Virus record (IMG/VR): IMGVR_UViG_3300037882_003354
Coordinates: 258,513 to 322,512 of that record
DNA length: 64,000 bases
Direction: 5' to 3' (one strand)
Translations under genes and position numbers: made by a program
Notes under the pieces: generated by a model
Databases searched by the model: none
What the model was told of the DNA's origin: nothing
The model's input: only the letters and a program-made list of their open reading frames with translations
Shown: positions 1 to 64,000 of the stretch, one piece after another
How the letters are laid out: each line of letters begins with the position of its first letter
Position numbering within the stretch: position 1 is the first letter of the stretch

Positions 1-411
1 TAGATTCTTCATCTTGGCATGCGCCAGCAAGTCAGGATAGGCCCGTTGCCAACCCAGCAAGGGCTCACCGCCTGTGATCACCAGGTGCTCATCACGCCAT
101 TCGCCGAACGGTAAAATTTCCATGATGCGGTCGGCGATGGCATCAGTGGTCAGCATGGGACTCAGATGTTTGAACTCCGGCATCCAGGAGGCGAAGGAGT
201 CGCATCCTGACTTGACCAAGGGCAGGTCGTTGTATGTTTTATAATCTGCGATCTTGATCGCATGACGCTCTTGACTGGCTTCACCTGGCAGCATGCCAAA
301 TCCGTCACAGGTAAAATTACAACCAAATGTTCTCAAGAACACGGAGGGAACGCCCATATAACGTCCCTCTCCCTGGATTGAATAGAATAATTCGCTTACT
401 TTAATCTTCAT
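1..411 (-). CDS. queE: 7-carboxy-7-deazaguanine synthase QueE (radical SAM), runs off the left edge
   Basis: Not in the ORF track; manual translation from ATG at 411: MKIKVSELFYSIQGEGRYMGVPSVFLRTFGCNFTC...GCDSFASW...VITGGEPLL (SIQGEG, F-R--GC and TGGEP are QueE hallmarks). Confidence 0.9.
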   Translation of the reverse strand, partial: MKIKVSELFYSIQGEGRYMGVPSVFLRTFGCNFTCDGFGMLPGEASQERHAIKIADYKTYNDLPLVKSGCDSFASWMPEFKHLSPMLTTDAIADRIMEILPFGEWRDEHLVITGGEPLLGWQRAYPDLLAHAKMKNL

Positions 412-736
412 GTTTTAATCCGTCCATAATGACTTTACGTTCTCTATTGTACACTTCTCTATTTAGAAAAGCAAGAAACTCTTCGTACTCCATGTGCTCT
501 GCATGCTTTAGCAGATTCTTGCAGGCCAGGTAGTAGTATCTGCGACGAGCAGACTTGGTGACACCCTTGGCACTCTCCACGGTGATCTGGAATGTACGTA
601 CCAACACGTCAGCGGCCTCGCTGGGTTTGCCATGCCATTCAACATCACCGTCATTGGTAATAACTAACACTGGTTCGCTTTGAGCGTTGTTGAATGTAAA
701 TGCAGAAGTATGGATATTGGTATAGGTTGGAGTCAT
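401..736 (-). CDS. hypothetical protein
   Basis: 3' part of ORF 401..994; ATG at 736 (MTPTYT) avoids overlap with the HIT gene; stop overlaps the queE start. Confidence 0.6.
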   Translation of the reverse strand: MTPTYTNIHTSAFTFNNAQSEPVLVITNDGDVEWHGKPSEAADVLVRTFQITVESAKGVTKSARRRYYYLACKNLLKHAEHMEYEEFLAFLNREVYNRERKVIMDGLKHED

Positions 737-764
737 GGTGCCAACCCAGTTGCCCTGTACATGA

Positions 765-1160
765 TTACAGTTTTTTATATTGTGGTGATCGATAGTTGCC
801 TTGGCCCGGTATCGTATTACGCACGCCGCCCACCGGATCCGAGACATCGCCTGTTCTACGTGGGATAAGATGTATATGGGGCCAACTAACAGTTTGACCA
901 GCAGCCTGGCCTTGATTAATTCCCACGTTAAATGCATGCCATTCTCCTGATTCCACTTGTTGTTTGCCATATCTGACTGCATCTTCAAATGCATTGGTCA
1001 AGATTGCCATGGTGTTATATTTAGGTACAAATAATAGATGCCCAGGAGTCACTGGGTATCGATCTCGATACACGGCCACATGAAAATCTTCCCGTACTAG
1101 GTCGTCCCAGGGTGCATCGCTATCGGACAGATGTTCAGGACCATCAAAAACTTTAATCAT
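765..1160 (-). CDS. HIT family nucleotide hydrolase
   Basis: DRYPVTPGHLLFVPK, AGQTV and histidine triad HIHLIPR. Confidence 0.9.
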   Translation of the reverse strand: MIKVFDGPEHLSDSDAPWDDLVREDFHVAVYRDRYPVTPGHLLFVPKYNTMAILTNAFEDAVRYGKQQVESGEWHAFNVGINQGQAAGQTVSWPHIHLIPRRTGDVSDPVGGVRNTIPGQGNYRSPQYKKL

Positions 1161-1894
1161 ACAATTTCCTCTAAGGTTGGTGAATAGTTGCCACGATGTT
1201 GCACCGTGATGCTGGCCACACGAGTGGCAAATTTAATGGCACCGGTGATGTCGTGACCATTTTCCAGGTACTTGTAGGTCAGCGCAGACAGGAAGGTGTC
1301 CCCTGCACCGCATACATCACTGACTTCTACCAGGGGTGCAGGATACGTTTCATTCTGGTATCGAGCACCTGATGCACCCAGGGTGACGATCAGGTCATCA
1401 CAATGGGATGTTGCCTGGTTGAACTCCTGATTATTAATTTTGACAAATGCTCCACTGAATCTGGCAAGATCCGTCTTCTTGGTATCAATGAACACTGGTC
1501 CAGGGAAGTTGTGAATCACGTGTTCTATATGTTGGTAAGACAGGAAACCCTTGTTGTAGTCGGAAATCACCACAGCATCGTAATATTCCCAGGGCTTGCT
1601 CACAGAGCCTTTCCAGGCGTCAATGTTGCCCTCGTCATCCACACGCAACAGATGTTGGCCCGATCGATCATCAATGTATCTGGTCTTGGTGATGATGGTT
1701 TGGTTGCTGATGAATGTGACATCACAATCCAAATTCAGCAGGTTTTCAAGTACATTGGCTGCCATGCCCGGCACTGTGTAGTATTCTCGGATTTTCATCA
1801 CAGGAACTGGTGCTTCTGGACTCAAACGATCGCATGACCCAATGTAGTATTCGTCAGTGCACTGATCCCCCAGGAGTAAAATTTTAAATGACAT
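1157..1894 (-). CDS. PfkB-family sugar kinase, HldE/RfaE kinase-domain-like (heptose-7-phosphate kinase)
   Basis: RLSPEAPVPV, GMAANV, ISDYNKG, DVCGAGDTF motifs. Confidence 0.85.
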   Translation of the reverse strand: MSFKILLLGDQCTDEYYIGSCDRLSPEAPVPVMKIREYYTVPGMAANVLENLLNLDCDVTFISNQTIITKTRYIDDRSGQHLLRVDDEGNIDAWKGSVSKPWEYYDAVVISDYNKGFLSYQHIEHVIHNFPGPVFIDTKKTDLARFSGAFVKINNQEFNQATSHCDDLIVTLGASGARYQNETYPAPLVEVSDVCGAGDTFLSALTYKYLENGHDITGAIKFATRVASITVQHRGNYSPTLEEIV

Positions 1895-1900
1895 GATGCC

Positions 1901-2401
1901 TCACTTGGTCCACCAATTTTCCCAGGTGTATTCAATCCAGACGTCGTCTTCCATCTTGTTGATTTCCATGCCAGCGTAATACACGCCCACCTGGCAGTCA
2001 CTGGCCAAGTTGTCAACAACAGTGGCAAATCTAACATTTTCATTCCAGACTTTTTCCCAGCGATCACAATCGTTGGGGTGACAAAGAGTGGGCCAGTCTT
2101 TCATGATCCAGTTGAGAGTGGCACCGGTATCGTTGATGTCGTCGACGACTAGTATTCGTTTGCCATCGTATGCATCCTCGGCCATGCCACAGTCACTGAC
2201 GGTGTCACCGCCATCCCGTAGACTGACGTTCAACGCCTTCATGGGCACACCCAGATAGTGGCTGATCATCACAGCGGGCAGCAGTCCGCCACGAGTGATA
2301 CCCACCACATAATCGGGCCGCCACTCAGACACCACAATTTGCCTGCAAATATTGGATATCAGCGACTGAAATTTTACATGATCAATAATGAGTTTTTTCA
2401 T
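1901..2401 (-). CDS. type I phosphoribosyltransferase (xanthine/guanine PRT-like)
   Basis: GITRGG and PRPP loop ILVVDDINDTGAT. Confidence 0.85.
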   Translation of the reverse strand: MKKLIIDHVKFQSLISNICRQIVVSEWRPDYVVGITRGGLLPAVMISHYLGVPMKALNVSLRDGGDTVSDCGMAEDAYDGKRILVVDDINDTGATLNWIMKDWPTLCHPNDCDRWEKVWNENVRFATVVDNLASDCQVGVYYAGMEINKMEDDVWIEYTWENWWTK

Positions 2402-2733
2402 GATCGCTTGAGTGACTCCATGGTGATAATTTTATCCAGCTCTCGGCCAAAATCTTGATCACTGGTGATGACATACAGCCCAGTGGTATTTCGATCGTGG
2501 TTATGATCGTAACGCTGCGTTTCCACGATCCTGCCACCAGTGGCCTGAAATACATGAAAACGCAGAGCACGTTCACGCTCCAGTGTAATACTACCCGCTT
2601 CACTATCACGTGGAGGGCTACTCAGATACTTTGACTGTGACCTTTTGTTTGAGACTGAGATTATGTCTCGACGTTCGTCAGCATCGTATGCTGATCGGCA
2701 CTTGCGATTGAGCCAATTAAAAAACCAGTTCAT
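2398..2733 (-). CDS. hypothetical protein
   Basis: 111-aa ORF tightly coupled to both neighbours. Confidence 0.7.
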   Translation of the reverse strand: MNWFFNWLNRKCRSAYDADERRDIISVSNKRSQSKYLSSPPRDSEAGSITLERERALRFHVFQATGGRIVETQRYDHNHDRNTTGLYVITSDQDFGRELDKIITMESLKRS

Positions 2734-2735
2734 GT

Positions 2736-3818
2736 TTATTCCTTTACAATATTATCGATCATAACACCGGCATTGAGATACTGTTCAATTAGAATTTTAC
2801 GCTGTTTGTCCAACGCATGCAAGTATTTTTCACGATTGTGAATACGCTCGCTGATAAACTCCACAACATCTGCGCGATGCAGTTCATATGCTGCCACACT
2901 CTCGGTCCAGGCACTGGGATACTTGAATTCCGGCAGATACATTTCAGCATAACTGCATCGATCTGGCAACACGGGAATAACTCCAGCCAGCACACCTTCC
3001 ATGATGCTGATGCCCAGATTTTCATGCAACGCACAACTGAAAATAATCTTGCTCCGACTCAACATCTGGTAATACTCGTCTTTGCTGAGATTCAACTTCT
3101 GCGTGATGACCATTCGGGACACCTGACACAGGTCAAATACCTGAGCTAGATCCTCAGCAATGTCAGGTTGCTTGTCGGCATTATACCTGTGCGGCCACAT
3201 GACCAAATTGTCCGGATCTTTCTGCACATGGGCATATTGCGTCATAGCATCTACAATCATGCCATGCGGTTGTCCACTGCGCACAGCACGATACTGTTCG
3301 CCAATGTCAATTTTTAGATTACGGAGGAACATGTCCTTGTGAAAGTCAGTGGCATAGTAATTGTACTTGCAACTATGGAACCAACTGCTCTCTGCCTGCC
3401 AGGGCCAGGGTTTTTGCATTTTGTATCCCAGGATGTCTGTGGGATCGTATGCTCCAGCATGCCAGATGGCATGTAGTTCCCAATCTTGTCCCATCAAGTC
3501 TCGCATGTATGCAATTTGCGTGATACACGGATTCCAAGCATCAGTAAACAGGATTTTGTCATTAGTGGTGACATTACCTGCATCCAACTGGGTTATAAAG
3601 TTGCACAATTGAGTGCTTTTCCAAAAGTTTGTATCGGAAAAATTTAAAAATGCACCTGCTGTGACTTGCGTGGTACGTTGAACGCCATCCAGCTGAATTA
3701 CGGTAAACTTGTCGCCTGCTGCCTGAGCGAGTACTTGAGGAATGTTCTGATGCCATTGCATGGTATATCTGGAATCCAAGGGCTCCAGTGCAAAGATCCA
3801 AATGTTGGGTTTGTTCAT
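2736..3818 (-). CDS. GT-B fold glycosyltransferase within the deazaguanine cluster
   Basis: WPHRYNADK and ENLGISIMEG (EX7E motif of GT4-like enzymes), PVLPDRCSYAE. Confidence 0.75.
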   Translation of the reverse strand: MNKPNIWIFALEPLDSRYTMQWHQNIPQVLAQAAGDKFTVIQLDGVQRTTQVTAGAFLNFSDTNFWKSTQLCNFITQLDAGNVTTNDKILFTDAWNPCITQIAYMRDLMGQDWELHAIWHAGAYDPTDILGYKMQKPWPWQAESSWFHSCKYNYYATDFHKDMFLRNLKIDIGEQYRAVRSGQPHGMIVDAMTQYAHVQKDPDNLVMWPHRYNADKQPDIAEDLAQVFDLCQVSRMVITQKLNLSKDEYYQMLSRSKIIFSCALHENLGISIMEGVLAGVIPVLPDRCSYAEMYLPEFKYPSAWTESVAAYELHRADVVEFISERIHNREKYLHALDKQRKILIEQYLNAGVMIDNIVKE

Positions 3819-3826
3819 TTATTTGA

Positions 3827-3836
3827 TAAATATTTA
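3827..3836. promoter_or_regulatory. palindromic TAAATATTTA, candidate bidirectional T4-like late promoter
   Basis: TAAATA on both strands in the 19-bp gap between divergent genes at 3818 (-) and 3838 (+). Confidence 0.55.
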
Positions 3837-3837
3837 C

Positions 3838-4089
3838 ATGCGTATCAAAGAATTACTTGCCGAAAAAACCATTGCAGCACCCACTGCCAGTCAGTGTCAG
3901 GTCAAACGGCTGAGTAATGTTCGTTATTCTCAATGTGTGGCACGTGGGCTCAAAGCTCATGACAGTGAGCACACTGATGGCACTGGTACACAAGGTGTTA
4001 AAGGCAGTGGCCGGCATCTTCGTGGACGCAAAGTCAAGAGCACCAAGTACGGTGGTAGTTTAAAATACTATCCGGGCAGTCGGGAATAA
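3838..4089 (+). CDS. small basic protein with putative capsid-targeting N-terminus
   Basis: MRIKELLAEK start; lone plus-strand gene behind a TAAATA box. Confidence 0.65.
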   Translation: MRIKELLAEKTIAAPTASQCQVKRLSNVRYSQCVARGLKAHDSEHTDGTGTQGVKGSGRHLRGRKVKSTKYGGSLKYYPGSRE

Positions 4090-4092
4090 GAT

Positions 4093-4332
4093 TCAAAAAT
4101 CGCTCGACTGTTGTGCCGATTGAGCAGCCCGCTGCTCCCTGCGTGCCTTGCGCTCGTGGTATTCTTGAGCACGTTGAAAATCCCGATATGCATCGGACTT
4201 GTACATGTCCTTGGGTTCAAATGGCAGTAGATTGAACCTGCAGTGATCCAGCCAATTTTCCAGATCATCAAAGATCTTGGAAACTTCAGGCTTCATCTTG
4301 AGGGTCTTCTGAATGTAGTGTGGCAGTGCCAT
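4093..4332 (-). CDS. hypothetical protein
   Basis: MALPHYIQKTLKMKPEV...; AAGG upstream of ATG 4332. Confidence 0.7.
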   Translation of the reverse strand: MALPHYIQKTLKMKPEVSKIFDDLENWLDHCRFNLLPFEPKDMYKSDAYRDFQRAQEYHERKARREQRAAQSAQQSSDF

Positions 4333-4348
4333 GATTTTATTACCTTGA

Positions 4349-4813
4349 TTAAATTGTGATAGATTGAATTGGGCGAGAAGTGTTATATCTAACGATGCAT
4401 CCGTTCTCACCATCCTCGGACACCTCGATTTCTACCTCACGACGTGGATAGCGTGTGGCAATTTGCTCATAAAGATCGTCTGCGATCATCTCGCAACTTT
4501 TATGATCCAATGACAATACTGCTTGGGAGTTTGAGTACAAATCTTCCAGCCAGCGTTTAAATTGAATAAATTCAATTTCCCGGTCATCATGAAATACTTC
4601 AATAGCCACCCGGAAGTGAAAAATATGTCGATGCGGGGTTGCCAGGAATGACACATCATATCGGTCACCAGTGGCCAGTGCAGGATCTGTGGCAGCCGCT
4701 GGGTAGCAATGGATGCCTTCCTTGGCAAAAGTCACCCAAATTTTACGATTTGCCGAATTTCGAATTCGATTTCGTTGTTCTTGTAGCGCCAGGTTATGTT
4801 GTTCTTCAATCAT
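4349..4813 (-). CDS. QueD paralog (T-fold), DpdL-like
   Basis: FLATPHRHIFHF = LxxxHRHxF instead of QueD CxxxHGH; SCEMIA and EVSEDGENG T-fold motifs. Confidence 0.75.
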   Translation of the reverse strand: MIEEQHNLALQEQRNRIRNSANRKIWVTFAKEGIHCYPAAATDPALATGDRYDVSFLATPHRHIFHFRVAIEVFHDDREIEFIQFKRWLEDLYSNSQAVLSLDHKSCEMIADDLYEQIATRYPRREVEIEVSEDGENGCIVRYNTSRPIQSITI

Positions 4814-4840
4814 ATGTTAAACGTAGGTTAGTAAGTAATT

Positions 4841-4869
4841 AGTATACAGGAAAACAGGTGATCAGTCAA
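4841..4869 (-). promoter_or_regulatory. sigma70-type promoter
   Basis: TTGACT-17bp-TATACT upstream of the QueD-like gene. Confidence 0.75.
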
Positions 4870-4890
4870 GTTACTCCTGATCACCATGGT

Positions 4891-6528
4891 TCATTCGTCC
4901 AGGCTGTCTTCAAGACCCCTGAGTTTGTCGTCATCACGATTGGCAAAATCAATCTCATCTTGCGAAGTGTGTTCGAAATCAAACAAGTTGTTGAATGTGG
5001 TTGGCACTGGGCCAGTGGACCATGAACCGGCCAGATCGCACAAGAACGAATCTGCTTGTTCAATCATGTCAAATGCTTCCTGCTTGGTCTTGGTTTCAAA
5101 AAGTTCTGCAACAAACCGATTGAAATACAAAATATTACGTGGAACCCACACGCTGTATTCGTCCATGTTGGACTCTTTGGCGTTCAACTTCCTCCAATGA
5201 CGCCAATCGGGCAATTCGCGAGCGCATTCCATGTCCATGAGATGGTTTGCACGTTGTATTGCGGCAATATGTGAATAGACATTGTGTCCCATCATGAGTG
5301 CATATGCAAAACTATCCCAGGAAGTTCTGTTGGGAATCTTGTCCAGCTTGTTAAGCCGAGGGACAACCTTATAATGTTTTTTATTCAAGTGATCAAACTT
5401 TACCTGATTGTCCTGGTCATCTTTGCCCAGTTCCTTGTCTGTCTTGCGTACACCCAGGTCGTAATAACAGATGTCGCCCATGGTCAACCGTCGACCGATT
5501 TCGCTTTCGAATGGGAATGGAATGTCGCTTCCTGCAAGTGCCTTGTTGTCAGGGGCTTTTTCCATAATAACACTCCAACGCTTTGCTGTATGTTGCGAGT
5601 TGGTGTAGACGAGTCCATATGCCGTGGCGACAAATGGGGATGCGCAGTCAAAAGAGATGGTAACGTCTTCATTAATGTGTTTCCTGATTTGTCGTTGAAT
5701 AGCAGTTAAGTAGCAGGCCCAATCCATCTGGGCAGTGCCCAGGAAGTGGATCCAGTTTTTGCCCTTGAGCAAACCATCTTCTCTCAGGGTCATCAAACGC
5801 TTGAGTGTGATGTCCATGTCACTCTTGGTACCGCTGCCAAATGCCCAGCCGTCAGCAGCACGATCACCCCATACCGCAGGATCACTATACTCCTTGACTC
5901 CGTTGTACCATTTTTCAGTCAGTTCCCAATCATCACCCTGCAAGACATTGAGTAACTTGGTCTTGCCCAGGCGGTTCTTGAGGAAATACTCGTTGTTGAA
6001 TCTGGTCTTTTCCAGACAGTCTTCAAACGTCTTCAATCCAGTCTTGGGACCGTGAGTTTCATCGCAAGCCCAGGTGGGAACGTCCAACATCATGGACCAA
6101 TCTGCAGTTTCTTCCAACCAATACAAGATGTCATCTCGCATTTTATTGGCAGCCGCACCTTCAAAGTCTCTGAAGTCAAATTTAAGCACACCCTTGCCGA
6201 TCTGGAATCCACCGGAGTCACCCAGGATCAGCGTGTTGTTGCGATCTCGTTGTTGCACCATGGACTCCTGTGTGTAACTCTTCTTGAGATCCAGTTGTGC
6301 GTGACCTGCCGAATACAGACCGTATTTGTAGGAAAAATATCCTTGTTCAGGATTCAGGAAGTTTAGTCCTTCAACTCCGCGATCAAAGCCGGCTGGCATG
6401 CGTGATGCAGGAACAAAATCTTCCAGGCGTTGTTTTGCTATGTAAGTTCCATAGAAGCCACTGATGGCCGGCAGGAAAATAGCGTAGTCTTTTTGCGACT
6501 CTGTTAGATTGATTGGTGGATTACTCAT
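4891..6528 (-). CDS. dpdA: TGT-fold DNA 7-deazaguanine transglycosylase, DpdA-like
   Basis: LGDSGGFQIG, MMLDVP, VLQG, WIHFLG, ISFDCASP; flanked by que-type genes and the replisome. Confidence 0.75.
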   Translation of the reverse strand: MSNPPINLTESQKDYAIFLPAISGFYGTYIAKQRLEDFVPASRMPAGFDRGVEGLNFLNPEQGYFSYKYGLYSAGHAQLDLKKSYTQESMVQQRDRNNTLILGDSGGFQIGKGVLKFDFRDFEGAAANKMRDDILYWLEETADWSMMLDVPTWACDETHGPKTGLKTFEDCLEKTRFNNEYFLKNRLGKTKLLNVLQGDDWELTEKWYNGVKEYSDPAVWGDRAADGWAFGSGTKSDMDITLKRLMTLREDGLLKGKNWIHFLGTAQMDWACYLTAIQRQIRKHINEDVTISFDCASPFVATAYGLVYTNSQHTAKRWSVIMEKAPDNKALAGSDIPFPFESEIGRRLTMGDICYYDLGVRKTDKELGKDDQDNQVKFDHLNKKHYKVVPRLNKLDKIPNRTSWDSFAYALMMGHNVYSHIAAIQRANHLMDMECARELPDWRHWRKLNAKESNMDEYSVWVPRNILYFNRFVAELFETKTKQEAFDMIEQADSFLCDLAGSWSTGPVPTTFNNLFDFEHTSQDEIDFANRDDDKLRGLEDSLDE

Positions 6529-6538
6529 GTTTTATCGA

Positions 6539-7273
6539 TTAAGCCTGTGCTGGGATGATGTACTTGTAGACTGCCAGTCCGCTGTCCAGTGTAATTTGCA
6601 TGGCGCCTTCGTTGCTGAAACTCATCTTGGCATTATTGGCATCTGCAATTTTTAGAATGGCCAGAATGCTGGACACTGGCCAAGTCCAGGTCTTGTTGAC
6701 CTTGCCAGTGACACCAGTGGCAAATACAAACTCACCACCATGTGAACTCACATCACCGAATGTAAAGATCAACTTGTCGCCATCTGTCTTGGCCAGGAAT
6801 GTGGTGTGCTCAGTATTGGCACCAGCCTGGAATTGGAATCGCTGGATGGCAGCAACTGTGGGCTCAACTTCCACATCCCACTTGACGCCGCGAAACTTCA
6901 CAGTCTTGAGCTTTTCGTTGATAATGTCCTGGTTCATGAAGCGATAGTCGTTCTTGAAGTCTCCATCTTTATTTTCAAAGTGCAGCCCCACCGGAATGGT
7001 ATCGCCATTACGATCAGCCATGGTAACTTCAATCTTGGCATCCTCTTGATATTCCTTGCCGTCCAGCAAATAACGCAGTTTGTCCAACTGCGGCATGCCA
7101 AACGTGCCAATCATGTCGGGATAGGGATTGGTTGTTTCACTGTACATGATTACCGATCGATCATCGGCCATGGAATCCACCAGCGTCTTGTCCTCTGTGC
7201 CTGTAATTTTTACAATGTTCAAGAACCCCAGTTTATTTGTATGTGCCACGATGTCTTGTAAGATGTCTTTCAT
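6539..7273 (-). CDS. sliding clamp / DNA polymerase processivity factor (probable)
   Basis: 244 aa, alternating beta/alpha pattern ending in YKYIIPA, directly downstream of PolB; clamp loader also in window. Confidence 0.65.
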   Translation of the reverse strand: MKDILQDIVAHTNKLGFLNIVKITGTEDKTLVDSMADDRSVIMYSETTNPYPDMIGTFGMPQLDKLRYLLDGKEYQEDAKIEVTMADRNGDTIPVGLHFENKDGDFKNDYRFMNQDIINEKLKTVKFRGVKWDVEVEPTVAAIQRFQFQAGANTEHTTFLAKTDGDKLIFTFGDVSSHGGEFVFATGVTGKVNKTWTWPVSSILAILKIADANNAKMSFSNEGAMQITLDSGLAVYKYIIPAQA

Positions 7274-7295
7274 GTTAATTTCCTTTGATTAAGTT

Positions 7296-7324
7296 AGTAT
7301 AGATATTTTTGTTGACCATGTCAA
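7296..7324 (-). promoter_or_regulatory. sigma70-type promoter
   Basis: TTGACA-17bp-TATACT. Confidence 0.8.
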
Positions 7325-7333
7325 TGTTTAATT

Positions 7334-10003
7334 TCAATCGAATGAGAATAGTTTGCCAAATGTATTTGTTTCTGTGGTACTATTTAGGTCCCAATCCAAG
7401 ACACCAATTAAATTGTCGATCTTGTTGTTGATGATCACAGCCTCCATCTCAGCATGATCAAATGGCAGTTCCTGGAACCATTTGGGTAATCTCAATTCAT
7501 CCACAGGATATGCAATGGATGTGTAGCCCAGGGGATTTGCTTTGACCTTGCACACAATGACCTTCATGCCGTCCACGATGTTGGTGCTGTACTTGTCTCC
7601 ATTCATGCGCTTGAGCGTGTTCCAATTGATGCTGGCTCTCACATGTCCTGGCATGTTGGCCCGGCCGGCCTTGAGTTCATCGGCCTGGTACTTGGCGATG
7701 TTGTTGGCTCGCTTGGGACTGCCCTTCTCCCAACCAGGACGCGACTTGAACTCAGTGCGGAATTCGCAGATGCGAGCCAGCACTTCCTTCTCCTGCCCAC
7801 CATTCAGCACCGTGGTCAGGATCTCCTCCAGGAACTTTTGCATGAACTCAGGTGTATCACTACGCCTGAGATCCAGTCCCATGGCCTTGATCTTGCCCGG
7901 CCGGCCTTCAATATCACTACGCTTGCCATCCTTGTCATAGTACAGCACAGCATAACGCTTCTTGGTAATGAACAGCCCCTTGATGGCCACAATTTCACGA
8001 CCAGCCTTGATGACTTCTCCACGACTCTTGGGACAATGGAATGCATCCAACATCAACTGCGGAAAGGTGCTGTTGACCTCTTGAGCAATGGTGTCATACA
8101 GTTGCACCACTGTGTCCTTGTCCCAGCGAATTTGACCCTTGTTAATTTCAGTCTTCAACGAACTGTATGCACTAAAGTAGGCACTATCAGTGTCACCGTA
8201 GATGATGGATTTGCCCATGTGATCATATTCTCCAGTGATCACCTCGTTGATCTTGCCGGCCATGTGCCGGGCAATGGCGCGTCCTGTGAGTGTGGTGCTC
8301 TGTCCAATGCGTTTGTCGAAGAACCTACAACCGGAATTTAAGATGGCGCCGTACAGACTGTTCAAGTTAATCTTCTTGACCAGTTGTCGTTTGTCCCAGT
8401 ACTCTTCCTCGATCTTGTTCTCGGCCAGTATGGCATCTTTGAGTTTGGCCTGCATTTCTTTTCTCTCGGAATACCAACGCTTGAGCAGACCAGGAATGAT
8501 GCCTTCACGCTCGTATGTGAAGATGGTGCCATTGGCTGACAACATCCAGGGCTTGTTGCTCTCATAGATCAATTCGTAAATTTGAGCACCGCTCATGACA
8601 TCAGTTTCGCCATTTTCCCAGTCCACGATGATGTCATGGCTACGATCCTGACTCATGACATATTCGTACTCGTCACTGCCAAACTTGCCTTCCCAGGCTC
8701 CTGAGAAAGTTGCGCCCTTGGCCATCTTGGCGTCAATGTCTGCCCGGGTATAATCCTGCCGCAGTTGCCCCACGATGGTTTCTGGTCCCATGTTCAGTGC
8801 ACGAATCACTGATGGATACAGACTGTTGATGTCCATGCTGCCAATCCAGTCATGCAAGCCCTTCTTGGGATATGCCACGTATGCACCGGCTGCCTGTGAC
8901 CCTTCATCGTCGTCCTTCTTGGGACGGCTGGGCACGATCAATCCTCTATGATGTGCTTCGTTGACAATGGCCTGCTCAGTGACTGCCACTGCGCCCATGG
9001 TGGTTTGCAGCAGCACGGTATTTTCGTGTGCCACAGTATTGGCCAGATCCAGGAATTTAAGTTTCTTGTCCAGTTTGTCCAAGAGTGCACAGTCCTGACG
9101 ATTGTATTCAATAAACTTTTTAAAGTCATTGTTATACAACTGATCCAGGGTGCCTTCATAGACTGTTTTAGTCTCGCCCAGTTCGTATTCAGCAATGGCA
9201 TCCAGTCGATAACTGTGTCGTTCTTCGTAGGTGTACTTGCGGTACAGTTCCAGGCTGTCCAGGTGCACTCGGCCCACTAGATCATAAGTGCTTGCTGCCT
9301 TGCCGTATTTTTCGTATTCTCGCTTCTTGGGGAAATGATTCCACAGACAAAATCTGCGAGTGTCCTCTTTGCTCAGGGCCTTGGTCACACGGTTCACGGT
9401 GTAGGGAATATCGAAACCCTCGCTGTTCCAACCACTCAGCACATCGGCATCTTCAATAAGATTCAGAAAGGCATCCAGCATTTCGGCTTCTGTGTCAAAC
9501 AGAATGGTATTGGGAAATTCTTTCACCATGTCCCTGGCCTGCTCTATGGTCAAGGTTTTGGGAGGTATTGCCAGGCACACCAGAGTGTCCATCCATTGCA
9601 GATGTACTGCAATGGCAGTGATGGGCATGAATGCATCTTCTGGACTGGCATAGCCGCGTTCAGGATCAAAGTCTACCTCAATGTCGAACCAGGCCACGTT
9701 GAGTCGGGGACCATCTCGCCCCAGGTAATTCTCTTCCAGGCATCTGAACACTGGATTCATATCGCTCTCATACAAGCGATGATCACTGTGCACTCGTTGT
9801 TCTTTGGTGTGTTCCTTGAAGCTACGTGAAGTCACCTTGCTTAGGTTTTCACCATGTATGCTCTTGTACTTGCCACGAGCATCGGGATAATAGAACATGT
9901 ACTTGGCAGGATAATCTTGATAGATTCTGCCTTTTTTCGGGTCTCGCTCCACGACATGGATGATATCCTTGTCGCGATCCCATACTGAATCCACATATGA
10001 CAT
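7334..10003 (-). CDS. family B DNA polymerase with 3'-5' exonuclease
   Basis: Exo FDIEV, GWNSEGFDIPY, YNRQD; Pol DINSLYPS, KINLNSLYG, YGDTDS, KKRY. Confidence 0.97.
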   Translation of the reverse strand: MSYVDSVWDRDKDIIHVVERDPKKGRIYQDYPAKYMFYYPDARGKYKSIHGENLSKVTSRSFKEHTKEQRVHSDHRLYESDMNPVFRCLEENYLGRDGPRLNVAWFDIEVDFDPERGYASPEDAFMPITAIAVHLQWMDTLVCLAIPPKTLTIEQARDMVKEFPNTILFDTEAEMLDAFLNLIEDADVLSGWNSEGFDIPYTVNRVTKALSKEDTRRFCLWNHFPKKREYEKYGKAASTYDLVGRVHLDSLELYRKYTYEERHSYRLDAIAEYELGETKTVYEGTLDQLYNNDFKKFIEYNRQDCALLDKLDKKLKFLDLANTVAHENTVLLQTTMGAVAVTEQAIVNEAHHRGLIVPSRPKKDDDEGSQAAGAYVAYPKKGLHDWIGSMDINSLYPSVIRALNMGPETIVGQLRQDYTRADIDAKMAKGATFSGAWEGKFGSDEYEYVMSQDRSHDIIVDWENGETDVMSGAQIYELIYESNKPWMLSANGTIFTYEREGIIPGLLKRWYSERKEMQAKLKDAILAENKIEEEYWDKRQLVKKINLNSLYGAILNSGCRFFDKRIGQSTTLTGRAIARHMAGKINEVITGEYDHMGKSIIYGDTDSAYFSAYSSLKTEINKGQIRWDKDTVVQLYDTIAQEVNSTFPQLMLDAFHCPKSRGEVIKAGREIVAIKGLFITKKRYAVLYYDKDGKRSDIEGRPGKIKAMGLDLRRSDTPEFMQKFLEEILTTVLNGGQEKEVLARICEFRTEFKSRPGWEKGSPKRANNIAKYQADELKAGRANMPGHVRASINWNTLKRMNGDKYSTNIVDGMKVIVCKVKANPLGYTSIAYPVDELRLPKWFQELPFDHAEMEAVIINNKIDNLIGVLDWDLNSTTETNTFGKLFSFD

Positions 10004-10011
10004 AACTCGTT

Positions 10012-10065
10012 CTCCTTTTGTGATTTACGGCTCACAAATACCCTGTTGATCACTTATGGCCGATC
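10012..10065 (-). promoter_or_regulatory. twin-hairpin element directly upstream of the polymerase RBS (candidate translational operator)
   Basis: GATCG-GCCATAAG-TGATC and TTTGTGA-GCCGTAAA-TCACAAA, followed by AGGAG. Confidence 0.55.
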
Positions 10066-10076
10066 TTGCCTTGCTC

Positions 10077-10367
10077 TTAATTAATCAGCATCCTGACTAA
10101 CCCAACACTGTCAATTGTGACTAACAGCATATAGTTTAACAGCATGCCAAAACTTTGTCTAGTATATGCGGCCCAGGCATACATACTACATCCTATGATC
10201 CAGATGGGATACAGCATGAGCAAGGGCGGTGTGGGCACAGTGATGGCCATGATGATAGCACATCCGATACTCATGGCCCAGGCCGCCAGTTCTACCCAAA
10301 ACCGATAGGGATGTGATCGTCGGTCCAATGCGATCCAGGTCAGAGTGCCCTGGAAAATTTTAATCAT
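10077..10367 (-). CDS. small membrane protein
   Basis: three hydrophobic segments; ATG 10367 overlaps the upstream stop. Confidence 0.7.
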   Translation of the reverse strand: MIKIFQGTLTWIALDRRSHPYRFWVELAAWAMSIGCAIIMAITVPTPPLLMLYPIWIIGCSMYAWAAYTRQSFGMLLNYMLLVTIDSVGLVRMLIN

Positions 10368-10632
10368 CTTTACGGCGATTAGCGTGACCGGAAATATCCA
10401 CGATGGTCTCCAGATCATCAAATTCACGGAACACTTGGTCCCATTGATCCTTCTGTGCAATGCGAATTGCCTTGCGAATCACACTGGGTTTAACATCCAG
10501 TTCTTCTGCCACGGCCATGATGGTTTCTTTCAAACCCTCTGTGAGATCAGCGATCTCCTGCATGACTGTGATGCCCTCGGCAACGATTTGCTTGATTTTG
10601 GCCTGTTCCGGAGCACCGAATGATTTTCCCAT
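10360..10632 (-). CDS. dsDNA-binding protein, T4 DsbA/GapR-like (probable)
   Basis: 90-aa helical protein with LKETIMAVAEELDVKPSVIRKAI pattern; own sigma70 promoter and AGGAG RBS. Confidence 0.55.
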   Translation of the reverse strand: MGKSFGAPEQAKIKQIVAEGITVMQEIADLTEGLKETIMAVAEELDVKPSVIRKAIRIAQKDQWDQVFREFDDLETIVDISGHANRRKDD

Positions 10633-10655
10633 GATTTTATATCTCCTTGTAAGCT

Positions 10656-10684
10656 AGTATACAACCTGACAAGGGATAAATCAA
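10656..10684 (-). promoter_or_regulatory. sigma70-type promoter
   Basis: TTGATT-17bp-TATACT. Confidence 0.65.
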
Positions 10685-10685
10685 G

Positions 10686-10898
10686 TTATTCAATAGTTTT
10701 GCCAGCCTTTTTCACCCAATCGTCTGGAATTCGATTATGTTTTTCCACAAAAAGGTCATGCAATTTTTTAGGAGTGATGTTATATTTTTTAGCGATGGAT
10801 TTCATCATGTGATCAATGGCATCATATCCCAGCGGATTTTTTAAATCTTTTTCCAGATCCTTGACAGCATCTTCTCTGATCAAATCTAAAATTTTCAT
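10686..10898 (-). CDS. small putative internal head protein
   Basis: MKILDLIRE N-terminus. Confidence 0.6.
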   Translation of the reverse strand: MKILDLIREDAVKDLEKDLKNPLGYDAIDHMMKSIAKKYNITPKKLHDLFVEKHNRIPDDWVKKAGKTIE

Positions 10899-13054
10899 TT
10901 CTTCTTGCTGGGATTCTTGGCAGCATAACTAGCAGCCACTGCCATTTGACGACGCTTTTCCTTGGTCTTGCCACGGAATTGTGGAGCATTGGATTTTTCA
11001 AAGTCTTTGATGTATACATCCACTGGCGCATTTGCTGGAATCTTCTCTGCCAGAACATTTTCTAGAGTGGCTTGCAACCTTTGGGCATACGCATCACTAG
11101 ATTCGTTGGGCACACAATTGTTCACTCGGATGCCGCCCTTGATCTTGGTGCCCTCTTTGTGCTTGCCCTTCCAGCACTTGGCATCAAGTCGTTGTTTGAT
11201 TTCCATCATGTTGTTGCCATGTGTTTCACACATGCCACAATCTGGACATGTCATTTCCATCATCAGGTCTTCATTGTGTTTTTTCTTACCAGCACAATGT
11301 GCCTTTTGACTGAAGCCCTTGGGATGACTGCAATTGATGCTGCCCTTGTACTTTTGACTCCAGGCTTCATTATAGTTGTCGTGTTTGTCACGAATGGCAT
11401 CCAACTTCTTTTCACTGGCACCATCACGCCCTGCCTTGGCCAATGATTGCATGCCTTTTTTACCATACTTCTCATAGCCTTTGGCAGCACGACTCATTGT
11501 ACGCTCGCCTTCTGCCACATCTTCTTCCTTGGCAGTCTTTGCTGCGTCTTTCCAGGCCTGGTCCGTGGGTGCTTTGGGGTTGGATGCAGATCTACTGGTG
11601 CCTGCCTGCTTGCGCTTGTTCACATAGTAGTAAAGACCTTTCTTCTCAGCCTCCGCTACACCTTGCTCGCCGATCTTGTCACCAGGAACATTACCTTTCA
11701 TTCGTATGACACTTTTAGCACTGTGACCGGCGGCAATGCGTCGGGCGTCGGCATCATCTTTGGCAACAAACTTCTTTACTTGACCATTACGCAGCATCAT
11801 TTCGTATTTTTGTGTTGATCCTTCTTCCACACCTTCGTCCTTGGCCCGTCCTGACTTCATGTTAGCCAACCAATGCGCCATGCGTTGCTTCTCACCAGAA
11901 CTATGCCGGGCTGTGTCGCGCAATGAGCTGACACTGGCCCCGGTGTTGACTCCCGAACGTTTGGCCAGGCCCTTACGACCAGGGTTTTTGCCATCTTTGA
12001 AGTTTTCCGCCATGCCTGTGTCATGTTGCTCACCACTGATGCTTTGCAACACAGAATTTAGATAATCAGCGGCCTTGGTGATCTTGCTCTGTTGCCAGGC
12101 TTGCAATCCCTCACGTTCGCTGTACCGGCGCACCAGGTCCAACAAATTCACGGCATTTTTGGCAATGCTCTGCAACTCACTGCTGGCCATCTGAATCTCG
12201 TGATCTTCCGACACACCTTCTTTTGGTTCAGGTAAGTCAGGTAAGCCTAATTTTTTAAGAAGTTCAGGATTTACTTTTTTTAGTTTTTGTAGTTGCGACT
12301 GTATTTCTTTTTTACGCTGGGCTATTGCTTCTGGGCTATAGGCGCGCTGTTCTCTACGATCACCGCTGGGAGTACGATTATCCATTTCGGTAACATCTTT
12401 ACTTGCGGTCTTTTCGGACAATTTCTTGCCAATTTGTTCCGACCTGATCATTTTGATCAAACCGAGTTGTTCTCTGGCAATTTTATGTTCAGGATTCTTT
12501 TCCAGAGCACGATTCCAGAACTGTATTAAATCAGCCAATTCTTTGTCGCTCTTGCTTCTTAAATTTTGCTCTTGGTTGAAGGGGCTGGAATTAGAGCCCT
12601 CCGCCACATCTTTCTGGCCACGCAGGTCTTTCAACCGGGCCTTCAACTGGTTTAACTCGCCAGCATTACTGTCTGTTCCGGACAGTTTGCGGTCATACAT
12701 TATTTGACGGATGCGAGTCTCAATTTGTTTTTCGGTGGTGTACTCATCTGCACTTTCAGCAAAAGGTTTTTTGTGTTTTTCGTTGCCCTGCTTCTGTGCT
12801 CGCTTTTTGTCCACGTGAGCGCCAGCACCTCCTGTGGTGGCATTCTTGGCTACAAAGTTTCTGGGCTTGCTAGTAGGAACCACTTCTTTTTTATCTGCTT
12901 CTTGTGCAATCAGATTGTCACCACGTTTGCGAACACCACCCATGGGGCTACTCACACTGGCAATACTTCCTGAACTGGTACCGCCGCCGGTTGCACTTTC
13001 CAGTGTATACACAGTTTCCGTTTTGTTTTGTTTTTTGCTGAATTCGGTTGTCAT
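10895..13054 (-). CDS. modular basic protein with repeated (V/L/M)xE sites; putative protease-processed internal head polyprotein
   Basis: DVAEG x2, GVAEA, GVEEG, GVSED, GMAEN, FAES, VLAEK separate short K/R-rich modules. Confidence 0.6.
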   Translation of the reverse strand: MTTEFSKKQNKTETVYTLESATGGGTSSGSIASVSSPMGGVRKRGDNLIAQEADKKEVVPTSKPRNFVAKNATTGGAGAHVDKKRAQKQGNEKHKKPFAESADEYTTEKQIETRIRQIMYDRKLSGTDSNAGELNQLKARLKDLRGQKDVAEGSNSSPFNQEQNLRSKSDKELADLIQFWNRALEKNPEHKIAREQLGLIKMIRSEQIGKKLSEKTASKDVTEMDNRTPSGDRREQRAYSPEAIAQRKKEIQSQLQKLKKVNPELLKKLGLPDLPEPKEGVSEDHEIQMASSELQSIAKNAVNLLDLVRRYSEREGLQAWQQSKITKAADYLNSVLQSISGEQHDTGMAENFKDGKNPGRKGLAKRSGVNTGASVSSLRDTARHSSGEKQRMAHWLANMKSGRAKDEGVEEGSTQKYEMMLRNGQVKKFVAKDDADARRIAAGHSAKSVIRMKGNVPGDKIGEQGVAEAEKKGLYYYVNKRKQAGTSRSASNPKAPTDQAWKDAAKTAKEEDVAEGERTMSRAAKGYEKYGKKGMQSLAKAGRDGASEKKLDAIRDKHDNYNEAWSQKYKGSINCSHPKGFSQKAHCAGKKKHNEDLMMEMTCPDCGMCETHGNNMMEIKQRLDAKCWKGKHKEGTKIKGGIRVNNCVPNESSDAYAQRLQATLENVLAEKIPANAPVDVYIKDFEKSNAPQFRGKTKEKRRQMAVAASYAAKNPSKKK

Positions 13055-13419
13055 TTTTTATTCATCCAATTGTTTATGGGACTCACAGTGTTGGTGGTCT
13101 TTAGTTCTTCACTGTCCATGTTACCATGATTGATGTCTTCGTAGTCGGCACCCATGGCCTCGGCTGCTTGCTTGAACATTTCTTGTTCTAGGGGTGTGTA
13201 TGGATGCACAGTTTTCTTTTTGCCGTACCATGATTTATAATCCATATCCAGTGGATCAGATCCGTTGGCGCACGCCATGGCCAGGCCCATTCGGTATGCT
13301 GTGTAAGTGCTATCCATACGCTCATGGTCGCCGTAGGTGTTGATGCCCACACTGGACTGTTGTGCTCTTTGGGAAATTTTTCCAACGGTTTTTTCCACAA
13401 TGAATTCTTTGGATCTCAT
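13051..13419 (-). CDS. putative internal head protein
   Basis: MRSKEFIVE N-terminus. Confidence 0.6.
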   Translation of the reverse strand: MRSKEFIVEKTVGKISQRAQQSSVGINTYGDHERMDSTYTAYRMGLAMACANGSDPLDMDYKSWYGKKKTVHPYTPLEQEMFKQAAEAMGADYEDINHGNMDSEELKTTNTVSPINNWMNKK

Positions 13420-13423
13420 GGCA

Positions 13424-13861
13424 TTATACTTTTGAACTGGCTTTTAGGAACCAGGCATGCTTTTTATGTGAGTCCATGCGTTCTGCAAGAAAATTTGAAA
13501 GTCCATGTGCACCAGCAACCTCAGCAGCATCATAATTTTTCTTTAATACTATCTGTATACGCTCGCTGTCTTGCAACAGTTCTTGGATCATGTCTTCCTT
13601 GCTGGGCACGCGATCTTCATCTTCAATGCGGGTCAACATGCTGAGATTGTGGTAACTGGTGGGCATGTAACCCCCCAGTTTACGTACATTTTCTGCATAG
13701 GGGTCAATGGCACCGTAAACTTCAGTGTAGATTTCTTCAAACAATTTATGGTATTCGTAAAAGTCTGACCCCTCTATGTTCCAGTGCATGGAATGCACCT
13801 TGACATAAAAACTAAAAGTGGTGGCAAAACCTATACGAGTCAGTTGAATTAATTTATCCAT
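13424..13861 (-). CDS. dps: Dps / ferritin-like DNA protection protein
   Basis: HWNIEGSDFYEYHKLFEEIY...IDPYAE...HKKHAWFL. Confidence 0.9.
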   Translation of the reverse strand: MDKLIQLTRIGFATTFSFYVKVHSMHWNIEGSDFYEYHKLFEEIYTEVYGAIDPYAENVRKLGGYMPTSYHNLSMLTRIEDEDRVPSKEDMIQELLQDSERIQIVLKKNYDAAEVAGAHGLSNFLAERMDSHKKHAWFLKASSKV

Positions 13862-13862
13862 T

Positions 13863-14171
13863 TTATTCCCCCACCGGCTTCTCGCCGGTCATGTATTGTC
13901 TGGCAAACCATAATCGAAACCATTCGGGAGTGCCAGGGCGAATGTCATTCTGCCGCATGATCTCTGCCTTCTCTGTTCCGGTTACACTGATATTACTACC
14001 TTTATTTATTTCTTCTTGGTGGCGTCGGTATTCTGCCAGCCGGGCTTGACCACCCAGCCCTGCCAGATACTGTACAATTTTTAACTCGTGTATGGGATCC
14101 GCTGGGTCAAGATGGCAGTCATCAGGGTCATCCCTGGGGATATTATCAGTGCTTATTCGGTACTGCTTCAT
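13863..14171 (-). CDS. hypothetical protein
   Basis: ORF in operon, IRPGTPEWFRLWF motif. Confidence 0.7.
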   Translation of the reverse strand: MKQYRISTDNIPRDDPDDCHLDPADPIHELKIVQYLAGLGGQARLAEYRRHQEEINKGSNISVTGTEKAEIMRQNDIRPGTPEWFRLWFARQYMTGEKPVGE

Positions 14172-16063
14172 TTGACTGCACGTTCTATCAATCGCAGCAT
14201 GGCCTGGGCCATGGCCATCTCATATTCTTCACCCAGCGGAACCTGACGGCTTTCTGCGACCGGCGCTGGTGCAGCAGGCGCCGCTGGTGCAGGTTCATCA
14301 GTCAGTCCCATGCCTTCTCTGGTGGCTTGATACAAGGTCTTGCCAGCCACTTGGATCTTGGCTCCAACTCCAGTTGCTTGTTGGAATCCTGACTCATTGC
14401 CCTCAGCGGCATATTTACGAGCCAAGGATCCACTGATTCCAGTGACATTGGTAGTATCAGCATCTCTTTCACCGCTGCTGACAAAACTCAGGTGCACATA
14501 TTCTCTGGCACCTGCGGGGTCAGTCGAACGGACTGGTCCGCTGTTCCAGCCGTTGAGTAATTTCTCAATGCTGCCAGCACCCTTGCCCAGACGATCACTG
14601 CCGCCAATGAATGTCATGTTGCGGAATCCCTTGGCATACAACCAATTGGCTGCATAGATGGGACCCAGTACATAGTCAGTGACGATGTGCTTGGCAAACT
14701 CAGGATAAATTTGTTTGATGAACGCAGCCTTGGTGGCGGGATCCAGAGGATCGTCCTTGGTGCCACTGCTGTTGCTCAGGAATATGAAACTGTTGGCGCC
14801 GCCGGTCTCCACGGTCTTTGCCATGACCAACTGATGTCCCAGGGTGGGTGGATTCATGCGGCCGAAACAGAACGCAGCCATGGGGCCCTGTTTTTTAGCA
14901 GCAACTTCTTCATCAGGCACTCGGTGCTTGGCAAAGTTGGCACGACTGAATCCCAGACGATCAATCAACTTGAGTTTGTCCTTGCCACCACCGAAAACAT
15001 AACCTTCGTGTGCGTTAACACCATCTGTGATGGCAATGATTTCACTGCCCTGTTGCTGGGAGTCAATCTGTTGCTTGATGTGTGTCTTGAGTTCAGTCAC
15101 TGCTGCCCACATGGTCCAGATGCCCAACAGTCCAGGACCACCACCATCTTCTTGATACAACCAACCGTCCCGGTTGGTGCCCAGCATTTTTTGTGCAGCA
15201 CCTTCGCTCAGTCGGCCACGAACAAACTCCAGGAATCTGGGCACGATTTCGTTGCTGATGTCATTCTCTTCCAGCATGCTGGTGATAAACGGACCCATGG
15301 CTGTGATCACACTCTTGCCCTTCATGGCAGTCAGCTCATCAATAAATTTGTCCACAGCCGGCCCATTGGCAGCAATGATGTTTTGAGTCTCTTTGATCAA
15401 GTTGGGATTAATTTTAACTATTGGCTTATCACGCATTTCACCAACCATGAAAGTGACACCTTGTTTTTCTTTGAGACCCTTCAATCCCACCAGTGGTGTG
15501 TCTCCCTGACCCAGACCAGGAATATAAGTGTGCACAGCAATACCGCCCACGCTGGCACCAATGGTTTCACCAAGTTCGCCCTCAATCTTCACACGATATT
15601 CCACGGTGTTGGGCTTGAATACAAAATATCCATTGTCAGTGGGTGGCGTACCAGTCCACATGAGATCGCCCATGTAGAAGAAATCGGTGCCCTGTGGTAC
15701 AATTCGCTCCAGGGCAGGGCGCAAGATACTCTCCTTCTCCCAGAGATCATTACGGTTGGCGCCACGACCTTCGTCATATGCCCTGATGGTCATGAATTCC
15801 ATCTTGCCCTTGGCCACCTTGTCGTACATGTGTTTGTCTGCAAACACCAGTTGACCCTGATCATCTCGTCCAAACACCACGGCGGGAAATCCATCCCACT
15901 TGACAGTCACTGTCTTGGGGTCTTTTTGCAAGGAAATCAGTTCCTGCACCACTCGCTGTGCGCCCTTGCTGCCACTTGTGATGATGAGATCTTCAGGGTG
16001 GTCAATGCCTTCACGCAACACCGGCGCTGTACTTGAACGGTTGAACAGTTCTCTTAGTATCAT
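14168..16063 (-). CDS. RNA-ligase-like covalent nucleotidyltransferase domain fused to a HIGH-superfamily (cytidylyl/adenylyltransferase-like) domain
   Basis: N-terminal KWDG, MGDL, HEGYV, KLIDR; C-terminal FGRMNPPTLGH, GSDR, ISGSLAR. Confidence 0.65.
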   Translation of the reverse strand: MILRELFNRSSTAPVLREGIDHPEDLIITSGSKGAQRVVQELISLQKDPKTVTVKWDGFPAVVFGRDDQGQLVFADKHMYDKVAKGKMEFMTIRAYDEGRGANRNDLWEKESILRPALERIVPQGTDFFYMGDLMWTGTPPTDNGYFVFKPNTVEYRVKIEGELGETIGASVGGIAVHTYIPGLGQGDTPLVGLKGLKEKQGVTFMVGEMRDKPIVKINPNLIKETQNIIAANGPAVDKFIDELTAMKGKSVITAMGPFITSMLEENDISNEIVPRFLEFVRGRLSEGAAQKMLGTNRDGWLYQEDGGGPGLLGIWTMWAAVTELKTHIKQQIDSQQQGSEIIAITDGVNAHEGYVFGGGKDKLKLIDRLGFSRANFAKHRVPDEEVAAKKQGPMAAFCFGRMNPPTLGHQLVMAKTVETGGANSFIFLSNSSGTKDDPLDPATKAAFIKQIYPEFAKHIVTDYVLGPIYAANWLYAKGFRNMTFIGGSDRLGKGAGSIEKLLNGWNSGPVRSTDPAGAREYVHLSFVSSGERDADTTNVTGISGSLARKYAAEGNESGFQQATGVGAKIQVAGKTLYQATREGMGLTDEPAPAAPAAPAPVAESRQVPLGEEYEMAMAQAMLRLIERAVK

Positions 16064-17088
16064 GATGCAAATAATCCTTTAACCATTTCCAATCCACTCA
16101 GGATCTTTTTCTTGTCTTCTTCTGCCCGTGCCATGGCCTGTGGGGTCTCTGCCTTGTCACGTTTTTTGCCCTGAACATCTATCATGGCCTTCTCTTCATA
16201 ACGACGGACAAACTGAGACAAGAAGTCATCTGCTGATGTAAAATTGGCCAGGTTGCCCTGACCAAACATGTTGTTGATTTCAAAACTACGTGCCAATCCT
16301 TTGACACCGTTGACCAGTATGGAAATCTTGATGTTGTTGATGTCTGATCCTGTGTTTTGTTTTAACAATGGATCTACCTTGACTCGGCCGAGGTCACCAC
16401 CTGCCTGCTGTACTTCGTATTTGAAGATGTCCAACAGCCAGGTGTTGGGATTGGTGGTGACTGTGACGGTCTGAGTGTCTTTTTGCTTGGAGAACGACAC
16501 ACGCTGGTCGTCCACAACTTTTAACTGTACTCCAGCATGTTGTATGCTCATGTCCAAGAGTTCACCAGTCACGCTGTACATGTTGCCAGCCAGTAATCCC
16601 TTTTGTCCACGCTCGGGTGTCACACGAGTGGCTCCCCAGTCTCTCATCTTTTCCTCGTGCCACATGAAATCAATCTGTACAAAGTCCTTGGCACCGATCT
16701 TGAATATGGGATGCCCGGGCTTGCTTTCGGCTGTGTCCACATAGGGCACATGCCCTGCTTTGACAAACTCGTCTGCTAGTTTATTCCAATGGGTAGTGAA
16801 CTGACCGTAACTGGTGCCCTCCACTGGCGGGGCGATCATTTGCAGATCAATGTCTCCGTATATTTTATCTGGATTCTCTGCGGCATCTTGCTCGTGGTAG
16901 GCGCTGCTGCCTGTGGGACGACCGCGTTCTACGGGGCCTAAACCTTTTTGTTCTAGGAATCGGTTAAAGTCTGTAACGAAGTTGTCAACCACCTTGAGGG
17001 CATGACCCACCACAGCGGGATGCAACACAGTTCCTTGTGTGATCTTGGTGTCCCATCCACCTTCTCTGAGTAATTCAAAGATTTTCAT
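16060..17088 (-). CDS. Pol-beta-superfamily nucleotidyltransferase (putative)
   Basis: TGSSAY...YGDIDL and third Asp in VQIDF; MKIFELLREGG N-terminus. Confidence 0.6.
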   Translation of the reverse strand: MKIFELLREGGWDTKITQGTVLHPAVVGHALKVVDNFVTDFNRFLEQKGLGPVERGRPTGSSAYHEQDAAENPDKIYGDIDLQMIAPPVEGTSYGQFTTHWNKLADEFVKAGHVPYVDTAESKPGHPIFKIGAKDFVQIDFMWHEEKMRDWGATRVTPERGQKGLLAGNMYSVTGELLDMSIQHAGVQLKVVDDQRVSFSKQKDTQTVTVTTNPNTWLLDIFKYEVQQAGGDLGRVKVDPLLKQNTGSDINNIKISILVNGVKGLARSFEINNMFGQGNLANFTSADDFLSQFVRRYEEKAMIDVQGKKRDKAETPQAMARAEEDKKKILSGLEMVKGLFAS

Positions 17089-17975
17089 TGTAGGTGGTCC
17101 ATGATAAATCTAAACCACTCACGAGTACCTTCTTGCACAGCAGGTGCAGGGTAGAATTTTTCAACAGCCTTCCACTTTTCGGGATATCGTTGCAGGGCTT
17201 TCTTGATACCAGACAGACTGGATATGTCTCGGGCCGATGCTTCAGGTCCAATCAGGAACTGGGCAATTTTATCCTTCTCAGCACCACTGGCCACCACTTG
17301 CCCAGTCTCACGGTCCACCAACCCGTGGTCCGGACTGAATTGAAAGTTGCCCTTGGTCTCACCAGTCTTGGGATCCACTATTTGTTTTTGGCTGCTGACC
17401 TTGGCCAGTGCAGGGTAGATCTCATTCCACAAATCACCGCCACGCATGCCTGCATCCTGGCTGAAATCATGTGTGTGCAGACTCCAGCCTGCGCGTGGTC
17501 GCACAATGAGGTCTATGGAATAACTTTTACCACCGGCTGTATAATGCACAGTGAGTGTGCCAGGGTCTGTATCCATGCCGTTTGTGGTCATGTAGTCAGC
17601 CAGGGCAGCCTTGCTGGCGCTCATTTGCAATTTGGCTTTTTTTGCAGGATCTGACAGGGCGTTGGCCATGGCCTTGGGACCCATGGGCTTGTCAGAGGCG
17701 GCATTCCATTGTTCTATGTCGGCTGGAAACTTTTGCAGCAGTTCCTGTGGGTCGATCATGATGTCGATGTCGCCAGAATCTGTGCGTAATGTGCCTGGAT
17801 AGGGATGCTCGGGATCAAAACTGCCAGCACCACCAGATGTCCACCCTGCCGCTATGCCGGCTTTTTGCAATATGGGATTTATTTTAGCCTTGGCTGCAAG
17901 GTATGCTGCCTTGTCCACACGACTTAGGTCAACTCCTGCTGAGGCAAGGCGCTTGCCGGCTTCTTGTATGGTCAT
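17085..17975 (-). CDS. Pol-beta-superfamily nucleotidyltransferase (putative)
   Basis: GAGSF...SGDIDIMID and YSIDL. Confidence 0.55.
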   Translation of the reverse strand: MTIQEAGKRLASAGVDLSRVDKAAYLAAKAKINPILQKAGIAAGWTSGGAGSFDPEHPYPGTLRTDSGDIDIMIDPQELLQKFPADIEQWNAASDKPMGPKAMANALSDPAKKAKLQMSASKAALADYMTTNGMDTDPGTLTVHYTAGGKSYSIDLIVRPRAGWSLHTHDFSQDAGMRGGDLWNEIYPALAKVSSQKQIVDPKTGETKGNFQFSPDHGLVDRETGQVVASGAEKDKIAQFLIGPEASARDISSLSGIKKALQRYPEKWKAVEKFYPAPAVQEGTREWFRFIMDHLQ

Positions 17976-17976
17976 T

Positions 17977-18354
17977 TTATTGCCCCAGTTTGTACTTGTC
18001 CTTGATCACATCCTCTTGGAAGTGGTCAAACAGTTTTTCGCACATGTCTTTTTGTAATTCCTTGGTGAATATCTTTTCAGGATGGCCTGTCAAATCAGCA
18101 TGCTTGTAATATTCCATGCATCCTTTCTTGACCATGGGCATGAACTCTTGTACCAGTGAGTCTTTGTCCAAGGTATCATGTTTTTTGTGTGCCTGTTGCA
18201 TTTTCTTGGCCAGCGGCAGCAAGTAGTCTTTATGCAATCTGTCATGATCCACAATATACCAAAATAGGTCATCACCTATGTTTTTTTCTTTGTGATCCTT
18301 TTCCAACTTTTTGGTTGGATTCACGGCTTTTCCGAAGAATTCATTTAACAGCAT
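17977..18354 (-). CDS. hypothetical protein (putative head-associated)
   Basis: MLLNEFF N-terminus. Confidence 0.65.
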   Translation of the reverse strand: MLLNEFFGKAVNPTKKLEKDHKEKNIGDDLFWYIVDHDRLHKDYLLPLAKKMQQAHKKHDTLDKDSLVQEFMPMVKKGCMEYYKHADLTGHPEKIFTKELQKDMCEKLFDHFQEDVIKDKYKLGQ

Positions 18355-18384
18355 ATTATATGCCCCTGTAAATTTTGTGGTGCA

Positions 18385-18801
18385 TCACCATGATCTGCAA
18401 CTCCAATAGTTGGCCTTGGTTCTGGGTCCAGGATTATCGCAATGATGCCTTGCTCGGTAACTTCGTCTACGAGCAGGGTTGGATTTCTTAATACGCATGG
18501 TTTTGTCGCCAAAATTTACTTTTTTAATGTTGCCAGTCTTGGGATCCTTGACAAAGACCTTAGACTTTTTAACATCGCCAGCCATTTTTTTGTTCAAGGT
18601 GACTTTACGCCCGTGATATTCGGCTTCAGTCAAGTCAGTGATGGGCAAGTAGGCCAGGGCAATGGCATCGATGCTGATGACGGGTCCGTCATCTCGCATG
18701 CCGATGACAATGGTTTCTAACACAATGTCATCCAGTTCTAATTCAAAGACATCGCCCTCTTGGAGGTCATCTGAATTGGTCAATAGGTCGCTAAAACGCA
18801 T
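18385..18801 (-). CDS. acidic pro-region plus basic C-terminal domain; putative internal head protein
   Basis: MRFSDLL..LQEG..LTEA then KKVNFGD..RRRSYRARHHC..ANYWSCRSW. Confidence 0.65.
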   Translation of the reverse strand: MRFSDLLTNSDDLQEGDVFELELDDIVLETIVIGMRDDGPVISIDAIALAYLPITDLTEAEYHGRKVTLNKKMAGDVKKSKVFVKDPKTGNIKKVNFGDKTMRIKKSNPARRRSYRARHHCDNPGPRTKANYWSCRSW

Positions 18802-18826
18802 AATACTCTCCGTGCAGAGTATTTAT
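18802..18826 (-). promoter_or_regulatory. late promoter (ATAAATA) embedded in an RBS-sequestering hairpin
   Basis: AATACTCT-GCACGG-AGAGTATT immediately before ATG 18801. Confidence 0.65.
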
Positions 18827-18848
18827 TACATTTTAATCAAATGAAAAT

Positions 18849-19244
18849 TTAGTGATTGTACAGTATGGACTCTACTGACCCAGCGTCGATGGCAACATAC
18901 CCACGCACCCAGACAAAGTTACCGGTGAAATTAAAGTAATCCACTGTGCTGGTGTTTCTAAAATTACCGAATGTATAGTTCACGGTGGTGTTGGTCACTG
19001 TGAACCAGTCAGATTCCACAGGGCTAGTGGCCAGGCTGGCCTGCATGGTCACAGTGCCAAAGAATTCAGGGCTGGCGGTGTACATGACTGTGTGCAGTCC
19101 ATCGCTGCTGCCGTAATACCCATCGCCCTGTACTGGCAGACTGGTATACACCAGGGTGGATGTTGCAGAATTGGGGTATACAACAGCCACACTGCTGGTG
19201 CTGTTGTATATTGAGAATGTTAATCCTTGGCTTAGGGCTGGCAT
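18849..19244 (-). CDS. beta-rich putative virion structural protein
   Basis: S/T/V/Y-rich, FTGNFVWVR; TATAAATA at 19267-19274 upstream. Confidence 0.6.
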   Translation of the reverse strand: MPALSQGLTFSIYNSTSSVAVVYPNSATSTLVYTSLPVQGDGYYGSSDGLHTVMYTASPEFFGTVTMQASLATSPVESDWFTVTNTTVNYTFGNFRNTSTVDYFNFTGNFVWVRGYVAIDAGSVESILYNH

Positions 19245-19936
19245 GACATTTCCTGTTCTAGTTCAGTATTTATACTATCTCGCGTTATAAACTTGGTCAC
19301 AGACTGCACAGCATCTCCCATGAACATGCCCACCATGGTCAACAATTGACTGTCTTCCACGTACAAGAAGGGTGTTTGAACCCATCCACGATTGCCGCGA
19401 AACCACTCGGTGTTATTTTTAGAAACGTTGAATCGGTCTCCATAATTGCGAGACCAATCGTAAAACTTCTGTCTGAGTTCTCTTGTTGTGGTGTGTTTAA
19501 AAATCACCTTGTACATATACCGACCGTGTGGCAAGTCATCGCACAGCACGGCCTTGTGTCCATTCTCCAGGATAAAATCCAATTCAGTGTCAGTGTCGGG
19601 AGAATGAATCTCGGTAATCCACGGATTCAATGCTGTGGTAATCTGATTTAGCAAACCCACATCACCGCAAAATATATTAAAATGACGCCCCTCCACACGA
19701 GATTTTACATCAGTTCTGTTCAAAAACGGCTGTATTGCATGGAAGAATGTCCGTAGTTCTTGAGGATTGGCATTGATATGATTCTTACCGTAGGTGGCCC
19801 ATGATCCACCCATCATCAACCGTGATTGAGAGGTGTTACTGGCCCGCATGAGCTGGCTGGCGCCGTTGATCACGCAGCACACCTTGTAGGGCCATTTTTT
19901 GTAAAACAGCCGATTAGTTTTCAACTGGCGTGGCAT
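19232..19936 (-). CDS. hypothetical protein
   Basis: ORF between clpA and the structural gene; likely ATG 19936. Confidence 0.7.
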   Translation of the reverse strand: MPRQLKTNRLFYKKWPYKVCCVINGASQLMRASNTSQSRLMMGGSWATYGKNHINANPQELRTFFHAIQPFLNRTDVKSRVEGRHFNIFCGDVGLLNQITTALNPWITEIHSPDTDTELDFILENGHKAVLCDDLPHGRYMYKVIFKHTTTRELRQKFYDWSRNYGDRFNVSKNNTEWFRGNRGWVQTPFLYVEDSQLLTMVGMFMGDAVQSVTKFITRDSINTELEQEMSCQP

Positions 19937-22181
19937 CACTTTTAACCTTGACAACTGGTAAAATGTCTACAATATTGAGTTTTAACTTATCGGCTTCTAC
20001 CGACACCTCAACCATCCCGCCGTTGACCAGACGTCCGAACAGGATCTCCTTGCTCAATGGTTTCTTGATCATGTCATCAATGACACGCTGTAGCGGACGA
20101 GCTCCCATCTTGGGATCAAATCCGCGGCTGATCAGGTATTCCACGGCTGCGGCGTTGGGTTTGATATGAATGTTCTTTTCTTTGACCAGGGTGTTGAGAT
20201 CATCAACAAACTTCTTGACGATCTTGGCCATGGTCACATGATCCAGCTTGCCGAATCTAATGACACCATCCAGTCGATTGCGGAACTCTGGTGCAAAGAA
20301 CTTGTTGACAGCATCCTTGGGATCACTATCTCGTTCCAGGCTACCAAATCCCACACCGTTTTTGTCGGCATCAGCAGCACCCAGGTTGCTGGTCATGATG
20401 ATGATAGCGTTGCGCCCATCGGCCCGCTTGCCATTGCTGCCCGTGATGAATCCGTTGTCCATCAACTGCAACATGATATTCAGCACATCAGGGTGGGCCT
20501 TTTCCACTTCGTCCAGCAGCAGAATACAATTGGGATTTTCCTGGAGATTGGTGATCAGTTGTCCAGCATTGTCATCGAAACCCACGTAGCCCGGTGGGCT
20601 GCCGATAAACTTGGCCACTGAGTGCTTCTCTTGAAACTCACTCATATCAAATCGGATCAACTTGGTGTTCAGATTGGAGGCCAATTGTTTGGCTGCCTCA
20701 GTCTTGCCCACACCGGTGGGTCCCACGAACAGGAAACTGCCCACGGGTTTATTGGGAGACTTCAATCCAGCCTGTGCAATAAAGATTTTATCCAGCAACA
20801 CTTCGATAGCTTTTTCCTGTCCGAACACCTTGGACTTCATGTTTTTCTCCAGGCCAGTTAGGTTGACGCTCTCTTTGTTTGAGATCTGATCCACCGTCAA
20901 GTTGGCAATTTTGCTCACCTCGAACAAAATTTCATCGTGATCCACAATACCACCCACCTCGTCACGTACTTTGAACCTGGCACAAGCGCAGTCGATTAGA
21001 TCGATGGCCTTGTCGGGCAATTTTTTATCTGCCATGTATTTCACGCTGTACTTGACAGCATCAGCAATGGCCTGACTGGTGATTTTGACACCGTGGTGCT
21101 TTTCATAATACTTCTTGAGACCCTTGAGGATTTTGATGGCAGTGGCTTCATCAGGCTCGTCGATGGTCACACGCTGGAACCGGCGCATGAGCGCACGATC
21201 CTTTTCAAAGTACTTGCGATACTCTTCCCAGGTGGTGCTGGCAATGACCTTGATGCCGCCCTTGCCCAGTGCAGACTTCAACATGTTGGCCATGTCGTTA
21301 CTGCCACCATTGGATGCACCTGCACCATTCATCATGTGCGCTTCATCGATGAACACAATACAGTTGCCCTTCTTTTCCACGGCATTGATCACTGACTTGA
21401 GTCTTTCCTCAAAATCACCACGGTACTTGCTGCCTGCCAGCATGGCTGAGATGTCCAGACTGTAAACTGTGTGATCCTTGATAAAGTTGGGCACATTGCC
21501 TTCATGAATTTTACGAGCAATGCCTTCTGCGATGGCTGTCTTGCCCACGCCTGGATCACCAATCAAGATGGCATTGGCCTTGGTACGCCGTGCCAACACC
21601 AGTTCGATTTCTTCAATCTCTCGATCGCGGCCAATCACAGGGTCAATCTTCTTGGCCTTGGCACGGGCACTAAGGTCTGTGCAAAATTGTGCCAACATTT
21701 TATCTGAATGCACTGATCCCCTGGTGGGGGCAACCTCATCCTCATCTTTAATTGATGTCTTACTGATGAACTCTACAAAACGATCTTTTTCAATGTTTGC
21801 TTTTTTTACAAAGAAGTTGGCATGGCTGGACTTTTCGGAGAACATGCTGATGAAGCAATCCATGGGTTCAACAGTGCGCCGGCCACTGAACAACACTTGT
21901 GTGAATGCTCGATTCAACATTCGATCCACAGTGGATGTTTTTCTAGGTTTCACGTTACCGTTGGTCACAATGTTCTGTAAATCAACAGCGATGTAAGACT
22001 CCAGGTCTCGTTTTAGGTCGTCTACATTTGCACCAAATGTGCCCAGAGTTTCTGCAAAGGTAGTGTTGCCCAGCATGCAGTATAAAAAATGTTCAAGGGT
22101 AATGTATTCGTGATTATTATCACTGGCTAAAATTACAGCATCTTCAAAAATCTGTTCTAACTCTTTATTGGGTTCCAACAT
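19914..22181 (-). CDS. clpA: ClpA-type AAA+ ATPase (Hsp100)
   Basis: HEYITLEH N-domain, two Walker A motifs (GDPGVGKT, GPTGVGKT), FDMSEF, VGFG loop, MGARPL. Confidence 0.93.
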   Translation of the reverse strand: MLEPNKELEQIFEDAVILASDNNHEYITLEHFLYCMLGNTTFAETLGTFGANVDDLKRDLESYIAVDLQNIVTNGNVKPRKTSTVDRMLNRAFTQVLFSGRRTVEPMDCFISMFSEKSSHANFFVKKANIEKDRFVEFISKTSIKDEDEVAPTRGSVHSDKMLAQFCTDLSARAKAKKIDPVIGRDREIEEIELVLARRTKANAILIGDPGVGKTAIAEGIARKIHEGNVPNFIKDHTVYSLDISAMLAGSKYRGDFEERLKSVINAVEKKGNCIVFIDEAHMMNGAGASNGGSNDMANMLKSALGKGGIKVIASTTWEEYRKYFEKDRALMRRFQRVTIDEPDEATAIKILKGLKKYYEKHHGVKITSQAIADAVKYSVKYMADKKLPDKAIDLIDCACARFKVRDEVGGIVDHDEILFEVSKIANLTVDQISNKESVNLTGLEKNMKSKVFGQEKAIEVLLDKIFIAQAGLKSPNKPVGSFLFVGPTGVGKTEAAKQLASNLNTKLIRFDMSEFQEKHSVAKFIGSPPGYVGFDDNAGQLITNLQENPNCILLLDEVEKAHPDVLNIMLQLMDNGFITGSNGKRADGRNAIIIMTSNLGAADADKNGVGFGSLERDSDPKDAVNKFFAPEFRNRLDGVIRFGKLDHVTMAKIVKKFVDDLNTLVKEKNIHIKPNAAAVEYLISRGFDPKMGARPLQRVIDDMIKKPLSKEILFGRLVNGGMVEVSVEADKLKLNIVDILPVVKVKSDATPVEN

Positions 22182-22681
22182 TATCTATAATTCCTTTTTT
22201 TGGTTTTTTTAACAGCCAATGCCCACTTGAGCACACTGACACGATCTTGATAAACAATACCTTCCAAATGATCTAATTCATGTAGGAAGCATTTGCAGTT
22301 GTATCCGTCGAACTCTGATTCTTGTAGTTCCCCTTGGGAGTTTTGCCATCTTGCAATTATTTTCTTTGGACGTTTGATGTTAACATAAACATTGGGAAAA
22401 CTCAAACATCCTTCTTCCAAATCGTCAGTCTCATCCACAGTGGCCACCACCATGGGATTGAAGAACGCTTGCACCGTGTCAGGATTGTCTCGGTGGCCCA
22501 TGACAAACATTCGAGCACGGATGCCCACTTGGTTGGCAGCCAGTCCAATGCCATCATGTGTCAACATGGTGTCCGCCAGGTCTTTTTCCAGTTGCACAGG
22601 ATTCAGGCTGGGATTTGCAAAATCAAATTCGGGCACACGCTCCCGCAAGATATCATTGGGAAATTTAATTATTTTCAACAT
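22181..22681 (-). CDS. def: peptide deformylase
   Basis: GIGLAANQVG, EGCLS, HELDH. Confidence 0.96.
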   Translation of the reverse strand: MLKIIKFPNDILRERVPEFDFANPSLNPVQLEKDLADTMLTHDGIGLAANQVGIRARMFVMGHRDNPDTVQAFFNPMVVATVDETDDLEEGCLSFPNVYVNIKRPKKIIARWQNSQGELQESEFDGYNCKCFLHELDHLEGIVYQDRVSVLKWALAVKKTKKRNYR

Positions 22682-22689
22682 GCTGATAT

Positions 22690-23532
22690 TTAATTAATGA
22701 ATTGACGCAGTAATTCTTTTTGTCGATCAGACAGACCCACGGGCACAGTTATGTTGACACTGAGCAACATGCGACCTTTAAATCGGTTGTCCGATGCCTT
22801 GGGCATGCCATACCCTGCGGCCGCCAACACTTGACCGTGCTGTGTCCCGGGATTGATTTTAATTTCCAAGGTGCGCTGATCCAGAGTGGTCACGTTGATT
22901 GTGGTGCCCAGCATGGCGTCAACACAATTTAAACTTAGATTGGTCATCAGATCATCGCCCTGACGTTGAAATACAGCATGTGGCTGTACATGTATAGTAA
23001 GGTGTAAATCTCCTCTGGGCAGGTTTACGTGGGCGTCATCTCCCAGCCCCTGCAATCGCAGCGTGACCCCATCGTGGACACCAGCGGGTATCCTGACCTC
23101 CACCACTTGATCCCTACCACTGGGCAATCGCAATGTGGCAATCAAATCCTTGCCATGAAACGCTTCCTCCAGAGTTATTGAGGTTTGAATATTCAGTGTT
23201 CTGTTGCGCGGGGGCGGCTGTGGCGCACGCTGTCCAAAAATATCACCAAATGGATTACCATGCCCAAAGGCATGCGACATGAAATCTGACATTGGATCCC
23301 GCCCCTGCTGGAATCCTGGAGGAAATCCCTGTGGTTGTGGGTTGTCGTATTGTTGCCGTTTGCCAGGATCACTCAGCGTGGCATATGCCTCTTGAATTTT
23401 TTTAAATTCGGTGTCGTCCCCACCTGTGCGGTCAGGGTGATGTCGCATGGCCAGTTTGCGATAGGATCGTTTGATGTCTTCTTCAGAAGCATTTCGCTCG
23501 ACACCTAGTATTTGATAGTAATCTGTGGTCAT
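22690..23532 (-). CDS. DnaJ-class co-chaperone lacking the zinc finger (class B/CbpA-like)
   Basis: DYYQILGV, HPD motif, G/F-rich linker, C-terminal GDLHL/GDDL. Confidence 0.92.
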   Translation of the reverse strand: MTTDYYQILGVERNASEEDIKRSYRKLAMRHHPDRTGGDDTEFKKIQEAYATLSDPGKRQQYDNPQPQGFPPGFQQGRDPMSDFMSHAFGHGNPFGDIFGQRAPQPPPRNRTLNIQTSITLEEAFHGKDLIATLRLPSGRDQVVEVRIPAGVHDGVTLRLQGLGDDAHVNLPRGDLHLTIHVQPHAVFQRQGDDLMTNLSLNCVDAMLGTTINVTTLDQRTLEIKINPGTQHGQVLAAAGYGMPKASDNRFKGRMLLSVNITVPVGLSDRQKELLRQFIN

Positions 23533-23533
23533 G

Positions 23534-23568
23534 AAAAAAGGTATAGTAAACTTAATATACTATACCTT
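23534..23568 (-). terminator. 11-bp hairpin plus U-tract after the lysis cassette, overlapping the dnaJ promoter
   Basis: AAGGTATAGTA-N9-TACTATACCTT followed by TTTT on the minus strand. Confidence 0.5.
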
Positions 23569-23582
23569 CCCGTGGGAGTCAA
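23554..23582 (-). promoter_or_regulatory. sigma70-type promoter for dnaJ-def-clpA
   Basis: TTGACT-17bp-TATATT. Confidence 0.6.
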
Positions 23583-23591
23583 ATGATTATA

Positions 23592-23909
23592 TCATGGTTC
23601 ACCCAGTGGGGTATTTCCATTATTGGCACCAATCATTTTTTCTTTAGTACGTCCATATGCACTGATGCCCAGTATGGTTCCCATGGCCAGGTGGAACAAT
23701 CCTGCGCCCTGCAGGGTCAATGGTTGCCATTGATTGGTGATCACACCATGCAGTAAACTTTGCATGGCGCTCCATAACACTGGCGCCACTACAAAATCAA
23801 ATACACACACCACCAGGTACATCCAACCCATGGAAGGTCGCCACTTGGACTGTATCCAATGTTCTGATTTGTGTTCTTCTGATAGCGTATGTTCCACATG
23901 GTCTGTCAT
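23592..23909 (-). CDS. holin-like membrane protein
   Basis: WRPSMGW, hydrophobic helices, GISAYGRTKEK; next to endolysin. Confidence 0.75.
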   Translation of the reverse strand: MTDHVEHTLSEEHKSEHWIQSKWRPSMGWMYLVVCVFDFVVAPVLWSAMQSLLHGVITNQWQPLTLQGAGLFHLAMGTILGISAYGRTKEKMIGANNGNTPLGEP

Positions 23910-23910
23910 G

Positions 23911-24534
23911 TCAGGCTCCTAGAATTTTTAGTGCACGGGCATAATTAGTCTTGCGTTCTTCAAGACCCAGTGTGCCACCATTGATGCGTTTGGTCATGGT
24001 CAGGATGTCGCCGGTGTCAGCATATTGGTTGAGTTTGTTCTCTTTCCAGAACCAGCAAGCAGATTGAACTGCGCCTTCGATGGTGGTCAAAAACTCAGGC
24101 ATGAGATTGATGTCGCGTTTGATGCTAGCGGCAAATGCTTGTTGATTTGCTCGGCCAGTCAGTTGAATCAATCCACGACCACAAAATTTTGCTCCATCAC
24201 CGCTGGCCTCGTCGCCATTGCCCATGCGGTTTGCATATGCACGATTGGCTATCATTTCTGGTTTGTGAGCATACTTGTTGGCAGTCACCAGGTCTGGGAA
24301 ATGCTTGGGCCACACACGCATGAGGCTTTCTGCCCGATAGTTCAAGTTCTCTTTAAGAAATTTAAATCCACCGCTTTCATGTCCACACTGAGCAACAAAT
24401 GCAGCCACGCGTTGCTTGCTGTTGATGTCATATTGTGGCAACAACTTGGCCATGGCCTCGTGCCACTTGTCTATGTTGGCGTTGCCAGGTATAAGTTGAG
24501 CCAACTGTTCTTTGCTTGGTATAAAATCTGACAT
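23911..24534 (-). CDS. glycoside hydrolase family 19 endolysin
   Basis: AQCGHESGG, ENLNY, GRGLIQLTG, TKRINGG. Confidence 0.92.
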   Translation of the reverse strand: MSDFIPSKEQLAQLIPGNANIDKWHEAMAKLLPQYDINSKQRVAAFVAQCGHESGGFKFLKENLNYRAESLMRVWPKHFPDLVTANKYAHKPEMIANRAYANRMGNGDEASGDGAKFCGRGLIQLTGRANQQAFAASIKRDINLMPEFLTTIEGAVQSACWFWKENKLNQYADTGDILTMTKRINGGTLGLEERKTNYARALKILGA

Positions 24535-24554
24535 TATGTACCCCTTTAACTTAT

Positions 24555-24809
24555 TTACGCCAAACTTGCCAAAGTTATCAACCCAGTTAATGCAACATTT
24601 ATAAGTTCAGTAACCTCCATGTTGTCCATGTTTTTGTTGATATCGTTGGTTTTTACAATGTCATCAATCAATTGTACATACTCAGCCTGTGTAAGTAGTC
24701 CACATTTGAGCAATTCAGTGTATTGATTGGCAGTCTGTGCCGCACTTTGCAAAGCAGCATCCTGCGATCCATGCGATAGTAACGATTGTTGAAGTTGATC
24801 CATGTTCAT
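24555..24809 (-). CDS. hypothetical protein
   Basis: ORF in lysis cassette. Confidence 0.65.
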   Translation of the reverse strand: MNMDQLQQSLLSHGSQDAALQSAAQTANQYTELLKCGLLTQAEYVQLIDDIVKTNDINKNMDNMEVTELINVALTGLITLASLA

Positions 24810-25222
24810 CTTGGTCTAGCTCCTATAATGGTTTGCATTCTGTCTGCAGATGTTTCCATGCTTTCAAATTTGATCTTGCAAAATGCCGGGCTGACCTTGG
24901 CGGCATTGGCATACTGATTGTCTAACCCTTGTGCAATTTCCTGCAAGTTCTTGGAAGATTTGATTAATGCATCATTTCTTGGTATATGTTCGCTGTACAA
25001 CGCGAACATCGTGATGTCCAGTGACAACTTGCTGGCATGCATCTTGCTGACCACTGGGTCATTGCATTGTTCTTTATAATGCCTGGCTTGCGCCCGAATG
25101 CCAGTTATTAGTTCGTACTCGTTGGAATCGTAGGGTGCCATTTGATATGCATCTACCACTGCGCAACCGGACAGCGCCAACAAGACTGAAGCAGCCAGCA
25201 TGAACTTTTTCATATGAACCAT
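24806..25222 (-). CDS. lipoprotein
   Basis: signal peptide with lipobox LSGC. Confidence 0.7.
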   Translation of the reverse strand: MVHMKKFMLAASVLLALSGCAVVDAYQMAPYDSNEYELITGIRAQARHYKEQCNDPVVSKMHASKLSLDITMFALYSEHIPRNDALIKSSKNLQEIAQGLDNQYANAAKVSPAFCKIKFESMETSADRMQTIIGARPR

Positions 25223-25224
25223 CC

Positions 25225-25497
25225 TTATTTGATGTTAGTGTGTATATTTTTCTGTGCGTTGTACCATTCTATCCAGGTGTCAACTTTTACCTTGCACTGG
25301 TGGTATTGACCATAATTTTCAGTGACCACTGTGATCACACTGCTCAATTTGGCACCATCTGGGTTTACTTTTTTTAAATCCGGACATGTTTCCAGGAGTT
25401 CCTTGGGAGCATCAGGAAACTTGACCGCCACTGGCACAGTGGCTTGCATGCATCCTGTCAATAGGATCACAGGAAGTAGTATGGATAGTCTGTTCAT
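25225..25497 (-). CDS. o-spanin (Rz1-like lipoprotein)
   Basis: lipobox LTGC, Pro-rich, ENYGQYHQC. Confidence 0.75.
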   Translation of the reverse strand: MNRLSILLPVILLTGCMQATVPVAVKFPDAPKELLETCPDLKKVNPDGAKLSSVITVVTENYGQYHQCKVKVDTWIEWYNAQKNIHTNIK

Positions 25498-25979
25498 TGT
25501 GTGTTTTCCTCTGCAGGTGTGGCTGGTGGAGTGAACGGATTTGTTGCAGCATCATTGAGTATCCGGGGCACTTCGGGATCCAGCACACATGCTTGATCTA
25601 TTCTCTTTTCTATTTCTTTGATACGTTCGCGGTACACTATTTGTCTGTTGATGATCACCTGCTGTTTCTTTTGTCGTTCAATTGAGAGTTTTTGGTTGAG
25701 GTCTTGCGATTCTGTTGCAGCCTGGTCCAGTTTGACCTGCAGGTCCGCCACACGTTGACGCCACACTTTCTCAGTGTCGTAACTGCCATAAAAGTATACC
25801 CCGGCTATGATGGCTATCAGCCCTATTGCTTGTAACGGTGCTTTATAAAATACCAGGGTGGGAATGAATCTGCACGCTGTACCAATCACATACACTGCAA
25901 TGCCGCCAAATAATATGGATAATACTGCTGTGTACAACCAAGTGTCTGGAATAAACGACAGCATCCACATGGCTACCAC
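25494..25979 (-). CDS. i-spanin (Rz-like)
   Basis: N-terminal TM helices, periplasmic coiled coil, C-terminal Cys; directly upstream of o-spanin. Confidence 0.7.
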   Translation of the reverse strand: MVAMWMLSFIPDTWLYTAVLSILFGGIAVYVIGTACRFIPTLVFYKAPLQAIGLIAIIAGVYFYGSYDTEKVWRQRVADLQVKLDQAATESQDLNQKLSIERQKKQQVIINRQIVYRERIKEIEKRIDQACVLDPEVPRILNDAATNPFTPPATPAEENTQ

Positions 25980-26728
25980 CGGTCCTTTTCTATGACCACT
26001 GCTTGGTCACCGTTTCTAATAAGAAACTTGTTGCCTATTTTGTTGATGTCGTAATTGCCCAGATATTTGTTTAAGAATGTCACTTGTCCGTGACTGCTCT
26101 CGTCCAGGGCCAGGTGCCCGGGCACAGTGGCCTTCACTGCATCATAATCACCAATGGACACCAACTTGGCAGTGACATCACCTGCATACGGCTTGCTGAA
26201 TGTGATGGTACTGTCTGATTCCAGCGCCACAGAGGTCGCGCCTTGGTTAAAAAATTCCTGTATGTCCTGGGTTTTGTCTTCCAGTACTACCTGCTGGTAG
26301 TCCTGTGGTGTCATGGGCACATGTTGTGATACAGATTCCGGGCTGAAGTCCACAGTTTTGGCTGATTTATAATACTTGAATTTCCAATCGTAGCAGTCGC
26401 ACAGCTGGCTGATACCGCTCATCAGATGTTTCAGTTGTCCGGGCAATCTGGGAGTTCTTGCTATTTCTACAAACACCTGATATTGGCCATCCATTTCCTC
26501 ACCGGCACTCATGTCAGCGTCCAGGATAAATGTGTATCCTTTTTCCATGAACTCCATGAGATCAGTGGCGGGGTATTTTTCCTTGACGCGAAAACCCAAT
26601 ACCACCACATCCTGGTCGTCGCCCATTTTGCTCTTGTATTGATCCACTGTGAATATGTCACTGACATATTCTTTTAGATCTTTTGCTCTCAGGCCTTCTG
26701 TGAGATTATGCTGGTGTTTCTTGAGCAT
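25973..26728 (-). CDS. hypothetical late protein
   Basis: 251 aa, NLTEG near N-terminus. Confidence 0.75.
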   Translation of the reverse strand: MLKKHQHNLTEGLRAKDLKEYVSDIFTVDQYKSKMGDDQDVVVLGFRVKEKYPATDLMEFMEKGYTFILDADMSAGEEMDGQYQVFVEIARTPRLPGQLKHLMSGISQLCDCYDWKFKYYKSAKTVDFSPESVSQHVPMTPQDYQQVVLEDKTQDIQEFFNQGATSVALESDSTITFSKPYAGDVTAKLVSIGDYDAVKATVPGHLALDESSHGQVTFLNKYLGNYDINKIGNKFLIRNGDQAVVIEKDRW

Positions 26729-27233
26729 TGTTGGGGTTCTCCTGGGCTGCTTCGTCAGCGTTCATGGTCGCACTGGGATTGTAACGCATCAATTCGGCCA
26801 TTTGAATATGATCTTTATTTTCCTTGCCAACGTAGACATCTCGCATCAATGTCTTGGGCATGATCACGGTCACTGTCCATATGGGGTGTGCATCAATCTT
26901 GCCTTTCTTGGTACCTGGGCGGTAGTCGTCAGGATCTTTGATTTTTCTGGGAATCAGCACATTCTCTTTTTTATAGATCACCTGGCACCCGTATTCGTAG
27001 AGTCGCCGGCCACCTTCAGGATCAGGCATCTCTTTTTCAGGCCACATGAATGTGCATGACACGCTGTATCTAGAAATGTTGGGCCCGGACACCAACTCAC
27101 CCTCCTCCCAGTTTTTAAACACGTAGATATCCAGTTCGTCAAACACTCTCTCATATTCCTTGAGTGTGTTAAACGCACTATTATTTTCGCTAAGTGTTTG
27201 GAGGTTTCGAATTACGTCAAGTATATCGTGCAT
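26706..27233 (-). CDS. hypothetical late protein
   Basis: 175 aa; ATAAATA at 27253-27259 upstream. Confidence 0.75.
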   Translation of the reverse strand: MHDILDVIRNLQTLSENNSAFNTLKEYERVFDELDIYVFKNWEEGELVSGPNISRYSVSCTFMWPEKEMPDPEGGRRLYEYGCQVIYKKENVLIPRKIKDPDDYRPGTKKGKIDAHPIWTVTVIMPKTLMRDVYVGKENKDHIQMAELMRYNPSATMNADEAAQENPNNAQETPA

Positions 27234-27379
27234 GATTGGTCTCTTTACTGGTTATTTATGATTTTTTACTAGTAAAATTCTAAAATCCCACAGGGCGATT
27301 ATTGGGCTGTTTCCCATACTTTTTAATTTGATGCCGTAAATACTCGTGCAGGTCGATGTTCACCAACTGGGAGGTAAAA

Positions 27380-28117
27380 TTGCCAAGAGCCAGAAGACAC
27401 GAAAAATTTCAAGATCAACGAAAAGATCGAGAAGCTAGCCATACTTCGAATCAACCTGATTCGAACATCAAGAAGCAGCGTCAAGTGATGATTGTTCCTC
27501 GGAACACGTCACAAGAGAATTATCTCGAGATGCTAAAAAACCCTAAAAAATACATTGTTTTTGCCATCGGCCCTGCCGGTACAGGTAAAACCATGATGGC
27601 TGTGCAAATGGCCATCAAATTGTACAAAGAAGGAGCGATTAAAAAAATAATCATCACACGGCCAGCTGTGTCGGTGGATGAAGAGCATGGGTTCTTACCA
27701 GGCACCCTGAATCAAAAAATGGAGCCCTGGACACGACCCATCATGGATGTGTTTGAGGAATACTATCATCCCAAGGAAATTTCAGACATGCTGGATGACG
27801 GCGTTATTGAAATAAGCCCCCTGGCCATGATGCGTGGCAGGACATTTAAAAATGCCTTTATCATAGCCGACGAAATTCAGAACACCACGCCCAGTCAGAT
27901 GAAAATGCTACTGACCAGAATAGGTGAAGGATCTAGGATGGCCGTGACGGGCGATTTAAATCAAGCAGATCGACCCAGAGAAAATGGATTGCTTGACTTT
28001 ACTTCCAAACTGGGAGACCATGCGTGTAAAATGATTGCTTTTGCGTATTTTACCACCAACGATATTGAAAGACACCCCGTGGTCAAGGAGATATTATCAA
28101 TATACAAAGATGAATAA
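27380..28117 (+). CDS. phoH: PhoH-family ATPase
   Basis: GPAGTGKT, RPAV, GFLPG, MRGRTF, DEIQN, GDLNQ, RHPVV; likely TTG start after GGAGG. Confidence 0.95.
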   Translation: MPRARRHEKFQDQRKDREASHTSNQPDSNIKKQRQVMIVPRNTSQENYLEMLKNPKKYIVFAIGPAGTGKTMMAVQMAIKLYKEGAIKKIIITRPAVSVDEEHGFLPGTLNQKMEPWTRPIMDVFEEYYHPKEISDMLDDGVIEISPLAMMRGRTFKNAFIIADEIQNTTPSQMKMLLTRIGEGSRMAVTGDLNQADRPRENGLLDFTSKLGDHACKMIAFAYFTTNDIERHPVVKEILSIYKDE

Positions 28118-28140
28118 CATTTAACTCACACACTGAAAAC

Positions 28141-28181
28141 AAACCGCATGAACACTCGACCTGCAATCGATCATGCGGTTT
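28141..28181. terminator. hairpin between convergent phoH and clamp loader
   Basis: AAACCGCATGA...TCATGCGGTTT 11-bp stem. Confidence 0.55.
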
Positions 28182-28185
28182 CCCA

Positions 28186-29115
28186 TCACTGGTCCTGCAA
28201 TCTGGCCAGTTTTACCAAGACTGCTGCTAGATTTATTTCAGCGTCAGCCACCAGTGTGTGGTCCACTAATCCCTGCTTGATGATCAACAACGCAGAGTCT
28301 TTTTTCTCTTCAGTATCACCGAATAATTCCAGATTTTCGTAGAGCCAGCGAAATATACTTTCCATTTCTTCCGCCTGTGCCCTTGAGCACAGTAATTCGC
28401 GAGCAGCCCGTATCTTGCCGGCCTTGAACAACTCCACCATTTCAATCTTGTAATCGCTGCTGTCTGAACCACCGATCGTTGGAGACAGCAACACGCCATC
28501 AGACACATTTTGTTGCACCAGGTTGATGCACTTGCGCAGATCGGGATACGCCACCTTGACGTAGGTGTCCAGGGTGTCCAGGTCAAATTCCACGTTCTCG
28601 GTAACCAGGATGGTGGCCACTCGAGCAGTATATTCTGTCTGATCAGTCTTCTCTACATGGAACCCCTGGCACCTGCTGTGCAGTGCGGGAATAATCTTGT
28701 TGGGATAGTTACAGGTCAAGATGAATCTGCTGGTGCTGGAATATGTTTCCATGACTCCGCGCAGGATGGCCTGCGCATTGGGCGTCATATAATCCGCCTC
28801 GTCCAGCAGCACCACCTTGAAGGGTCCGAATGGAATCATCTGTACAAAGTTGATGATCTTGTCGCGCACCGTTTCCACATTGTTTTCACGACTGGCATTG
28901 ATCTCTAAAACATCATATTCTTCGATGCCCAGTTCATGTAGTAGAACCTTGGCCAGTGTGGTCTTGCCAATGCCTGCAGCACCAGAAAACAACAGATGCG
29001 GTATGGACCGTTCCTTGACCCAGGACTTGACCTGTCGCTTTTGTGCTTCATCTTTGAACACATATTCTTCGATAGTATTGGGCCTATACAACTCTGTCCA
29101 GAGTTTCTTATTCAT
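28186..29115 (-). CDS. clamp loader AAA+ subunit (RFC small / T4 gp44-like)
   Basis: WTELYRP, GAAGIGKTT, EINAS, LDEAD, SRC, DLRK. Confidence 0.93.
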   Translation of the reverse strand: MNKKLWTELYRPNTIEEYVFKDEAQKRQVKSWVKERSIPHLLFSGAAGIGKTTLAKVLLHELGIEEYDVLEINASRENNVETVRDKIINFVQMIPFGPFKVVLLDEADYMTPNAQAILRGVMETYSSTSRFILTCNYPNKIIPALHSRCQGFHVEKTDQTEYTARVATILVTENVEFDLDTLDTYVKVAYPDLRKCINLVQQNVSDGVLLSPTIGGSDSSDYKIEMVELFKAGKIRAARELLCSRAQAEEMESIFRWLYENLELFGDTEEKKDSALLIIKQGLVDHTLVADAEINLAAVLVKLARLQDQ

Positions 29116-29263
29116 TTTTACCTTTAATTAAAATGTTGATCATTCTTGTTCTCCACAGTCTGGCATCCGACTCGGAATCAAATCCCGGACTGAGCTCAGT
29201 GTCGTGGTCGTTGGTTTCCACCCAGACCCAGACTTCATTCCACTCATCATGAATGAGTGTCAT
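29108..29263 (-). CDS. hypothetical protein
   Basis: MTLIHDEWNE..., coupled to clamp loader start. Confidence 0.55.
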   Translation of the reverse strand: MTLIHDEWNEVWVWVETNDHDTELSPGFDSESDARLWRTRMINILIKGKNE

Positions 29264-29453
29264 GTTTGAACTCCATGTGAGGTAGGATGCAGTTGTCGAA
29301 AATTTGTGCCATGTTATTGTAGATGTGCTCTCTTTCTGAGTGCGTGGTCCCACATGCCATGACATTGCAACCAAAACCCACTGCCCTTTCTAGGCCGTAG
29401 TCGTGTCTGTAAGTATAGCACATGGACAGAATGATGTCTTCACGAGTTTTCAT
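29247..29453 (-). CDS. hypothetical protein
   Basis: MKTREDIILSMCYTYRHDYGL. Confidence 0.6.
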   Translation of the reverse strand: MKTREDIILSMCYTYRHDYGLERAVGFGCNVMACGTTHSEREHIYNNMAQIFDNCILPHMEFKHDTHS

Positions 29454-29913
29454 GTTTGGATCGTTCTGCCGCTGCCACTCTTTTACGCAGGCTGCTGCTG
29501 GAGAAGCTATGGTCTCTTCCATTGAAGACAATTTCTATGCCACGTTTCTTACAGATATCTTTGCCTGTAAATTCCTGATCAGCGTATTCCACACCTAATA
29601 CTCTAACATCAACTGGTAAAATTAGCAATAGATCTTCAAGATCTTTTTCAGTCTGATAGACCACCACTTCGTCCACATTACGATTGGTGGCCAACTGAAT
29701 TTGTCGCTCCACTATGCTCTGTATGGGAGCATTTTTAGTTGTGGGCCTGTCTATGGTGGGGTCTGTTTGTAGCGCAGCAATCAGGTAATCGCAGTGGTTT
29801 CTCGCTTCGGCCAGCATGGCTATGTGACCAGAGTGAAAAAGATCAAATGCAGAAAACACGATGCCAATTTTAAACCCTTCTTGTTTGAGTTGTTTGACCT
29901 TGTTGAATATCAC
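29440..29913 (-). CDS. cytidylyltransferase-family (TagD / HldE adenylyltransferase-like)
   Basis: FDLFHSGH, QSIVER, FSSSSLR. Confidence 0.88.
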   Translation of the reverse strand: MIFNKVKQLKQEGFKIGIVFSAFDLFHSGHIAMLAEARNHCDYLIAALQTDPTIDRPTTKNAPIQSIVERQIQLATNRNVDEVVVYQTEKDLEDLLLILPVDVRVLGVEYADQEFTGKDICKKRGIEIVFNGRDHSFSSSSLRKRVAAAERSKHENS

Positions 29914-29943
29914 AGTTGTATGTCCTTACATCTTTTCACCGCA

Positions 29944-30276
29944 TCAGGCACGATACAGCATGTGTGGTTTTGCGTCGGCACTCATCAGGACTGCCTGGTT
30001 GTCCACCATACGAACTTCCATGCAGTCACCAGATGCAGTCTCCACTTGGATGGTGCGAGTCCAGCGCCCATGTTCGATCAAAATCCATTGACCCACGGTG
30101 ACGTCTTGTTGCTCAGGACCCACGGCCCACACCTGCGCCCATCTGGGAACAATGCCTTCAGCCTTGCCATCAGAGCTGGCAATAAAAATACCACCTGAGG
30201 TTTTTTGCTCACCAAAGTCCATGTCACTGACCAGCACCTTGTCTCCCAGCGGTCGTACCGTACCTTGAACTTTCAT
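29944..30276 (-). CDS. groES: GroES-like co-chaperonin
   Basis: RPLGDKVLV, KTSGGIFI mobile loop, VWAVGP. Confidence 0.85.
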   Translation of the reverse strand: MKVQGTVRPLGDKVLVSDMDFGEQKTSGGIFIASSDGKAEGIVPRWAQVWAVGPEQQDVTVGQWILIEHGRWTRTIQVETASGDCMEVRMVDNQAVLMSADAKPHMLYRA

Positions 30277-30549
30277 TTATTCTCCTGCCTGGGAGGATTT
30301 TTTAGGCTTGTTGACTTCTGCCTGTTCTGTGGACTTGATCACTGGGGTGGATCGCATGACCTGTGCTTGCGGATTGTCTTCGTAGTAATCTGACACCACG
30401 TCTTCTCGCTTGCGAATGATCTTACCGCCAGGGCCCAGCTCGTCCCCCCTCGCATTAACTTTCATATTTCCAATCGCCGGCATTAACTCATTCTTCTTGA
30501 TTAATTTTTCTAGATCGATTTCTTTACCTTGCATTGTTCTGTATACCAT
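30277..30549 (-). CDS. hypothetical protein
   Basis: GNMKVNARGDELGPGGKI. Confidence 0.75.
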   Translation of the reverse strand: MVYRTMQGKEIDLEKLIKKNELMPAIGNMKVNARGDELGPGGKIIRKREDVVSDYYEDNPQAQVMRSTPVIKSTEQAEVNKPKKSSQAGE

Positions 30550-30559
30550 GATGGTCTCC

Positions 30560-31081
30560 TTATTTTAAAAACTCTTTGATATCAAGTTCGTACTTGATAC
30601 TGTCCACTTTGTGCACGCCCATGAGGTATAGACAGTAGCTGGCCACTGAACTGCCACGGCCCACACCCCACACGATACCATGTGCTCGCATGGTATCCAC
30701 TAGATATTTAAGATATACCAACAGGTCGTACATGCCATACTGAACAAACATTTCCAATTCTTGGTTGACTCGTGCGCGTTGTTGATCGGTGGTGCACTGA
30801 TCGTACAACCATTCCACCAGAGGGAATTCTCCATAGTGTTGGGGCATGAACCAGTGTGCTTGGTTGGTCTGATCAAACTCCCGCTGACTGATCATGATGT
30901 CGGACAGCGTGTGCAATCTGGGCATTCGATCAGCATTGATCTCGCATGCTTGATTGTATTGATCGATCACAGGCAGGTCATCCACATATACCCCCCGCAG
31001 ATCATGGATCTTGCTGTGGTATAATGCCGTAAATGCTTCTGACTCTGTTATGGATACGCGACTGTAATCGTCAATTTTCAC
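30560..31081 (-). CDS. stand-alone fragment of DNA polymerase III alpha (DnaE-like)
   Basis: RVNQEL...GIVWGVGRGSSVASYCLYLMGVHKVDSIKYEL..EFL, ending before the PDxD catalytic motif. Confidence 0.8.
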   Translation of the reverse strand: MKIDDYSRVSITESEAFTALYHSKIHDLRGVYVDDLPVIDQYNQACEINADRMPRLHTLSDIMISQREFDQTNQAHWFMPQHYGEFPLVEWLYDQCTTDQQRARVNQELEMFVQYGMYDLLVYLKYLVDTMRAHGIVWGVGRGSSVASYCLYLMGVHKVDSIKYELDIKEFLK

Positions 31082-31628
31082 TCAATCCGCCTCTGATGAC
31101 TCGTGGTTCGAATCCAGTGCTGTCGCTGATGTCCAGTTCGGCCCAGGATTTGTTGGTGCTGCCGGATCCTGTGTCGGTGGAATCTGAGTTCCACCAATGA
31201 TCGCCTGCGAGTTCCAAATCAGCATCTTCAGGATCCACAATAGCATATTGTATGCGGTCGCCTATTGGGCTGTCAATGACCAGTTGAATTATTTCAAAAT
31301 ACTTTTCAGCCAACACTGAAAACTTTCTGAGCAGTATGGAACCCAGGTAGAAATCGTAGGGATCCGTGGGCATGTGCACTATATTGGTGTCCAGCGATTT
31401 CAAGGTTTCAATCATGGCGCTGTCCTGATTGACAATCACGCTGTTGTGCAGATGATTTTCCACAAAATACCTGATCTTCTTGAAGCCAGTGACTATGTTG
31501 CTCTGCGCGTCACCGTTGGGTTCGATGCTGATACGAATGTTATAATGGTTGGGCAACATGCAATTTTCTATCACCAGGGTGCAACTGAAATCCACGGGCC
31601 ATACCACGTCTTCTGAGTTAATTGACAT
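31071..31628 (-). CDS. hypothetical protein
   Basis: 185-aa ORF in operon. Confidence 0.75.
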   Translation of the reverse strand: MSINSEDVVWPVDFSCTLVIENCMLPNHYNIRISIEPNGDAQSNIVTGFKKIRYFVENHLHNSVIVNQDSAMIETLKSLDTNIVHMPTDPYDFYLGSILLRKFSVLAEKYFEIIQLVIDSPIGDRIQYAIVDPEDADLELAGDHWWNSDSTDTGSGSTNKSWAELDISDSTGFEPRVIRGGLSEN

Positions 31629-31860
31629 TGATTAAATCGTCCAATCCTTTTTCTTGTTTGTTGACCATGACTTTGTTGGTTTGCTTGTATCGTTGCTGTT
31701 GTTCGGTCTTGTAGACTTCCAGAGCCATGATGATCTGTTGACACATGCCACCCTGTCCCAACCGGGCAGCCATGTGATACTTTTTACTCAGATCCTGGAT
31801 CTTCTCCTCCAGATCTTTGTCTTTTAACTTGCCGGGATTGGCTAACAATGGGTGAAACAT
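31618..31860 (-). CDS. hypothetical protein
   Basis: 80-aa ORF MFHPL... Confidence 0.7.
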   Translation of the reverse strand: MFHPLLANPGKLKDKDLEEKIQDLSKKYHMAARLGQGGMCQQIIMALEVYKTEQQQRYKQTNKVMVNKQEKGLDDLINVN

Positions 31861-31866
31861 TGATGG

Positions 31867-33633
31867 TCAACCGGTGGTTTTCATTATGTAGAGCAGGGCA
31901 TAGTACTGCGGCACAGTGGCCACGCTGTGCGTGTGTGCTATGGTATGATTGTGCGGTTGCCCGCCGCCAGTGCCACCGATCTGCTGCCCATCAAGCGACC
32001 CTGCGCTGCCGGTATATCCCGCATAACTGATGATCTGACTTGCATCCCTTACAAATCCCCCAACTCCATCGGTGGCAGTAACACCTGTATCGCCAGAAAG
32101 ATACGGATGGCTGTGCAGCGGCATCTGATCGATGGTCAGTGTGGTATCGCCGGTGTTGCTTGCACTGGAGGCACCGGTCGAGGTGGATGCATGACCACCT
32201 ATACTGGTTGCTGCATATATACCGCTGGTGACAGTGGTGGCAGCGACTATGAATTTCCCCCTCAGGTCCGGGGTATCGTTCAGGCCATCGCACACAGCCC
32301 AGCCCGGGGGAATTGACGCCTTGGTGGCCCCAGACCACATGATGATGGTTCCACGGGGTAAAATGTCATGCACAAATTCTGTGGTGGCCAGGGAGAGGCT
32401 GTTATTTTCCACTGGCAGCGTCTGTGTGGCCACAGGGGATCCTGAACCATCAAGTGCATTGAATTTGGCCCAGGTGTTTCCACCTGCAGCAAAGTCAGCA
32501 ACTGCTATGTATAGAGCAGTTGAATCGGCTGCCACTTGGCCCCTAAGGTCCCCCGGTCGACCCCTGGGCACATTTGTAGGAACCCCTGTCACCAGGTTGA
32601 GCAATTCCGGTTGGCCTGGAAATCTGGGGTTGGTAAAAATCATGTTGGGCTGGGTGGAATACGGAGTTGTTAATAGATTTGAATCAAACTCTGTGGTGGT
32701 CACCTTGTCACCATCCAGGTCCAGGCTCAGCACTGTAAATGTTGCGGTAAGTGAGGTAGAATTGAACAGAAACTTGGCGTTCAGCCGGATGCCCTCAATG
32801 CTGGTCACTGCGAATTGGGTGGATGTGCTGCTGTTAACATCAGACTGCAGATCGTTGACAACACCCAAAAATTTGGTAGACACCTGATTGGGCAACAACG
32901 CCAGGTTTCCAGCCGACGATGTGGATATGTTGGTCACCACAGTGAAATACGTGGTAGTTGACTGTTCTGTGGTGAATATGTTGGAACCCAATTGCAGACT
33001 GGTGGTGGCAGTCACACGGTTGCCCTTGACCAAATCAGAATTAACGTTGGTGGTGCTAGTGATGGAATCAAGTATTTGTCCATTGACCTTCCTGACAAAC
33101 AGGTTTTCACTGGTGCCATCACTGTGGATTTCGAACAGCACAGGCACACCTGTGATGAGTTTGATGGGCAAGGGCTCTGAGCTCAAATTCACCACGTTGA
33201 CTCCCAGGAAGTCCACGTCTGTGTCATACGGAGTGCTCTTGGATATGGCCAGCGTGAGGTTGCCTGATTTGTTGTCTCCGGGCCAGTTGCTCACGGTGAT
33301 GCGGTGTGTGCCCTGACCCACGCTGATTTTCTGATAGCTGCCATTGCGGTAGTCCACAGTCAGGTCGCCAGCACTGCTCACTGATTCATTATCATACACA
33401 AATGTCGAGCAATTCTTAAATTGAGCCTGCGTGACCAGACTTTGTCCAAAATCGTTGTCTTGGTTCAATCGCACCAGGTTGGTTTGCAGGTCGGTGATTT
33501 CGTCATTGGCCGTGTTCAGTGCCAGGGCAATGTTTTTATAGTTGTCCCTGAATCCCTGGCTGTCATTGTCCACCCCGGGCAAGGGGTAGTTCTGATTGAT
33601 TTTGTTGATGTAATTACTGGTTGTACTGGACAA
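31867..33633 (-). CDS. tail fibre / baseplate-associated protein with tail-collar domain
   Basis: NYPLPGVDNDSQGFRDN N-terminus; PRGTIIMWSG..PPGWAVCDG..TPDLRGKF collar; PQYYALLYIMK; ATAAATA at 33661-33667. Confidence 0.8.
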   Translation of the reverse strand: MSSTTSNYINKINQNYPLPGVDNDSQGFRDNYKNIALALNTANDEITDLQTNLVRLNQDNDFGQSLVTQAQFKNCSTFVYDNESVSSAGDLTVDYRNGSYQKISVGQGTHRITVSNWPGDNKSGNLTLAISKSTPYDTDVDFLGVNVVNLSSEPLPIKLITGVPVLFEIHSDGTSENLFVRKVNGQILDSITSTTNVNSDLVKGNRVTATTSLQLGSNIFTTEQSTTTYFTVVTNISTSSAGNLALLPNQVSTKFLGVVNDLQSDVNSSTSTQFAVTSIEGIRLNAKFLFNSTSLTATFTVLSLDLDGDKVTTTEFDSNLLTTPYSTQPNMIFTNPRFPGQPELLNLVTGVPTNVPRGRPGDLRGQVAADSTALYIAVADFAAGGNTWAKFNALDGSGSPVATQTLPVENNSLSLATTEFVHDILPRGTIIMWSGATKASIPPGWAVCDGLNDTPDLRGKFIVAATTVTSGIYAATSIGGHASTSTGASSASNTGDTTLTIDQMPLHSHPYLSGDTGVTATDGVGGFVRDASQIISYAGYTGSAGSLDGQQIGGTGGGQPHNHTIAHTHSVATVPQYYALLYIMKTTG

Positions 33634-33677
33634 TTTCTGGCTCCGTGATCGTTATATGACTATTTATTGATGGAATT

Positions 33678-36600
33678 TCAGGAGAACTTTTTCTTAAACT
33701 CTTCAAATTCTTTGCTGAGTTCCTTGATGGCCTCCACCAACAAAGGCACCACCTTCTCGTACTGAATGGTCCGGTAGTTCTCACCTGACTTGCTGTCACC
33801 GTTTTCATCACTATCAAACGGAGCCAACTTGACTGCCTCCGGCAATACAGCTTCCAATTCGTCGGCAAATAATCCAACTATGGATTCATCAGTGGAGAAC
33901 CCCAGCTGTTCAGCCAATTGATTGGGAGTGTACCGGATGCCAGTCAGGGCCCTGACCTTGGTCACAGCATCAGTAATCACACAAACATTGGTTTTCAATC
34001 TACGATCTGAAAAGAATGCTGTGATGTCACCCGTAGTTGTCAAAGCACCACTAAATTCATGACATTTTGCAACATACGGAATAGTACCTTCATCGATTGT
34101 GGCTGCGTTAGTTCCGACAAATCCAATGTAGCCCTGTCTTACTCCACCGCTGTGCGGGAAAAATTCAACATATCCAGACTTTGCACTAGTGCCAGTGCGT
34201 AGAGTTAAGAATCCGTTAGTTGTGCCAACCTGCGTGGTCAGCAATGTGGCATTTAGTGTGCCAGCAGTGCCAGACGCAGCAGCACCAATTCCCACGCTGG
34301 TAAATTGCAGGCTGCTGGTGCTGTTGATGCACAATATGCCAGTGCTGTCCACCCGGATGCGCTCTGCAGTACCAGCGCCAATCAACACAGTGCTTGACAA
34401 TCCATTCGAACCAATTAATGCACCAATGACAGTGTTATTGATACCAGTGGTTATTGCACAACCAGCACAGTATCCAATGCCAATATTGCGGGATCCGATG
34501 GTATTACTCACGAGCGCATTCCATCCAACGGCAGTGTTGTCAACCCCACTGGTGTTGGCGTTCAAGGCACAGGCACCTATTGCTGTGTTTGTAATACCAG
34601 TGATGTTGCACTGGAGTGCATAACTACCCACTGCGGTGTTTAAGCCACCATTTGTGTTTCTAAAGAGCGTATCGTTGCCAACGGCTGTGTTGCATCCGCC
34701 ACCGGTATTCTGCACAAGCGCACCAACTCCCAGGCCTGTATTGTAGCAGCCGACAATGTTGCATTTGAGTGTACCATACCCAATGGCCACGTTATTAACA
34801 CCGCCAGAGTTGCAGTAGAGTGCACCGACACCTTGTGCGGTGTTTCCACAGCCGTTAATGTTGAAGTATAGTGCACAAGCGCCAATAGCTGTATTGTTGT
34901 TGCCATATCCAGAGGGGCCAGGGCTGTTGTTGGAGAAAAGCGCATTATGACCCACGGCAGTGTTGTAGCTGTTTTCTATGGCGTTTGATAGCGCACCAGT
35001 GCCCACAGCCAAGTTGCCCCAGCCGGTGGTGTTGGCAGCCATGGCAAGGGCACCTATGGCCACATTGCCGTCGGTAGTGTTTTGCCTAAGCGCAAAACAA
35101 CCTATTGCGATATTACTGCAACCGATAATATTGTTAGAAAGTGCATTATATCCCACTGCAAAGTTGTTGTTGCCAATAGTATTTTTACCCAGTGAACTGG
35201 TGCCCTGTGCAAAGTTATTGCAACCAGTGGTGTTGTTGACCAGTGCATGGCATCCAGCTGCAAAATTATAGCAACCAGTCTGTGTCTTGTTACCGGCACA
35301 GCAACCTATGCCCACGTTGCCCAGTCCAGTGGTGTAGCCGAACACTGATCCCAGGCTGGTGGGAGTGGCCAGGGTGCTGGCGGCACTACTACCCACATAT
35401 CCTGCCGCTGACGAACCAGTGTAACCTGTACTTCCGATGTATCCAGGATCACCCCTGGAGCCCACCCATCCCACCGATCCAGTGTATCCCTGACTGCCCA
35501 CATAGCCACTACTGCCGGTGTAACCAATGCTGCCAGTGTATCCACGACTGCCAGTATATCCATTACTGCCGTTATAACCAACGTCACCCCGACTGCCGGT
35601 GTAACCCAGAACTCCCGATCCCGCATATCCAGTGGACGCTGATCCGGTGTAGCCAATGAGGCCACGACTGCCTGTGTATCCCAGCACACCCGATCCCACA
35701 TATCCCGTGGCAGCTGAGCCGGTGTAACCCACGCTGCCCTGGTATCCCACTCCTATGGAACCAGTGTATCCCAGTACAGCCGATCCCACATATCCAGCAC
35801 CGGCGGAGCCAGTATAACCCAGGCTACCACTATATCCAAATCCTGTGGAACCAGTGTAACCCAGACTGCCGGTGTATCCCTGTGTTCCTGAACCAGTGTA
35901 GCCAATGCCCTGCGAACCAGCATAACCCGCGCTGCCGCTGTATCCTATGCCCGACGAACCAGCATAACCGCGACTGCCAATGTAGCCAATGCTGCCAGTG
36001 TAACCAATTGATCCAGTGAAGCCAACACCCTGTGAACCAGCGTATCCTGAACTGCCAGTGTAACCTTGAGCGCCCGATCCTGTGTAGCCAACACCTTGTG
36101 AACCAGTGTAACCCTGGCTACCAGTGTAACCTTGGGCGCCCGATCCTGTGTACCCAAGCAGACCGCGACTGCCCACGTAGCCCACGCTGCCGGTGTAGCC
36201 CAGCACACTGGAACCGGAATATCCAATGCCCTGTGAACCGGTATATCCTGAACTGCCAGTGTAACCCTGTGGGCCCTGTACATTGCTTGCCGAGCCGGTG
36301 TATCCTATGCTGCCCACGTACCCTCGGCTGCCCGAGTAACCAGATGGTCCCACAATTTTACCAACATCAGAAAATCCTGACACATTACCCGGAGCAGTGG
36401 CATTGGAGTAGACCCATAAATTACCCGAATTCGCAGCAATATATCCATCGCCAATATTGATGGGACCAACGATGCTGGCGAACTGGCTGGTGGTGGCTTC
36501 AGTCACACTGCCCTTGATGTTGAGGCCAGAGCCCAGGGAACCAGTGTACCCAAAATCACCTCTAGAGCCACGACTGCCCACATATCCCGTGTCTCCCAGA

Positions 36601-39600
36601 CTGCCAGTATAACCAATGGATCCAGTATAACCTCGACTGCCGGTGTATCCCAGACTGCCGTCGTATCCTCTGCTGCCGGTATAACCCAGGGACCCAGTGT
36701 ATCCCTGTGGGCCTGACACTGTGCTGTTTGCACCTGAACTGCCAGCATACCCAATGCTGCCAACGTAACCAACTGATCCAGTATAGCCCAGGCTGCCGGT
36801 ATAGCCCAGGCTACCGGCATATCCTGAATCTCCGCGACTGCCAGTATAACCAATGGATCCGGTATAACCAATGCTACCGGTGTATCCTTGACTGCCCACA
36901 TACCCTCGACTGCCAGTGTATCCTTGACTGCCGGTATAACCAATTGACCCAGTGTAACCAGATGGTCCTACAATTACACCAACATCGATAAATCCTGACA
37001 CGTTACCTGGGGCACTGGAATTGGCATACACCCACAAGCGGCCAGTGTCTATTGCAATATATCCATCCCCCAGGGCAGGAGTACTTATGCTTGAAAGGTC
37101 TGACGACGTGAGCACGCTGCCCTTGATGTTAAGTCCAGTGCCAGCACTTCCGGTGTATCCAATACTACCGGTGTATCCTTGACTGCCAGTGTATCCTTGA
37201 CTGCCAGTATAGCCACGACTGCCAGTGTAGCCTATACTTCCAGTATACCCAATTGATCCTGTGTAACCAGTTGATCCCTGATATCCATTAACGCCCTGTG
37301 ATCCATCGTAACCAGCAGAACCAGTATAACCGCGGGATCCTGCATAGCCTGTGGATCCAACATAGCCAACAACGCCGGCGGTGTATGGTACTCCGTTGAT
37401 GCACAGGCCGTTGGCATCCACCTTGATACGCTCGCAAGTGCCAGCACCTATTAACACTGTGCATACACAGCCTGCACCAGCCTGCAACTGACCGATCACT
37501 GTGTTGCTGTGTCCAGTGGTTATGGCACATCCTGCACAAAACCCAATGCCAATGTTGTCGCTGGAAGTTGCACTGGCCAAGGAGTTGACACCGATGGCAA
37601 TATTGCAGTTGCCTGTACTGGAAACACCCAGACTGCCGAATCCCATGCTGATGTTGTCACAACCAGTGATGTTATAAATCAGCGCATTGCAACCCAGGGC
37701 AATATTGCTGTTGCCGAATTCGTTAAAAAATAATGAATTATATCCCATGGCAATATTATTATTGCCAGTGGTGTTACTGTTCAAGGATTGGTAACCCACT
37801 GCAAAGTTATCACAGCCAGTGGTGTTGCCTTGAAGTGCGCTGCCCCCAACGGCCGTGTTGCGTGTGCCCAGCGTGTTTCCGTAGAGAGCTCTGTGTCCAA
37901 TGGCTGTGTTATAACAACCATTGGTGTTGCTATAGAGTGCATATGCACCCTGAGCTGTGTTATTGCAACCAGTGGTATTGTTGTGAAGTGCACTGTAACC
38001 TTGTGCCACGTTATAACAACCGGTGGTATTGCTGAGGAGTGCACTACTGCCCTGAGCAGTATTATAACCACCAAGGGTGTTGTTTTGTAGTGAATTGGCA
38101 CCCTGGGCTGTGTTGAAGCAGCCAGTGGTGTTAGTAATCAGTGCAGCAGCACCTTGAGCTGTATTGTAGCAGCCAGAGGTATTACTATAGAGTACATTGT
38201 TACCCTGACCTGTGTTACCGCAGCCAGTGGTATTACTGTAAAGCGCAGAATAACCCTGGGCTGAGTTGTTACAACCGGTGGTATTACTATAGAGTGCATT
38301 AAAACCCAGAGCTGTGTTGCTGCTGCCCAGTGTGCTGCTGCGTAGTGCTTGGTGTCCGATGGCCGTGTTGTTGATGCCAGAGGTGCTGGATTTTAATGCT
38401 TCTGATCCAATGGCTATATTATAGCCGCCCACAGTATTGGTCACCAGTGCACACAGACCAATGGCTATGTTGTCAGTTCCTGTCTGTGTGGTATTACCCG
38501 AGCAGTAGCCCACGCTGATGTTGCCCAGGTTTGACGTGGTATAAGCATACACTGTGCCCAGTGATGTTGGCGTTGCAGGGCTAGTACTACCGGCACTGAA
38601 TAATGCACCGTTTTGATAAAGGTTGCCATTAAAATGTATGTCACAGCCAACCCCCAGGCCACCCACAATGGTCACGGCACCAGTGATGGTGGAAATGGCA
38701 TTGGCAGTAGACAGCACATTGACATTGGTGGCTGTGGCCGTGAATATGGGAGTACCCAGCGACCTTACAGCCAGGGTTCCTTCAGAGTTGATCAGGTCCA
38801 CACTCTGGCTGGTGCTGTTTTGTATGCTGATGCCCGCAGTATTTGATCCCTTGTTCTTGAAAAGTGCACTGGCAGTAAAACTGGGGAATGTCTGTGCGCT
38901 GTTGATTTCAAAGGTGGATTGATTGCCTGCATATACACCGCCACCCAGCCCCAGCCCGCCAACAACGATCACAGCACCAGTGGTTGTTGATGTGGCAATA
39001 GTGGAACTGGTGACTGCAATTTTGGGCATGGTCAGTATGCCACTGCTGGCCACGTAACTTAGGCCACTGTTGGCACCCAGGCTGAGATAATCTCCCACAG
39101 CCGAAGCCATGGTGGGATAATATACTGTGGAACTGGTATTGGTTATATTATTGACAAAAATCCTGTCGGCCTGGCCGGAAGTAACTGATCCAAAGATGCT
39201 GGAAGTACTAACCCAGGTGGCAGTGGTGCCCTGTGATTGCAACAAATAACCAGCTGTGCCTATGGGAATGAACGCAGTGGTGCTGTTTCCAGTCTGTATG
39301 GGTATGGAGCCAGTGGCGCCGCCCACCAGATTGACTGCAGAATTCACCTGCGCGGGTGCTGACCCGGTGTACCCAATGAGTCCGCGACTGCCTGCATAAC
39401 CAATGCTTCCAGTATAACCCTGAGAACCCACATAACCACGGCTGCCAGTGTACCCAATGCTGCCTGAGTAACCCAGGCCGCTTGAGCCGGTGTAGCCAGT
39501 GCTGCCCAGATATCCACGACTGCCAGTATAGCCTATGCTGCCGGTGTAGCCCAGACTGCCGGCACTGCCATTATATCCTGTGTCTCCTCGACTGCCTGTA

Positions 39601-39797
39601 TACCCGATTAATCCTCGAGATCCAATGTATCCCCTGGGGCCCTGGGGGCCCTGGGCGCCTTCAGTGCCCAGTATTGCTGCGGCTCTCGCCACAGTCAGTG
39701 TCAATTCAGTGCCGCCCTCCGTGACAATAAACAGCGTTTCCCCAACAGTGGGGCTGGTCAGTGGTATTAGAGATTCGAGTTCTTGACGGATGGGCAT
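33678..39797 (-). CDS. long tail fibre / adhesin with collagen-like and YadA-like repeats and C-terminal intramolecular chaperone (peptidase S74)
   Basis: (GYTGSx)n Gly-X-Y tracts, 14-residue NTAxGxxALxxNTTG repeats, SDRRLK auto-cleavage motif, YEKVVPLLVEAIKEL coil; ATAAATA at 39823-39829. Confidence 0.88.
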   Translation of the reverse strand: MPIRQELESLIPLTSPTVGETLFIVTEGGTELTLTVARAAAILGTEGAQGPQGPRGYIGSRGLIGYTGSRGDTGYNGSAGSLGYTGSIGYTGSRGYLGSTGYTGSSGLGYSGSIGYTGSRGYVGSQGYTGSIGYAGSRGLIGYTGSAPAQVNSAVNLVGGATGSIPIQTGNSTTAFIPIGTAGYLLQSQGTTATWVSTSSIFGSVTSGQADRIFVNNITNTSSTVYYPTMASAVGDYLSLGANSGLSYVASSGILTMPKIAVTSSTIATSTTTGAVIVVGGLGLGGGVYAGNQSTFEINSAQTFPSFTASALFKNKGSNTAGISIQNSTSQSVDLINSEGTLAVRSLGTPIFTATATNVNVLSTANAISTITGAVTIVGGLGVGCDIHFNGNLYQNGALFSAGSTSPATPTSLGTVYAYTTSNLGNISVGYCSGNTTQTGTDNIAIGLCALVTNTVGGYNIAIGSEALKSSTSGINNTAIGHQALRSSTLGSSNTALGFNALYSNTTGCNNSAQGYSALYSNTTGCGNTGQGNNVLYSNTSGCYNTAQGAAALITNTTGCFNTAQGANSLQNNTLGGYNTAQGSSALLSNTTGCYNVAQGYSALHNNTTGCNNTAQGAYALYSNTNGCYNTAIGHRALYGNTLGTRNTAVGGSALQGNTTGCDNFAVGYQSLNSNTTGNNNIAMGYNSLFFNEFGNSNIALGCNALIYNITGCDNISMGFGSLGVSSTGNCNIAIGVNSLASATSSDNIGIGFCAGCAITTGHSNTVIGQLQAGAGCVCTVLIGAGTCERIKVDANGLCINGVPYTAGVVGYVGSTGYAGSRGYTGSAGYDGSQGVNGYQGSTGYTGSIGYTGSIGYTGSRGYTGSQGYTGSQGYTGSIGYTGSAGTGLNIKGSVLTSSDLSSISTPALGDGYIAIDTGRLWVYANSSAPGNVSGFIDVGVIVGPSGYTGSIGYTGSQGYTGSRGYVGSQGYTGSIGYTGSIGYTGSRGDSGYAGSLGYTGSLGYTGSVGYVGSIGYAGSSGANSTVSGPQGYTGSLGYTGSRGYDGSLGYTGSRGYTGSIGYTGSLGDTGYVGSRGSRGDFGYTGSLGSGLNIKGSVTEATTSQFASIVGPINIGDGYIAANSGNLWVYSNATAPGNVSGFSDVGKIVGPSGYSGSRGYVGSIGYTGSASNVQGPQGYTGSSGYTGSQGIGYSGSSVLGYTGSVGYVGSRGLLGYTGSGAQGYTGSQGYTGSQGVGYTGSGAQGYTGSSGYAGSQGVGFTGSIGYTGSIGYIGSRGYAGSSGIGYSGSAGYAGSQGIGYTGSGTQGYTGSLGYTGSTGFGYSGSLGYTGSAGAGYVGSAVLGYTGSIGVGYQGSVGYTGSAATGYVGSGVLGYTGSRGLIGYTGSASTGYAGSGVLGYTGSRGDVGYNGSNGYTGSRGYTGSIGYTGSSGYVGSQGYTGSVGWVGSRGDPGYIGSTGYTGSSAAGYVGSSAASTLATPTSLGSVFGYTTGLGNVGIGCCAGNKTQTGCYNFAAGCHALVNNTTGCNNFAQGTSSLGKNTIGNNNFAVGYNALSNNIIGCSNIAIGCFALRQNTTDGNVAIGALAMAANTTGWGNLAVGTGALSNAIENSYNTAVGHNALFSNNSPGPSGYGNNNTAIGACALYFNINGCGNTAQGVGALYCNSGGVNNVAIGYGTLKCNIVGCYNTGLGVGALVQNTGGGCNTAVGNDTLFRNTNGGLNTAVGSYALQCNITGITNTAIGACALNANTSGVDNTAVGWNALVSNTIGSRNIGIGYCAGCAITTGINNTVIGALIGSNGLSSTVLIGAGTAERIRVDSTGILCINSTSSLQFTSVGIGAAASGTAGTLNATLLTTQVGTTNGFLTLRTGTSAKSGYVEFFPHSGGVRQGYIGFVGTNAATIDEGTIPYVAKCHEFSGALTTTGDITAFFSDRRLKTNVCVITDAVTKVRALTGIRYTPNQLAEQLGFSTDESIVGLFADELEAVLPEAVKLAPFDSDENGDSKSGENYRTIQYEKVVPLLVEAIKELSKEFEEFKKKFS
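35390..37370 (-). repeat. collagen-like GYTGSx coding repeats (about 18-bp unit) with a duplicated interrupting domain
   Basis: many imperfect CCAGTGTA/CCGGTGTA units; GLNIKGSV..GDGYIA..LWVY..APGNVSGF.DVG occurs twice; boundaries approximate. Confidence 0.85.
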
Positions 39798-39906
39798 TAT
39801 GTTAATTACCTGTTATAAAAGATATTTATCCGGGTGGACATGTGGCTGTATCACCAACATATTTAACATTTTCCAGTGTAAAATTTCACATTTATTGACG
39901 AATAGT

Positions 39907-39935
39907 TTGACTGCACTGGAATTTCGCCGTATAAT
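39907..39935 (+). promoter_or_regulatory. sigma70-type promoter
   Basis: TTGACT-17bp-TATAAT. Confidence 0.8.
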
Positions 39936-39975
39936 ATGCGTATCATACCAGGACAGCAGGGACAGAGTATTTTGC

Positions 39976-40052
39976 ACGGCCATACCGGAACGCTCTTCTA
40001 AAGCGTAGTACCGTAATTGGAGTCAATGTGGGTTCGAGTCCCGCTGGCCGTA
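39976..40052 (+). ncRNA. tRNA-like RNA with Arg(UCU) anticodon arm, no D-arm and expanded variable region
   Basis: acceptor ACGGCCA/TGGCCGT, anticodon arm ACGCT-CTTCTAA-AGCGT, T-arm GTGGG-TTCGAGT-CCCGC; only 7 nt where the D-arm should be. Confidence 0.7.
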
Positions 40053-40097
40053 CAAAATACTTTCGAACAGCTGAATCAACACAATAACCAACAAATC

Positions 40098-40877
40098 ATG
40101 AGTAGAAAACTAACCATCATAACTAGAACATGCGGCAGAGTATTTGCCATTCACGGAAGCCGATACATTGACCGAACCAAGGCCGAAATTATCAACACCT
40201 GCCTCAGCAGTCTGGTCCACAGCATCAACCGGGTGCAAGGACATGAGATTGAGTTGTATGTGCTGGACGATCACAGTGACGATGCTGTGACGGCAGACAT
40301 CAAGACCATATTGTCCAAGTGCAAATTTCCCACAGAGTTCATACCAGTTGTGGACGGCACTGGCGCCAGCCACACCTGTTTCAAGGTGTACGACCTGGTG
40401 GAAAAACACGCCACTGACCTCTGGTTGCACGTGGAGGATGATTATCTGCACGTGCCCGAATCCATTCAGGACATGATTGACACGGTGGATCACTTGGAGG
40501 TCAATACTGGACGAATGATTGCCATCAATCCACACGATGATCCGCACCGCTACTCCAGCCAAATTTATGAAAGCATCCTGCTGTACGGCCCCGAGCGGCA
40601 TTATCGCACGGTCAAACACAGCACATACACCTGCCTGGCCAGTCGTGCCATTTACGACACCTATCGAGATCTCTTCCAGGAATCGGCAGAGTGGATACTC
40701 AGACGTGGTGAAGACGAGCACATCAATCGGGTGTGGAGCAAGCCTGATGTCATGATGTTCAGCCCCATACCCAGTGTGGCCCTGCATTTGGCAGACGAAA
40801 TGAGTCGAGATCCTTACCTGGACATTGACCAACTATGGAACAGTGTGCCTGAACTCTGGAGGACGGATCATGAGTAA
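40098..40877 (+). CDS. GT-A (GT2-like) glycosyltransferase
   Basis: LYVLDDHS, HVEDDYLH. Confidence 0.75.
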   Translation: MSRKLTIITRTCGRVFAIHGSRYIDRTKAEIINTCLSSLVHSINRVQGHEIELYVLDDHSDDAVTADIKTILSKCKFPTEFIPVVDGTGASHTCFKVYDLVEKHATDLWLHVEDDYLHVPESIQDMIDTVDHLEVNTGRMIAINPHDDPHRYSSQIYESILLYGPERHYRTVKHSTYTCLASRAIYDTYRDLFQESAEWILRRGEDEHINRVWSKPDVMMFSPIPSVALHLADEMSRDPYLDIDQLWNSVPELWRTDHE

Positions 40878-41694
40878 TCGAACATTTCTTCATGCTGGCA
40901 CTTTTGGCGACACCATTTATGCCCTGAATGTCATCAAGTTACTGGGCGGCGGCGATCTTTACATCGAATTAAATGGCATGGATGCTCTGGCACGGAAAAT
41001 GTGGGGCGGTGGTGATGCAGGGGATCACAGAGGCAGATACACTCAACAAGACATTGATTTTATCCTGCCCTTGCTTGAAAAACAAAGTTACATCAACCAG
41101 GTGAAGATCTGGAACGGGGAACACATAGACCATGATCTCAGGGATCACTATAAATTTTGGGCCAAGAGGGAGGGAAAAATAGAAAACTGGATGGGCAACC
41201 AAACAGAAACCTATGCAATCGCCTGCGGCTTGGACATACACCAGCACAGACAGGACCTCTTGATCAATCCCTGGTTGGACAACATTGATCCGGTGTCAAT
41301 TCCAGGTAAACCCATCATTCTCAATCGCACACATCGACACATCAGACGCGACACTTTCAACATGCAGTTGACTAATGATCAATGTGATCACTGGATCAAG
41401 GAAGACAGTTTGCTGGACATGGCGGTGTTTGTGGGCGCTCCACAGGAGCATGCAGAATTTTGTGAACAATATGCATGTGATATCCAATACCGACCAGTGA
41501 CTGACATGCTGGAAATGGCGCAGCTGATAAAAGGATCCGAACAGTTTATCGGAAACCAGAGCATGGCATTGAGCCTGGCCATAGCACTGGGTAAAACTTT
41601 TTGGTGTGAAATTCGGGTGGATTACGAAGATATAAAAACACCACACGGATATGGCGACGTCTGGTTCCCCAGGGCCAATGGTCATTATTTTTAA
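40870..41694 (+). CDS. GT9-like (heptosyltransferase-like) glycosyltransferase
   Basis: GTFGDTI near N-terminus; LEMAQLIKGSEQFIGNQS..LAIALGK. Confidence 0.65.
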   Translation: MSNRTFLHAGTFGDTIYALNVIKLLGGGDLYIELNGMDALARKMWGGGDAGDHRGRYTQQDIDFILPLLEKQSYINQVKIWNGEHIDHDLRDHYKFWAKREGKIENWMGNQTETYAIACGLDIHQHRQDLLINPWLDNIDPVSIPGKPIILNRTHRHIRRDTFNMQLTNDQCDHWIKEDSLLDMAVFVGAPQEHAEFCEQYACDIQYRPVTDMLEMAQLIKGSEQFIGNQSMALSLAIALGKTFWCEIRVDYEDIKTPHGYGDVWFPRANGHYF

Positions 41695-41717
41695 CAGTGA
41701 TTGATAAAAGGATTAAC

Positions 41718-42560
41718 ATGAGCAAGAATTTAGTTTTAGGAGCCGCTTTCGGCTATGGCGTGGAAAAAGTCAAACCATTCGTTCTGTCACTGCGCAGACA
41801 CTATGATGGTATCATTGTGTTTGTGGTTGAGCATGTGACTGATGAATTGGCTGAATTTTATCAGGAGCATGACATTTACACCTGTGTGCCCGAAGGTCCA
41901 GTCAATCGCGGATATGCCAATGTTGATAGATTCAGGTATTATCTGGACTGCCTGGAAAACTTTGACGACATTGACAACGTCATGCTGACCGACATTCGTG
42001 ATGTGGTGTTTCAAAGCAATCCATTTGATCACTATCCCAAACACGATATTGAATTATTTGCTGAACCGGAAGTGTTTGGCAAGTGCAATCATAATGGTCC
42101 TTGGTATTCAGGATTATACGGTGCACAGCAGCTGGACAAGATCAAAGATGAATACGTGCTGTGTGCTGGCACCACCCTGGGCAAGTTTGACACCATGGTG
42201 CAATACATCACAGTTTTGATTGAAGAAATTGCCAAGTTGGAACAGGCAGGCCTGGCACATGGCACCTGCGATCAGGCTGTGCACAATCACATTGTTTATA
42301 CCGGAAGGTTTTCTGATTACCGAATCAATCATAACGGTCAAGGCCTGGTGGCCACCATGCACCATAGCAAGACACTGACATTCGATCGACAGGGACGCAT
42401 GTTAAATCATGACGGCTCGCCCACACCAGTGGTGCATCAATATGATCGGTGTGGTGCCATGAGTGTGGTTTTTCTTAAAAACGCGCTGGGGCTGACAGGC
42501 AAGGGCATTCGAACAGCCGCGGAGTATGCCGCAAATAATTTTTTCGAACATGATTTGTAA
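41718..42560 (+). CDS. putative GT-A glycosyltransferase
   Basis: TDIRDVVFQSNPF, CAGT, DQAVHN, VVHQYDR. Confidence 0.6.
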   Translation: MSKNLVLGAAFGYGVEKVKPFVLSLRRHYDGIIVFVVEHVTDELAEFYQEHDIYTCVPEGPVNRGYANVDRFRYYLDCLENFDDIDNVMLTDIRDVVFQSNPFDHYPKHDIELFAEPEVFGKCNHNGPWYSGLYGAQQLDKIKDEYVLCAGTTLGKFDTMVQYITVLIEEIAKLEQAGLAHGTCDQAVHNHIVYTGRFSDYRINHNGQGLVATMHHSKTLTFDRQGRMLNHDGSPTPVVHQYDRCGAMSVVFLKNALGLTGKGIRTAAEYAANNFFEHDL

Positions 42561-43138
42561 TGATACATGTTATCGCCACATCAGCCAACATAGAAAATAA
42601 TTATGCTGTCAGGAAGCAGCAGTATCTAACCGGACTGTGTAGTATTATTTCAAATTATAAAATCAATCCTTACATCATAGAAACTTGCAGTCCAACAAAC
42701 TACCTAGCTGAACATTTTGTTGGACATAGCAATTACTCGGAAAACAAAGGAATTAGTGAATTTATCAATATCGATAACTTTTTTAAGAACACTGATTTAA
42801 AATTGGAAGATGACGATGTTATTATTAAAACTTCTCTGAGATACGAGATCGTCTCTCCACATTTACTAGATGTAATCAAATCTAATGATCACGAAGTATA
42901 CTGTAAATCTTCATCGGACATTTATGGACCTCAAGACACCGGTGTGCATTGTTTTTTATTTGCCATGAAATATAAATGTTGGAAAAACTTTTTAAATACA
43001 TTCGATAGACATGTGCACCGTGATCAACCCATAGAGGGTCAATTGGCAGATTACTTCAAAAAAACAGATACTAAATATCTGGATAAACTGGGCATACTAG
43101 CAAATCCAGCCAATCATAACAAAATTTACACAGTATAA
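42560..43138 (+). CDS. hypothetical protein (glycosylation island)
   Basis: AT-rich ORF, NKG.SE, IIKTSLRY. Confidence 0.65.
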   Translation: MIHVIATSANIENNYAVRKQQYLTGLCSIISNYKINPYIIETCSPTNYLAEHFVGHSNYSENKGISEFINIDNFFKNTDLKLEDDDVIIKTSLRYEIVSPHLLDVIKSNDHEVYCKSSSDIYGPQDTGVHCFLFAMKYKCWKNFLNTFDRHVHRDQPIEGQLADYFKKTDTKYLDKLGILANPANHNKIYTV

Positions 43139-43146
43139 AGGCAAAC

Positions 43147-43686
43147 ATGTCACATCAAGCACAAATAGATTATTGTCTCTGGGTAAAGAACAAATTCCCA
43201 GAATTTTTTAAAAACACACGAGTGGTTGATTTCGGGTCCTTGGACATCAACGGCAGCAACCGGCGTTTCTTTGACAATTGTGAGTACACTGGTTTAGACA
43301 TTGGTGCTGGCAACAATGTGGACATTGTCACCAGGGCACACGAATATCATGCCCCGGATGCACACTACGATGTGGTGGTTTCTACAGAAATGTTTGAACA
43401 TGACAAATACCTGCATCTCAGTCTGCCCAACATGGTCAGGGTACTGAGACCCGGCGGCCTGTTTTTCTGGACATGTGCAACCACAGGCAGGCATGAGCAT
43501 GGGACTAGGAGAACAGAACCTTCTGCATCTCCGTTCACATCGCAAGCAGACGATGGCTGGGATGACTTCTACGAAAATGTAGACCAAGCCAAGGTCAGAC
43601 AAATATTAGACATCGATGCTCTGTTCAGCGAGTATGCATTTGATGTTCTGGGATATGACATCAGATTTTATGGAATAAAAAAATAA
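43147..43686 (+). CDS. class I SAM-dependent methyltransferase
   Basis: VVDFGSLDING, YTGLD, EMFEHD, LRPGG. Confidence 0.88.
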   Translation: MSHQAQIDYCLWVKNKFPEFFKNTRVVDFGSLDINGSNRRFFDNCEYTGLDIGAGNNVDIVTRAHEYHAPDAHYDVVVSTEMFEHDKYLHLSLPNMVRVLRPGGLFFWTCATTGRHEHGTRRTEPSASPFTSQADDGWDDFYENVDQAKVRQILDIDALFSEYAFDVLGYDIRFYGIKK

Positions 43687-43763
43687 TCAAAAAGCAGTCG
43701 ACAGCGGCAGCAGCCGACTGTATACTATACGTCATAGTATTGAAACAAATTAGTGTGTTATAC

Positions 43764-43836
43764 TCTCCAGTAGCTCAGCGGTAGTAGCATTTGACTGTTA
43801 ATCAAAGGGTCCGTGGTTCGATCCCACGCTGGAGAG
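43764..43836 (+). tRNA. tRNA-Asn(GTT), CCA not encoded
   Basis: TCTCCAG/CTGGAGA acceptor, TTTGA-CTGTTAA-TCAAA, TTCGATC T-loop. Confidence 0.92.
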
Positions 43837-43854
43837 CATAACACATTAATTCAT

Positions 43855-43930
43855 GGGCTGTGATTGAGCTGGGGTTCTTGGCTGCTTTGCAAGCAGTTAT
43901 CGGTGGGTTCGATTCCCACACGGTCCACCA
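43855..43930 (+). tRNA. tRNA-Ala(TGC)
   Basis: loop TTTGCAA, G3:U70 pair, CCA end. Confidence 0.85.
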
Positions 43931-43940
43931 AAATGATAAA

Positions 43941-44028
43941 GGAAGATTGGCAGAGTGGCCGATTGCGTCAGTCTTGAAAACTGAAGACCCCAACGGGTCC
44001 GTGAGTTCGAATCTCACATCTTCCTCCA
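43941..44028 (+). tRNA. tRNA-Ser(TGA)
   Basis: TCAGT-CTTGAAA-ACTGA, long variable arm, CCA. Confidence 0.93.
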
Positions 44029-44030
44029 AG

Positions 44031-44059
44031 TTGACATGAGCAGCGACCGGCTGTACAAT
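44031..44059 (+). promoter_or_regulatory. sigma70-type promoter
   Basis: TTGACA-17bp-TACAAT before tRNA-Lys. Confidence 0.75.
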
Positions 44060-44067
44060 CAGATCAT

Positions 44068-44143
44068 GGGACGATAGCTCAGTTGGTAGAGCAGTAGACT
44101 TTTAATTTATTGGCCGTGGGATCGTGCCCCACTCGTCCCACCA
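44068..44143 (+). tRNA. tRNA-Lys(TTT)
   Basis: GGGACGA/TCGTCCC, loop CTTTTAA, atypical T-loop ATCGTGC, CCA. Confidence 0.88.
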
Positions 44144-44254
44144 TATTAAAACACATTCAACGGCAACCGGGATACCTAGCAACTGGACGCAGGGGCTATC
44201 CAAATAGTAGGGCACTACAGCCGAAAGCTAGGACTAGAGTGTGTTTCCATATGG
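44141..44254 (+). ncRNA. unknown structured RNA 1
   Basis: closing helix CCATAT..AAACACATT / AGTGTGTTT..ATATGG, inner CCTAGC/GCTAGG helix and several small hairpins; no ORF. Confidence 0.6.
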
Positions 44255-44498
44255 TGGATTAATTGTGTTGTCATGGAAAATGGCTGTGTTCACCAGCCCA
44301 GTGTTAAGAGATCAATTGGGGGAGTGCCGGCTTCGATCATGATCATAGATCATGGTTCAACCCAATCTCAACGGAGACGACGAATCCTGGACCACACAGT
44401 CCGGGCAATAAGCGTCCGGGGAAAGAAAAAATATTTCCATCCCACAAACGACAGCAGGGCGATTGCTGTTCATAATATGACAACACAATTAATCCACC
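44253..44498 (+). ncRNA. unknown structured RNA 2, bounded by a perfect 22-bp inverted repeat
   Basis: GGTGGATTAATTGTGTTGTCAT (44253-44274) / ATGACAACACAATTAATCCACC (44477-44498); interior made of hairpins. Confidence 0.65.
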
Positions 44499-44541
44499 TG
44501 GCAAGATACACGTTATAAATACACGTGAAGAACAATGAACT

Positions 44542-44629
44542 GGATAGTTGGCCGAGTGGTTAAGGCAACGGTTTGCTAAACCGTCGCTCCGAAAGGGGCG
44601 CATAGGTTCGAATCCTATACTATCCGCCA
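44542..44629 (+). tRNA. tRNA-Ser(GCT)
   Basis: ACGGT-TTGCTAA-ACCGT, long variable arm, G73, CCA; TATAAATA at 44514-44521 upstream. Confidence 0.93.
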
Positions 44630-44639
44630 AATTTATCCT

Positions 44640-44715
44640 GGGTCCTTAACTCAGCCGGTAGAGTGTCTGCCTTAAAGGCAGAATGTCGTCAGTTCGAACC
44701 TGGCAGGACCCACCA
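44640..44715 (+). tRNA. tRNA with TAA anticodon (Leu) and short variable loop
   Basis: GGGTCCT/AGGACCC, TCTGC-CTTAAAG-GCAGA, 5-nt variable loop, CCA. Confidence 0.8.
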
Positions 44716-44721
44716 ACACAT

Positions 44722-44803
44722 GCATCAGTGTCAGATTGGGAATGAAGCGGTCTGCAAAACCGCTCCGAAAGGGAAGTAGGTTCGATTCCTACCTGATGCT
44801 CCA
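44722..44803 (+). tRNA. tRNA-Cys(GCA) with extra variable arm
   Basis: GCATCAG/CTGATGC, U73, GCGGT-CTGCAAA-ACCGC, small GAAA-capped variable arm. Confidence 0.85.
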
Positions 44804-44826
44804 ATTAATTTTACCACTTGCCACTG

Positions 44827-44855
44827 TTGACGCATAACTAAGATATGTATACACT
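44827..44855 (+). promoter_or_regulatory. sigma70-type promoter
   Basis: TTGACG-17bp-TACACT. Confidence 0.65.
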
Positions 44856-44861
44856 TTATTC

Positions 44862-44972
44862 ACGGTTGTGAGTGGAATTGGCAGACCTCCAAAAGAATCG
44901 TTGTATGATTTGAGGGATGGGGCAGAGTTATAAACATCGCCTTTGTAGGTTCGAGACCTACCAACCGTACCA
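44862..44972 (+). ncRNA. 111-nt tRNA-like RNA with an expanded, non-canonical anticodon region
   Basis: ACGGTTG/CAACCGT-A-CCA, Leu-like D-loop GGAATTGGCAGAC, T-arm GTAGG-TTCGAGA-CCTAC, no 7-nt anticodon loop. Confidence 0.7.
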
Positions 44973-45015
44973 AAAATAAAAATAATAATAATAACAATAA
45001 CAACATATATCATTT

Positions 45016-45837
45016 ATGATCATAGATTGCTTTACATTTTTTAACGAGCTGGATGTGCTGGAGGGTAGATTGGAATATCTGTATGACACAGTGGATTATT
45101 TTGTCATTGTGGAAGCCGATATAACACACAGTGGTGCTGCCAAGCCCATGCAATATGCAGAAAACATGCGTCGGTACCACAAGTATTCAAAGAAAATATT
45201 GTACATGCCCGTGTCCATTGATCCCAGTCAGTACAATCTTGATTACCGGCCTGCGACATTTGAACCCACTGCACCACAATGGAGTGTGGAAAATCTGCAA
45301 AGGAATCACATAGCCAAGGCCTTGGCGCTGTTTCCTGATGATGCCATGGTGGGCATAAGTGATGCGGATGAAATCCCCAGCAAATCAGCCATTGAACTGG
45401 CCAAGTACATCCTGGGTTCTGAAACAGAGGCCTGCTGTCTGGAGCAAGAGATGTTTTATTATAATTTCCGCCAGCAGGCCACCATTGGATGGATACCTGG
45501 TGCCCTGGTCACCAACCGATTTGCCAAGCAAGTGTCTCCGCAGGGAGTTAGAAATCAAGCCATGTGGGGTCAGTTAACTCGAATTCCACAGGGTGGCTGG
45601 CACCTGAGCTATTGGGGATCGCCTGAAGACATTTCGTATAAAATTAAAAATTTTGCACATCAAGAACTAAACAATGCTGAATTCACTAACATTGATAACA
45701 TTCAACAACGTATAGCAACAGGGCGAGACCCGTTCGACCGTGCACCTATGGTGCATGTGGATCCCATGAGTTTGCCCAAATTGCCACACGAAGTGGTTGG
45801 TATTTTTGGCAAAGATTTTAAAAATTTTACACGCTGA
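45016..45837 (+). CDS. GT17-like glycosyltransferase
   Basis: DCFTFFNELD, VDYFVIVEA..THSG..KP, ENLQRN, SDADEIP, GWHLSY, KIKNFAHQE. Confidence 0.85.
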   Translation: MIIDCFTFFNELDVLEGRLEYLYDTVDYFVIVEADITHSGAAKPMQYAENMRRYHKYSKKILYMPVSIDPSQYNLDYRPATFEPTAPQWSVENLQRNHIAKALALFPDDAMVGISDADEIPSKSAIELAKYILGSETEACCLEQEMFYYNFRQQATIGWIPGALVTNRFAKQVSPQGVRNQAMWGQLTRIPQGGWHLSYWGSPEDISYKIKNFAHQELNNAEFTNIDNIQQRIATGRDPFDRAPMVHVDPMSLPKLPHEVVGIFGKDFKNFTR

Positions 45838-45856
45838 CACCTGGAGTAATTAACAC

Positions 45857-47509
45857 ATGATCATAGATTGCTTTACATTTTTTAACGAACTTGATCTGCT
45901 GGAAGGCAGGTTGGAATATCTGTATGATACAGTGGATTATTTTGTCATTGTGGAAGCTGATGTAACACACAGTGGCCAACCTAAACCACTCAACTATCTG
46001 GAAAATATTGCAAGGTATCACAAATTTTCTGATAAAATTCTGTACTTTCCAGTGCACATTGATGTCAGCGCATACGATTGGAGTGTCAAACATGCTGCAG
46101 ATGACCTAACATCACCACACTGGCAAGTGGAAAACCTGCAGCGCAATCACATAGCCACAGCGTTGAAATTATTTGATCCACAAGCATGGATCATGATTGG
46201 AGATCTGGATGAAATACCCAACCGTGATGTGATCCAGTATGCAATATCATGTGTAAATGACACCCAGCCCATGTGTACTTTCAGGCAGGACATGTTCTAT
46301 TATAATTTCAATCAAAAGCAAATTGGCTCCTGGCCGGGCACAGTGGTGACCACCAATCAATACGTGATTAATCATGGCCCACAACAGATCAGAATGTGGC
46401 GATGGGGCTTTGGAGTCACGTGCGGCTGGCACCTGAGCTACTGGGGTTCACCAGAAAAGATTAAACTTAAACTGGAAAATTTTGCACATCATGAATATAA
46501 CACAAGTGAGTTTACTGATGTGGATAAAATAGCAGAACGAATTAAAGCAGGCAAGGATATATTTGATCGTGGTGATCACTGCCGATGTATTCCAGTGGAT
46601 CGATCTTCACTGCCTGCAGATTTATTGAGAGTATTCGGAAAATACGAAATTATAAATGTTGATAACACAGTCCACCAACCTAAGAATTTAGTGCTGGGAA
46701 TTGCACTGGGCTACGGTGTGGACGAAATAAAGAATTTTATTTTAAGTTTTAGGGCGTACAACCAACGGGATTGCATCAACCTGATCATGGACCAGTCCAC
46801 ACTGGATAAAACCCAGAATTTTTTAAAGTCACAAAATGTGGACATCACGTTGTTTGATCTGCATGATGCAATGGGCACCACACCAGTGAACAATCTCAGA
46901 TTTGAACAATATGGAAAGATTATCACTCAGGGAACATATAAAAATATTTTATCAACTGACATTCGGGATGTGATATTCCAGAAAGATCCCTTTGTAAACC
47001 TGCCCGACCATCCCTACCTGTACTTGTTTCAAGAAGACAGTGGTGTCCCCATTGGTGAAGAAGTATACAATTCATTGTGGATAAAAAATGCATATGGTGA
47101 TCAAATACTAGATCAAATAAAAGATCAATTGGTCATCTGCGTGGGCACAGTCATGGCCAGCGCACCAAAGATGTTGGAGTATGTGGATTTCGTCACTGCT
47201 GAATTAAAAAAATTCAAGGAAAGATCCCCGGATGTCTGGAGAGCCCATGCGTTTGAACAGGCGCCGGGCATGTATTTGGGTTATGCAAAAGAACAAAAGA
47301 TTCAGGGCCTGGAAATAAAACCCAGCGGACACATTGTGGGCACCATAGGACTGTCCCTGACACACCACCTGGCCCGTGATCAAATAGAAGGTCGAGGGGA
47401 CGGATTCGTCTACGTGAACGGTCTAGTGCCGGAGATAATCCACCAATATGACCGACACAAAGAGCTGGTGGCATTCTTCAATCAGAAATACAGCATGCCT
47501 GAGTCCTAA
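45857..47509 (+). CDS. GT17-like domain fused to a second GT-like domain (paralog of 41718..42560)
   Basis: N-terminal half as for 45016; C-terminal KNLVLG..GYGV, TDIRDVIFQKDPF, IIHQYDR. Confidence 0.82.
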   Translation: MIIDCFTFFNELDLLEGRLEYLYDTVDYFVIVEADVTHSGQPKPLNYLENIARYHKFSDKILYFPVHIDVSAYDWSVKHAADDLTSPHWQVENLQRNHIATALKLFDPQAWIMIGDLDEIPNRDVIQYAISCVNDTQPMCTFRQDMFYYNFNQKQIGSWPGTVVTTNQYVINHGPQQIRMWRWGFGVTCGWHLSYWGSPEKIKLKLENFAHHEYNTSEFTDVDKIAERIKAGKDIFDRGDHCRCIPVDRSSLPADLLRVFGKYEIINVDNTVHQPKNLVLGIALGYGVDEIKNFILSFRAYNQRDCINLIMDQSTLDKTQNFLKSQNVDITLFDLHDAMGTTPVNNLRFEQYGKIITQGTYKNILSTDIRDVIFQKDPFVNLPDHPYLYLFQEDSGVPIGEEVYNSLWIKNAYGDQILDQIKDQLVICVGTVMASAPKMLEYVDFVTAELKKFKERSPDVWRAHAFEQAPGMYLGYAKEQKIQGLEIKPSGHIVGTIGLSLTHHLARDQIEGRGDGFVYVNGLVPEIIHQYDRHKELVAFFNQKYSMPES

Positions 47510-47567
47510 CATGCAGTTGACTGTTCAGTTGACCATGTAGTATACTATCATTTACAAAGGAAAAACC

Positions 47568-47774
47568 ATGCCCAGACACTCATCACAACAAGCAGTAGAA
47601 GCCGTTGGCAATCGCTATGACCTGGTGCACATTGCCAGCATCCGAGCACGAGAATTGTCTCGTGGTGCCGCGCCCTTGATCCCCACCACCAACGGATTTC
47701 TAGTAACTGCACTAGCAGAAATCCAGGCTGGCGAGGTGGGTCGCGAATACCTGGATAAATTAAAACAACGGTAA
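47568..47774 (+). CDS. rpoZ: RNA polymerase omega subunit homolog
   Basis: AVEAVGNRYDLVHIASIRAREL...VTALAEIQAG; TTGACT-18bp-TATACT at 47517-47546. Confidence 0.88.
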   Translation: MPRHSSQQAVEAVGNRYDLVHIASIRARELSRGAAPLIPTTNGFLVTALAEIQAGEVGREYLDKLKQR

Positions 47775-47784
47775 AAAAATAATT

Positions 47785-47869
47785 GGGAATGTGGCGTAAT
47801 TGGTAGCCGCACCAGATTTAGGTTCTGGCGCCGAAAGGTGTGTGAGTTCGAGTCTCACCATTCCCACCA
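47785..47869 (+). tRNA. tRNA-Leu(TAG)
   Basis: CCAGA-TTTAGGT-TCTGG, long variable arm, CCA. Confidence 0.93.
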
Positions 47870-47892
47870 AAAATAACAAAAGGCGATACAAC

Positions 47893-48135
47893 ATGGAAAT
47901 AACACAACTAGAAATGGCATACACAGATCTGATCACAGATGCCAGTCCCGCCACCTTGCACATGGCAAATCGCGTGCGTGATATACTCATGCAGCATGCG
48001 CCAGGCAACATGGACTCACTGGGCATGTTGACTGCACTGGATCCAGTGAGCCAGATTGAATTTCTGCCCAAAAGAGAACAAATGAAAAAATATATGAATT
48101 TGGTTTCTATTGCCATCAGGGACACAGCACCATGA
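47893..48135 (+). CDS. hypothetical protein
   Basis: ATG 47893 after the tRNA, AGG upstream. Confidence 0.6.
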   Translation: MEITQLEMAYTDLITDASPATLHMANRVRDILMQHAPGNMDSLGMLTALDPVSQIEFLPKREQMKKYMNLVSIAIRDTAP

Positions 48136-48389
48136 CCAACCTGATAAAAGAAACACTGGAAAACGGCGACGTCTACGAATTTGATCTGGACGTATGCAAC
48201 GCAGCGGCTGATCAGGCGCTGGAAGAACTCTTGGAAAAAGAGGGCGAGGTGGAAAACTTTGACTTTGTGGCCAGCGTCTTCAGCTTGTTTGTGGCCAGCA
48301 TCAGCATCCTGACTCAGTCGGGTTGGACCACGGATGAGTTGATCAACGAAGTCATGGCCAGCACAGAACATACGGACACACAACATTAA
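48132..48389 (+). CDS. small acidic hypothetical protein
   Basis: very D/E-rich 85 aa. Confidence 0.7.
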   Translation: MTNLIKETLENGDVYEFDLDVCNAAADQALEELLEKEGEVENFDFVASVFSLFVASISILTQSGWTTDELINEVMASTEHTDTQH

Positions 48390-48403
48390 CACAAGGAAAT
48401 CAA

Positions 48404-48586
48404 ATGAGCCACGGTGGAAAAGGCAGTAGAGCAAGACCCTACAGCGTGACCAATGACGAGTATTCTCGACGGTGGGACGCCATCTTTGGTCGCGACCTGG
48501 ATAAAAAGACCCCGCCTGAAGAACCCACGCCGCCTGAAGTCGCTCCTGTGGAAAATGACACACACCCAATGCCCGCTGATAAGTAA
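48404..48586 (+). CDS. hypothetical protein
   Basis: GGKGSRARP...WDAIFG; AAGGA RBS. Confidence 0.7.
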   Translation: MSHGGKGSRARPYSVTNDEYSRRWDAIFGRDLDKKTPPEEPTPPEVAPVENDTHPMPADK

Positions 48587-48628
48587 TCATTGACACTGTA
48601 TAAGAAATTTGTTATAATAATAAAATAC

Positions 48629-48711
48629 GCTGGAGTCGCATAGTGGCAATTGCAACGGTTTTGTAAGCCGTCGGGAAACCTCCGTGAGTTCGAGTCTCAC
48701 CTTCAGCACCA
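48629..48711 (+). tRNA. tRNA-Thr(TGT) with extra variable arm
   Basis: G1:C72, C2:G71, ACGGT-TTTGTAA-GCCGT, GG-GAAA-CC variable stem; TTGACA-17bp-TATAAT at 48590-48618. Confidence 0.85.
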
Positions 48712-48733
48712 ATCGACATATAAAGTACATGGA

Positions 48734-48809
48734 GCGGCGTTAGCTCAGTTGGTAGAGCGCGATCCTTCCACGTTCGAGGTCATCGGTTCGAGCCCGATAC
48801 GCCGCTCCA
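48734..48809 (+). tRNA. tRNA-Gly(TCC)
   Basis: GCGGCGT/ACGCCGC, U73, loop CTTCCAC, CCA. Confidence 0.9.
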
Positions 48810-48837
48810 TGTACTTCAACCTTTCAACCTCTTAATC

Positions 48838-49398
48838 ATGTCATTAACTGAATTTGCAAAAAACCATCATCCCAGAACCGACAAATACGACCTGGGATAC
48901 ATTGACGAATTTTACCATGAGTTGTTTGCACCCAGGGTGCATGCTGTAAAAAATTTACTCGAGATTGGAGTTTATCAGGGCAATTCCATTCTACTGTGGC
49001 GAGACTTCTTCCCCCATGCATCCATCACTGGAGTGGACATCAATCAATGTCCGCGATTGCACTCGGAACCCAGGGTAAATGTTTTTTACGAAAACGCTTA
49101 TGCCCAAAGTTTTGTTGACAAATTTCCCAAGAACTTGTTTGACGTCATTATTGACGATGGTCCGCACACATTTGAAAGCATGGAGTTCTTCTTAAAGAAT
49201 TATCTAGCCTTGGTCAAGCCTGGTGGATTGTTGATTTTAGAGGACATCATTAATCCTGCATGGACTCCTGAGTTATTGAAATTGATTGATCCTGGGGTCA
49301 GCAAGGTCACAGTGGTGGACATGCGAGGCAAGCAACTTAATGCTAATTTGTTGCAAGATTGGAAAAACGGTCTCGATGTAATTATTGTGGAAAAGTGA
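48838..49398 (+). CDS. class I SAM-dependent O-methyltransferase-like
   Basis: TDK, LLEIGV, GVDI, FDVIIDDGPH, KPGG..ILED. Confidence 0.88.
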   Translation: MSLTEFAKNHHPRTDKYDLGYIDEFYHELFAPRVHAVKNLLEIGVYQGNSILLWRDFFPHASITGVDINQCPRLHSEPRVNVFYENAYAQSFVDKFPKNLFDVIIDDGPHTFESMEFFLKNYLALVKPGGLLILEDIINPAWTPELLKLIDPGVSKVTVVDMRGKQLNANLLQDWKNGLDVIIVEK

Positions 49399-49414
49399 TC
49401 AAGCGAGGTATCGC

Positions 49415-49879
49415 ATGCCTACATTGTATGTATTAGTGGGTGTTCCGGGCAGTGGAAAAAGCACCTGGGCACTGAGTCAAGAATGGGCACTATCCTGTGC
49501 TTATATCAACACTGATAAATTTGTCCAAGCATATGCTAGGACCCGGGGCCAGACCTATTCAGAAGTATTTGAGTTCATCATGCCCCGGGCTGTGCGTATG
49601 ATGACAGATGAGGTCATTGCTGCCCGAGAACAAGGTCAAGATATCATCTGGGATCAGACATCCACCACCAGGCACAGCCGTGAGAAGAAGTTGGTCATGT
49701 TGCCAGATCATCGCAAGATTGCAGTGGTGTTTGCCACACCTGATGCCGCTGAATTATCCCGGCGATTGAACAGCCGTCCGGGAAAAATCATTCCTGATCA
49801 TGTGGTAAATGACATGATTGAAAATTTTGAACAACCCACACTGGCAGAAGGATTTGATCAAATCTGGATGGTCAGTTGA
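49415..49879 (+). CDS. P-loop kinase (polynucleotide kinase-like)
   Basis: LVGVPGSGKST, WDQTS, R...R lid, EGFD. Confidence 0.8.
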   Translation: MPTLYVLVGVPGSGKSTWALSQEWALSCAYINTDKFVQAYARTRGQTYSEVFEFIMPRAVRMMTDEVIAAREQGQDIIWDQTSTTRHSREKKLVMLPDHRKIAVVFATPDAAELSRRLNSRPGKIIPDHVVNDMIENFEQPTLAEGFDQIWMVS

Positions 49880-49891
49880 CTAGAGAGTATC

Positions 49892-50458
49892 ATGCCATCA
49901 GTATTTTTAGTATCAGACACACATTTTTCACACCTGGGAGTCTGCCGATTTCTTCGTAGCGACGGCATAACCAAACTGCGTCCCTGGGACTCGGCCGAAG
50001 AAATGGACGAGGAAATGGTACGACGGTGGAATGATCGTGTGCGACCCAACGATAAGGTATATCACTTGGGCGATGTGGTCATGAAACGCAAGGACCTGAG
50101 CATCATGAGTCGGCTGAACGGCGACAAGGTGCTGATCCGTGGCAATCACGACATCTACAAGATGTCTGATTACGCTGAATATTTCCGCGACATTCGAGGT
50201 TACCATGTGATGAATGGACTCATACTGAGCCACATTCCCATTCATGAGGAGAGCCTGGGCAGGTTTGGCACCAATGTGCATGGACATACTCATGCCAACC
50301 GTGTGATGAAAGACGGTGCTATTGATGTTCGATATCACTGCGTCTGTGTTGAGCAAATTGACTACACTCCCATACTGTTTGAACATGTACTCGAGCGAAT
50401 TGAAGCAGAAGGCGGACATGTGGGGTTTCGTAATGGCAATGGTCCTGTGGCTGATTGA
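49892..50458 (+). CDS. calcineurin-like metallophosphoesterase
   Basis: SDTHF, HLGDV, GNHD, SHIP, HGHTH. Confidence 0.92.
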   Translation: MPSVFLVSDTHFSHLGVCRFLRSDGITKLRPWDSAEEMDEEMVRRWNDRVRPNDKVYHLGDVVMKRKDLSIMSRLNGDKVLIRGNHDIYKMSDYAEYFRDIRGYHVMNGLILSHIPIHEESLGRFGTNVHGHTHANRVMKDGAIDVRYHCVCVEQIDYTPILFEHVLERIEAEGGHVGFRNGNGPVAD

Positions 50459-50459
50459 C

Positions 50460-50843
50460 ATGTCAGTTGTCCAATTTTTCAATAAAAGAAAACTATTAGC
50501 CATCTGCGGGTTATTGGTCTGCGGTGCAACTCATGCTCAATGGACACATGTCATGGACGATATATATCTTGACTTTCCAAAAATAAGGCAAATTAATAAC
50601 AACACTTTCCAGGCTTGGATGCTTGCAAATACAAAAACTCCCGGTAGCTCGATGTTTTTAGCAGAATTTGACTGCCAAAAGAAACGTGTGAGCATGATAC
50701 GAGTTGTAATTTTTGCTAAACCCATGGGAACGGGGGATGTGCTTCGTTCAGGAACATACTCTGATTGGGGCTCCATTATATCCGACAGCCCGCTGGATGC
50801 CGTGTCTACGGCACTTTGTCGTAAAACTAGAATAACTCATTGA
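50460..50843 (+). CDS. exported hypothetical protein
   Basis: signal peptide ending ATHA, EFDC, C-terminal Cys. Confidence 0.6.
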   Translation: MSVVQFFNKRKLLAICGLLVCGATHAQWTHVMDDIYLDFPKIRQINNNTFQAWMLANTKTPGSSMFLAEFDCQKKRVSMIRVVIFAKPMGTGDVLRSGTYSDWGSIISDSPLDAVSTALCRKTRITH

Positions 50844-50899
50844 CAATATGACAGTAATACGTTATACTATATACATAAGTTAACATAAAAGTTTATCAT

Positions 50900-50976
50900 G
50901 GGACGGCAGCTTGAGCATGAGGAGCACGGGTCTCATAAACCCGAGGTAATGGGTGCGAATCCCATACGTCCTACCA
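50900..50976 (+). tRNA. tRNA(CAT), probably tRNA-Ile2 (lysidine substrate)
   Basis: CGGGT-CTCATAA-ACCCG, A73, CCA; next to tilS; atypical T-loop TGCGAAT; TTGACA-17bp-TATACT at 50840-50868. Confidence 0.78.
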
Positions 50977-50982
50977 GTACCC

Positions 50983-51014
50983 TGCCCGGCTATTGACAAG
51001 TAGCCGGGCATTTT
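50983..51014 (+). terminator. intrinsic terminator
   Basis: TGCCCGGCTA/TAGCCGGGCA stem plus TTTT. Confidence 0.75.
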
Positions 51015-51035
51015 GGTCAACAGATAACCCTTATC

Positions 51036-51638
51036 ATGCATGTGTTAAGAACTTTACCCAGTCATGTGGCAGTTGCAGTGTCTGGCGGTGTGGACAGCCT
51101 GGTGCTGTTGCACTGGTTGAATCAACGTCGCCAGGTCACGGCAGTACACTACCGTCATGACAGTGATTTTGCACAGGAAGAATATTCATTTGTCAGCGAC
51201 TTCTGTCAAGAACGCGGCATCAACCTAATCACACAAACGCAGACACCCAGCGGCCAACATGGACTGAGTCAGGAAGAATATTGGAGGAGAGCACGATATG
51301 ATTTTTTTAAAAACATTACACTACCGGTATGCACTGGTCATACACTGGATGATGCAGTGGAGTGGTATCTATTTTCCTGTCTTAATGGTCAAGGCCATTA
51401 CATGGAATACAGTCACGCCAATGTGATCCGACCCTTCCTGGCCACTAGAAAATCTCAATTGATTGAGTATGCTCAGACCCATCAAATCGTCTGGTTGGAA
51501 GACCCCAGCAACCAAGATGTGGAGTTTGCCGCAAGAAACCGAATTCGTCATGACATTCTGCCCACCGCGCTCCTGATCAACCCAGGGCTACACAACATGG
51601 TGAGGAAACGAATTATTGAAAAATTAGGTCGGGTGTAA
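51036..51638 (+). CDS. tilS: tRNA(Ile)-lysidine synthetase, catalytic domain only
   Basis: AVSGGVDS PP-loop, RRARY, GHTLDDAVE, RPFL, EDPSN, RNRIRH. Confidence 0.9.
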   Translation: MHVLRTLPSHVAVAVSGGVDSLVLLHWLNQRRQVTAVHYRHDSDFAQEEYSFVSDFCQERGINLITQTQTPSGQHGLSQEEYWRRARYDFFKNITLPVCTGHTLDDAVEWYLFSCLNGQGHYMEYSHANVIRPFLATRKSQLIEYAQTHQIVWLEDPSNQDVEFAARNRIRHDILPTALLINPGLHNMVRKRIIEKLGRV

Positions 51639-51656
51639 TATACTAATAACTACACG

Positions 51657-52682
51657 ATGAAACCCATTCTACACATCCTATCCAACCCCTACGGCACAGT
51701 CAACACCAACAACAGAATTGATCCATTTTCCATGCTCACATGGAAATTCATCCATCACATGACGGCCAGGGGTTGGCCATGCATTCATTATAGCACACCG
51801 GGTTCCCAGGTGGATTGCATGCAGGTGCCGTGCCTGGACGAAATTGTGCCTGATCAGGAAACCAACGTCATCAGGTACAATGAACGTGCCGCTCATGAAA
51901 TCGCTCTGAGAAAGCAGCCTGGGGACATGATTCTGTGTTTTTATGGTGCTGGCAACGGCCAGGCGGCCCTGGCTCATCCAGACTGCAAAATCATTGAACC
52001 TGTGGTGTGTTATAATACCAAGGCAGTGTTTGCAGAATTCCGAGTGTTTGGCAGTTACGCACACATGCACATGTTCTACGGTGAACGAGGCATGCTCATG
52101 AACCCCAGTAGTTTTGATGCCATGATTCCCAATGCCATTACCGCCAGTGAATTTGATTTCTCTGAGCACAAGGATGATTATTTCTTGTATTTCGGTCGTG
52201 TGATCGAACACAAGGGGGTGCAGGTGGCCATTCAAGCCACTGAGGCCGCCGGCAAAAAATTAATCATTGCTGGCCCTGGCACATTGCAGAGCATGGGATA
52301 TCTGGAAACGCCCAGTCATGTGACCATGATGGGGCTGTGTGATGCTGATCAACGCAGGCAGTTGATGAGCGGGGCCCGAGCAATTTTAGGACCCACAATA
52401 TATGTGGAACCGTTTGGCAACATGGTGGCTGAAGGGTACATGAGTGGCACACCAGCCATCACCACCGACTGGGGTGGTTTTACTGACACAGTGGTTCAAG
52501 GTGTCACAGGATTCCGATGCAGAGAATTCCGCGAGTTCGTACAGGCAATTGATCAGATCGACAGGATCGACCCACATGCCTGCCGCAAATGGGCACTGGA
52601 CAATTACGAAGATTCAGTGGTGCATGACAAGTTTGATGCCTACCTGGAAAAAATTATAACCAAGGATTTTTACCGATCATGA
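51657..52682 (+). CDS. GT4 glycosyltransferase
   Basis: FGRVIEHKG, EPFGNMVAE, GTPAI, GVTGF. Confidence 0.88.
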   Translation: MKPILHILSNPYGTVNTNNRIDPFSMLTWKFIHHMTARGWPCIHYSTPGSQVDCMQVPCLDEIVPDQETNVIRYNERAAHEIALRKQPGDMILCFYGAGNGQAALAHPDCKIIEPVVCYNTKAVFAEFRVFGSYAHMHMFYGERGMLMNPSSFDAMIPNAITASEFDFSEHKDDYFLYFGRVIEHKGVQVAIQATEAAGKKLIIAGPGTLQSMGYLETPSHVTMMGLCDADQRRQLMSGARAILGPTIYVEPFGNMVAEGYMSGTPAITTDWGGFTDTVVQGVTGFRCREFREFVQAIDQIDRIDPHACRKWALDNYEDSVVHDKFDAYLEKIITKDFYRS

Positions 52683-53227
52683 ATGTACATTTGATAATTG
52701 TGGATGATTTCTATCAGGATCCTGACAGCATACGAAATTATGCATTGAGTCAGGAATTCTCTGTCAAAGGCAATTTTCCCGGCGCACGAACTGTGCCATA
52801 TCTGCCCGACGATGTCAAGACGGCCATCTCCCATCACATGCAATTTGCAGGTGGCGTGACCGATTGGTTGGTGGAGAGCGGATACACTGGAGCCTTCCAA
52901 CTGGCCACCGCCGGTGACAGGACCTGGATACACGCTGATCACTACAACATGTGGGCCGCTGTATGCTATTTGACTCCCAATGCACCGCACACCGGTGGCA
53001 CTGGATTTTTCAGGCACCGTGCCAGTGGTGATTACAACCGTGTGGATTCAGATCATGAAGGTCAGGATTATACCAAGTGGGATTTATTCGATGTGGTGGG
53101 CAACAAATACAACCGATTGGTCATCTATCGTTCAGATCTGTTTCACACCAGCCTGGATTATTTTGGCAGCACACCTGAAGATGGCAGATTGTTTCAAACA
53201 TTCTTTTTTAACACCAGACGGTATTAA
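52679..53227 (+). CDS. 2OG-Fe(II) oxygenase-like protein
   Basis: IVDDFY, WIHAD (HxD), YNRLVIY, distal His in LFH, RLFQTFF. Confidence 0.7.
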   Translation: MNVHLIIVDDFYQDPDSIRNYALSQEFSVKGNFPGARTVPYLPDDVKTAISHHMQFAGGVTDWLVESGYTGAFQLATAGDRTWIHADHYNMWAAVCYLTPNAPHTGGTGFFRHRASGDYNRVDSDHEGQDYTKWDLFDVVGNKYNRLVIYRSDLFHTSLDYFGSTPEDGRLFQTFFFNTRRY

Positions 53228-53228
53228 C

Positions 53229-53681
53229 ATGAAGGAACGGTTCAAACAATTTTATATGGATGTGGCTGAACGAACAGCCCAATTGTCGCGAGCCAAACGA
53301 TTGCAAGTGGGAAGTTTGGTGGTCAAAGATGACAGCATCATCAGTTACGGATATAATGGAACTCCCGCAGGCTGGGATAATGTGTGCGAAAATGTCATTG
53401 GATATGGCACTGATGGTATGCCAGTGTTGAAAACCCGACCAGAAGTGCTGCATGCAGAAATGAATTGTCTGATGAAGCTGGCCAAAGGCACAGGTTCGGG
53501 TGCCGGTGCCACCATGTTCATCACGCATCAGCCCTGTCTGGACTGTGCCAAGGGCATCTATCAGGCGGGCATCACATCTGTCTACTATCGTGACCATTAT
53601 AAAGACGACTACGGTATAAAATTTCTAAAACAATGTGGAGTTACTGTTGAACAAGTGGGAATAAATAATTTCGAGTCATAA
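53229..53681 (+). CDS. dCMP deaminase
   Basis: GYNG, HAE, PCLDC. Confidence 0.92.
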   Translation: MKERFKQFYMDVAERTAQLSRAKRLQVGSLVVKDDSIISYGYNGTPAGWDNVCENVIGYGTDGMPVLKTRPEVLHAEMNCLMKLAKGTGSGAGATMFITHQPCLDCAKGIYQAGITSVYYRDHYKDDYGIKFLKQCGVTVEQVGINNFES

Positions 53682-53693
53682 AGGATCTACTGT

Positions 53694-54428
53694 ATGTCCT
53701 CTGCCAAATTAAAATTTGACTGGTCCCGGCTGGATCGCACCAGCCTGTACAGTTTCATGTTATCCATTGGCGATGGCATCGTTAAAAAAGAACTCACCAT
53801 CAAGAAGTTTCACTCCAAGGTCTCCCGTCATCTCAAAACTCATCTGCCAGTTCGAGTGGTTAAACTCATGGACACCAAGGTGGAATCAGGCATTGTCTAC
53901 GTGGGCGGAGTGTATTACTGCGATGCTGATCAGGACCGGCAGAAATGCATCGAAGTTGTACTGGTTTATAATCCTGGCGATGCTGTCTTAAAGATGTCCC
54001 GGCTGAGATTCGGTCGATTGTCCATGTGCATTGCAGACACCATTCTGCATGAAATCATTCACATGCGTCAGTATCGACGCAGACGGTTCAAGGTCTTGCC
54101 AGAATACGCCAGTACTGCCGAAAAGACCGAGCAGCGTCAGGAACAAGGTTATCTGGGCTGCACTGATGAAATTGATGCATTTGCATTCAACATAGCCTGC
54201 GACCTGGTGGCTAGACATGGCGATGACGACCGAATGATAGTGCAACATCTCAATGAACACCAACGCAACAAACGCCGCCGATATGATTGCTGGAGAATGT
54301 ACTTGAAGGCGTTCAACCATGATCATGATCACATAATCATCAAGCGGCTGAAAAAGCGCGTCATCCGATATCTACCAGCCGCCAGAACGGGCAAACCCTA
54401 TCGAAATAAAGATTGGATCAACCGATAA
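53694..54428 (+). CDS. basic protein with HExxH zinc-binding motif
   Basis: LHEIIHMRQ and downstream DEIDA; ATAAATA at 53661-53667. Confidence 0.6.
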   Translation: MSSAKLKFDWSRLDRTSLYSFMLSIGDGIVKKELTIKKFHSKVSRHLKTHLPVRVVKLMDTKVESGIVYVGGVYYCDADQDRQKCIEVVLVYNPGDAVLKMSRLRFGRLSMCIADTILHEIIHMRQYRRRRFKVLPEYASTAEKTEQRQEQGYLGCTDEIDAFAFNIACDLVARHGDDDRMIVQHLNEHQRNKRRRYDCWRMYLKAFNHDHDHIIIKRLKKRVIRYLPAARTGKPYRNKDWINR

Positions 54429-54467
54429 TAACATTGACTGCACGGCTGACTTCTGCTACTATATGGC

Positions 54468-54707
54468 ATGAAGATTGTTGCCACTAATAGTCAAGTACGC
54501 GCCATCAAGCAGGGTGATCCTAATTTTATCATTCAGGGACACGATGGTTTTACTCGAACACCGCGGGCAGGATTTGAAATTAATCTGGCCTGTCCTCAAG
54601 AATATCGCATGATAATTGGCATGTGTCTAAATAATGGGTGGCTCAAGCCAGTGGCGCATGTTGCAGAACGAGAATTACTCTTTATGGGTCTAACCAAGGA
54701 AAATTAA
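54468..54707 (+). CDS. hypothetical protein
   Basis: follows TTGACT-17bp-TACTAT (54434-54462). Confidence 0.7.
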   Translation: MKIVATNSQVRAIKQGDPNFIIQGHDGFTRTPRAGFEINLACPQEYRMIIGMCLNNGWLKPVAHVAERELLFMGLTKEN

Positions 54708-54712
54708 AAAAT

Positions 54713-55396
54713 ATGAATCAAGAAAAAAATCTATCACAGGTGATCAGGGAACGTATCCAGCAAGCTGGAGTTCGATTCCACGCTAATGATAACATTGCAG
54801 AGTTCATTAACGAAGGCGAGCTTGACACTCTTGTTGACGAAGTGGCCTGCCAATTTCAAGGCGTGCTCAACAGCCTGGTGATTGATACTGAACATGACCA
54901 TAACACTCGGGACACTGCCCGTCGTGTGGCCAAGATGTTCATCAAGGAGACATTTGGCGGTCGCTATCGCCCTGAGCCCAAGATCACAGCGTTTCCCAAC
55001 CTGGGGTATCAAAGCCTGTACACCACAGGTCCCATTACCATTCGTTCAGTCTGTGCGCATCACTTTCAGAACATTGTGGGGCACTGCTGGGTGGGCATCA
55101 TTCCTGAAAAGGAAGTGATTGGCCTGAGCAAGTTCAATCGTCTGGTGCATCACATCTGTGAGCGTCCGCAAATTCAAGAAGAGATGACCACGCAAATTGC
55201 CGATGCCCTGATGAAATATGCCAAGACAGAAAACATTGCCATTGTGGTCAAAGCCGAGCATCATTGCATGACAGCTCGTGGAGTTCGAGAGCATGCAAAT
55301 GACATGGTCACAGCCATCATGAAGGGCAGATTCATGGAAGATCCTTCCTTGAAGAAAGAATTCTATGACATTCTAAATCTCAGTGGCACTCACTGA
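54713..55396 (+). CDS. folE: GTP cyclohydrolase I
   Basis: TARRVAKM, SVCAHH, IGLSKFNR, RPQIQE, HHCMTARGV. Confidence 0.95.
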   Translation: MNQEKNLSQVIRERIQQAGVRFHANDNIAEFINEGELDTLVDEVACQFQGVLNSLVIDTEHDHNTRDTARRVAKMFIKETFGGRYRPEPKITAFPNLGYQSLYTTGPITIRSVCAHHFQNIVGHCWVGIIPEKEVIGLSKFNRLVHHICERPQIQEEMTTQIADALMKYAKTENIAIVVKAEHHCMTARGVREHANDMVTAIMKGRFMEDPSLKKEFYDILNLSGTH

Positions 55397-55421
55397 ACAA
55401 CACAGGTAACATTAATATAAC

Positions 55422-56138
55422 ATGAAAAAAACCAAACTAAACATCCCTTCCCGGCCTGCTCCTGCAGCCACTGCCAAGCCCACTGCACAAGTGCCCACCA
55501 CGGCCAGCGGCAAGCGACCCTCCATCATGATTGCAGTTCCTGCCATGGAGATGGTCAATGCAGAGTTTGCACAACACTTGGCCATGGCCGCTGCCAACAT
55601 GGTGGCCAATGGCATCAAGATCAATTGTGCCTTTAACATTGGTTCAGTGATCACCATTGCCCGCCGCAACCTGGTGGACATCTTCCTCAAGAGTGATTTT
55701 GATTACATCTGGTGGGTGGACAGTGACATGAAGTTCCCCATCGATGCTCCCATGAAGATGCTGGCCCGAAACAAGCCCATCGTGGGTGCCAACTATCGAC
55801 GCCGCCGCTTTCCCAATCCCAACTTCACTGGCATGAGCGGCACTAACGGTGCCTTCCAGGAATTTCAGACCACTGACAACAGTCCTGCCATGGAATTGAT
55901 CGACGTTCTGCCACACGGCATGGTGTTGTGCAAGCGTGAAGTTTACGAAAAGATTCCACAGCCGCATTATTTGCAAGAGTATGTGCCCAGTCTGAATCTT
56001 GAAATTGGTGAAGACATTTATTTCTGTCAGCAGGCACAAAAGGCTGGATACGAAATTTGGGTAGACCAGGAACTATCTCGAGAAGTTGCCCACATCGGAA
56101 TCTTCCATTTCAATTACAACTTATCCGTACCCAAGTAA
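55422..56138 (+). CDS. GT-A fold glycosyltransferase-like protein
   Basis: IAVP, ARRNLV, WVDSDM, GEDIYFC, HIG. Confidence 0.65.
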   Translation: MKKTKLNIPSRPAPAATAKPTAQVPTTASGKRPSIMIAVPAMEMVNAEFAQHLAMAAANMVANGIKINCAFNIGSVITIARRNLVDIFLKSDFDYIWWVDSDMKFPIDAPMKMLARNKPIVGANYRRRRFPNPNFTGMSGTNGAFQEFQTTDNSPAMELIDVLPHGMVLCKREVYEKIPQPHYLQEYVPSLNLEIGEDIYFCQQAQKAGYEIWVDQELSREVAHIGIFHFNYNLSVPK

Positions 56139-56150
56139 ACAAGGACATGC

Positions 56151-56321
56151 ATGTTTGAATCAATCGAAATTCGCAAGGTCAACAATGGGGTCATTGTCAC
56201 ATTGCGAACTGATGACGACCAAGATCAAGAATACGTCTATGACACGGACCGCAAGGCCATCAAATTCGTCAAAGATCTGTTGGAATCCAAGAGCAAGTGT
56301 AAAGCCACCACAACTGTATGA
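56151..56321 (+). CDS. hypothetical protein (56 aa)
   Basis: manual translation MFESIEIRKVNNGVIVTL..., AAGGA RBS, stop overlaps next ATG. Confidence 0.65.
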   Translation: MFESIEIRKVNNGVIVTLRTDDDQDQEYVYDTDRKAIKFVKDLLESKSKCKATTTV

Positions 56322-56713
56322 GTGTTAAAAAATATTACCGACCGGGCGACACCGTGTGGATTTACGGAGTTTCCCGCAAAGAGTCTAAACCTACCCAGGG
56401 ATCGGTTGTACATTACTTCACACTGGATCATGCAGGATATAATGAGGATGTGCATTATGTGATCAGTGTGCCCAATGAAATAGAACCCTTGTTGGAGGTC
56501 AGAACCTGGCACAACATCAGCCAGGATGTCCAGGGCCCTGTGGGCATGTTTAGAAGTCTGGTGCCTCCAGAGAACCTAGATGCAGTGAACAAGAAATTAT
56601 CCCAAATTGGACTGGATCTTGATCATGAAATCAACATGACAGACACTCTGCCAGTGGACCAAGAGCCCAGATCCCGACGCAGGTATCAACATCGGAAAAA
56701 AAATCGTGACTGA
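56318..56713 (+). CDS. hypothetical protein
   Basis: operon-coupled ORF. Confidence 0.7.
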   Translation: MSVKKYYRPGDTVWIYGVSRKESKPTQGSVVHYFTLDHAGYNEDVHYVISVPNEIEPLLEVRTWHNISQDVQGPVGMFRSLVPPENLDAVNKKLSQIGLDLDHEINMTDTLPVDQEPRSRRRYQHRKKNRD

Positions 56714-57026
56714 TGCCTGGGAACACATGCTGAACGTGTTGGAGCCAGAACTGGACGAGTGTCGCAGGATCATAAACCTGAAATCCCAGGTGCGGCCAGT
56801 GTTAACAAAAGATGGAACCCATTGGGTGGTTCACCTGGATGAGGTTTATCCCGAGGCTTTTTGGGACACCGCCACTGACAAGTTGGATCTCGTGCTCTAT
56901 TGGGCCGCCGGTCAACTGAGCACCTGGCCTGATGTGGAACGGGAAAATCGGCAGACATGGAAATTTATTCATAAAAAACATGCAGAAAAGTTTATCATGT
57001 TGTATAATATAGTATGGGCTCAGTAA
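56706..57026 (+). CDS. hypothetical protein
   Basis: operon-coupled ORF. Confidence 0.65.
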   Translation: MTDAWEHMLNVLEPELDECRRIINLKSQVRPVLTKDGTHWVVHLDEVYPEAFWDTATDKLDLVLYWAAGQLSTWPDVERENRQTWKFIHKKHAEKFIMLYNIVWAQ

Positions 57027-57319
57027 GGAAAGTAATATTACCCAACGGCACCATACAGGAAATACACCGAGTGAAGGTCTATGATTTTCAAGCGGCCTTG
57101 GCAGGGGACCTGGATGTCTTGGCAGAAGAATTTTTTGAGAAATGGTCACAGAGTGATAGTGGTAAATTTGTCCTAGCCAACTCATGTTCAAAACCCGAAT
57201 GGCATCACAACTGCATGTACAATGTGTTGTTGGTTCGATTCTGTATCACTGCTGAATTAGAATCCAAGAAACTTTCAGAATTTTATCTCAAGTGGGGGAA
57301 ACCAAGTGGAAACAATTAG
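57014..57319 (+). CDS. hypothetical protein
   Basis: operon-coupled ORF. Confidence 0.65.
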   Translation: MGSVRKVILPNGTIQEIHRVKVYDFQAALAGDLDVLAEEFFEKWSQSDSGKFVLANSCSKPEWHHNCMYNVLLVRFCITAELESKKLSEFYLKWGKPSGNN

Positions 57320-57542
57320 ACACGGAGAAACATGCAAGATCAAGAACACTGGCAACAGTCGCATGGTTGAAGCAGTGGTCATGAGTTTCTCGGACAAAAA
57401 GCATTTGAATGTGGTGGTCAACCAGAGTGTAAAAATAAACATGACCTGGAATGGCACCTGCTATGAAGGTCGAGGCGCTGGCATGGACTTTGAAAGTTCT
57501 GGCCCCACTGTGACAAAATCAACAACCAGCATGAGAGGATGA
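57306..57542 (+). CDS. hypothetical protein
   Basis: operon-coupled ORF. Confidence 0.65.
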   Translation: METIRHGETCKIKNTGNSRMVEAVVMSFSDKKHLNVVVNQSVKINMTWNGTCYEGRGAGMDFESSGPTVTKSTTSMRG

Positions 57543-57543
57543 T

Positions 57544-57888
57544 ATGAAACCACAGACACCAGCGGCAGGCATCATGATGACCAATGATTTTGGCAAGAGT
57601 AAATCCTTTGTCATAGGTTGTAAATGTGGCGGCACAGAACACATGGTGAACATGTGGATTGAGGTCGAGGGCGACGAATACACCAGTGATGTACAGGTGA
57701 GTTTTTATGTGGAACCTGAGTTAAGCATCTGGGACTCGGGATTCAAACGATTGCGGGTGCTGTGGGACCTGCTGGTTCGTGGCACCCACAAGCAGTCACA
57801 TGAAATGATTTTGGACAAACAGTCTGCAATTAATCTGGCAAATACCATTGCCAGTGTGGTAACAGAAATGGAAAAAAGGAAAATATAA
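57544..57888 (+). CDS. hypothetical protein
   Basis: CKC...H motif, GAGGA RBS. Confidence 0.7.
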   Translation: MKPQTPAAGIMMTNDFGKSKSFVIGCKCGGTEHMVNMWIEVEGDEYTSDVQVSFYVEPELSIWDSGFKRLRVLWDLLVRGTHKQSHEMILDKQSAINLANTIASVVTEMEKRKI

Positions 57889-57889
57889 A

Positions 57890-58249
57890 ATGTCAAATGT
57901 ATTTAGAGATCAGGAAAAGTTCATGCGGGCATGTGGTCAGAGCGTGGGTGAACCCAATCAAAGTCAATACACCCTGTACAAAAGTCTAATCACCGAAGAG
58001 TTTAATGAACTGCAGGATGCTGACAACCTGGTGGACGAACTGGATGCCCTGATTGACATCATGGTGGTCACCATTGGCGCACTGCATAGTGGAGGCTACG
58101 ATGCAGAAGGCGCCTGGAAAGAAGTCATGCGTTCAAATTTTTCCAAGATTGACAAGGAAACTGGCATGGTTCGCAAGCGAGAAGACGGAAAAGTACTCAA
58201 GCCTATTACGTATTCACCCCCTGATCTCGCACCCTTTGTAAGCAAGTAA
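57890..58249 (+). CDS. MazG-like / all-alpha NTP pyrophosphohydrolase
   Basis: LITEEFNEL, ELDALID, EVMRSNFSK, REDGKVLKP. Confidence 0.82.
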   Translation: MSNVFRDQEKFMRACGQSVGEPNQSQYTLYKSLITEEFNELQDADNLVDELDALIDIMVVTIGALHSGGYDAEGAWKEVMRSNFSKIDKETGMVRKREDGKVLKPITYSPPDLAPFVSK

Positions 58250-58263
58250 ACAAGGAATATCAC

Positions 58264-59100
58264 ATGGGACAACGAGGAAATTATTGGTCCAATTCTGCAC
58301 TGGCAAGTTGGATTCGTGGAACTCCCAAGCCTGGTAGTGCCACCATGGAAGGCTGGGATGAATGGCGCGAGCAGGCCCAGGCATCTCACCCCGTTCGATA
58401 TTGGATGGCTGAAGAAGGATTGGATTACATACAAAACTTCGTCTGGTGGCCTGTGGATCAACTGTATTCCATCAAGTATTACATCAACAATCGCTGGATC
58501 ACCCGTACTCATGCACTGACTGCACATCCACGCGACATCCGTCCTGGCACATGGCATGACGTGGGTCAAAGGATGATGCCCTGTCTGTTCAATGAACTTG
58601 TGGATTTTGTGGAAATTGAACAGGCAGGACATCATGTTGCCTGGGATCTGGATGCTAGGCAGCGATACAGCCCGCCCTGGTGGGCCAGGGGTTGGTTTCG
58701 GTGGCGCACCTGGAGGTGCCCTGAGGCTGGACTGGACTATTTGAACTGGGCGGCCTCATTGAAATTCGACGACGAGTGGGTGGCTGCTGATGATCCCAAG
58801 TACAACCAGCCCACTCCACAGGCCCTGGCTGCACAGGAAATCATTGACTTGTACACCTGGTGGACACAGGTGTATCGCAACCGACCTGACCCATACGAGC
58901 TCAGTGGCTGGACCGCTGCCTGCGAAGCAGAACGTGAGGCCAACGGTGGCACCATGAATTGGGGCAAGAGAAGCGCCGTGTTCAAGAACAAGAGCGACCA
59001 AGCCCACGAACTTCTGTACAAAATTGAAGCTCAATATGATCAAGAGGATGATGACATGTTGATCAGATTAATTCGCGTTCGCCGCGCACTCTGGACTTGA
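58264..59100 (+). CDS. Trp-rich hypothetical protein
   Basis: 278-aa ORF with AAGGA RBS. Confidence 0.8.
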   Translation: MGQRGNYWSNSALASWIRGTPKPGSATMEGWDEWREQAQASHPVRYWMAEEGLDYIQNFVWWPVDQLYSIKYYINNRWITRTHALTAHPRDIRPGTWHDVGQRMMPCLFNELVDFVEIEQAGHHVAWDLDARQRYSPPWWARGWFRWRTWRCPEAGLDYLNWAASLKFDDEWVAADDPKYNQPTPQALAAQEIIDLYTWWTQVYRNRPDPYELSGWTAACEAEREANGGTMNWGKRSAVFKNKSDQAHELLYKIEAQYDQEDDDMLIRLIRVRRALWT

Positions 59101-59103
59101 GCC

Positions 59104-59625
59104 ATGAACAACAAGGTAAATTCCAGTCTGGAGCGTAACACGTTCCTGTACAATCAATACGTCAAGCGGTGTCAGGATAATGACGAACCCATTTCAGATG
59201 CTTATGTGGAATTGTTCAAGTCTGCCAGTCAGCAGGATCGGGAAAACATGGCCAATCCCGAATGGAGACGAAACAACTTGGAGTATGATCTTCGCAGCAC
59301 TGAATGGATTTGCAACAAGGCCAAGCAGTCATCCACCTATGCCCAGAACCTTTATGCGGCCTTGTGCAACAACGATTTCCTAAAACTGGATGTCATCACC
59401 ATTCTCAAGAACGACATCTGGCATTGCAGTTGGCGCTATGCCGGCGGTATCATTGCGGACATGCGTGAACAGGGTGATTACATCGATTGGTACTGTTCGG
59501 GCATGATAGATATCGATGAACATGCCGGTGATATCATGCGTGAAGGCAGGATCACTGAAGAAATTCAGATGGATCTCAAGGATTTGGGCTGGGTGGTTGT
59601 AGATTCCGACAACGGAGATGTCTAG
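59104..59625 (+). CDS. hypothetical protein
   Basis: YAQNLYAALCNN, SWRYAGGIIA, DYIDWYCSG. Confidence 0.78.
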   Translation: MNNKVNSSLERNTFLYNQYVKRCQDNDEPISDAYVELFKSASQQDRENMANPEWRRNNLEYDLRSTEWICNKAKQSSTYAQNLYAALCNNDFLKLDVITILKNDIWHCSWRYAGGIIADMREQGDYIDWYCSGMIDIDEHAGDIMREGRITEEIQMDLKDLGWVVVDSDNGDV

Positions 59626-59694
59626 ATCACAGTTGACTTTCTGATCCGTTTGCTGTATAATAATAACTATTGTACAACAAGTAGGAGTGAAAAC

Positions 59695-60915
59695 ATGGTC
59701 ACAGCAGTCAAGAAAGCCCCAGCCAAGGCAGCAGCCAAGGCGCCTGCCAAGCGTATCACCAGCCAGACTGTTCGCGAACACGCCCGGCGTGATCCCAGCC
59801 CCAAGTGGGAAGGTGCGCAGGACTGGAGCAGCCAGGAATTCGCCAGCCGCTACCGCGATGCCATGAAGTACTACAGCATGGAGAGTTCGGCCAAGGAACT
59901 CAAGCCCCAGATCATCAACTGGATGGGCCGCAACGACTATACCAAGGATCAGATCCAGGCGTTCAAGGACACCAAGGACTGGCGTGCCAACCTGACCATG
60001 GGTGCTGTGGCCGCCTGCCTGTTGCGTGGCATGCCGGCTGTTCATGGTGGGTTCAACCAGGGTCGCAGCACCGCCGACTGGTTGCGCAAGAGCATCGACG
60101 AAGTGCTGGAACAAGGCAAGCACGACGAAGCACCTGTTGATGAAGTTAAAAAGGCTCGTGTGGAAGTGCCTGTGGTCACCATTCAGGATCGAATCCGTGA
60201 TCAGGCGGTGCAGATGAGCGAAGAGATTGATCAGGCCATCGATTCCTGGATCCTGGATTCTGATGCATTTGATCCCCGGGCATTCAAGATGGTGAGCCTG
60301 TTGCGCGGCAAGGGCGCCAAGGCTGCACAAAGCCGCTACATCAAGGGTTTCTTTCAGCGTGGCTATGCCGAGTTGCTGGAACTGGCCGGCGGCAATGCTG
60401 ATGAGCAATTGCGTGAAGGCTATCAGCACAAGAGCCGTAAGAACATCAAGAAGATGATCGACTTCTACGAAAGCATCATGGCCGCTTGCGATCAGATCGC
60501 ACAAGAAGCCAAGATTCTCAAGAAGCCACGTGCCAGCAAGGTCAAGCCCGCTGAAGAACTGGTCAAGAAGTTGAAGTTCAAGACTGTAGACGACAAGCTG
60601 GGTGTGGTGTCAGTGCCGCCAGCTGGCCTGATTGGTGCTCAGGGTGCTGTGGTGTTCAACGTGAAAACTCGCAAACTGGGCATGTACATCAGCAAAAGTT
60701 CCGCTGGACTCAGCGTCAAGGGCACCAGCATCACAGAATTCACTGACCGGAGCTTCCAGCGCACTCTGCGCAAACCTGCGGAACAACTCAAGGAGTTCCG
60801 TGAACAGAACACGCAGAAGCGAATTGAAACCTGGTTTGGTAAGATCAAGAGCGTGGAAACTGCACTGACTGGGCGATTGAACGAAGACGTCATGATTCTC
60901 AAGATATTCAAGTAG
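59695..60915 (+). CDS. hypothetical early protein with K/A/P-rich N-terminus
   Basis: TTGACT-17bp-TATAAT (59633-59661), AGGAG RBS, strongly C-ending codons. Confidence 0.82.
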   Translation: MVTAVKKAPAKAAAKAPAKRITSQTVREHARRDPSPKWEGAQDWSSQEFASRYRDAMKYYSMESSAKELKPQIINWMGRNDYTKDQIQAFKDTKDWRANLTMGAVAACLLRGMPAVHGGFNQGRSTADWLRKSIDEVLEQGKHDEAPVDEVKKARVEVPVVTIQDRIRDQAVQMSEEIDQAIDSWILDSDAFDPRAFKMVSLLRGKGAKAAQSRYIKGFFQRGYAELLELAGGNADEQLREGYQHKSRKNIKKMIDFYESIMAACDQIAQEAKILKKPRASKVKPAEELVKKLKFKTVDDKLGVVSVPPAGLIGAQGAVVFNVKTRKLGMYISKSSAGLSVKGTSITEFTDRSFQRTLRKPAEQLKEFREQNTQKRIETWFGKIKSVETALTGRLNEDVMILKIFK

Positions 60916-60976
60916 TATACCCGCGTAAATACTGAAGTCCAGTAAATAGTCATGTGTACTGTTTTACACATATGTC

Positions 60977-62203
60977 ATGGACTTAGTATTTTTTATTATT
61001 TTCTCATTGACAGCAACAATATTCATTCGTAACATTTTATGCGGAATATTGATTAAACTCACACCGCGGAAAGTTTTTAAACCTCCCACTGAATTACCAC
61101 AAGTCAGCGTGGTTATCCCCTCCTTCAATGAAGGGGCGGGTATATATTACACCTTGGAGTCGTTGTCCAGGGTGGACTACCCAGCAAATTTATTTGATGT
61201 CACTGTGGTTGACGACTGTTCAACTGACGACACAGTTGAGTGGATTAACAAAGGCATCACAGAATTTAAGAATATTAAAATCAAATGCATTTCCCAGCCG
61301 GTCAATAGTGGAAAACAGCAAGCCCTTATCAAAGGGTTCCACCATACTACTGGTGACGTGTTTGTTTTGTTCGATAGTGATGTTATTGTTGATCCCAATG
61401 TGCTCAAGGGATTTGTAAGAGAATTGCAGGATCCCGGACTGGGTATTGTGGGAGCGTCCTGTGGCATATATAGCCCAAACAGAGATTTAATCTCCCAGGG
61501 ATATACCTCGGTATTTTATACACTCCACGAATTCTTAAAGCAAGTTGAGTCATCCATCGGCTGTGTTTCGGTTGTGGACGGCAAGGCCATGGGATTTCGA
61601 AGATCGGTCTATGCAGAAATGATACCAGTCATTTCAAATCAAACATGGCTCGATCTTAAAATAATGGCCGGTGAAGATCGATATATCACTCATCAACTGA
61701 CTTTACGCGGCTATAGATCTAAGGTTATACTGGAACGGGTTAATACTAGTGCACCCCCCACGTTGACATCGTTGTACAAACAACAATTGCGATGGAAACG
61801 TTCGGGATTTAGAAATTGGTTCTGGACCATGTGCGATTTGCCAGGTCATTTTGCTAAAATCGGGGTGTGGAAAACAATATCAATATTGTTACCACGCACT
61901 GTGTATCTAATGGTTCCACTCATATATATGCAAATTATTTTTAGTTCAGGAATAATTGGATTGCTGCAAGCACAAATGGCATTTATCGTCATTATACTTT
62001 TTTTAAAATTAATCATGAACTTACATGCCAGTTTCTACCAGCCGGATCAAGTCATACGCAATCCCTTGGTTTCAGCATTAACATTGAGCACCTGGATGTT
62101 TATCGATCTCTTAATCACAACTCCGCTTGCCGTACTCACCATGGACGAGGGTGGGTGGGGTACACGAAGTTTACCGACTTCATCAACCCTATCAAAATCA
62201 TGA
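60977..62203 (+). CDS. processive membrane GT2 polysaccharide synthase (hyaluronan synthase / NodC / chitin synthase type)
   Basis: IPSFNE, VDDCS, FDSD, GEDR, QQLRW, C-terminal TMs and WGTR; two TAAATA boxes at 60926 and 60943. Confidence 0.88.
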   Translation: MDLVFFIIFSLTATIFIRNILCGILIKLTPRKVFKPPTELPQVSVVIPSFNEGAGIYYTLESLSRVDYPANLFDVTVVDDCSTDDTVEWINKGITEFKNIKIKCISQPVNSGKQQALIKGFHHTTGDVFVLFDSDVIVDPNVLKGFVRELQDPGLGIVGASCGIYSPNRDLISQGYTSVFYTLHEFLKQVESSIGCVSVVDGKAMGFRRSVYAEMIPVISNQTWLDLKIMAGEDRYITHQLTLRGYRSKVILERVNTSAPPTLTSLYKQQLRWKRSGFRNWFWTMCDLPGHFAKIGVWKTISILLPRTVYLMVPLIYMQIIFSSGIIGLLQAQMAFIVIILFLKLIMNLHASFYQPDQVIRNPLVSALTLSTWMFIDLLITTPLAVLTMDEGGWGTRSLPTSSTLSKS

Positions 62204-63243
62204 AAAAACAAATACTTTACGCATATCAAAAAATATCATTTTTTGGAATTTTTTTAATACTTGCCGGCATAATTTGGTATGCTACCACCTTCGTCTTGAT
62301 GATCGACGGTATTGGTAAATGGGCAGCCCCCTTGATACTGTCACCCTCGCAAGAAAAAGTGTTATCATTTCAACCACAAGTGGCAAACATCGAAGCATCC
62401 ATGATCAGGCAAAAAATTGAATTGGCTGCGGCAGAGTCCACACTGAAATCTGTCACCATTCAATTGGAACGTCTGAATTCCCTGCAATCAAAATTAAACT
62501 CAGCCGTCAGTGCAGAGTCCACACAATTATTAGACACCAGCAAAATGATTTCAAATGTGCTGGTTAACAAGCGACAAAATATTGCAGACACCCAACAAGT
62601 GATCACTGATGCAAAATTTTTACTAGCACAAGTCGATCAAGAATTGAAAGTGGGACTTATTACAAAGGATCAAGCTGCGCAGCGGCGTATTGCATTACAA
62701 TCGGCGATGAACAACGCCACTGATGCAAAATCACAAGAGATCTTACTACAACATCAATCAAAACAATTGTCATCGGGCGCCGGCACACTGCTGGGACAGG
62801 CAACTTCCTTGTCTGCCTTGTCCTCAGTTAAATTAAATGCTGAACTACAGGCCATGTTCGATCAATTAACTATTCAATTAGTAACCTTAAAATCAACGAT
62901 TGCCGGACTTGGCACCACCATTGCTGAAGGAACCAGAATTTTGGATGTCGCAAAAACAACTCCTTACTATAGAGCATTGCGTGGTGAGGTCAATGTTGCA
63001 TTTGTGCCATATGGTTCTTTTAAACGCATACATGTAGGTGATCCAATATATGATTGCGTTCTCACTATTTTAATTTGTTCAAAAGTTGGAGAAATTACTG
63101 CCATGTATGATGCCGAAGAATATGCGCGACACCCTTTTATTAGAAATGATCTTAGAGGACGACTCGTTGAAATTGCATATACAAACAAAAAATCTGCCAA
63201 CTCACAGGTGGTTTTTGTTGGACACAGTCCGTTGATATTTTGA
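62200..63243 (+). CDS. membrane-fusion (HlyD-like periplasmic adaptor) protein, putative
   Basis: single N-terminal TM, long coiled coil, C-terminal AFVP..IHVGD..VGEI beta domain. Confidence 0.6.
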   Translation: MKKQILYAYQKISFFGIFLILAGIIWYATTFVLMIDGIGKWAAPLILSPSQEKVLSFQPQVANIEASMIRQKIELAAAESTLKSVTIQLERLNSLQSKLNSAVSAESTQLLDTSKMISNVLVNKRQNIADTQQVITDAKFLLAQVDQELKVGLITKDQAAQRRIALQSAMNNATDAKSQEILLQHQSKQLSSGAGTLLGQATSLSALSSVKLNAELQAMFDQLTIQLVTLKSTIAGLGTTIAEGTRILDVAKTTPYYRALRGEVNVAFVPYGSFKRIHVGDPIYDCVLTILICSKVGEITAMYDAEEYARHPFIRNDLRGRLVEIAYTNKKSANSQVVFVGHSPLIF

Positions 63244-63253
63244 GATTTAATCC

Positions 63254-64000
63254 ATGAAGAAATACAACTTATTATTGCTCTTGTTCCCACTTGCGGTATA
63301 TGCTGATGAATCACAGATGGCTTGCAATCTGGAACAATCGAAATCTGAAGTCAGGGCTGCCATCCTGGCGGCGCCCTCTGCATTTGGATCAATAGGGGAT
63401 GCATCGACCACTGAGAAAAACATCACCCTGGGGATTTCACAGTCATTGAGTGGTCGACGACAGGCATCCTTGATGCGTCAGGCAGCCTCAGCCCGGTGCG
63501 ATGCCATACGAGTGGCGCTGCAACTGGACACCTATGAGCAGTGGGCGCAACGACAGGTGCAGCGGGACGGCGCCCTGGAGGAGTTGCGACTGATCGAGCA
63601 AGCCTTGATCATGGCCCGGCAAAACCTAGATGTACTGGCTCCACAATTGGCTGCAAACACCATCACTTTGACCGAGCATGCGCAAGCCGTCGCGGCTGTG
63701 GCAGAAATAGAAAAACGACAGGCCCTGCTGATGAAAACGCTGGCTGTAGTCATGGTGACACCACCAGAAACCAACGTGGCGACCTTGATACAATCCCTGC
63801 AGACACATGAAGCTCTGGCTGCTGAACTAGCAGCCAGATCGCAGGCTGAAACAGGCTGGGACACTGTGATATCGGCTGGTGCTCGCCAGTCTGTCAGCGG
63901 TGGCGGCAGCGGTCAATTGTTTGCCACCATTGGATTCAAGCGATCGTTCGGGTATTCTGCTGCACAAGATGCAGCCAGGGCAGTGGGCACCCAGACGGCA
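63254..64000 (+). CDS. TolC-like outer-membrane channel, putative; runs off the right edge
   Basis: Not in the ORF track; manual translation MKKYNLLLLLFPLAVYA-DESQ..., open to the window end; helix / beta-strand (NITLGISQSL) / long helices / beta-hairpin (WDTVISAG..LFATIGFKRSF). Confidence 0.55.
   Translation, partial: MKKYNLLLLLFPLAVYADESQMACNLEQSKSEVRAAILAAPSAFGSIGDASTTEKNITLGISQSLSGRRQASLMRQAASARCDAIRVALQLDTYEQWAQRQVQRDGALEELRLIEQALIMARQNLDVLAPQLAANTITLTEHAQAVAAVAEIEKRQALLMKTLAVVMVTPPETNVATLIQSLQTHEALAAELAARSQAETGWDTVISAGARQSVSGGGSGQLFATIGFKRSFGYSAAQDAARAVGTQTA

Follow-up and report, generated by a model that had tools for sequence, protein, structure and literature searches.

A putative shuffled cassette polyprotein of head-internal proteins in a T4-like jumbo phage

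A 719-residue gene of a 322-kb T4-like jumbo phage was found to consist of a string of about a dozen small protein cassettes, joined by linkers that resemble cutting sites of the phage's own head protease. Relatives of the protein swap, lose and reorder these cassettes exactly at the linkers, and the gene is therefore probably a shuffled precursor of proteins packed into the capsid and injected with the DNA, a reading to which a probability of roughly 0.6 is given. Cleavage, packaging and effector roles are inferred from sequence and from analogy with T4.

Results

Architecture of the open reading frame

The window analysed is a 64,000-nt stretch of the metagenome-derived virus record IMGVR_UViG_3300037882_003354. 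The features of the open reading frame, whose product is referred to as P0001, are collected in Table 1. A preliminary description made from the sequence alone had proposed a polyprotein of short basic modules separated by xAE/xxE sites, and its observation was confirmed: the frame exists at the positions given there, although on the minus strand, and all of the motifs it named, among them CPDCGMC, are present. Three of its details required correction. Not all of the modules are basic, as cassette D has a pI of 5.0, cassette B 6.2 and residues 652-670 4.4. In the long proteins the three Cys motifs mostly travel together as one 88-aa block, although they are separable in small stand-alone proteins, and two strong module boundaries, at Glu563 and Glu651, are Y-N-E and P-N-E rather than xAE.

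Table 1. Features of the cassette gene and its two neighbours (window coordinates; all on the minus strand)
Position	Feature	Residues	Description
10895..13054 (-)	Whole ORF (P0001)	719 aa plus stop	79.7 kDa, pI 9.6; proposed cassette polyprotein precursor
12998..13054 (-)	N-terminal leader	1-19	Family-specific (MxxEFK...YxLE|S); proposed propeptide or targeting sequence; in 101 of 120 long family members
12755..12997 (-)	Cassette A	20-100	Gly/Ser-rich stretch, then a basic DUF7230-like motif (aa 63-98); ends F-A-E100; always the first cassette (109 of 119 homologs)
12599..12754 (-)	Cassette B	101-152	Ends V-A-E152; rare (5 of 119 homologs)
12206..12598 (-)	Cassette C	153-283	Splits into C1 (aa 153-214, ending L-S-E) and C2 (aa 215-283, ending V-S-E); AT-richer segment; rare; C2 absent from relatives P0003 and P0007
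12005..12205 (-)	Cassette D	284-350	Conserved acidic unit, taken for helical in the preliminary description; WQQSK(I/V)TKAADYL in most members; ends M-A-E350; in 107 of 119 homologs, before or after the Cys block
11822..12004 (-)	Cassette E	351-411	Basic; ends V-E-E411; also in small stand-alone proteins
11651..11821 (-)	Cassette F	412-468	Ends Q-G-V-A-E468
11510..11650 (-)	Cassette G	469-515	Ends D-V-A-E515; weak match to phrog_22379
11366..11509 (-)	Cassette H1	516-563	Modelled as a helical hairpin (pLDDT about 75); ends Y-N-E563
11102..11365 (-)	Cys/His block H2-H4	564-651	WSxKYK..C..PKGFSQKAHC; CPDCGMC..H; CW.G...NC; about 30 invariant columns; possible internal sites M-M-E600 and M-M-E618; ends P-N-E651; H2 alone equals Synechococcus phage Bellamy gp122
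10898..11101 (-)	C-terminal cassette I	652-719	Contains L-A-E670; modelled as helical (pLDDT about 80); always last (80 of 119 homologs); homologous to part of the 1006-aa syntenic protein of Prochlorococcus phage P-TIM68
13051..13419 (-)	Upstream neighbour	122 aa	Overlaps the ORF by 4 nt; N-terminus MRSKEFIVE|K, of the T4 capsid-targeting-sequence type
10686..10898 (-)	Downstream neighbour	70 aa	N-terminus MKILDLIRE|D, of the same leader type

Linker sites and cassette boundaries

Eight linker sites were defined, ending at Glu100, 152, 283, 350, 411, 468, 515 and 670. Sites of the form hydrophobic-Ala-Glu occur 6 times in P0001 against 1.03 expected from shuffled sequences (p about 6e-4), equal to 0.83 per 100 aa compared with a proteome mean of 0.127. 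Across 120 family members there are 542 such sites against 95.5 expected, a 5.7-fold enrichment with the consensus (E/K)-Q-G-V-A-E|G, although counts over related sequences are not independent. The syntenic protein of P-TIM68, however, has only one hydrophobic-A-E site.

Homology blocks were observed to end at these Glu residues. Of 376 internal alignment ends, 50% lie within 10 aa of the eight sites, which had been defined beforehand, against 21% at random, and the two remaining clusters of ends follow Glu563 and Glu651. Directly before the Cys cassette, P1 is Glu in 146 of 146 distinct sequence contexts and P3 is V/L/I/Y/M in 140 of 146, whatever lies upstream. The invariant Glu could nevertheless belong to the cassette itself rather than to a cleavage site, and P-N-E651 does not fit the motif. 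The segment at 12230-12600, which had been described as AT-richer as if swapped in, corresponds to cassette C; its GC content is 0.41 and its GC3 0.36, against 0.49 and 0.51 in the two flanking cassettes, and it is bounded by two linker sites.

Shuffling of cassettes among relatives

Collinearity of homologs over the full length had been named in advance as an outcome that would refute a shuffled array, and the homologs proved not to be collinear. Both orders A-D-H-I and A-H-D-I are common, and about 200 cassette types occur in 120 proteins. Single-linkage clustering of segments had collapsed into one cluster because unsplit segments bridge cassettes, and the clusters were redone with mutual-coverage limits. 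A MAFFT alignment of the full protein with 101 cassette fragments misaligned the fragments and was discarded. Close relatives differ by exact cassette insertions or deletions at the linkers, at both protein and DNA level. The DNA is 92-95% identical across flanks and shared cassettes, the insertions and deletions are flanked by linker repeats of roughly 15 nt (about CAAGGTGTGGCRGAR), and the alignments overlap by 16 nt at the linkers.

Head protease, capsid protein and gene context

The genome encodes, at genome positions 203110-203739, a Peptidase_S77 protease (PF03420, 91.7 bits, above the cut-off) that is 34% identical to T4 gp21. It sits in a T4-like order of portal, protease, putative scaffold and capsid protein; the 363-aa scaffold is inferred from its position and its many sites (6 hydrophobic-A-E sites), as its match is to a PHROG of unknown function. 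In T4, gp21 cuts after Glu in L/I-X-E (PMC9026906). The capsid protein of this phage has L-A-E42|S ahead of the conserved RR..GVQPM block, where T4 gp23 has its maturation site L-T-E65|A.

The cassette gene itself lies 66 kb from the head genes, among replication and nucleotide-metabolism genes (cytidyltransferase, Dps-like, PolB). The T4 late-promoter motif TATAAATA occurs twice in the window, neither time near the gene and not above chance. It should be noted that the T4 ip genes also lie outside the head cluster.

Stand-alone cassettes and leader sequences

The same cassettes also occur as about 340 small stand-alone proteins. Of the 119 listed, 87 start with the 9-residue leader M-[KR]-x-x-E-[FI]-[ILV]-x-E, and in 82 the cassette begins 0-3 aa after that Glu. 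This leader resembles the capsid-targeting sequence of T4 IPII and IPIII, which start MKTYQEFIAE|A. The leader pattern hits 4 of 376 N-termini in this genome against 2 of 2072 internal Met, and three of the four hits lie within 6.4 kb around this ORF, including both flanking genes. In 62 kb of T4 it hits only ipII, ipIII and gene 61.1. The genomic context of two small stand-alone cassette genes was uninformative.

T4 IP propeptides are 10-19 aa long (PMC9026906) and end in hydrophobic-X-Glu. The leader of P0001 is 19 aa long and ends Y-T-L-E|S, with Thr rather than a hydrophobic residue at P3, while many homologs have Y-V-L-E, which fits. The stand-alone cassettes and both flanking genes fit the T4 pattern well.

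Sequence and structure searches

Megablast of the gene against 50,697 phage records gave no match, and tblastn against phages hit only cyanophage hypothetical proteins. Pfam and PHROG scans of the whole protein, its parts and 10 extra cassettes of relatives gave nothing above cut-offs; P0001 returned only DUF7230 and two function-unknown PHROGs, with no sequence homology to T4 IPI, IPII or IPIII. The DUF7230 match reached 20.8 bits at aa 63-98, below the curated cut-off of 27 bits, and 26.7 bits in relative P0074. No literature was found for the three DUF names searched (DUF7230, DUF6321, DUF6267).

Structure models were of low confidence. AlphaFold2 of aa 511-719 gave a pLDDT of 57, and below 50 over most of the highly conserved WSxKYK/CPDCGMC part (aa 561-624). 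A Foldseek search of the PDB had no hit below E = 1, its defensin-like hairpin rows not being meaningful, and an ESM Atlas look-alike search for aa 561-655 gave only leads below 0.9, all viral hypothetical proteins. A Zn-binding or disulfide role for the Cys/His block was considered but could not be addressed with these models. A 202-aa cassette in the close relative P0003, which also occurs stand-alone with the leader, is predicted to adopt an ADP-ribosyltransferase-like fold (DarT and Tpt1, VIA Z 7.2-7.9; Foldseek E 0.08), although this weak match is below the level regarded as clear.

Discussion

The preliminary description had inferred a recombination-shuffled array from which the head protease releases many small effectors, and this interpretation is supported in part: the recombination-shuffled array is shown. 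The analysis establishes the cassette structure and linker enrichment, the non-collinearity of homologs, the exact cassette insertions and deletions with linker repeats in the DNA, the presence of a gp21-type protease gene and the existence of stand-alone cassettes with T4-like leaders. Release by the head protease is strongly suggested, but in the absence of proteomic, expression or biochemical data, targeting to the prohead, cleavage at the linkers, retention in the head, injection and any effector function are all inferences. The DNA-condensing and anti-defence roles proposed earlier remain guesses, the only functional hint being the weak ADP-ribosyltransferase-like match in a relative.

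It is proposed that the ORF encodes a precursor of about 11-14 independent cassettes of 19-131 aa, mostly Lys-rich and basic, which would enter the prohead core like T4 internal proteins through its conserved N-terminal leader. The gp21-type protease would then cut it after Glu at the hydrophobic-x-Glu linkers (consensus Q-G-V-A-E|G), and the freed small proteins would stay with the packaged DNA and enter the host with it. In this view recombination between copies of the linker repeat inserts, deletes and reorders cassettes, and the locus is therefore hypervariable, as the T4 IP loci are. A more far-reaching and tentative possibility, judged less likely than not, is that the locus is a built-in diversity generator for injected proteins, in which a short linker serves at once as head-protease cut site and recombination repeat. 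T4-like jumbo phages could then draw on a shared pool of hundreds of small cassettes, some of them enzymes, and load ever-changing combinations into the capsid from a single gene.

Proteins injected with phage DNA act before any phage gene is expressed, and few are known outside T4, P1, N4 and the phiKZ group. If the main reading is right, this very large family, with more than 1500 long forms and about 340 short forms in metagenomes, is a ready catalogue of such proteins, whose mature ends can be predicted from sequence. It would also show a simple genetic design in which one short sequence gives both processing and cassette exchange, and it offers leader and linker sequences that could be tested for loading foreign proteins into capsids of non-model phages.

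Two other explanations are unlikely but survive about equally well. The protein may be a prohead core or scaffold-like filler, targeted and cut as proposed, whose fragments are simply expelled before DNA packaging, as are most fragments of T4 gp22, gp67 and gp68 (PMC9026906), so that the cassettes would have no role after injection. Its site density is comparable to that of the putative scaffold, and much of it is modelled as non-globular (ESM Atlas pTM 0.18). However, a separate putative scaffold gene exists next to the protease, and P0001 has a pI of 9.6 and lies 66 kb from the head genes, whereas a gp22-like core protein would be an acidic coiled-coil protein encoded beside the protease and capsid genes. 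Fillers would not need about 30 invariant columns in the Cys block across divergent phages, stand-alone leader-bearing copies or an enzyme-like cassette, and most fragments are basic and would be expected to stay on DNA, as T4 IPs do.

Alternatively, the product may be an uncleaved, flexible multi-domain protein acting inside the infected cell, for instance on DNA or nucleotide metabolism, with the QGVAEG stretches serving only as flexible linkers and recombination sites. The conserved position between the cytidyltransferase/Dps-like genes and PolB in related phages, the fusion of one relative (P0112) to a cytidylyltransferase domain and the lack of a nearby late promoter motif favour this view. 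It does not explain why the residue before each cassette must be Glu with a hydrophobic P3 even when the upstream element is an unrelated 9-aa leader, why that leader resembles the T4 capsid-targeting sequence, or why the motif equals the specificity of the phage's own protease and its capsid maturation site. Processing by some other host or phage protease, with products acting in the cytoplasm or released at lysis, is very unlikely: only the cassette-plus-conserved-linker design itself speaks for it, no other protease is implicated, and the linker and leaders match gp21-type specificity and T4 targeting sequences. An assembly or gene-calling artefact, conceivable for a metagenome-derived record, can be all but dismissed given more than 1500 homologs of 400-1180 aa from many samples, conserved synteny, an intact frame and flanks 92-95% identical in independent contigs.

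[quoted passage not shown] What differs here is that up to a dozen or more units are concatenated in one ORF with putative internal cut sites, and that the long form has its own 19-aa leader. T4 Alt is a head-packaged ADP-ribosyltransferase processed by gp21 at both ends, and the predicted ADP-ribosyltransferase-like cassette of P0003 is likewise bounded by hydrophobic-x-Glu sites on both sides; that cassette is absent from P0001, however, and its weak match is closest to DarT and Tpt1, not Alt, so that any activity is conjectural. Inner-body and ejection proteins of the jumbo phages phiKZ, 201phi2-1 and SPN3US are cut at several sites after Glu (S/A-X-E) by a diverged gp21 homolog (PMC9026906), but they are single proteins losing propeptides, without sequence relation to P0001, rather than arrays of exchangeable cassettes.

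Polyvalent proteins of phages and conjugative elements (Iyer et al., 2017, PMC5512222) are also mosaic multi-module proteins with rapid domain shuffling, predicted to be packaged and delivered with the DNA. They carry large recognisable enzyme domains and often their own Zincin-like metallopeptidase, whereas no Pfam domain was found in P0001 or in the 10 extra cassettes of relatives, only one ADP-ribosyltransferase-like fold was seen, in a relative, the modules are tiny and the linkers match the head protease. Viral polyproteins, for example picornavirus-like ones, also yield many products from one ORF through a virus-encoded protease acting at short conserved sites, but with a fixed gene order and essential products, while in the present family content and order vary freely between close relatives.

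The cassette array

The ORF placed by the preliminary description at 10895-13054 is real, although it lies on the minus strand, and its observation of a cassette protein with recurrent linkers was confirmed. It encodes a protein of 719 aa (hereafter P0001) of 79.7 kDa with a pI of 9.6. The virus record of 322,512 bp has direct terminal repeats, and the window is its last 64 kb. On the same strand lie a DUF6267 plus cytidyltransferase protein, a ferritin/Dps-like protein and a 122-aa ORF that overlaps the start of P0001 by 4 nt, with a 70-aa ORF, a 90-aa ORF and a family-B DNA polymerase downstream. The polymerase is closest to those of the jumbo phages Phosso (51%) and Atu_ph07 (45%).

Coordinates of the features discussed (window positions unless another sequence is named)
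Position	Strand	Feature
10895-13054	-	ORF of P0001, 719 aa
12206-12598		Cassette C, aa 153-283
12597-12612		16-nt overlap of DNA alignments at a linker
11652-11667		16-nt overlap of DNA alignments at a linker
10360-10632	-	90-aa ORF
13424-13861	-	Ferritin/Dps-like protein
14168-16063	-	DUF6267 plus cytidyltransferase protein
16060-17088	-	342-aa protein with leader (L008, a related contig, 3961-4989)
19914-22181	-	ClpB/Clp-type double AAA+ ATPase
33678-39797	-	Protein with collagen triple-helix repeats
43764-48809	+	tRNA gene cluster
Genome G000 (this virus) C1:157845-158837, outside the window	-	Acidic 330-aa protein
Genome G000 C1:210325-210942, outside the window	-	205-aa protein with leader
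L012 (T4 NC_000866) 18966-19130	-	T4 gene 61.1
L007 5695-6129 and L010 7432-8736		DUF6321 (separate 144-aa gene; 434-aa neighbour of a small cassette gene)

Hydrophobic-Ala-Glu occurs six times in P0001, at residues 98-100, 150-152, 348-350, 466-468, 513-515 and 668-670, compared with 1.03 in shuffled sequences (p about 6e-4), a density 6.5 times the proteome mean of this phage. V-S-E283 and V-E-E411 are variants of the same linker. Among 120 family members, 542 such sites were found against 95.5 expected, although these sequences are related and the counts are therefore not independent; the consensus is (E/K)-Q-G-V-A-E followed by Gly. The AT-richer stretch noted in the preliminary description is cassette C, with a GC of 0.41 and a GC3 of 0.36 against 0.49 and 0.51 in the two flanking cassettes, and it is bounded on both sides by linker sites.

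Relatives and cassette exchange

A word-based search found more than 1500 proteins of about 400-1180 aa, all of them from metagenomes and none with a functional name (one carries a source label from a fused cytidylyltransferase domain). Most cover only parts of the query. Three blocks (aa 1-100, 281-350 and 511-719) are widely shared and the rest is rare. Mapping the cassettes of P0001, lettered A to I from the N-terminus, onto 119 homologs gave 46 different architectures, with cassette A first in 109 homologs and cassette I last in 80, whereas the acidic cassette D stands before the Cys block in about 40 and after it in about 35. Collinearity of the homologs over their full length, which had been named beforehand as an outcome that would refute a shuffled array, was thus not observed.

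Splitting all members at the sites and clustering them with mutual coverage gave about 200 cassette clusters, of which fifty are seen in three or more proteins, and many end in GVAE. Of 376 internal alignment ends, 50% fall within 10 aa of the eight sites defined beforehand, compared with 21% at random. The two largest remaining clusters follow Glu563 (Y-N-E) and Glu651 (P-N-E).

The closest relatives share 85-92% identity in common blocks and differ only by whole cassettes inserted or missing at x-x-Glu junctions. P0002 has five extra cassettes, P0003 has a 202-aa and a 138-aa cassette after B and lacks C2 (the second part of cassette C), and P0004 lacks G and H1 (the unit preceding the Cys block). 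At the DNA level, two independent contigs are 88-95% identical to the window across flanking genes and shared cassettes, and the alignments break at the linkers with 16-nt overlaps. The extra cassettes are flanked by near-identical copies of the linker codons (about CAAGGTGTGGCRGAR), and the Q-K-D-V-A-E linker of the window reads as a fusion of the two linker copies that flank the insert in the relatives. As inferred from these junction sequences, recombination between linker repeats is therefore a sufficient mechanism for gain, loss and reordering of cassettes.

Resemblance of the linkers to head-protease sites

Outside the window, the genome has a T4-like head module comprising a portal, an 80-aa and a 337-aa protein, a Peptidase_S77 protease (91.7 bits; 34% identical to T4 gp21), a 363-aa putative scaffold (its function is inferred from position, as its PHROG match has no known function) and a gp23-like capsid protein. 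T4 gp21 cuts after Glu in L/I-X-E (PMC9026906). T4 gp23 is cut at L-T-E65↓A, as translated here with the propeptide length taken from PMC9026906, and the capsid protein of this phage has L-A-E42↓S at the corresponding place, ahead of the conserved RR...GVQPM block. This correspondence was made by eye, since BLAST did not align the two N-termini.

Similar sites are carried by other proteins of the phage. The putative scaffold has six hydrophobic-A-E sites and the 337-aa protein has N-L-I-A-E↓E. An acidic 330-aa protein, encoded beside large uncharacterised genes, has four hydrophobic-A-E sites including E-D-Q-G-V-A-E↓G-S-S, the same linker as in the polyprotein. The 90-aa ORF downstream of P0001, which is conserved and also present in L008 and in the compared sequences L007, L014 and L015, has Q-I-V-A-E↓G at residues 15-20 and may be another protease substrate.

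Stand-alone cassettes and their leaders

The strongest comparative evidence came from a search with the Cys block alone among proteins of 52-166 aa, which gave 343 small viral proteins carrying the same cassettes (H2-H3 and H4 of the Cys block, E-like, G-like, DUF6321 and I-like), singly or in twos and threes and again in varying order. Of the 119 listed that start with Met, 87 begin with a 9-residue leader M-[KR]-x-x-E-[FI]-[ILV]-x-E, and in 82 of these the cassette starts 0-3 residues after that Glu. T4 IPII and IPIII begin MKTYQEFIAE↓A, the experimentally defined capsid-targeting sequence (CTS) (PMC9026906). Before the WSxKYK cassette, P1 is Glu in 146 of 146 distinct contexts and P3 is V/L/I/Y/M in 140, whether the upstream element is a leader or any of many unrelated cassettes. 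The cultured cyanophages Bellamy (gp122, 51 aa) and S-SM2 (SSM2_108) have this cassette behind a similar, CTS-like N-terminal leader, and in both the gene lies between the small and large terminase genes. DUF6321 appears to belong to the same cassette pool and occurs as a separate leader-bearing 144-aa gene near the polyprotein gene, as a cassette inside polyproteins (family member P0065) and in a 434-aa neighbour of a small cassette gene.

In this genome the leader pattern hits 4 of 376 N-termini against 2 of 2072 internal Met. Three of the four hits are the two genes flanking P0001 and a 342-aa gene 3 kb upstream. The latter has no Pfam hit, is conserved in a related contig and starts MKIFELLRE↓GG, the T4 CTS-type leader; it contains a GS...D-x-D stretch that looks like a nucleotidyltransferase motif, so it may be a capsid-packaged enzyme. 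The fourth is a 205-aa protein starting MRIHDLIIE↓N, about 1.2 kb beyond the tape-measure-like gene that adjoins the portal gene. In the 62 kb of T4 examined, the pattern hits only ipII, ipIII and gene 61.1, a hypothetical protein of 54 aa starting with the CTS-like leader MKTFKEFIKE↓D. The long family has its own conserved leader, MxxEFK...YxLE↓S, present in 101 of 120 members, and its length of 19 aa is within the 10-19-aa range of T4 IP propeptides.

Properties of the cassettes

The predicted products are 2-15 kDa and mostly of pI 9-10, with D, B and aa 652-670 being acidic. The Cys/His block has about 30 invariant columns, yet it models poorly (pLDDT below 50 for H2-H3), whereas H1, H4 and I give a helical hairpin, a beta-hairpin and helices, respectively, at pLDDT 70-80. 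No PDB match was found for these models, and no cassette examined has a Pfam identity.

A 202-aa cassette of the close relative P0003 has 18 homologs, many of them stand-alone behind the same kind of leader. Its model (pLDDT 57, pTM 0.54) matches ADP-ribosyltransferase (ART) folds and little else: the top seven Foldseek matches are DarT (E 0.08-0.23), and VIA Z is 7.2-7.9 for Tpt1 and DarT, followed mostly by other ART-fold proteins. These scores are below what is regarded as a clear match, so this predicted fold is only a lead, which parallels T4 Alt, a head-packaged ART trimmed by gp21.

Interpretation

The interpretation offered in the preliminary description, a recombination-shuffled array from which the head protease releases many small effectors, is partly supported. 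The cassette array and its shuffling at the linkers are demonstrated by the sequences, whereas cleavage at the linkers, an internal head location and any function of the products are inferred from sequence comparison alone. The linkers are plausibly head-protease sites and the products plausibly internal head proteins, and this is the best explanation with a probability of about 0.6. It rests on the agreement with gp21 specificity, the predicted site of the capsid protein, the invariant junction Glu, the T4-like leaders of stand-alone cassettes and the same leaders on both flanking genes. Against it stand the position of the gene among replication genes, the absence of a late promoter motif near it, the imperfect fit of two junctions and the lack, but for one, of hydrophobic-A-E sites in the syntenic protein of phage P-TIM68. 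No literature on this family or its DUFs was found. The nearest known concepts are the T4 IPs with their CTS, phiKZ-type multi-cut head proteins and polyvalent proteins (PMC5512222).

The surroundings of the gene are also conserved. The ferritin/Dps-like protein and the DUF6267 plus cytidyltransferase protein lie upstream in conserved synteny, one family member (P0112) is fused to a cytidylyltransferase domain, and P-TIM68 has a 1006-aa relative directly after its cytidyltransferase gene. Elsewhere in the window, the phage encodes a ClpB/Clp-type double AAA+ ATPase of 755 aa, also present in the related contig L008, and a 2039-aa protein with collagen triple-helix repeats and a C-terminal Peptidase_S74 (endosialidase chaperone) domain that is probably a fibre. 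A cluster of 10 tRNA genes (Asn, Ala, Ser x2, Lys, Leu x2, Cys, Thr and Gly) was also found.

What the first reader, a model, noticed from the sequence alone, without database searches (positions are those of the whole stretch)
14168..17975. Three tandem nucleotidyltransferase-like genes (RNA-ligase-like + HIGH fusion, two Pol-beta NTases) that appear to be virion-packaged
Seen: ligase-type motifs KWDG/GD/EGYV/K fused to FGRMNPPTLGH, then two proteins with GS..GDID..D. All three have cleavable-looking N-termini and two have xxE sites near the C-terminus (PVAES, AVQEG). Inference: an injected enzyme kit acting before phage gene expression. Options are tRNA/RNA end repair (ligation plus CCA-type addition) against anticodon nucleases, NAD+ re-synthesis by an NMNAT-like HIGH domain, or synthesis of decoy nucleotide signals. 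I know of no characterised system with this layout.
Basis: partly seen in the sequence, partly recalled or inferred. Interest (0 to 1): 0.75.

Follow-up and report, generated by a model that had tools for sequence, protein, structure and literature searches.

The report
Capsid-targeted ligase, NMNAT-like and PolX-like enzymes
A freshwater T4-like jumbo phage has three adjacent genes for a ligase-like enzyme fused to an NMNAT-like enzyme and two small polymerase-X-like enzymes, each with a T4-style head-targeting leader, so they are probably injected with the DNA as an early break-repair or counter-defence kit.

Summary
Three overlapping minus-strand genes lie at 14168-17975.

- **p3 (296 aa):** a distant paralogue of p2 (hhalign 91%).

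The genes are linked or fused in many phages.

The packaging idea is better supported than expected. All three families carry an unstructured leader resembling the T4 capsid-targeting sequence, ending in [LIV]-x-E directly before the conserved core in over 95% of homologues. Some homologues start exactly at that point. The genome encodes a gp21-type prohead protease. A leader-bearing cyanophage homologue of the p1 C-domain was reported in purified virions.

Function is inferred: 3'-end extension plus nick sealing of broken polynucleotides, together with NAD-type dinucleotide synthesis, straight after injection. RNA versus DNA is unresolved. This is a new variant of known kinds.

The parts
17085..17975 (-). 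p3: 296-aa Pol-beta-superfamily NTase, a distant paralogue of p2. Residues 1-5 form the leader (MTIQE|A). The core carries G51-S52, D69-x-D71 and D155. The optional C-terminal tail after AVQE| is encoded at nt 17088-17129.
   Evidence: Alignment A1 gives the invariant residues. hhalign of A2 against A1 gives probability 91%, E 9e-7. There is no Pfam, PHROG or PDB sequence hit. Language-model neighbours include an NTP_transf_2 cluster at 0.94. p3 was not folded here.
16060..17088 (-). p2: 342-aa family-X-polymerase-like NTase. The leader MKIFELLRE| is encoded at nt 17062-17088. The core begins at G10-G-W and carries G60-S61, D79-x-D81 and D140.
14168..16063 (-). p1: 631-aa fusion protein. The leader is residues 1-18 (nt 16010-16063). 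The DUF6267 ligase-like domain is residues 19-383 (nt 14915-16009), with K55 at nt 15899-15901. The HIGH (NMNAT/PPAT-like) domain is residues 389-592 (nt 14288-14899). A Pro/Ala linker and a C-terminal helix are encoded at nt 14171-14287.
10686..19244 (-). A tight string of 11 minus-strand genes with overlaps or gaps of at most 47 nt, which contains the three genes. Six of the eleven begin with M-x(2-3)-[ED]-[FLIMW]-hydrophobic: 10686-10898, 13051-13419, p1, p2, 17977-18354 and 18385-18801. A seventh, p3, has a shorter leader.
   Evidence: Genome-wide, 12 of 359 ORFs have this start, against 5.1 +/- 2.2 expected. Six of the 12 lie in this run. The hypergeometric P is 1.4e-7, or 5e-5 after correcting for all possible windows.
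19267..19274 (-). TATAAATA octamer (T4 late-promoter type), 23 nt upstream of the first gene of the string (18849-19244). This is a candidate late promoter and carries low weight.
   Evidence: One search finds 2 in the window, which is not above chance. One search finds 12 in the genome, equal to chance, but 6 of the 12 lie within 60 nt upstream of same-strand gene starts.
13863..14171 (-). 102-aa ORF overlapping the end of p1. Its C-terminus carries G-T-P-E-W-F-R, the same motif as the optional p3 tail (G-T-R-E-W-F-R).
   Evidence: These are the only two ORFs in the genome with this motif. No family hit was found.
13424..13861 (-). Dps/ferritin-like protein (145 aa) in the same gene string, with no leader.
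   Evidence: Pfam Ferritin matches at E 1.5e-19, and phrog_3636 at E 1e-28. A ferritin gene also follows the p1 homologue in L003.
10895..13054 (-). 719-aa lysine-rich, low-complexity protein in the same string. It has a Y-T-L-E|S site at residue 19 and a weak DUF7230 motif. It is a candidate internal (DNA-associated) head protein.
   Evidence: The sequence is. DUF7230 matches at E 4e-4. DUF7230 is fused to CTP_transf_like in a viral cluster. Its role is inferred only.

Best explanation
The three genes encode cargo enzymes of a T4-superfamily jumbo phage.

**Packaging (inferred).** Each protein is made with a short unstructured N-terminal leader resembling the T4 capsid-targeting sequence. The leader takes the protein into the prohead. 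The phage's gp21-type protease then removes it at [LIV]-x-E. The mature enzymes stay in the head and enter the cell with the DNA.

**Enzymes.**
- p1 joins a divergent ATP-type polynucleotide ligase domain (DUF6267) to an NMNAT/PPAT-like adenylyltransferase domain. The ligase domain has the KxDG lysine, has no OB domain, and is closest to RNA ligases that seal nicks.
- p2 and p3 are minimal family-X-polymerase-like nucleotidyltransferases.

**Most likely mechanism (inferred).** p2 and p3 extend or fill 3'-OH ends of broken polynucleotides using the cell's NTP pool. The p1 ligase domain then seals the resulting 3'-OH/5'-phosphate nick. The HIGH domain makes an adenylylated dinucleotide of the NAD+ type. 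The kit would act before any phage gene is expressed, against nucleolytic damage (tRNA or other RNA breaks, or nicks and gaps in the incoming genome) and possibly against NAD+ loss.

**Shown versus inferred.** Shown: enzyme class, conservation of catalytic residues, gene linkage, the leader and cut-site pattern, the protease gene, and virion detection of a homologue in the literature. Inferred: packaging in this phage, the substrates, and the order of reactions.
For: **Enzyme class.**

**Linkage.**
- DUF6267 and HIGH are fused or adjacent in nearly all of 109 loci.
- p3 is adjacent to DUF6267 throughout the jumbo clade and fused to it in L023/L039, L029, L046 and P0345.
- p2 is usually adjacent.
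- A separate lineage has RNA_ligase-like + HIGH-like + p2-like in one protein (P0467), and another has CTP_transf_like + p2-like (P0377).

**End-healing partners in relatives.** HIGH is fused to PAP2 phosphatase plus NTP_transf_2 in L063, to an AAA_33 kinase in L081, and to a Pol-beta NTase in L091. All three sit next to DUF6267.

**Packaging.**
- The leaders have pLDDT below 50.
- [LIVMF]-x-E precedes the core in over 95% of homologues, and 24 homologues start exactly at the cut.
- The genome has a Peptidase_S77 prohead protease, a portal and a gp23-like head protein.
- Leader-bearing genes are clustered, P 1.4e-7.
- T4 capsid-targeting rules, and the cleavage of Alt at both ends, are described in PMC9026906.
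- S-SZBM1_140 is a homologue of the p1 HIGH domain. It starts MRFRQFIIE|A and was found in CsCl-purified virions. The leaderless DUF6267 neighbour S-SZBM1_141 is not in that table (PMC9146016).
- NMNAT-like proteins were also reported in S-SCSM1, S-CBWM1 and S-CREM2 virions.
- In phage records, DUF6267 occurs only in T4-like phages.

**Precedents.** RlaP Pol-beta NTases work beside RNA ligases and add 1-2 NMP to damaged RNA 3' ends (PMC7824862, PMC12776372). NgrRnl seals nicks whose 3'-OH strand is RNA (PMC4408790 abstract).
Against: - No biochemical or proteomic data exist for this phage.
- p2 and p3 do not match the RlaP model.
- p2's best matches are DNA polymerases, so an RNA substrate is not favoured by that line of evidence.
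- The genome encodes no recognisable polynucleotide kinase/phosphatase next to the trio.
- The genome has its own canonical ATP DNA ligase, so DNA sealing by p1 is not obviously needed.
- Fusions among packaged 'polyvalent' proteins may reflect co-delivery rather than a shared pathway (PMC5512222). The [LIV]-x-E site kept at fusion junctions fits that view.
- The authors of the cyanophage virion proteomes themselves warn that abundant non-structural proteins can co-purify.
- The TATAAATA promoter evidence is at chance level in number.
Confidence: 0.45

Rival explanations
1. The enzymes are the same but they are not packaged. They are ordinary cytoplasmic early or middle enzymes of the replication/repair region, and the conserved N-terminal peptide has another role such as translation, stability or partner binding.
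For: - The genes lie about 70 kb from the head module, among DNA polymerase, Clp-like and DnaJ-like genes.
- In cyanophages the pair follows gp43-uvsX-gp41-mazG.
- Virion detection of homologues rests on 2-3 peptides, and the authors flag possible carry-over.
Against: - The leader is unstructured and dispensable, because some homologues start at the cut. It always ends in the gp21 consensus.
- It closely resembles the experimentally defined T4 capsid-targeting sequence.
- The leader-bearing homologue was detected in virions while its leaderless neighbour was not.
- T4 internal-protein genes are also outside the head module (my own knowledge).
Confidence: 0.22
2. The trio is a DNA repair kit for the phage genome, like the ASFV PolX plus ligase base-excision system or bacterial LigD-type ribo-patch repair. 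p2 and p3 fill gaps or add ribonucleotides at DNA 3' ends. The RNA-ligase-type domain then seals the 3'-ribo nick. This overlaps with the best explanation and differs only in naming DNA as the substrate.
For: - p2's best structural matches are family-X DNA polymerases including the thumb, and it covers 169 of 176 residues of minimal ASFV PolX.
- BFVD hits are giant-virus PolX proteins.
- The neighbours are a DNA polymerase and a Dps-like DNA-protecting protein.
- The nearest ligase structure, NgrRnl, seals duplex nicks with a 3'-RNA strand.
- The phage comes from sunlit freshwater.
Against: - p2 has no 8-kDa, fingers or HhH DNA-binding domains.
- A canonical DNA ligase is encoded elsewhere in the genome.
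- Cyanophages keep DUF6267 plus HIGH without p2 or p3.
- The ligase domain lacks the OB domain of DNA ligases.
Confidence: 0.2
3. The trio is a kit centred on NAD+. The HIGH domain is a true NMNAT that rebuilds NAD+ on entry against NADase defences. The ligase-like domain either uses that NAD+ as its AMP donor or is unrelated cargo.
For: - The top structural matches are NadM and archaeal NMNAT.
- The three NMNAT/NadD-type motifs occur in order.
- The literature reads the virion-borne cyanophage homologues as NMNAT.
- Jumbo phages are known to carry NAD+ salvage genes.
Against: - The genome has no Nampt/NAPRTase to supply NMN.
- NADase products are ADP-ribose and nicotinamide, not NMN (my own knowledge).
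- PPAT scores almost as well as NMNAT.
- The first histidine of HxGH is threonine, as in PPAT.
- This reading does not explain p2 and p3.
Confidence: 0.15
4. p2 and p3 synthesise signal or decoy nucleotides, in the manner of CD-NTases or OAS. Alternatively they transfer phospho-alcohols from a CDP/ADP-activated donor made by the HIGH domain, in the manner of LicD.
Against: - No LicD-type match was listed.
- The constant partner is a ligase-like domain, which fits polynucleotide ends.
Confidence: 0.06

Closest known systems
RNA ligase plus RlaP (PF10127) Pol-beta NTase repair modules of bacteria and phages (T4 NrdC.11, jumbo phages)
   Same: A ligase gene is consistently linked to a small Pol-beta-superfamily NTase. 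The proposed logic is to restore lost 3' nucleotides and then seal (PMC7824862, PMC12776372).
   Different: - p2 and p3 do not match the RlaP profile and look like PolX palm and thumb instead.
- The ligase is DUF6267, not Rnl1, Rnl2 or RtcB.
- A HIGH adenylyltransferase is a constant third partner.
- The proteins carry capsid-targeting leaders.
T4 internal proteins and Alt (capsid-targeting sequence MKTYQEFIAE, gp21 cleavage at L/I-x-E, injection with the DNA)
   Same: There is a leader of about 9-18 residues with hydrophobic positions that ends in [LIV]-x-E. A gp21-type protease is encoded in the genome. The cargo genes are clustered and variable. Alt gives a precedent for an enzyme cut at both termini (PMC9026906).
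   Different: The cargo here is a set of nucleotidyl-transfer enzymes, not small basic proteins or an ADP-ribosyltransferase. Packaging is not shown for this phage.
T4-like cyanophage gene pair T4-GC 71 (hypothetical, DUF6267) plus T4-GC 190 ('cytitidyltransferase'), and the virion-detected NMNAT-like proteins (S-SZBM1_140, S-SCSM1 ORF91, S-CREM2 ORF154)
   Same: They are homologous to the two halves of p1 (24-28% identity). They occur in the same order beside replication genes and are fused in S-PM2. The HIGH protein carries the same kind of leader.
   Different: Cyanophages lack p2 and p3. Their DUF6267 protein is often leaderless. No function has been assigned, and no paper in the searched library mentions DUF6267.
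Minimal family-X polymerases (ASFV PolX) paired with a viral ligase, and Rnl5-type nick-sealing RNA ligases (NgrRnl/DraRnl)
   Same: p2 superposes on nearly all of ASFV PolX. The p1 N-domain superposes best on the NgrRnl adenylyltransferase domain. The pairing of a polymerase with a ligase is the same.
   Different: Sequence identity is only about 10%, and there is no profile-level relation. DUF6267 has a helical insert of about 130 residues between motifs IIIa and IV, and it lacks the N-terminal OB-like domain of Rnl5.
Polyvalent injected proteins of phages and conjugative elements (Iyer et al. 2017)
   Same: Multi-enzyme polypeptides are predicted to enter with the DNA and to be cut into parts. 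Relatives fuse these domains with ParB/Srx, PAP2, a kinase, RimK plus Zn-protease, amidoligase and GGACT.
   Different: Processing here would be by the prohead protease at [LIV]-x-E, not by a zincin MPTase. The three window genes are separate ORFs.

Membership tests
Covalent nucleotidyltransferases (ATP-dependent RNA/DNA ligases, capping enzymes) | Motif I KxDG with the catalytic lysine | tested here: met
   K55-W-D57-G58 is invariant in 27 DUF6267 proteins at 19-69% identity.
Covalent nucleotidyltransferases (ATP-dependent RNA/DNA ligases, capping enzymes) | Motifs III, IIIa, IV (EGxx) and V (xKxK) in canonical order on beta strands | tested here: met
   G132-D133 lies on strand 128-137. P151-N152..Y156 and G174..H178 lie on strands. 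E353-G354-x-V356 lies on strand 354-357. K363/K365 lie on strand 364-367. All are invariant or nearly so. Assigning these to the named motifs is my inference.
Covalent nucleotidyltransferases (ATP-dependent RNA/DNA ligases, capping enzymes) | Adenylyltransferase fold shared with solved ligases | tested here: inconclusive
Covalent nucleotidyltransferases (ATP-dependent RNA/DNA ligases, capping enzymes) | Profile match to RNA_ligase, DNA_ligase_A_M or related Pfam/PDB sequences | tested here: not met
   Only DUF6267 is hit by all 27 members. There is no PDB sequence hit for the single sequence or for the profile. hhalign against the RNA_ligase-like P0467 gives probability 0.6%.
ATP-dependent DNA ligases | OB-fold domain with motif VI after the adenylyltransferase domain | tested here: not met
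   In the model, motif V is followed by one helix and then the HIGH domain. The only insert (residues 220-336) is helical.
HIGH-type nucleotidyltransferases (NMNAT / NadD / PPAT / cytidylyltransferases) | (H/T)xGH motif after the first strand, and a C-terminal SxTxxR-type motif | tested here: met
   F400-G-R-x-x-P-P-T407-x-G409-H410 and S544..R549 are invariant in 23 sequences. G488-x-D490-R491 is also invariant.
HIGH-type nucleotidyltransferases (NMNAT / NadD / PPAT / cytidylyltransferases) | Rossmann-like fold matching solved members | tested here: met
HIGH-type nucleotidyltransferases (NMNAT / NadD / PPAT / cytidylyltransferases) | Family profile match | tested here: met
   PHROG cytidyltransferase phrog_3041 matches at E 6e-26. 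Pfam CTP_transf_like is not reached by p1 itself but is reached by homologues.
NMNAT specifically (NMN + ATP gives NAD+) | Substrate specificity for NMN or NaMN | not testable with these tools
NARP2-type phage NAD+ reconstitution (Nampt plus Nmnat) | A partner Nampt/NAPRTase gene | tested here: not met
   PF04095 has no match in the complete 322.5-kb genome.
Pol-beta superfamily NTases | hG[GS] followed by DxD, then a third carboxylate on a later strand | tested here: met
   In p2, G60-S61, D79-x-D81 and D140 are invariant in 48 sequences. In p3, G51-S52, D69-x-D71 and D155 are invariant in 29 sequences.
Family X DNA polymerases | Palm plus thumb fold | tested here: met
Family X DNA polymerases | 8-kDa and fingers domains with HhH motifs; profile match to PolX families | tested here: not met
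   p2 aligns only with Pol beta residues 141-338. No Pfam hit was found for any of the 48 family members beyond single marginal ones.
RlaP (PF10127) | Match to the family profile | tested here: not met
   There is no hit for p2 or p3 at E up to 0.1, none among the 48 p2-family members and none in the six-frame genome. No RlaP-like protein appears in the BFVD top 50.
RlaP (PF10127) | Conserved gene linkage to an RNA ligase | tested here: met
   p3 and p2 are adjacent or fused to the ligase-like DUF6267 in the window and in more than 25 loci. This is an analogy of context only.
T4-type capsid-targeted, protease-processed head cargo | Short N-terminal targeting peptide ending in the L/I-x-E cleavage site, outside the folded domain | tested here: met
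   The leader statistics are, and pLDDT is below 50 for these residues. The T4 reference is in PMC9026906.
T4-type capsid-targeted, protease-processed head cargo | gp21-family prohead protease in the same genome | tested here: met
   PF03420 matches at E 7e-27 at C1:203239-203670, and phrog_207 at E 8.5e-59, beside the portal and major head genes.
T4-type capsid-targeted, protease-processed head cargo | Presence of the processed protein in virions | not testable with these tools
   Evidence exists only for relatives. S-SZBM1_140 and other NMNAT-like proteins were reported in purified cyanophage virions (PMC9146016, PMC9602691, PMC10665884).

The most novel reading that the evidence does not exclude
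T4-superfamily phages of lakes and oceans deliver a self-sufficient break-repair machine inside the capsid. PolX-like enzymes patch 3' ends with ribonucleotides. A new OB-less ligase family (DUF6267) seals the patch. The fused NMNAT-like domain regenerates the ligase's AMP donor (NAD+ from NMN and ATP) in cis. Sealing would then keep working in cells whose NAD+ or nucleic acids are being destroyed by abortive-infection defences.
Probability: 0.1. Interest if true: 0.85.

Novelty: new variant of a known kind. Interest (0 to 1): 0.64.

Why it matters
DUF6267 and its 'cytidylyltransferase' partner are among the conserved genes of unknown function in T4-like cyanophages, pelagiphages and freshwater jumbo phages.

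Reading DUF6267 as a ligase-type enzyme gives direct and inexpensive tests: self-adenylylation, nick sealing, primer extension and N-terminal mapping by virion mass spectrometry. So does recognising that these proteins and two new PolX-like families carry T4-style head-targeting leaders.

If confirmed, the known cargo of T4-type capsids would extend from small anti-restriction proteins and Alt to nucleic-acid repair and cofactor enzymes. The leader and cut-site pattern could then be used as a simple sequence rule for finding injected proteins in uncultured T4-like phages.

Tried and rejected
**Searches that found nothing**
- DNA search of the region against phage records found no match. A 20-kb search found only tRNA hits.
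- tblastn of p2 and p3 against phage records found nothing.
- NCBIfam gave no hits.
- PDB sequence searches found only noise. They used the p1 sequence and profiles of the p3 family, the p2 family and the DUF6267 domain.
- BLASTP of p2 against p3 showed no similarity. Only the profile comparison relates them.
- hhalign of the p2 family against the cyanophage neighbours T4-GC 534, 419 and 841 showed no relation.
- Literature searches for 'DUF6267' and 'cytitidyltransferase' found no papers.
- The sigma-70 promoter and terminator scan of 10-20 kb gave chance-level counts.

**Ideas considered and dropped**
- p1 as the phage's only DNA ligase: rejected, because a canonical ATP-dependent ligase lies at C1:107400-107984.
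- A CCA-adding role through a known family: no PolyA_pol in the genome.
- Membership of RNA_ligase PF09414 or RlaP: not met.
- A NARP2-type NAD+ pathway: no Nampt.
- A phiKZ-type S/A/G-x-E cleavage logic: dropped, because the protease is gp21-type and P3 is L, I or V.

- No complex prediction was run, because I do not claim that the proteins bind each other.
- No reads were laid. Metatranscriptome runs hold only 5-6% of the sampled words.

Full report
**Setting.** The window is the last 64 kb of a complete 322,512-bp virus record with direct terminal repeats.
- The genome encodes a T4 gp43-type DNA polymerase in the window.
- It also encodes a gp21-type prohead protease, a gp20-type portal and a gp23-type major head protein, about 55 kb upstream of the window.
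- There are 10 tRNA genes in the window.
- The region is found in many lake and freshwater metagenomes.
- This is therefore a freshwater jumbo phage of the T4 superfamily. No cultured close relative is present in the phage collection.

**Observation.** Three minus-strand ORFs with 4-nt overlaps occupy exactly the stated interval. They are p3 (17085-17975, 296 aa), p2 (16060-17088, 342 aa) and p1 (14168-16063, 631 aa). They belong to a tight string of 11 genes running from 19244 to 10686.

**p1, N-terminal domain.**
- Residues 20-379 match Pfam DUF6267 (E 5e-33). This family appears only in viruses, and no paper in the searched library mentions it.
- I aligned 27 members from jumbo-phage, pelagiphage-like and cyanophage-like contigs, at 19-69% identity to p1.
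- The invariant residues are H22, E24, D25, K55-W-D-G58, G132-D133, P151-N152, Y156, G174, H178, K326, E353-G354, V356 and K365.
- In the AlphaFold model (pLDDT 87) these residues sit in the order, and on the strands, expected for ligase motifs I, III, IIIa, IV and V. A helical insert (residues 220-336) lies between IIIa and IV, and there is no OB domain.
- Sequence profiles do not reach any ligase family.
- I conclude that DUF6267 is a divergent covalent nucleotidyltransferase of the ligase type. This is well supported by the motifs and moderately by the fold.

**p1, C-terminal domain.**
- Residues 389-592 match PHROG 'cytidyltransferase' families (E 6e-26).
- Three motifs are invariant in 23 fused or stand-alone homologues: F-G-R-x-x-P-P-T-x-G-H, G-x-D-R and S-x-S/T-x-x-R.
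- This is an active-looking adenylyltransferase of the NMNAT/PPAT type. Its acceptor cannot be decided by computation.

**p2 and p3.**
- Neither protein has a hit in Pfam, PHROG, NCBIfam or the PDB sequences.
- Both have large metagenomic families: 664 and 106 clusters at 90% identity. For p2 there are 205 clusters at 50% identity.
- p2 keeps G60-S61, Y77-G-D79-x-D81 and Q138-x-D140 in 48 sequences. p3 keeps G51, D69-x-D71 and D155 in 29 sequences.
- The two families are distantly related (hhalign 91%, E 9e-7, over the catalytic half).
- Terminal uridylyl/adenylyl transferases, OAS, cGAS and CD-NTases score lower and only over the roughly 100-residue core.
- p2 lacks the 8-kDa and fingers domains. 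It does not match RlaP.

**Linkage.** I built HMMs for the four domains and searched 109 fetched loci.
- DUF6267 and HIGH are fused or adjacent almost everywhere, including T4-like cyanophages. There they are annotated as T4-GC 71 'hypothetical' and T4-GC 190 'cytitidyltransferase'. They follow gp43-uvsX-gp41-mazG, and they are fused in S-PM2.
- In the jumbo-phage clade, p3 always sits next to p1 and is fused to it several times (P0345, L023, L029, L046). p2 is usually adjacent, and the gene order varies.
- Other lineages fuse a p2-like domain to an RNA_ligase-like plus HIGH-like N-terminus (P0467), or to CTP_transf_like (P0377).
- Beside DUF6267 in marine contigs, the HIGH protein is fused to PAP2 phosphatase plus a Pol-beta NTase, to an AAA_33 kinase, to a Pol-beta NTase alone, or to RimK plus Zn-protease. 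ESM Atlas clusters show similar architectures.
- A kinase, a phosphatase, an end-adding NTase and a ligase together make the classical end-healing and sealing set.

**Packaging.**
- *Leaders.* The leaders MILRELFNRSSTAPVLRE|G (p1), MKIFELLRE|GGW (p2) and MTIQE|AGKRL (p3) are unstructured in the models.
- *Cut site.* A hydrophobic-x-Glu triplet directly precedes the conserved core in 96/97 p1, 193/199 p2 and 92/94 p3 homologues. It does so even where the core follows an N-terminal fusion.
- *Leaderless starts.* One p1 homologue, 19 p2 homologues and 4 p3 homologues begin exactly at the core, as MEGIDH..., MGGW... and MAGKRL....
- *Resemblance to T4.* Typical leaders such as MRAFEFIVE and MKSYEFLIE are close to the T4 capsid-targeting sequence MKTYQEFIAE. 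Its targeting residues (positions 4 and 7) and processing residues (positions 8 and 10) were mapped experimentally. T4 Alt, an injected enzyme, is trimmed at both ends by gp21 (PMC9026906).
- *Clustering.* In this genome 12 of 359 ORFs start this way, against about 5 expected. Six of them lie in the 11-gene string (P 1.4e-7, or 5e-5 corrected).
- *Published proteomes.* In cyanophage S-SZBM1 the 'cytidylyltransferase' S-SZBM1_140 is the homologue of the p1 C-domain, and it begins MRFRQFIIE|A. It was identified in CsCl-purified virions. The adjacent DUF6267 protein S-SZBM1_141 has no leader and is not in that table (PMC9146016).
- *Other cyanophages.* NMNAT-like proteins were also reported in virions of S-SCSM1, S-CBWM1 and S-CREM2. 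The authors caution about carry-over.
- *Host range of the family.* DUF6267 occurs in phage records only in T4-like phages.
- *Candidate promoter.* A TATAAATA octamer sits 23 nt upstream of the first gene of the string. Such octamers are no more frequent than chance in the genome, although half of them precede gene starts. I give this little weight.

**C-terminal sites.**
- AVQE|G in p3 precedes an optional tail, G-T-R-E-W-F-R-F-I-M. The tail is present in 20/106 homologues, and 13 of those are preceded by [LIV]-x-E.
- The same G-T-x-E-W-F-R motif ends the 102-aa ORF downstream of p1.
- PVAE|S in p1 precedes a helix seen in only 3/120 homologues.
- C-terminal processing is therefore possible but weakly supported.

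**Function.**
- *Established here:* the enzyme classes, the conservation of catalytic residues, the linkage and the targeting pattern.
- *Inferred:* a head-delivered kit that extends 3' ends (p2, p3) and seals nicks (p1 ligase domain), with an adenylyltransferase that makes an NAD-type dinucleotide.
- *Points toward RNA:* the nearest ligase structures are RNA ligases. There is no OB domain. A separate canonical DNA ligase is encoded. RlaP provides a precedent.
- *Points toward DNA:* p2 resembles PolX including the thumb. The neighbourhood holds replication and Dps-like genes. NgrRnl-type enzymes seal duplex nicks with a 3'-RNA strand, which would fit ribonucleotide patching of the incoming genome.
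- *NAD+ rescue:* the absence of Nampt weakens a pure NAD+-rescue reading.
- *Caveat on fusions:* fusions among injected 'polyvalent' proteins may reflect co-delivery rather than one pathway. The Rosetta-stone argument is therefore weaker than usual. The DUF6267 plus HIGH pairing across very distant phages remains striking.

**Verdict.** The thing is a new variant of known kinds: ligase plus Pol-beta NTase repair modules, and T4-type capsid cargo. It provides a first functional reading for Pfam DUF6267 and for two unnamed PolX-like families. Interest is 0.64.

Noticed in passing
window 17088-17129 and 13863-13950: A C-terminal G-T-x-E-W-F-R amphipathic motif is shared only by p3 and the 102-aa ORF downstream of p1. 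In p3 homologues it is an optional appendage, present in 20/106. It may be a docking peptide, but it remains unexplained.
   Followed up: partly
P0362, P0363, P0441, BFVD A0A6J5TD12 (relatives of p2): In other uncultured phages, p2-like domains sit inside very long proteins. The partner domains are Amidoligase_2, GGACT/AIG2, DUF5661, DUF6934 or ParB/Sulfiredoxin. This resembles the 'polyvalent' injected proteins.
   Followed up: partly
P0307, P0311, P0312 (relatives of p1); ESM Atlas cluster row 3: Some p1 homologues carry a C-terminal pterin-4a-carbinolamine dehydratase domain. One viral cluster fuses DUF6267 to a Cu/Zn superoxide dismutase. The C-terminal extensions of p1 homologues vary, giving total lengths from 579 to 1084 aa.
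   Followed up: no
window 10895-13054: A 719-aa lysine-rich, low-complexity protein with a weak DUF7230 motif lies in the same gene string. DUF7230 is fused to CTP_transf_like in a viral protein cluster. It could be an internal DNA-associated head protein.
   Followed up: no
window 19914-22181, 22181-22681, 22690-23532: A ClpA/ClpB-like double AAA+ protein (phrog_4871, E 1e-253) lies just upstream of the string, followed by a probable DnaJ-like protein. The same Clp plus DnaJ neighbours precede p3 and p1 in a divergent relative (L001).
   Followed up: partly
window 43764-48809: A cluster of 10 tRNA genes: Asn, Ala, Ser x2, Lys, Leu x2, Cys, Thr and Gly.
   Followed up: no
window 33678-39797 and 31867-33633: A 2039-aa protein gives many tail-fibre, collagen-like and virion-structural PHROG matches. 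Next to it is a 588-aa tail-collar-fibre-like protein.
   Followed up: no
window 29440-29913 (C1:287994-288362) and C1:144504-144785: Two further small CTP_transf_like ORFs (about 150-160 aa) occur elsewhere in the genome. They reach the Pfam cut-off, unlike the p1 HIGH domain.
   Followed up: no
C1:210325-210942 (L110:12326-12943), C1:137481-138728, C1:117594-117995: Other ORFs start with the same kind of leader: MRIHDLIIE, MRAREFLRLLEE and MLLRELICE. The first lies about 3.5 kb from the portal gene. None has an informative family hit.
   Followed up: partly
window 18849-19244: The first gene of the string (131 aa) matches PHROGs that include 'virion structural protein' (phrog_14467, E 2e-8). 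It is the gene preceded by the TATAAATA octamer.
   Followed up: partly

Follow-up and report, generated by a model that had tools for sequence, protein, structure and literature searches.

A conserved phage gene for an arginine tRNA with a rearranged core, predicted from comparative sequence analysis

A gene at positions 39976-40052 (+) of a 64-kb stretch of a phage genome encodes a conserved RNA with the features of a tRNA-Arg in which the pieces of the D arm are joined in a different order from that in the textbook cloverleaf, and the gene is also present, mostly unannotated, in hundreds of cultured phages including Felix O1. In canonical numbering, and as inferred from the textbook tRNA fold, segments 10-21 and 22-45 have changed places. 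That the gene family and its permuted helix are real and under selection is close to certain. Based on comparative evidence, and in the absence of direct evidence for a mature RNA, for charging or for decoding, we suggest with a probability of about 0.8 that the RNA is a working, host-charged tRNA-Arg that reads AGA and probably AGG for the phage.

Identification of the gene and its relatives

The window, i.e. the whole stretch of 64,000 nucleotides analysed here, is the last 64 kb of a complete 322.5-kb phage genome with direct terminal repeats and 48% G+C; related DNA occurs in freshwater and lake metagenomes from 13 studies. The initial annotation described a D-armless tRNA-Arg(UCU)-like RNA with a D-loop-like sequence displaced into the variable region, and the sequence was confirmed base for base. 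The acceptor stem (ACGGCCA/TGGCCGT), the anticodon arm (stem ACGCT/AGCGT) and the T arm are canonical, only the 7 nt TACCGGA at 39983-39989 are present where the D arm should be, and the 21-nt stretch at 40007-40027 before the T arm holds CCGTAATTGG, including the D-loop-like UAAUUGGAG. However, the RNA is not truly D-armless, because a covarying 3-bp D-stem equivalent exists with its two strands on opposite sides of the anticodon arm. The features are as follows, with the equivalences to canonical positions being inferred.

39907-39935 (+), sigma-70-type promoter match: TTGACT at 39907-39912, a 17-nt spacer and TATAAT at 39930-39935 (11 of 12 consensus positions); the predicted start is about 39942, leaving a leader of roughly 33 nt
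39976-40052 (+), whole gene from the first acceptor base to the discriminator; CAA at 40053-40055 follows instead of CCA
39976-39982 (+), acceptor stem, 5' strand, pairing with 40045-40051
39983-39985 (+), U8, A9 and an unpaired C (position-22 equivalent); U and A are invariant in 158 sequences and the third base is C, U or A
39986-39988 (+), CGG, the strand of the long-range helix leading into the anticodon stem (equivalent of the D-stem 3' strand, positions 23-25)
39989 (+), A, the position-26 equivalent between the D-like helix and the anticodon stem; A in 74 of 87 sequences of subtypes I and II
39990-40006 (+), anticodon arm with a 5-bp stem and loop CTTCTAA at 39995-40001 (U33, C35, U36 and A37), anticodon TCT at 39997-39999
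40007-40010 (+), AGTA linker (equivalents of positions 44-45 plus a 2-nt bulge); AGNN in most members, 3-8 nt in other subtypes
40011-40013 (+), CCG, second strand of the long-range helix (equivalent of the D-stem 5' strand, positions 10-12)
40014-40022 (+), D-loop equivalent TAATTGGAG: U13, A14, A15, a variable 1-2 nt, G18 G19, A20 and one more base
40023-40027 (+), TCAAT joint from the D-loop equivalent to the T stem, the final A-U being read as A21 and U48
40028-40044 (+), T arm with a 5-bp stem and loop TTCGAGT
40045-40052 (+), acceptor stem 3' strand and discriminator A73 (A at 40052)

To determine whether the sequence is recognised as a tRNA, we searched the window with the Rfam tRNA model (RF00005), which matched exactly 39976-40052 at 40.6 bits (gathering score 29, E 3.8e-5 for the window) in an alignment that deletes the whole D arm. 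By contrast, ARAGORN found ten other tRNAs in the window but not this one, and found only 1 of 102 copies among the family loci. Thus, the suggestion in the initial annotation that standard scanners would miss the gene is half right. A second odd tRNA at 50901-50972 (+) was also missed by ARAGORN and scored 29.3 bits with the Rfam model, just over the threshold; it has anticodon loop CUCAUAA (CAU), an imperfect acceptor stem, T loop UGCGAAU and an encoded CCA, and is followed by a hairpin at about 50982-51008. ARAGORN also calls a permuted (two-piece) tmRNA with tag peptide AANDDAYLMAA outside the window in the same jumbo phage (G000:C1:45244-45616).

Because the folding energy of the single sequence is unremarkable (z = -1.38), the case that the gene is more than chance rests on its homologues. 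A megablast search against cultured phages gave one hit, Limnohabitans phage DC31, in which the 59-nt core is 95% identical while the acceptor and T stems are different and still paired, and the gene ends in CCA. We then scanned IMG/VR (8 scans), JGI metagenomes and GTDB genomes with patterns that fixed only short single-stranded motifs and left the stems free; in five scans the whole anticodon arm was also left free. Moreover, a covariance model was built from five sequences, deliberately without the helix in question. This model scored family members at 46-105 bits (105.3 bits for the window copy) and ordinary tRNAs in the same loci at 38 bits or less. In total, 158 distinct sequences from phage, metagenome and isolate genomes were recovered, and these fall into three subtypes that differ in the linker after the anticodon stem (3-8 nt) and in the joint before the T stem (UCAAU, UCAU or UAU, with a constant terminal AU). 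Because retrieval was by pattern, family size and motif conservation are biased whereas the covariation is not, and the counts are of sequences and not of events.

A long-range helix and the inferred core topology

To determine how the 21-nt stretch is folded, we examined base pairing across the family. The three bases before the anticodon stem (CGG in the window) covary with three bases after it (CCG), the combinations found being CGG:CCG, CUC:GAG, CAC:GUG, CGC:GCG, CAG:CUG, CAU:AUG, CCC:GGG, CGU:ACG, CGA:UCG, CCU:AGG and CUU:AAG. All 158 sequences can form three Watson-Crick pairs, although one of them needs a one-base shift of register. In the 72-sequence alignment (71 distinct rows), this helix (columns 11-13 with 36-38) is 100% paired with 43 and 31 double-sided changes in its two variable pairs, and all 17 pairs of the acceptor, anticodon and T stems also show double-sided changes with 99% or more of cells paired. 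All 20 pairs of the four-helix structure are 99.4% paired compared to 67% in column shuffles (0 of 500 reach the observed value) and 37-47% when the partners are slid. RNAalifold predicts the same helix unaided. Moreover, 19 of 96 acceptor-stem variants occur with two or three different helix types, so the compensatory switches happened repeatedly.

These observations bear on two alternative readings. A decaying pseudogene or chance tRNA-like sequence might be suggested by the missing D arm in the cloverleaf alignment, the lack of CCA, the silence of ARAGORN and the ordinary folding z-score; however, this is contradicted by the 158 distinct homologues in unrelated phage lineages with compensatory changes in every helix and an invariant tertiary-type core. 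Similarly, a working tRNA-Arg with a different fold, i.e. truly D-armless with a class-II-like hairpin (CCG-UAAU-UGG) in the variable region or with a small AUUG/CAAU hairpin, is very unlikely. Both local hairpins can be drawn in the window copy, and its minimum-energy fold includes AUUG/CAAU. However, across the family the first hairpin (40011-40013 with 40018-40020), which competes with the long-range helix, is only 67% paired with no double-sided change, and the second has two invariant pairs and two that are often broken or gapped.

In a canonical tRNA, the D stem stacks on the anticodon stem; one strand of that stack is continuous (22-25, 26, 27-31) while the other is nicked between 44-45 and 10. 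By reasoning from this textbook structure, we infer that the nick is sealed here, with the chain running from the anticodon stem 3' strand through A, G and a 2-nt bulge into the strand equivalent to 10-12, and that the D hairpin is opened instead at the 21/22 junction. The chain would therefore run U8, A9, 22-26, the anticodon arm, 44-45, 10-13, A14, A15, one or two variable bases, G18 G19, A20 and a short joint ending in A21 and U48 into the T stem. The D stem would be a direct extension of the anticodon helix across a small internal loop, and the three new joints (9 to 22, 45 to 10, and 21 to 48) would each link residues that already lie next to each other in the L-shaped fold. A tandem duplication followed by two deletions would produce this order. 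The bases of the U8:A14 pair, the A15:U48 Levitt pair and the G18G19 elbow are all present, the T loop is UUCRANY in all members, and the length variation of the D-loop equivalent lies where canonical D loops vary. The UAA, the GG and the following A are invariant; these bases cannot provide covariation evidence and part of their invariance was imposed by the search patterns, and the tertiary contacts and the L shape are inferred.

Arginine identity, genomic role and distribution

Every one of the 158 sequences has an arginine anticodon (UCU 149, ACG 4, UCG 3, CCU 2), and none of the five scans in which the anticodon was left free returned a non-arginine anticodon. The bacterial arginine identity set is A20, C35, U/G36 and A/G73, with U73 also listed for bacteria and A20 as the main determinant for E. 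coli ArgRS (PMC9976931). All members have C35 and U or G at 36, and the discriminator is G in 46, A in 33 and U in 8 of 87 sequences. An A follows the GG in every member; however, its equivalence to A20 is a positional inference and the search patterns required that A. CCA is encoded in 67 of 87 sequences; the CAA in the window is one of several variants, and tRNA-Asn of the same phage also lacks CCA. Two divergent, low-scoring members (L281:1557-1636 and L307:12519-12598 among the family loci, which are numbered L001 onwards) have anticodon loops CCUCUAA and CCUCUAC, i.e. C instead of the near-universal U at position 33.

The phage has 11 other tRNAs but no other tRNA-Arg, although AGA and AGG make up 18.8% and 10.5% of its Arg codons, and no ArgRS or CCA-adding enzyme of its own was found. 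Elsewhere, 47 of 102 copies lie within 300 nt of another tRNA, and only 2 of the roughly 330 other tRNAs in those loci are canonical Arg(UCU). The two architectures are not strictly exclusive, since an activated-sludge phage contig (L205:5232-5310, 5411-5483 and 6497-6576) carries a permuted tRNA-Arg(ACG), a permuted tRNA-Arg(UCU), and canonical tRNA-Arg(UCU) and (CCU) genes within 1.4 kb. We infer that the RNA is transcribed from its own strong promoter as the first element of an operon, cut out by RNase P and 3' trimming, completed by the host CCA-adding enzyme, charged by host ArgRS through A20, C35, U36 and A73, and used for the many AGA/AGG codons of the phage.

The same type of promoter lies 9 nt upstream of the tRNA in some relatives (L003, L004, L005). 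Among Logan contigs, one metatranscriptome contig spans 39961-40306, from just after the predicted start through the tRNA into the next ORF; this contig shows no ends or strand and could derive from DNA. A related strain's DNA contig, with 34 differences over 1948 nt, gives only a hint of stronger constraint in the 314 nt (39889-40202) covering the promoter, the tRNA and the start of the next ORF. Five ORFs at 40098-43686 (+) lie between the permuted tRNA and the main tRNA cluster (43764-48809); four have no Pfam match and the last is a class I SAM methyltransferase. No terminator separates them from the tRNA, and they may form one transcription unit. Divergently from the promoter region, 33678-39797 (-) encodes a 2039-aa protein with seven collagen-repeat stretches and a C-terminal S74 intramolecular-chaperone domain, probably a tail fibre. 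No link between these neighbouring proteins and the tRNA emerged.

The position between a promoter and the first ORF without a terminator, together with the RNA-library contig, could indicate a cis-acting leader structure, e.g. an attenuator, a processing signal or a tRNA-like 5' UTR, that serves the downstream operon. We consider this very unlikely because in other phages the RNA sits in tRNA clusters, behind HNH genes or in front of unrelated genes; moreover, co-transcription of tRNAs with mRNAs is common and does not exclude tRNA function. HNH homing-endonuclease genes lie directly beside the permuted tRNA in several unrelated phages (DC31, L001:2708-2992; PAK_P2, L318:1586-1951; Felix O1, L327:1204-1596), and in Felix O1 the annotated HNH CDS start overlaps the last 30 nt of the tRNA; this could bear on how the gene spreads, or the CDS start may be mis-called. 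In DC31, about 300 nt of non-coding DNA of unknown function lies downstream of the tRNA (L001:3075-3385), and its first 50 nt are conserved in an IMG/VR relative (L006, about 190-235, minus strand).

The initial annotation proposed either a topologically rearranged functional tRNA or a decoy for anticodon nucleases, and the comparative evidence supports the former. A pure decoy or sponge, which would mimic the anticodon arm and elbow of tRNA-Arg to soak up a host anticodon nuclease or another tRNA-targeting defence, cannot be excluded without biochemistry but has no specific support and is unlikely. The core is unusually conserved between unrelated phages, as in the window and DC31, some copies have strong private promoters, and phage tRNAs have been proposed to counter tRNA-cleaving enzymes including colicin D, which targets tRNA-Arg (PMC10264068). 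However, a decoy would not need a covarying 7-bp acceptor stem, an encoded CCA, a discriminator within the ArgRS set or the inferred A20 equivalent, the anticodons drift only among arginine anticodons, as expected if charging identity is under selection, the RNA is the only tRNA-Arg in an AGA-rich phage, and no nuclease partner is known. More speculatively, and although no selective reason for the odd topology is known, the permuted core might be an adaptation that keeps the surfaces read by RNase P, ArgRS, EF-Tu and the ribosome while removing the canonical D hairpin and variable loop recognised by some host factor, such as a tRNA-Arg-directed nuclease of the colicin D kind, another tRNA-targeting defence, or a modification or quality-control enzyme. 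Phage arginine decoding would then survive when host tRNA-Arg is attacked, and the RNA would be a natural, transferable, partly orthogonal tRNA scaffold and a new type of counter-defence.

To determine where else the gene occurs, we searched 50,697 cultured-phage records by BLAST with family members. Copies were found in Limnohabitans phage DC31, Agrobacterium phage Atu_ph04, 14 Pseudomonas phage records (PAK_P2, JG003, phiPsa397, five P. putida phages and others) and 264 records of Escherichia, Salmonella and Klebsiella phages and their relatives, including Felixounavirus, Justusliebigvirus, Mydovirus KB57 and the jumbo Asteriusvirus group; rV5-like phages and BASEL-collection coliphages are among the carriers. 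By contrast, the ACG subtype gave no match. The matched region is almost always without an annotated feature, with one record giving "tRNA" without a product and one "tRNA-OTHER", and in these genomes it lies in a gap of the annotated tRNA cluster. Felix O1 has an unannotated copy at NC_005282.1 25951-26032 (52.6 bits). The Felix O1 genome paper lists 22 tRNAs found by tRNAscan-SE, reports AGA among the over-represented codons and remarks that a tRNA for it "might have been expected" but was not found (PMC3185647); the gene described here is the likely answer. Thus, phage tRNA inventories are systematically undercounted by ARAGORN and by older tRNAscan-SE runs. Finally, a pattern scan of 185,579 GTDB species genomes, covering the main subtype (subtype I) only, gave four true hits, all on MAG contigs that are probably phage, and the gene therefore appears to be phage-borne.

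Comparison with known tRNAs

tRNA is among the most conserved folds in biology, and the known natural exceptions are almost all mitochondrial. A review of non-canonical tRNAs mentions no phage or permuted case (PMC7609411), a 2024 paper states that all known bacterial tRNAs are canonical cloverleaves (PMC11551756), and we found no description of this topology in the literature searched, although this does not prove that it is unpublished. The family would be the first natural tRNA, working with ordinary bacterial translation machinery, in which the core strands are connected in a different order while apparently keeping the same three-dimensional contacts, and it offers tRNA engineers a natural permuted scaffold.

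Canonical bacterial and phage tRNA-Arg(UCU), e.g. E. coli argU and phage T4 tRNA-Arg, share with this RNA the 7-bp acceptor stem, the 5-bp anticodon stem with loop CUUCUAA, the 5-bp T stem with UUCRANY loop, discriminator A/G, CCA, U8, a D-loop-type UAAYGGA motif with A20 (inferred in the phage RNA) and the presumed job of reading AGA in phages richer in AGA than their hosts. Here, however, the two strands of the D stem flank the anticodon arm instead of forming a hairpin, the D loop is joined directly to the T stem and no separate variable loop crosses the core.

Metazoan mitochondrial D-armless tRNA-Ser(AGY/AGN), including tRNA-Ser(UCU) of nematodes, also lack a hairpin between the acceptor and anticodon stems and by coincidence also read AGN codons (PMC7609411, PMC4013460). 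However, these tRNAs have lost the D stem and the G18G19/T-loop elbow, have degenerate T arms and need adapted partner proteins, whereas the phage RNA keeps a covarying D-stem equivalent, GG, the inferred A20 and a textbook T arm, and must work with ordinary bacterial enzymes. In circularly permuted and split tRNA genes of Cyanidioschyzon merolae and some Archaea, the order of segments also differs from the canonical order, but the whole gene is permuted at the acceptor ends, and processing with ligation restores a canonical mature tRNA (PMC3978253, PMC3218864). Here, the acceptor strands lie at the two ends of the gene and covary with each other, no bulge-helix-bulge motif or splicing partner is evident, and the permutation would persist in the mature RNA.

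Class II tRNAs with long variable arms and allo-tRNAs similarly have more than 20 nt between the anticodon stem and the T stem (PMC7609411); in the phage RNA, that stretch is not a self-contained hairpin but pairs back to the 5' connector and carries D-loop features. Finally, engineered non-canonical-fold tRNAs evolved in E. coli address the same question of whether bacterial translation can use a tRNA that is not a cloverleaf (PMC11551756); those are constructs that needed host evolution, whereas the family described here is natural and widespread in phages of ordinary Proteobacteria.
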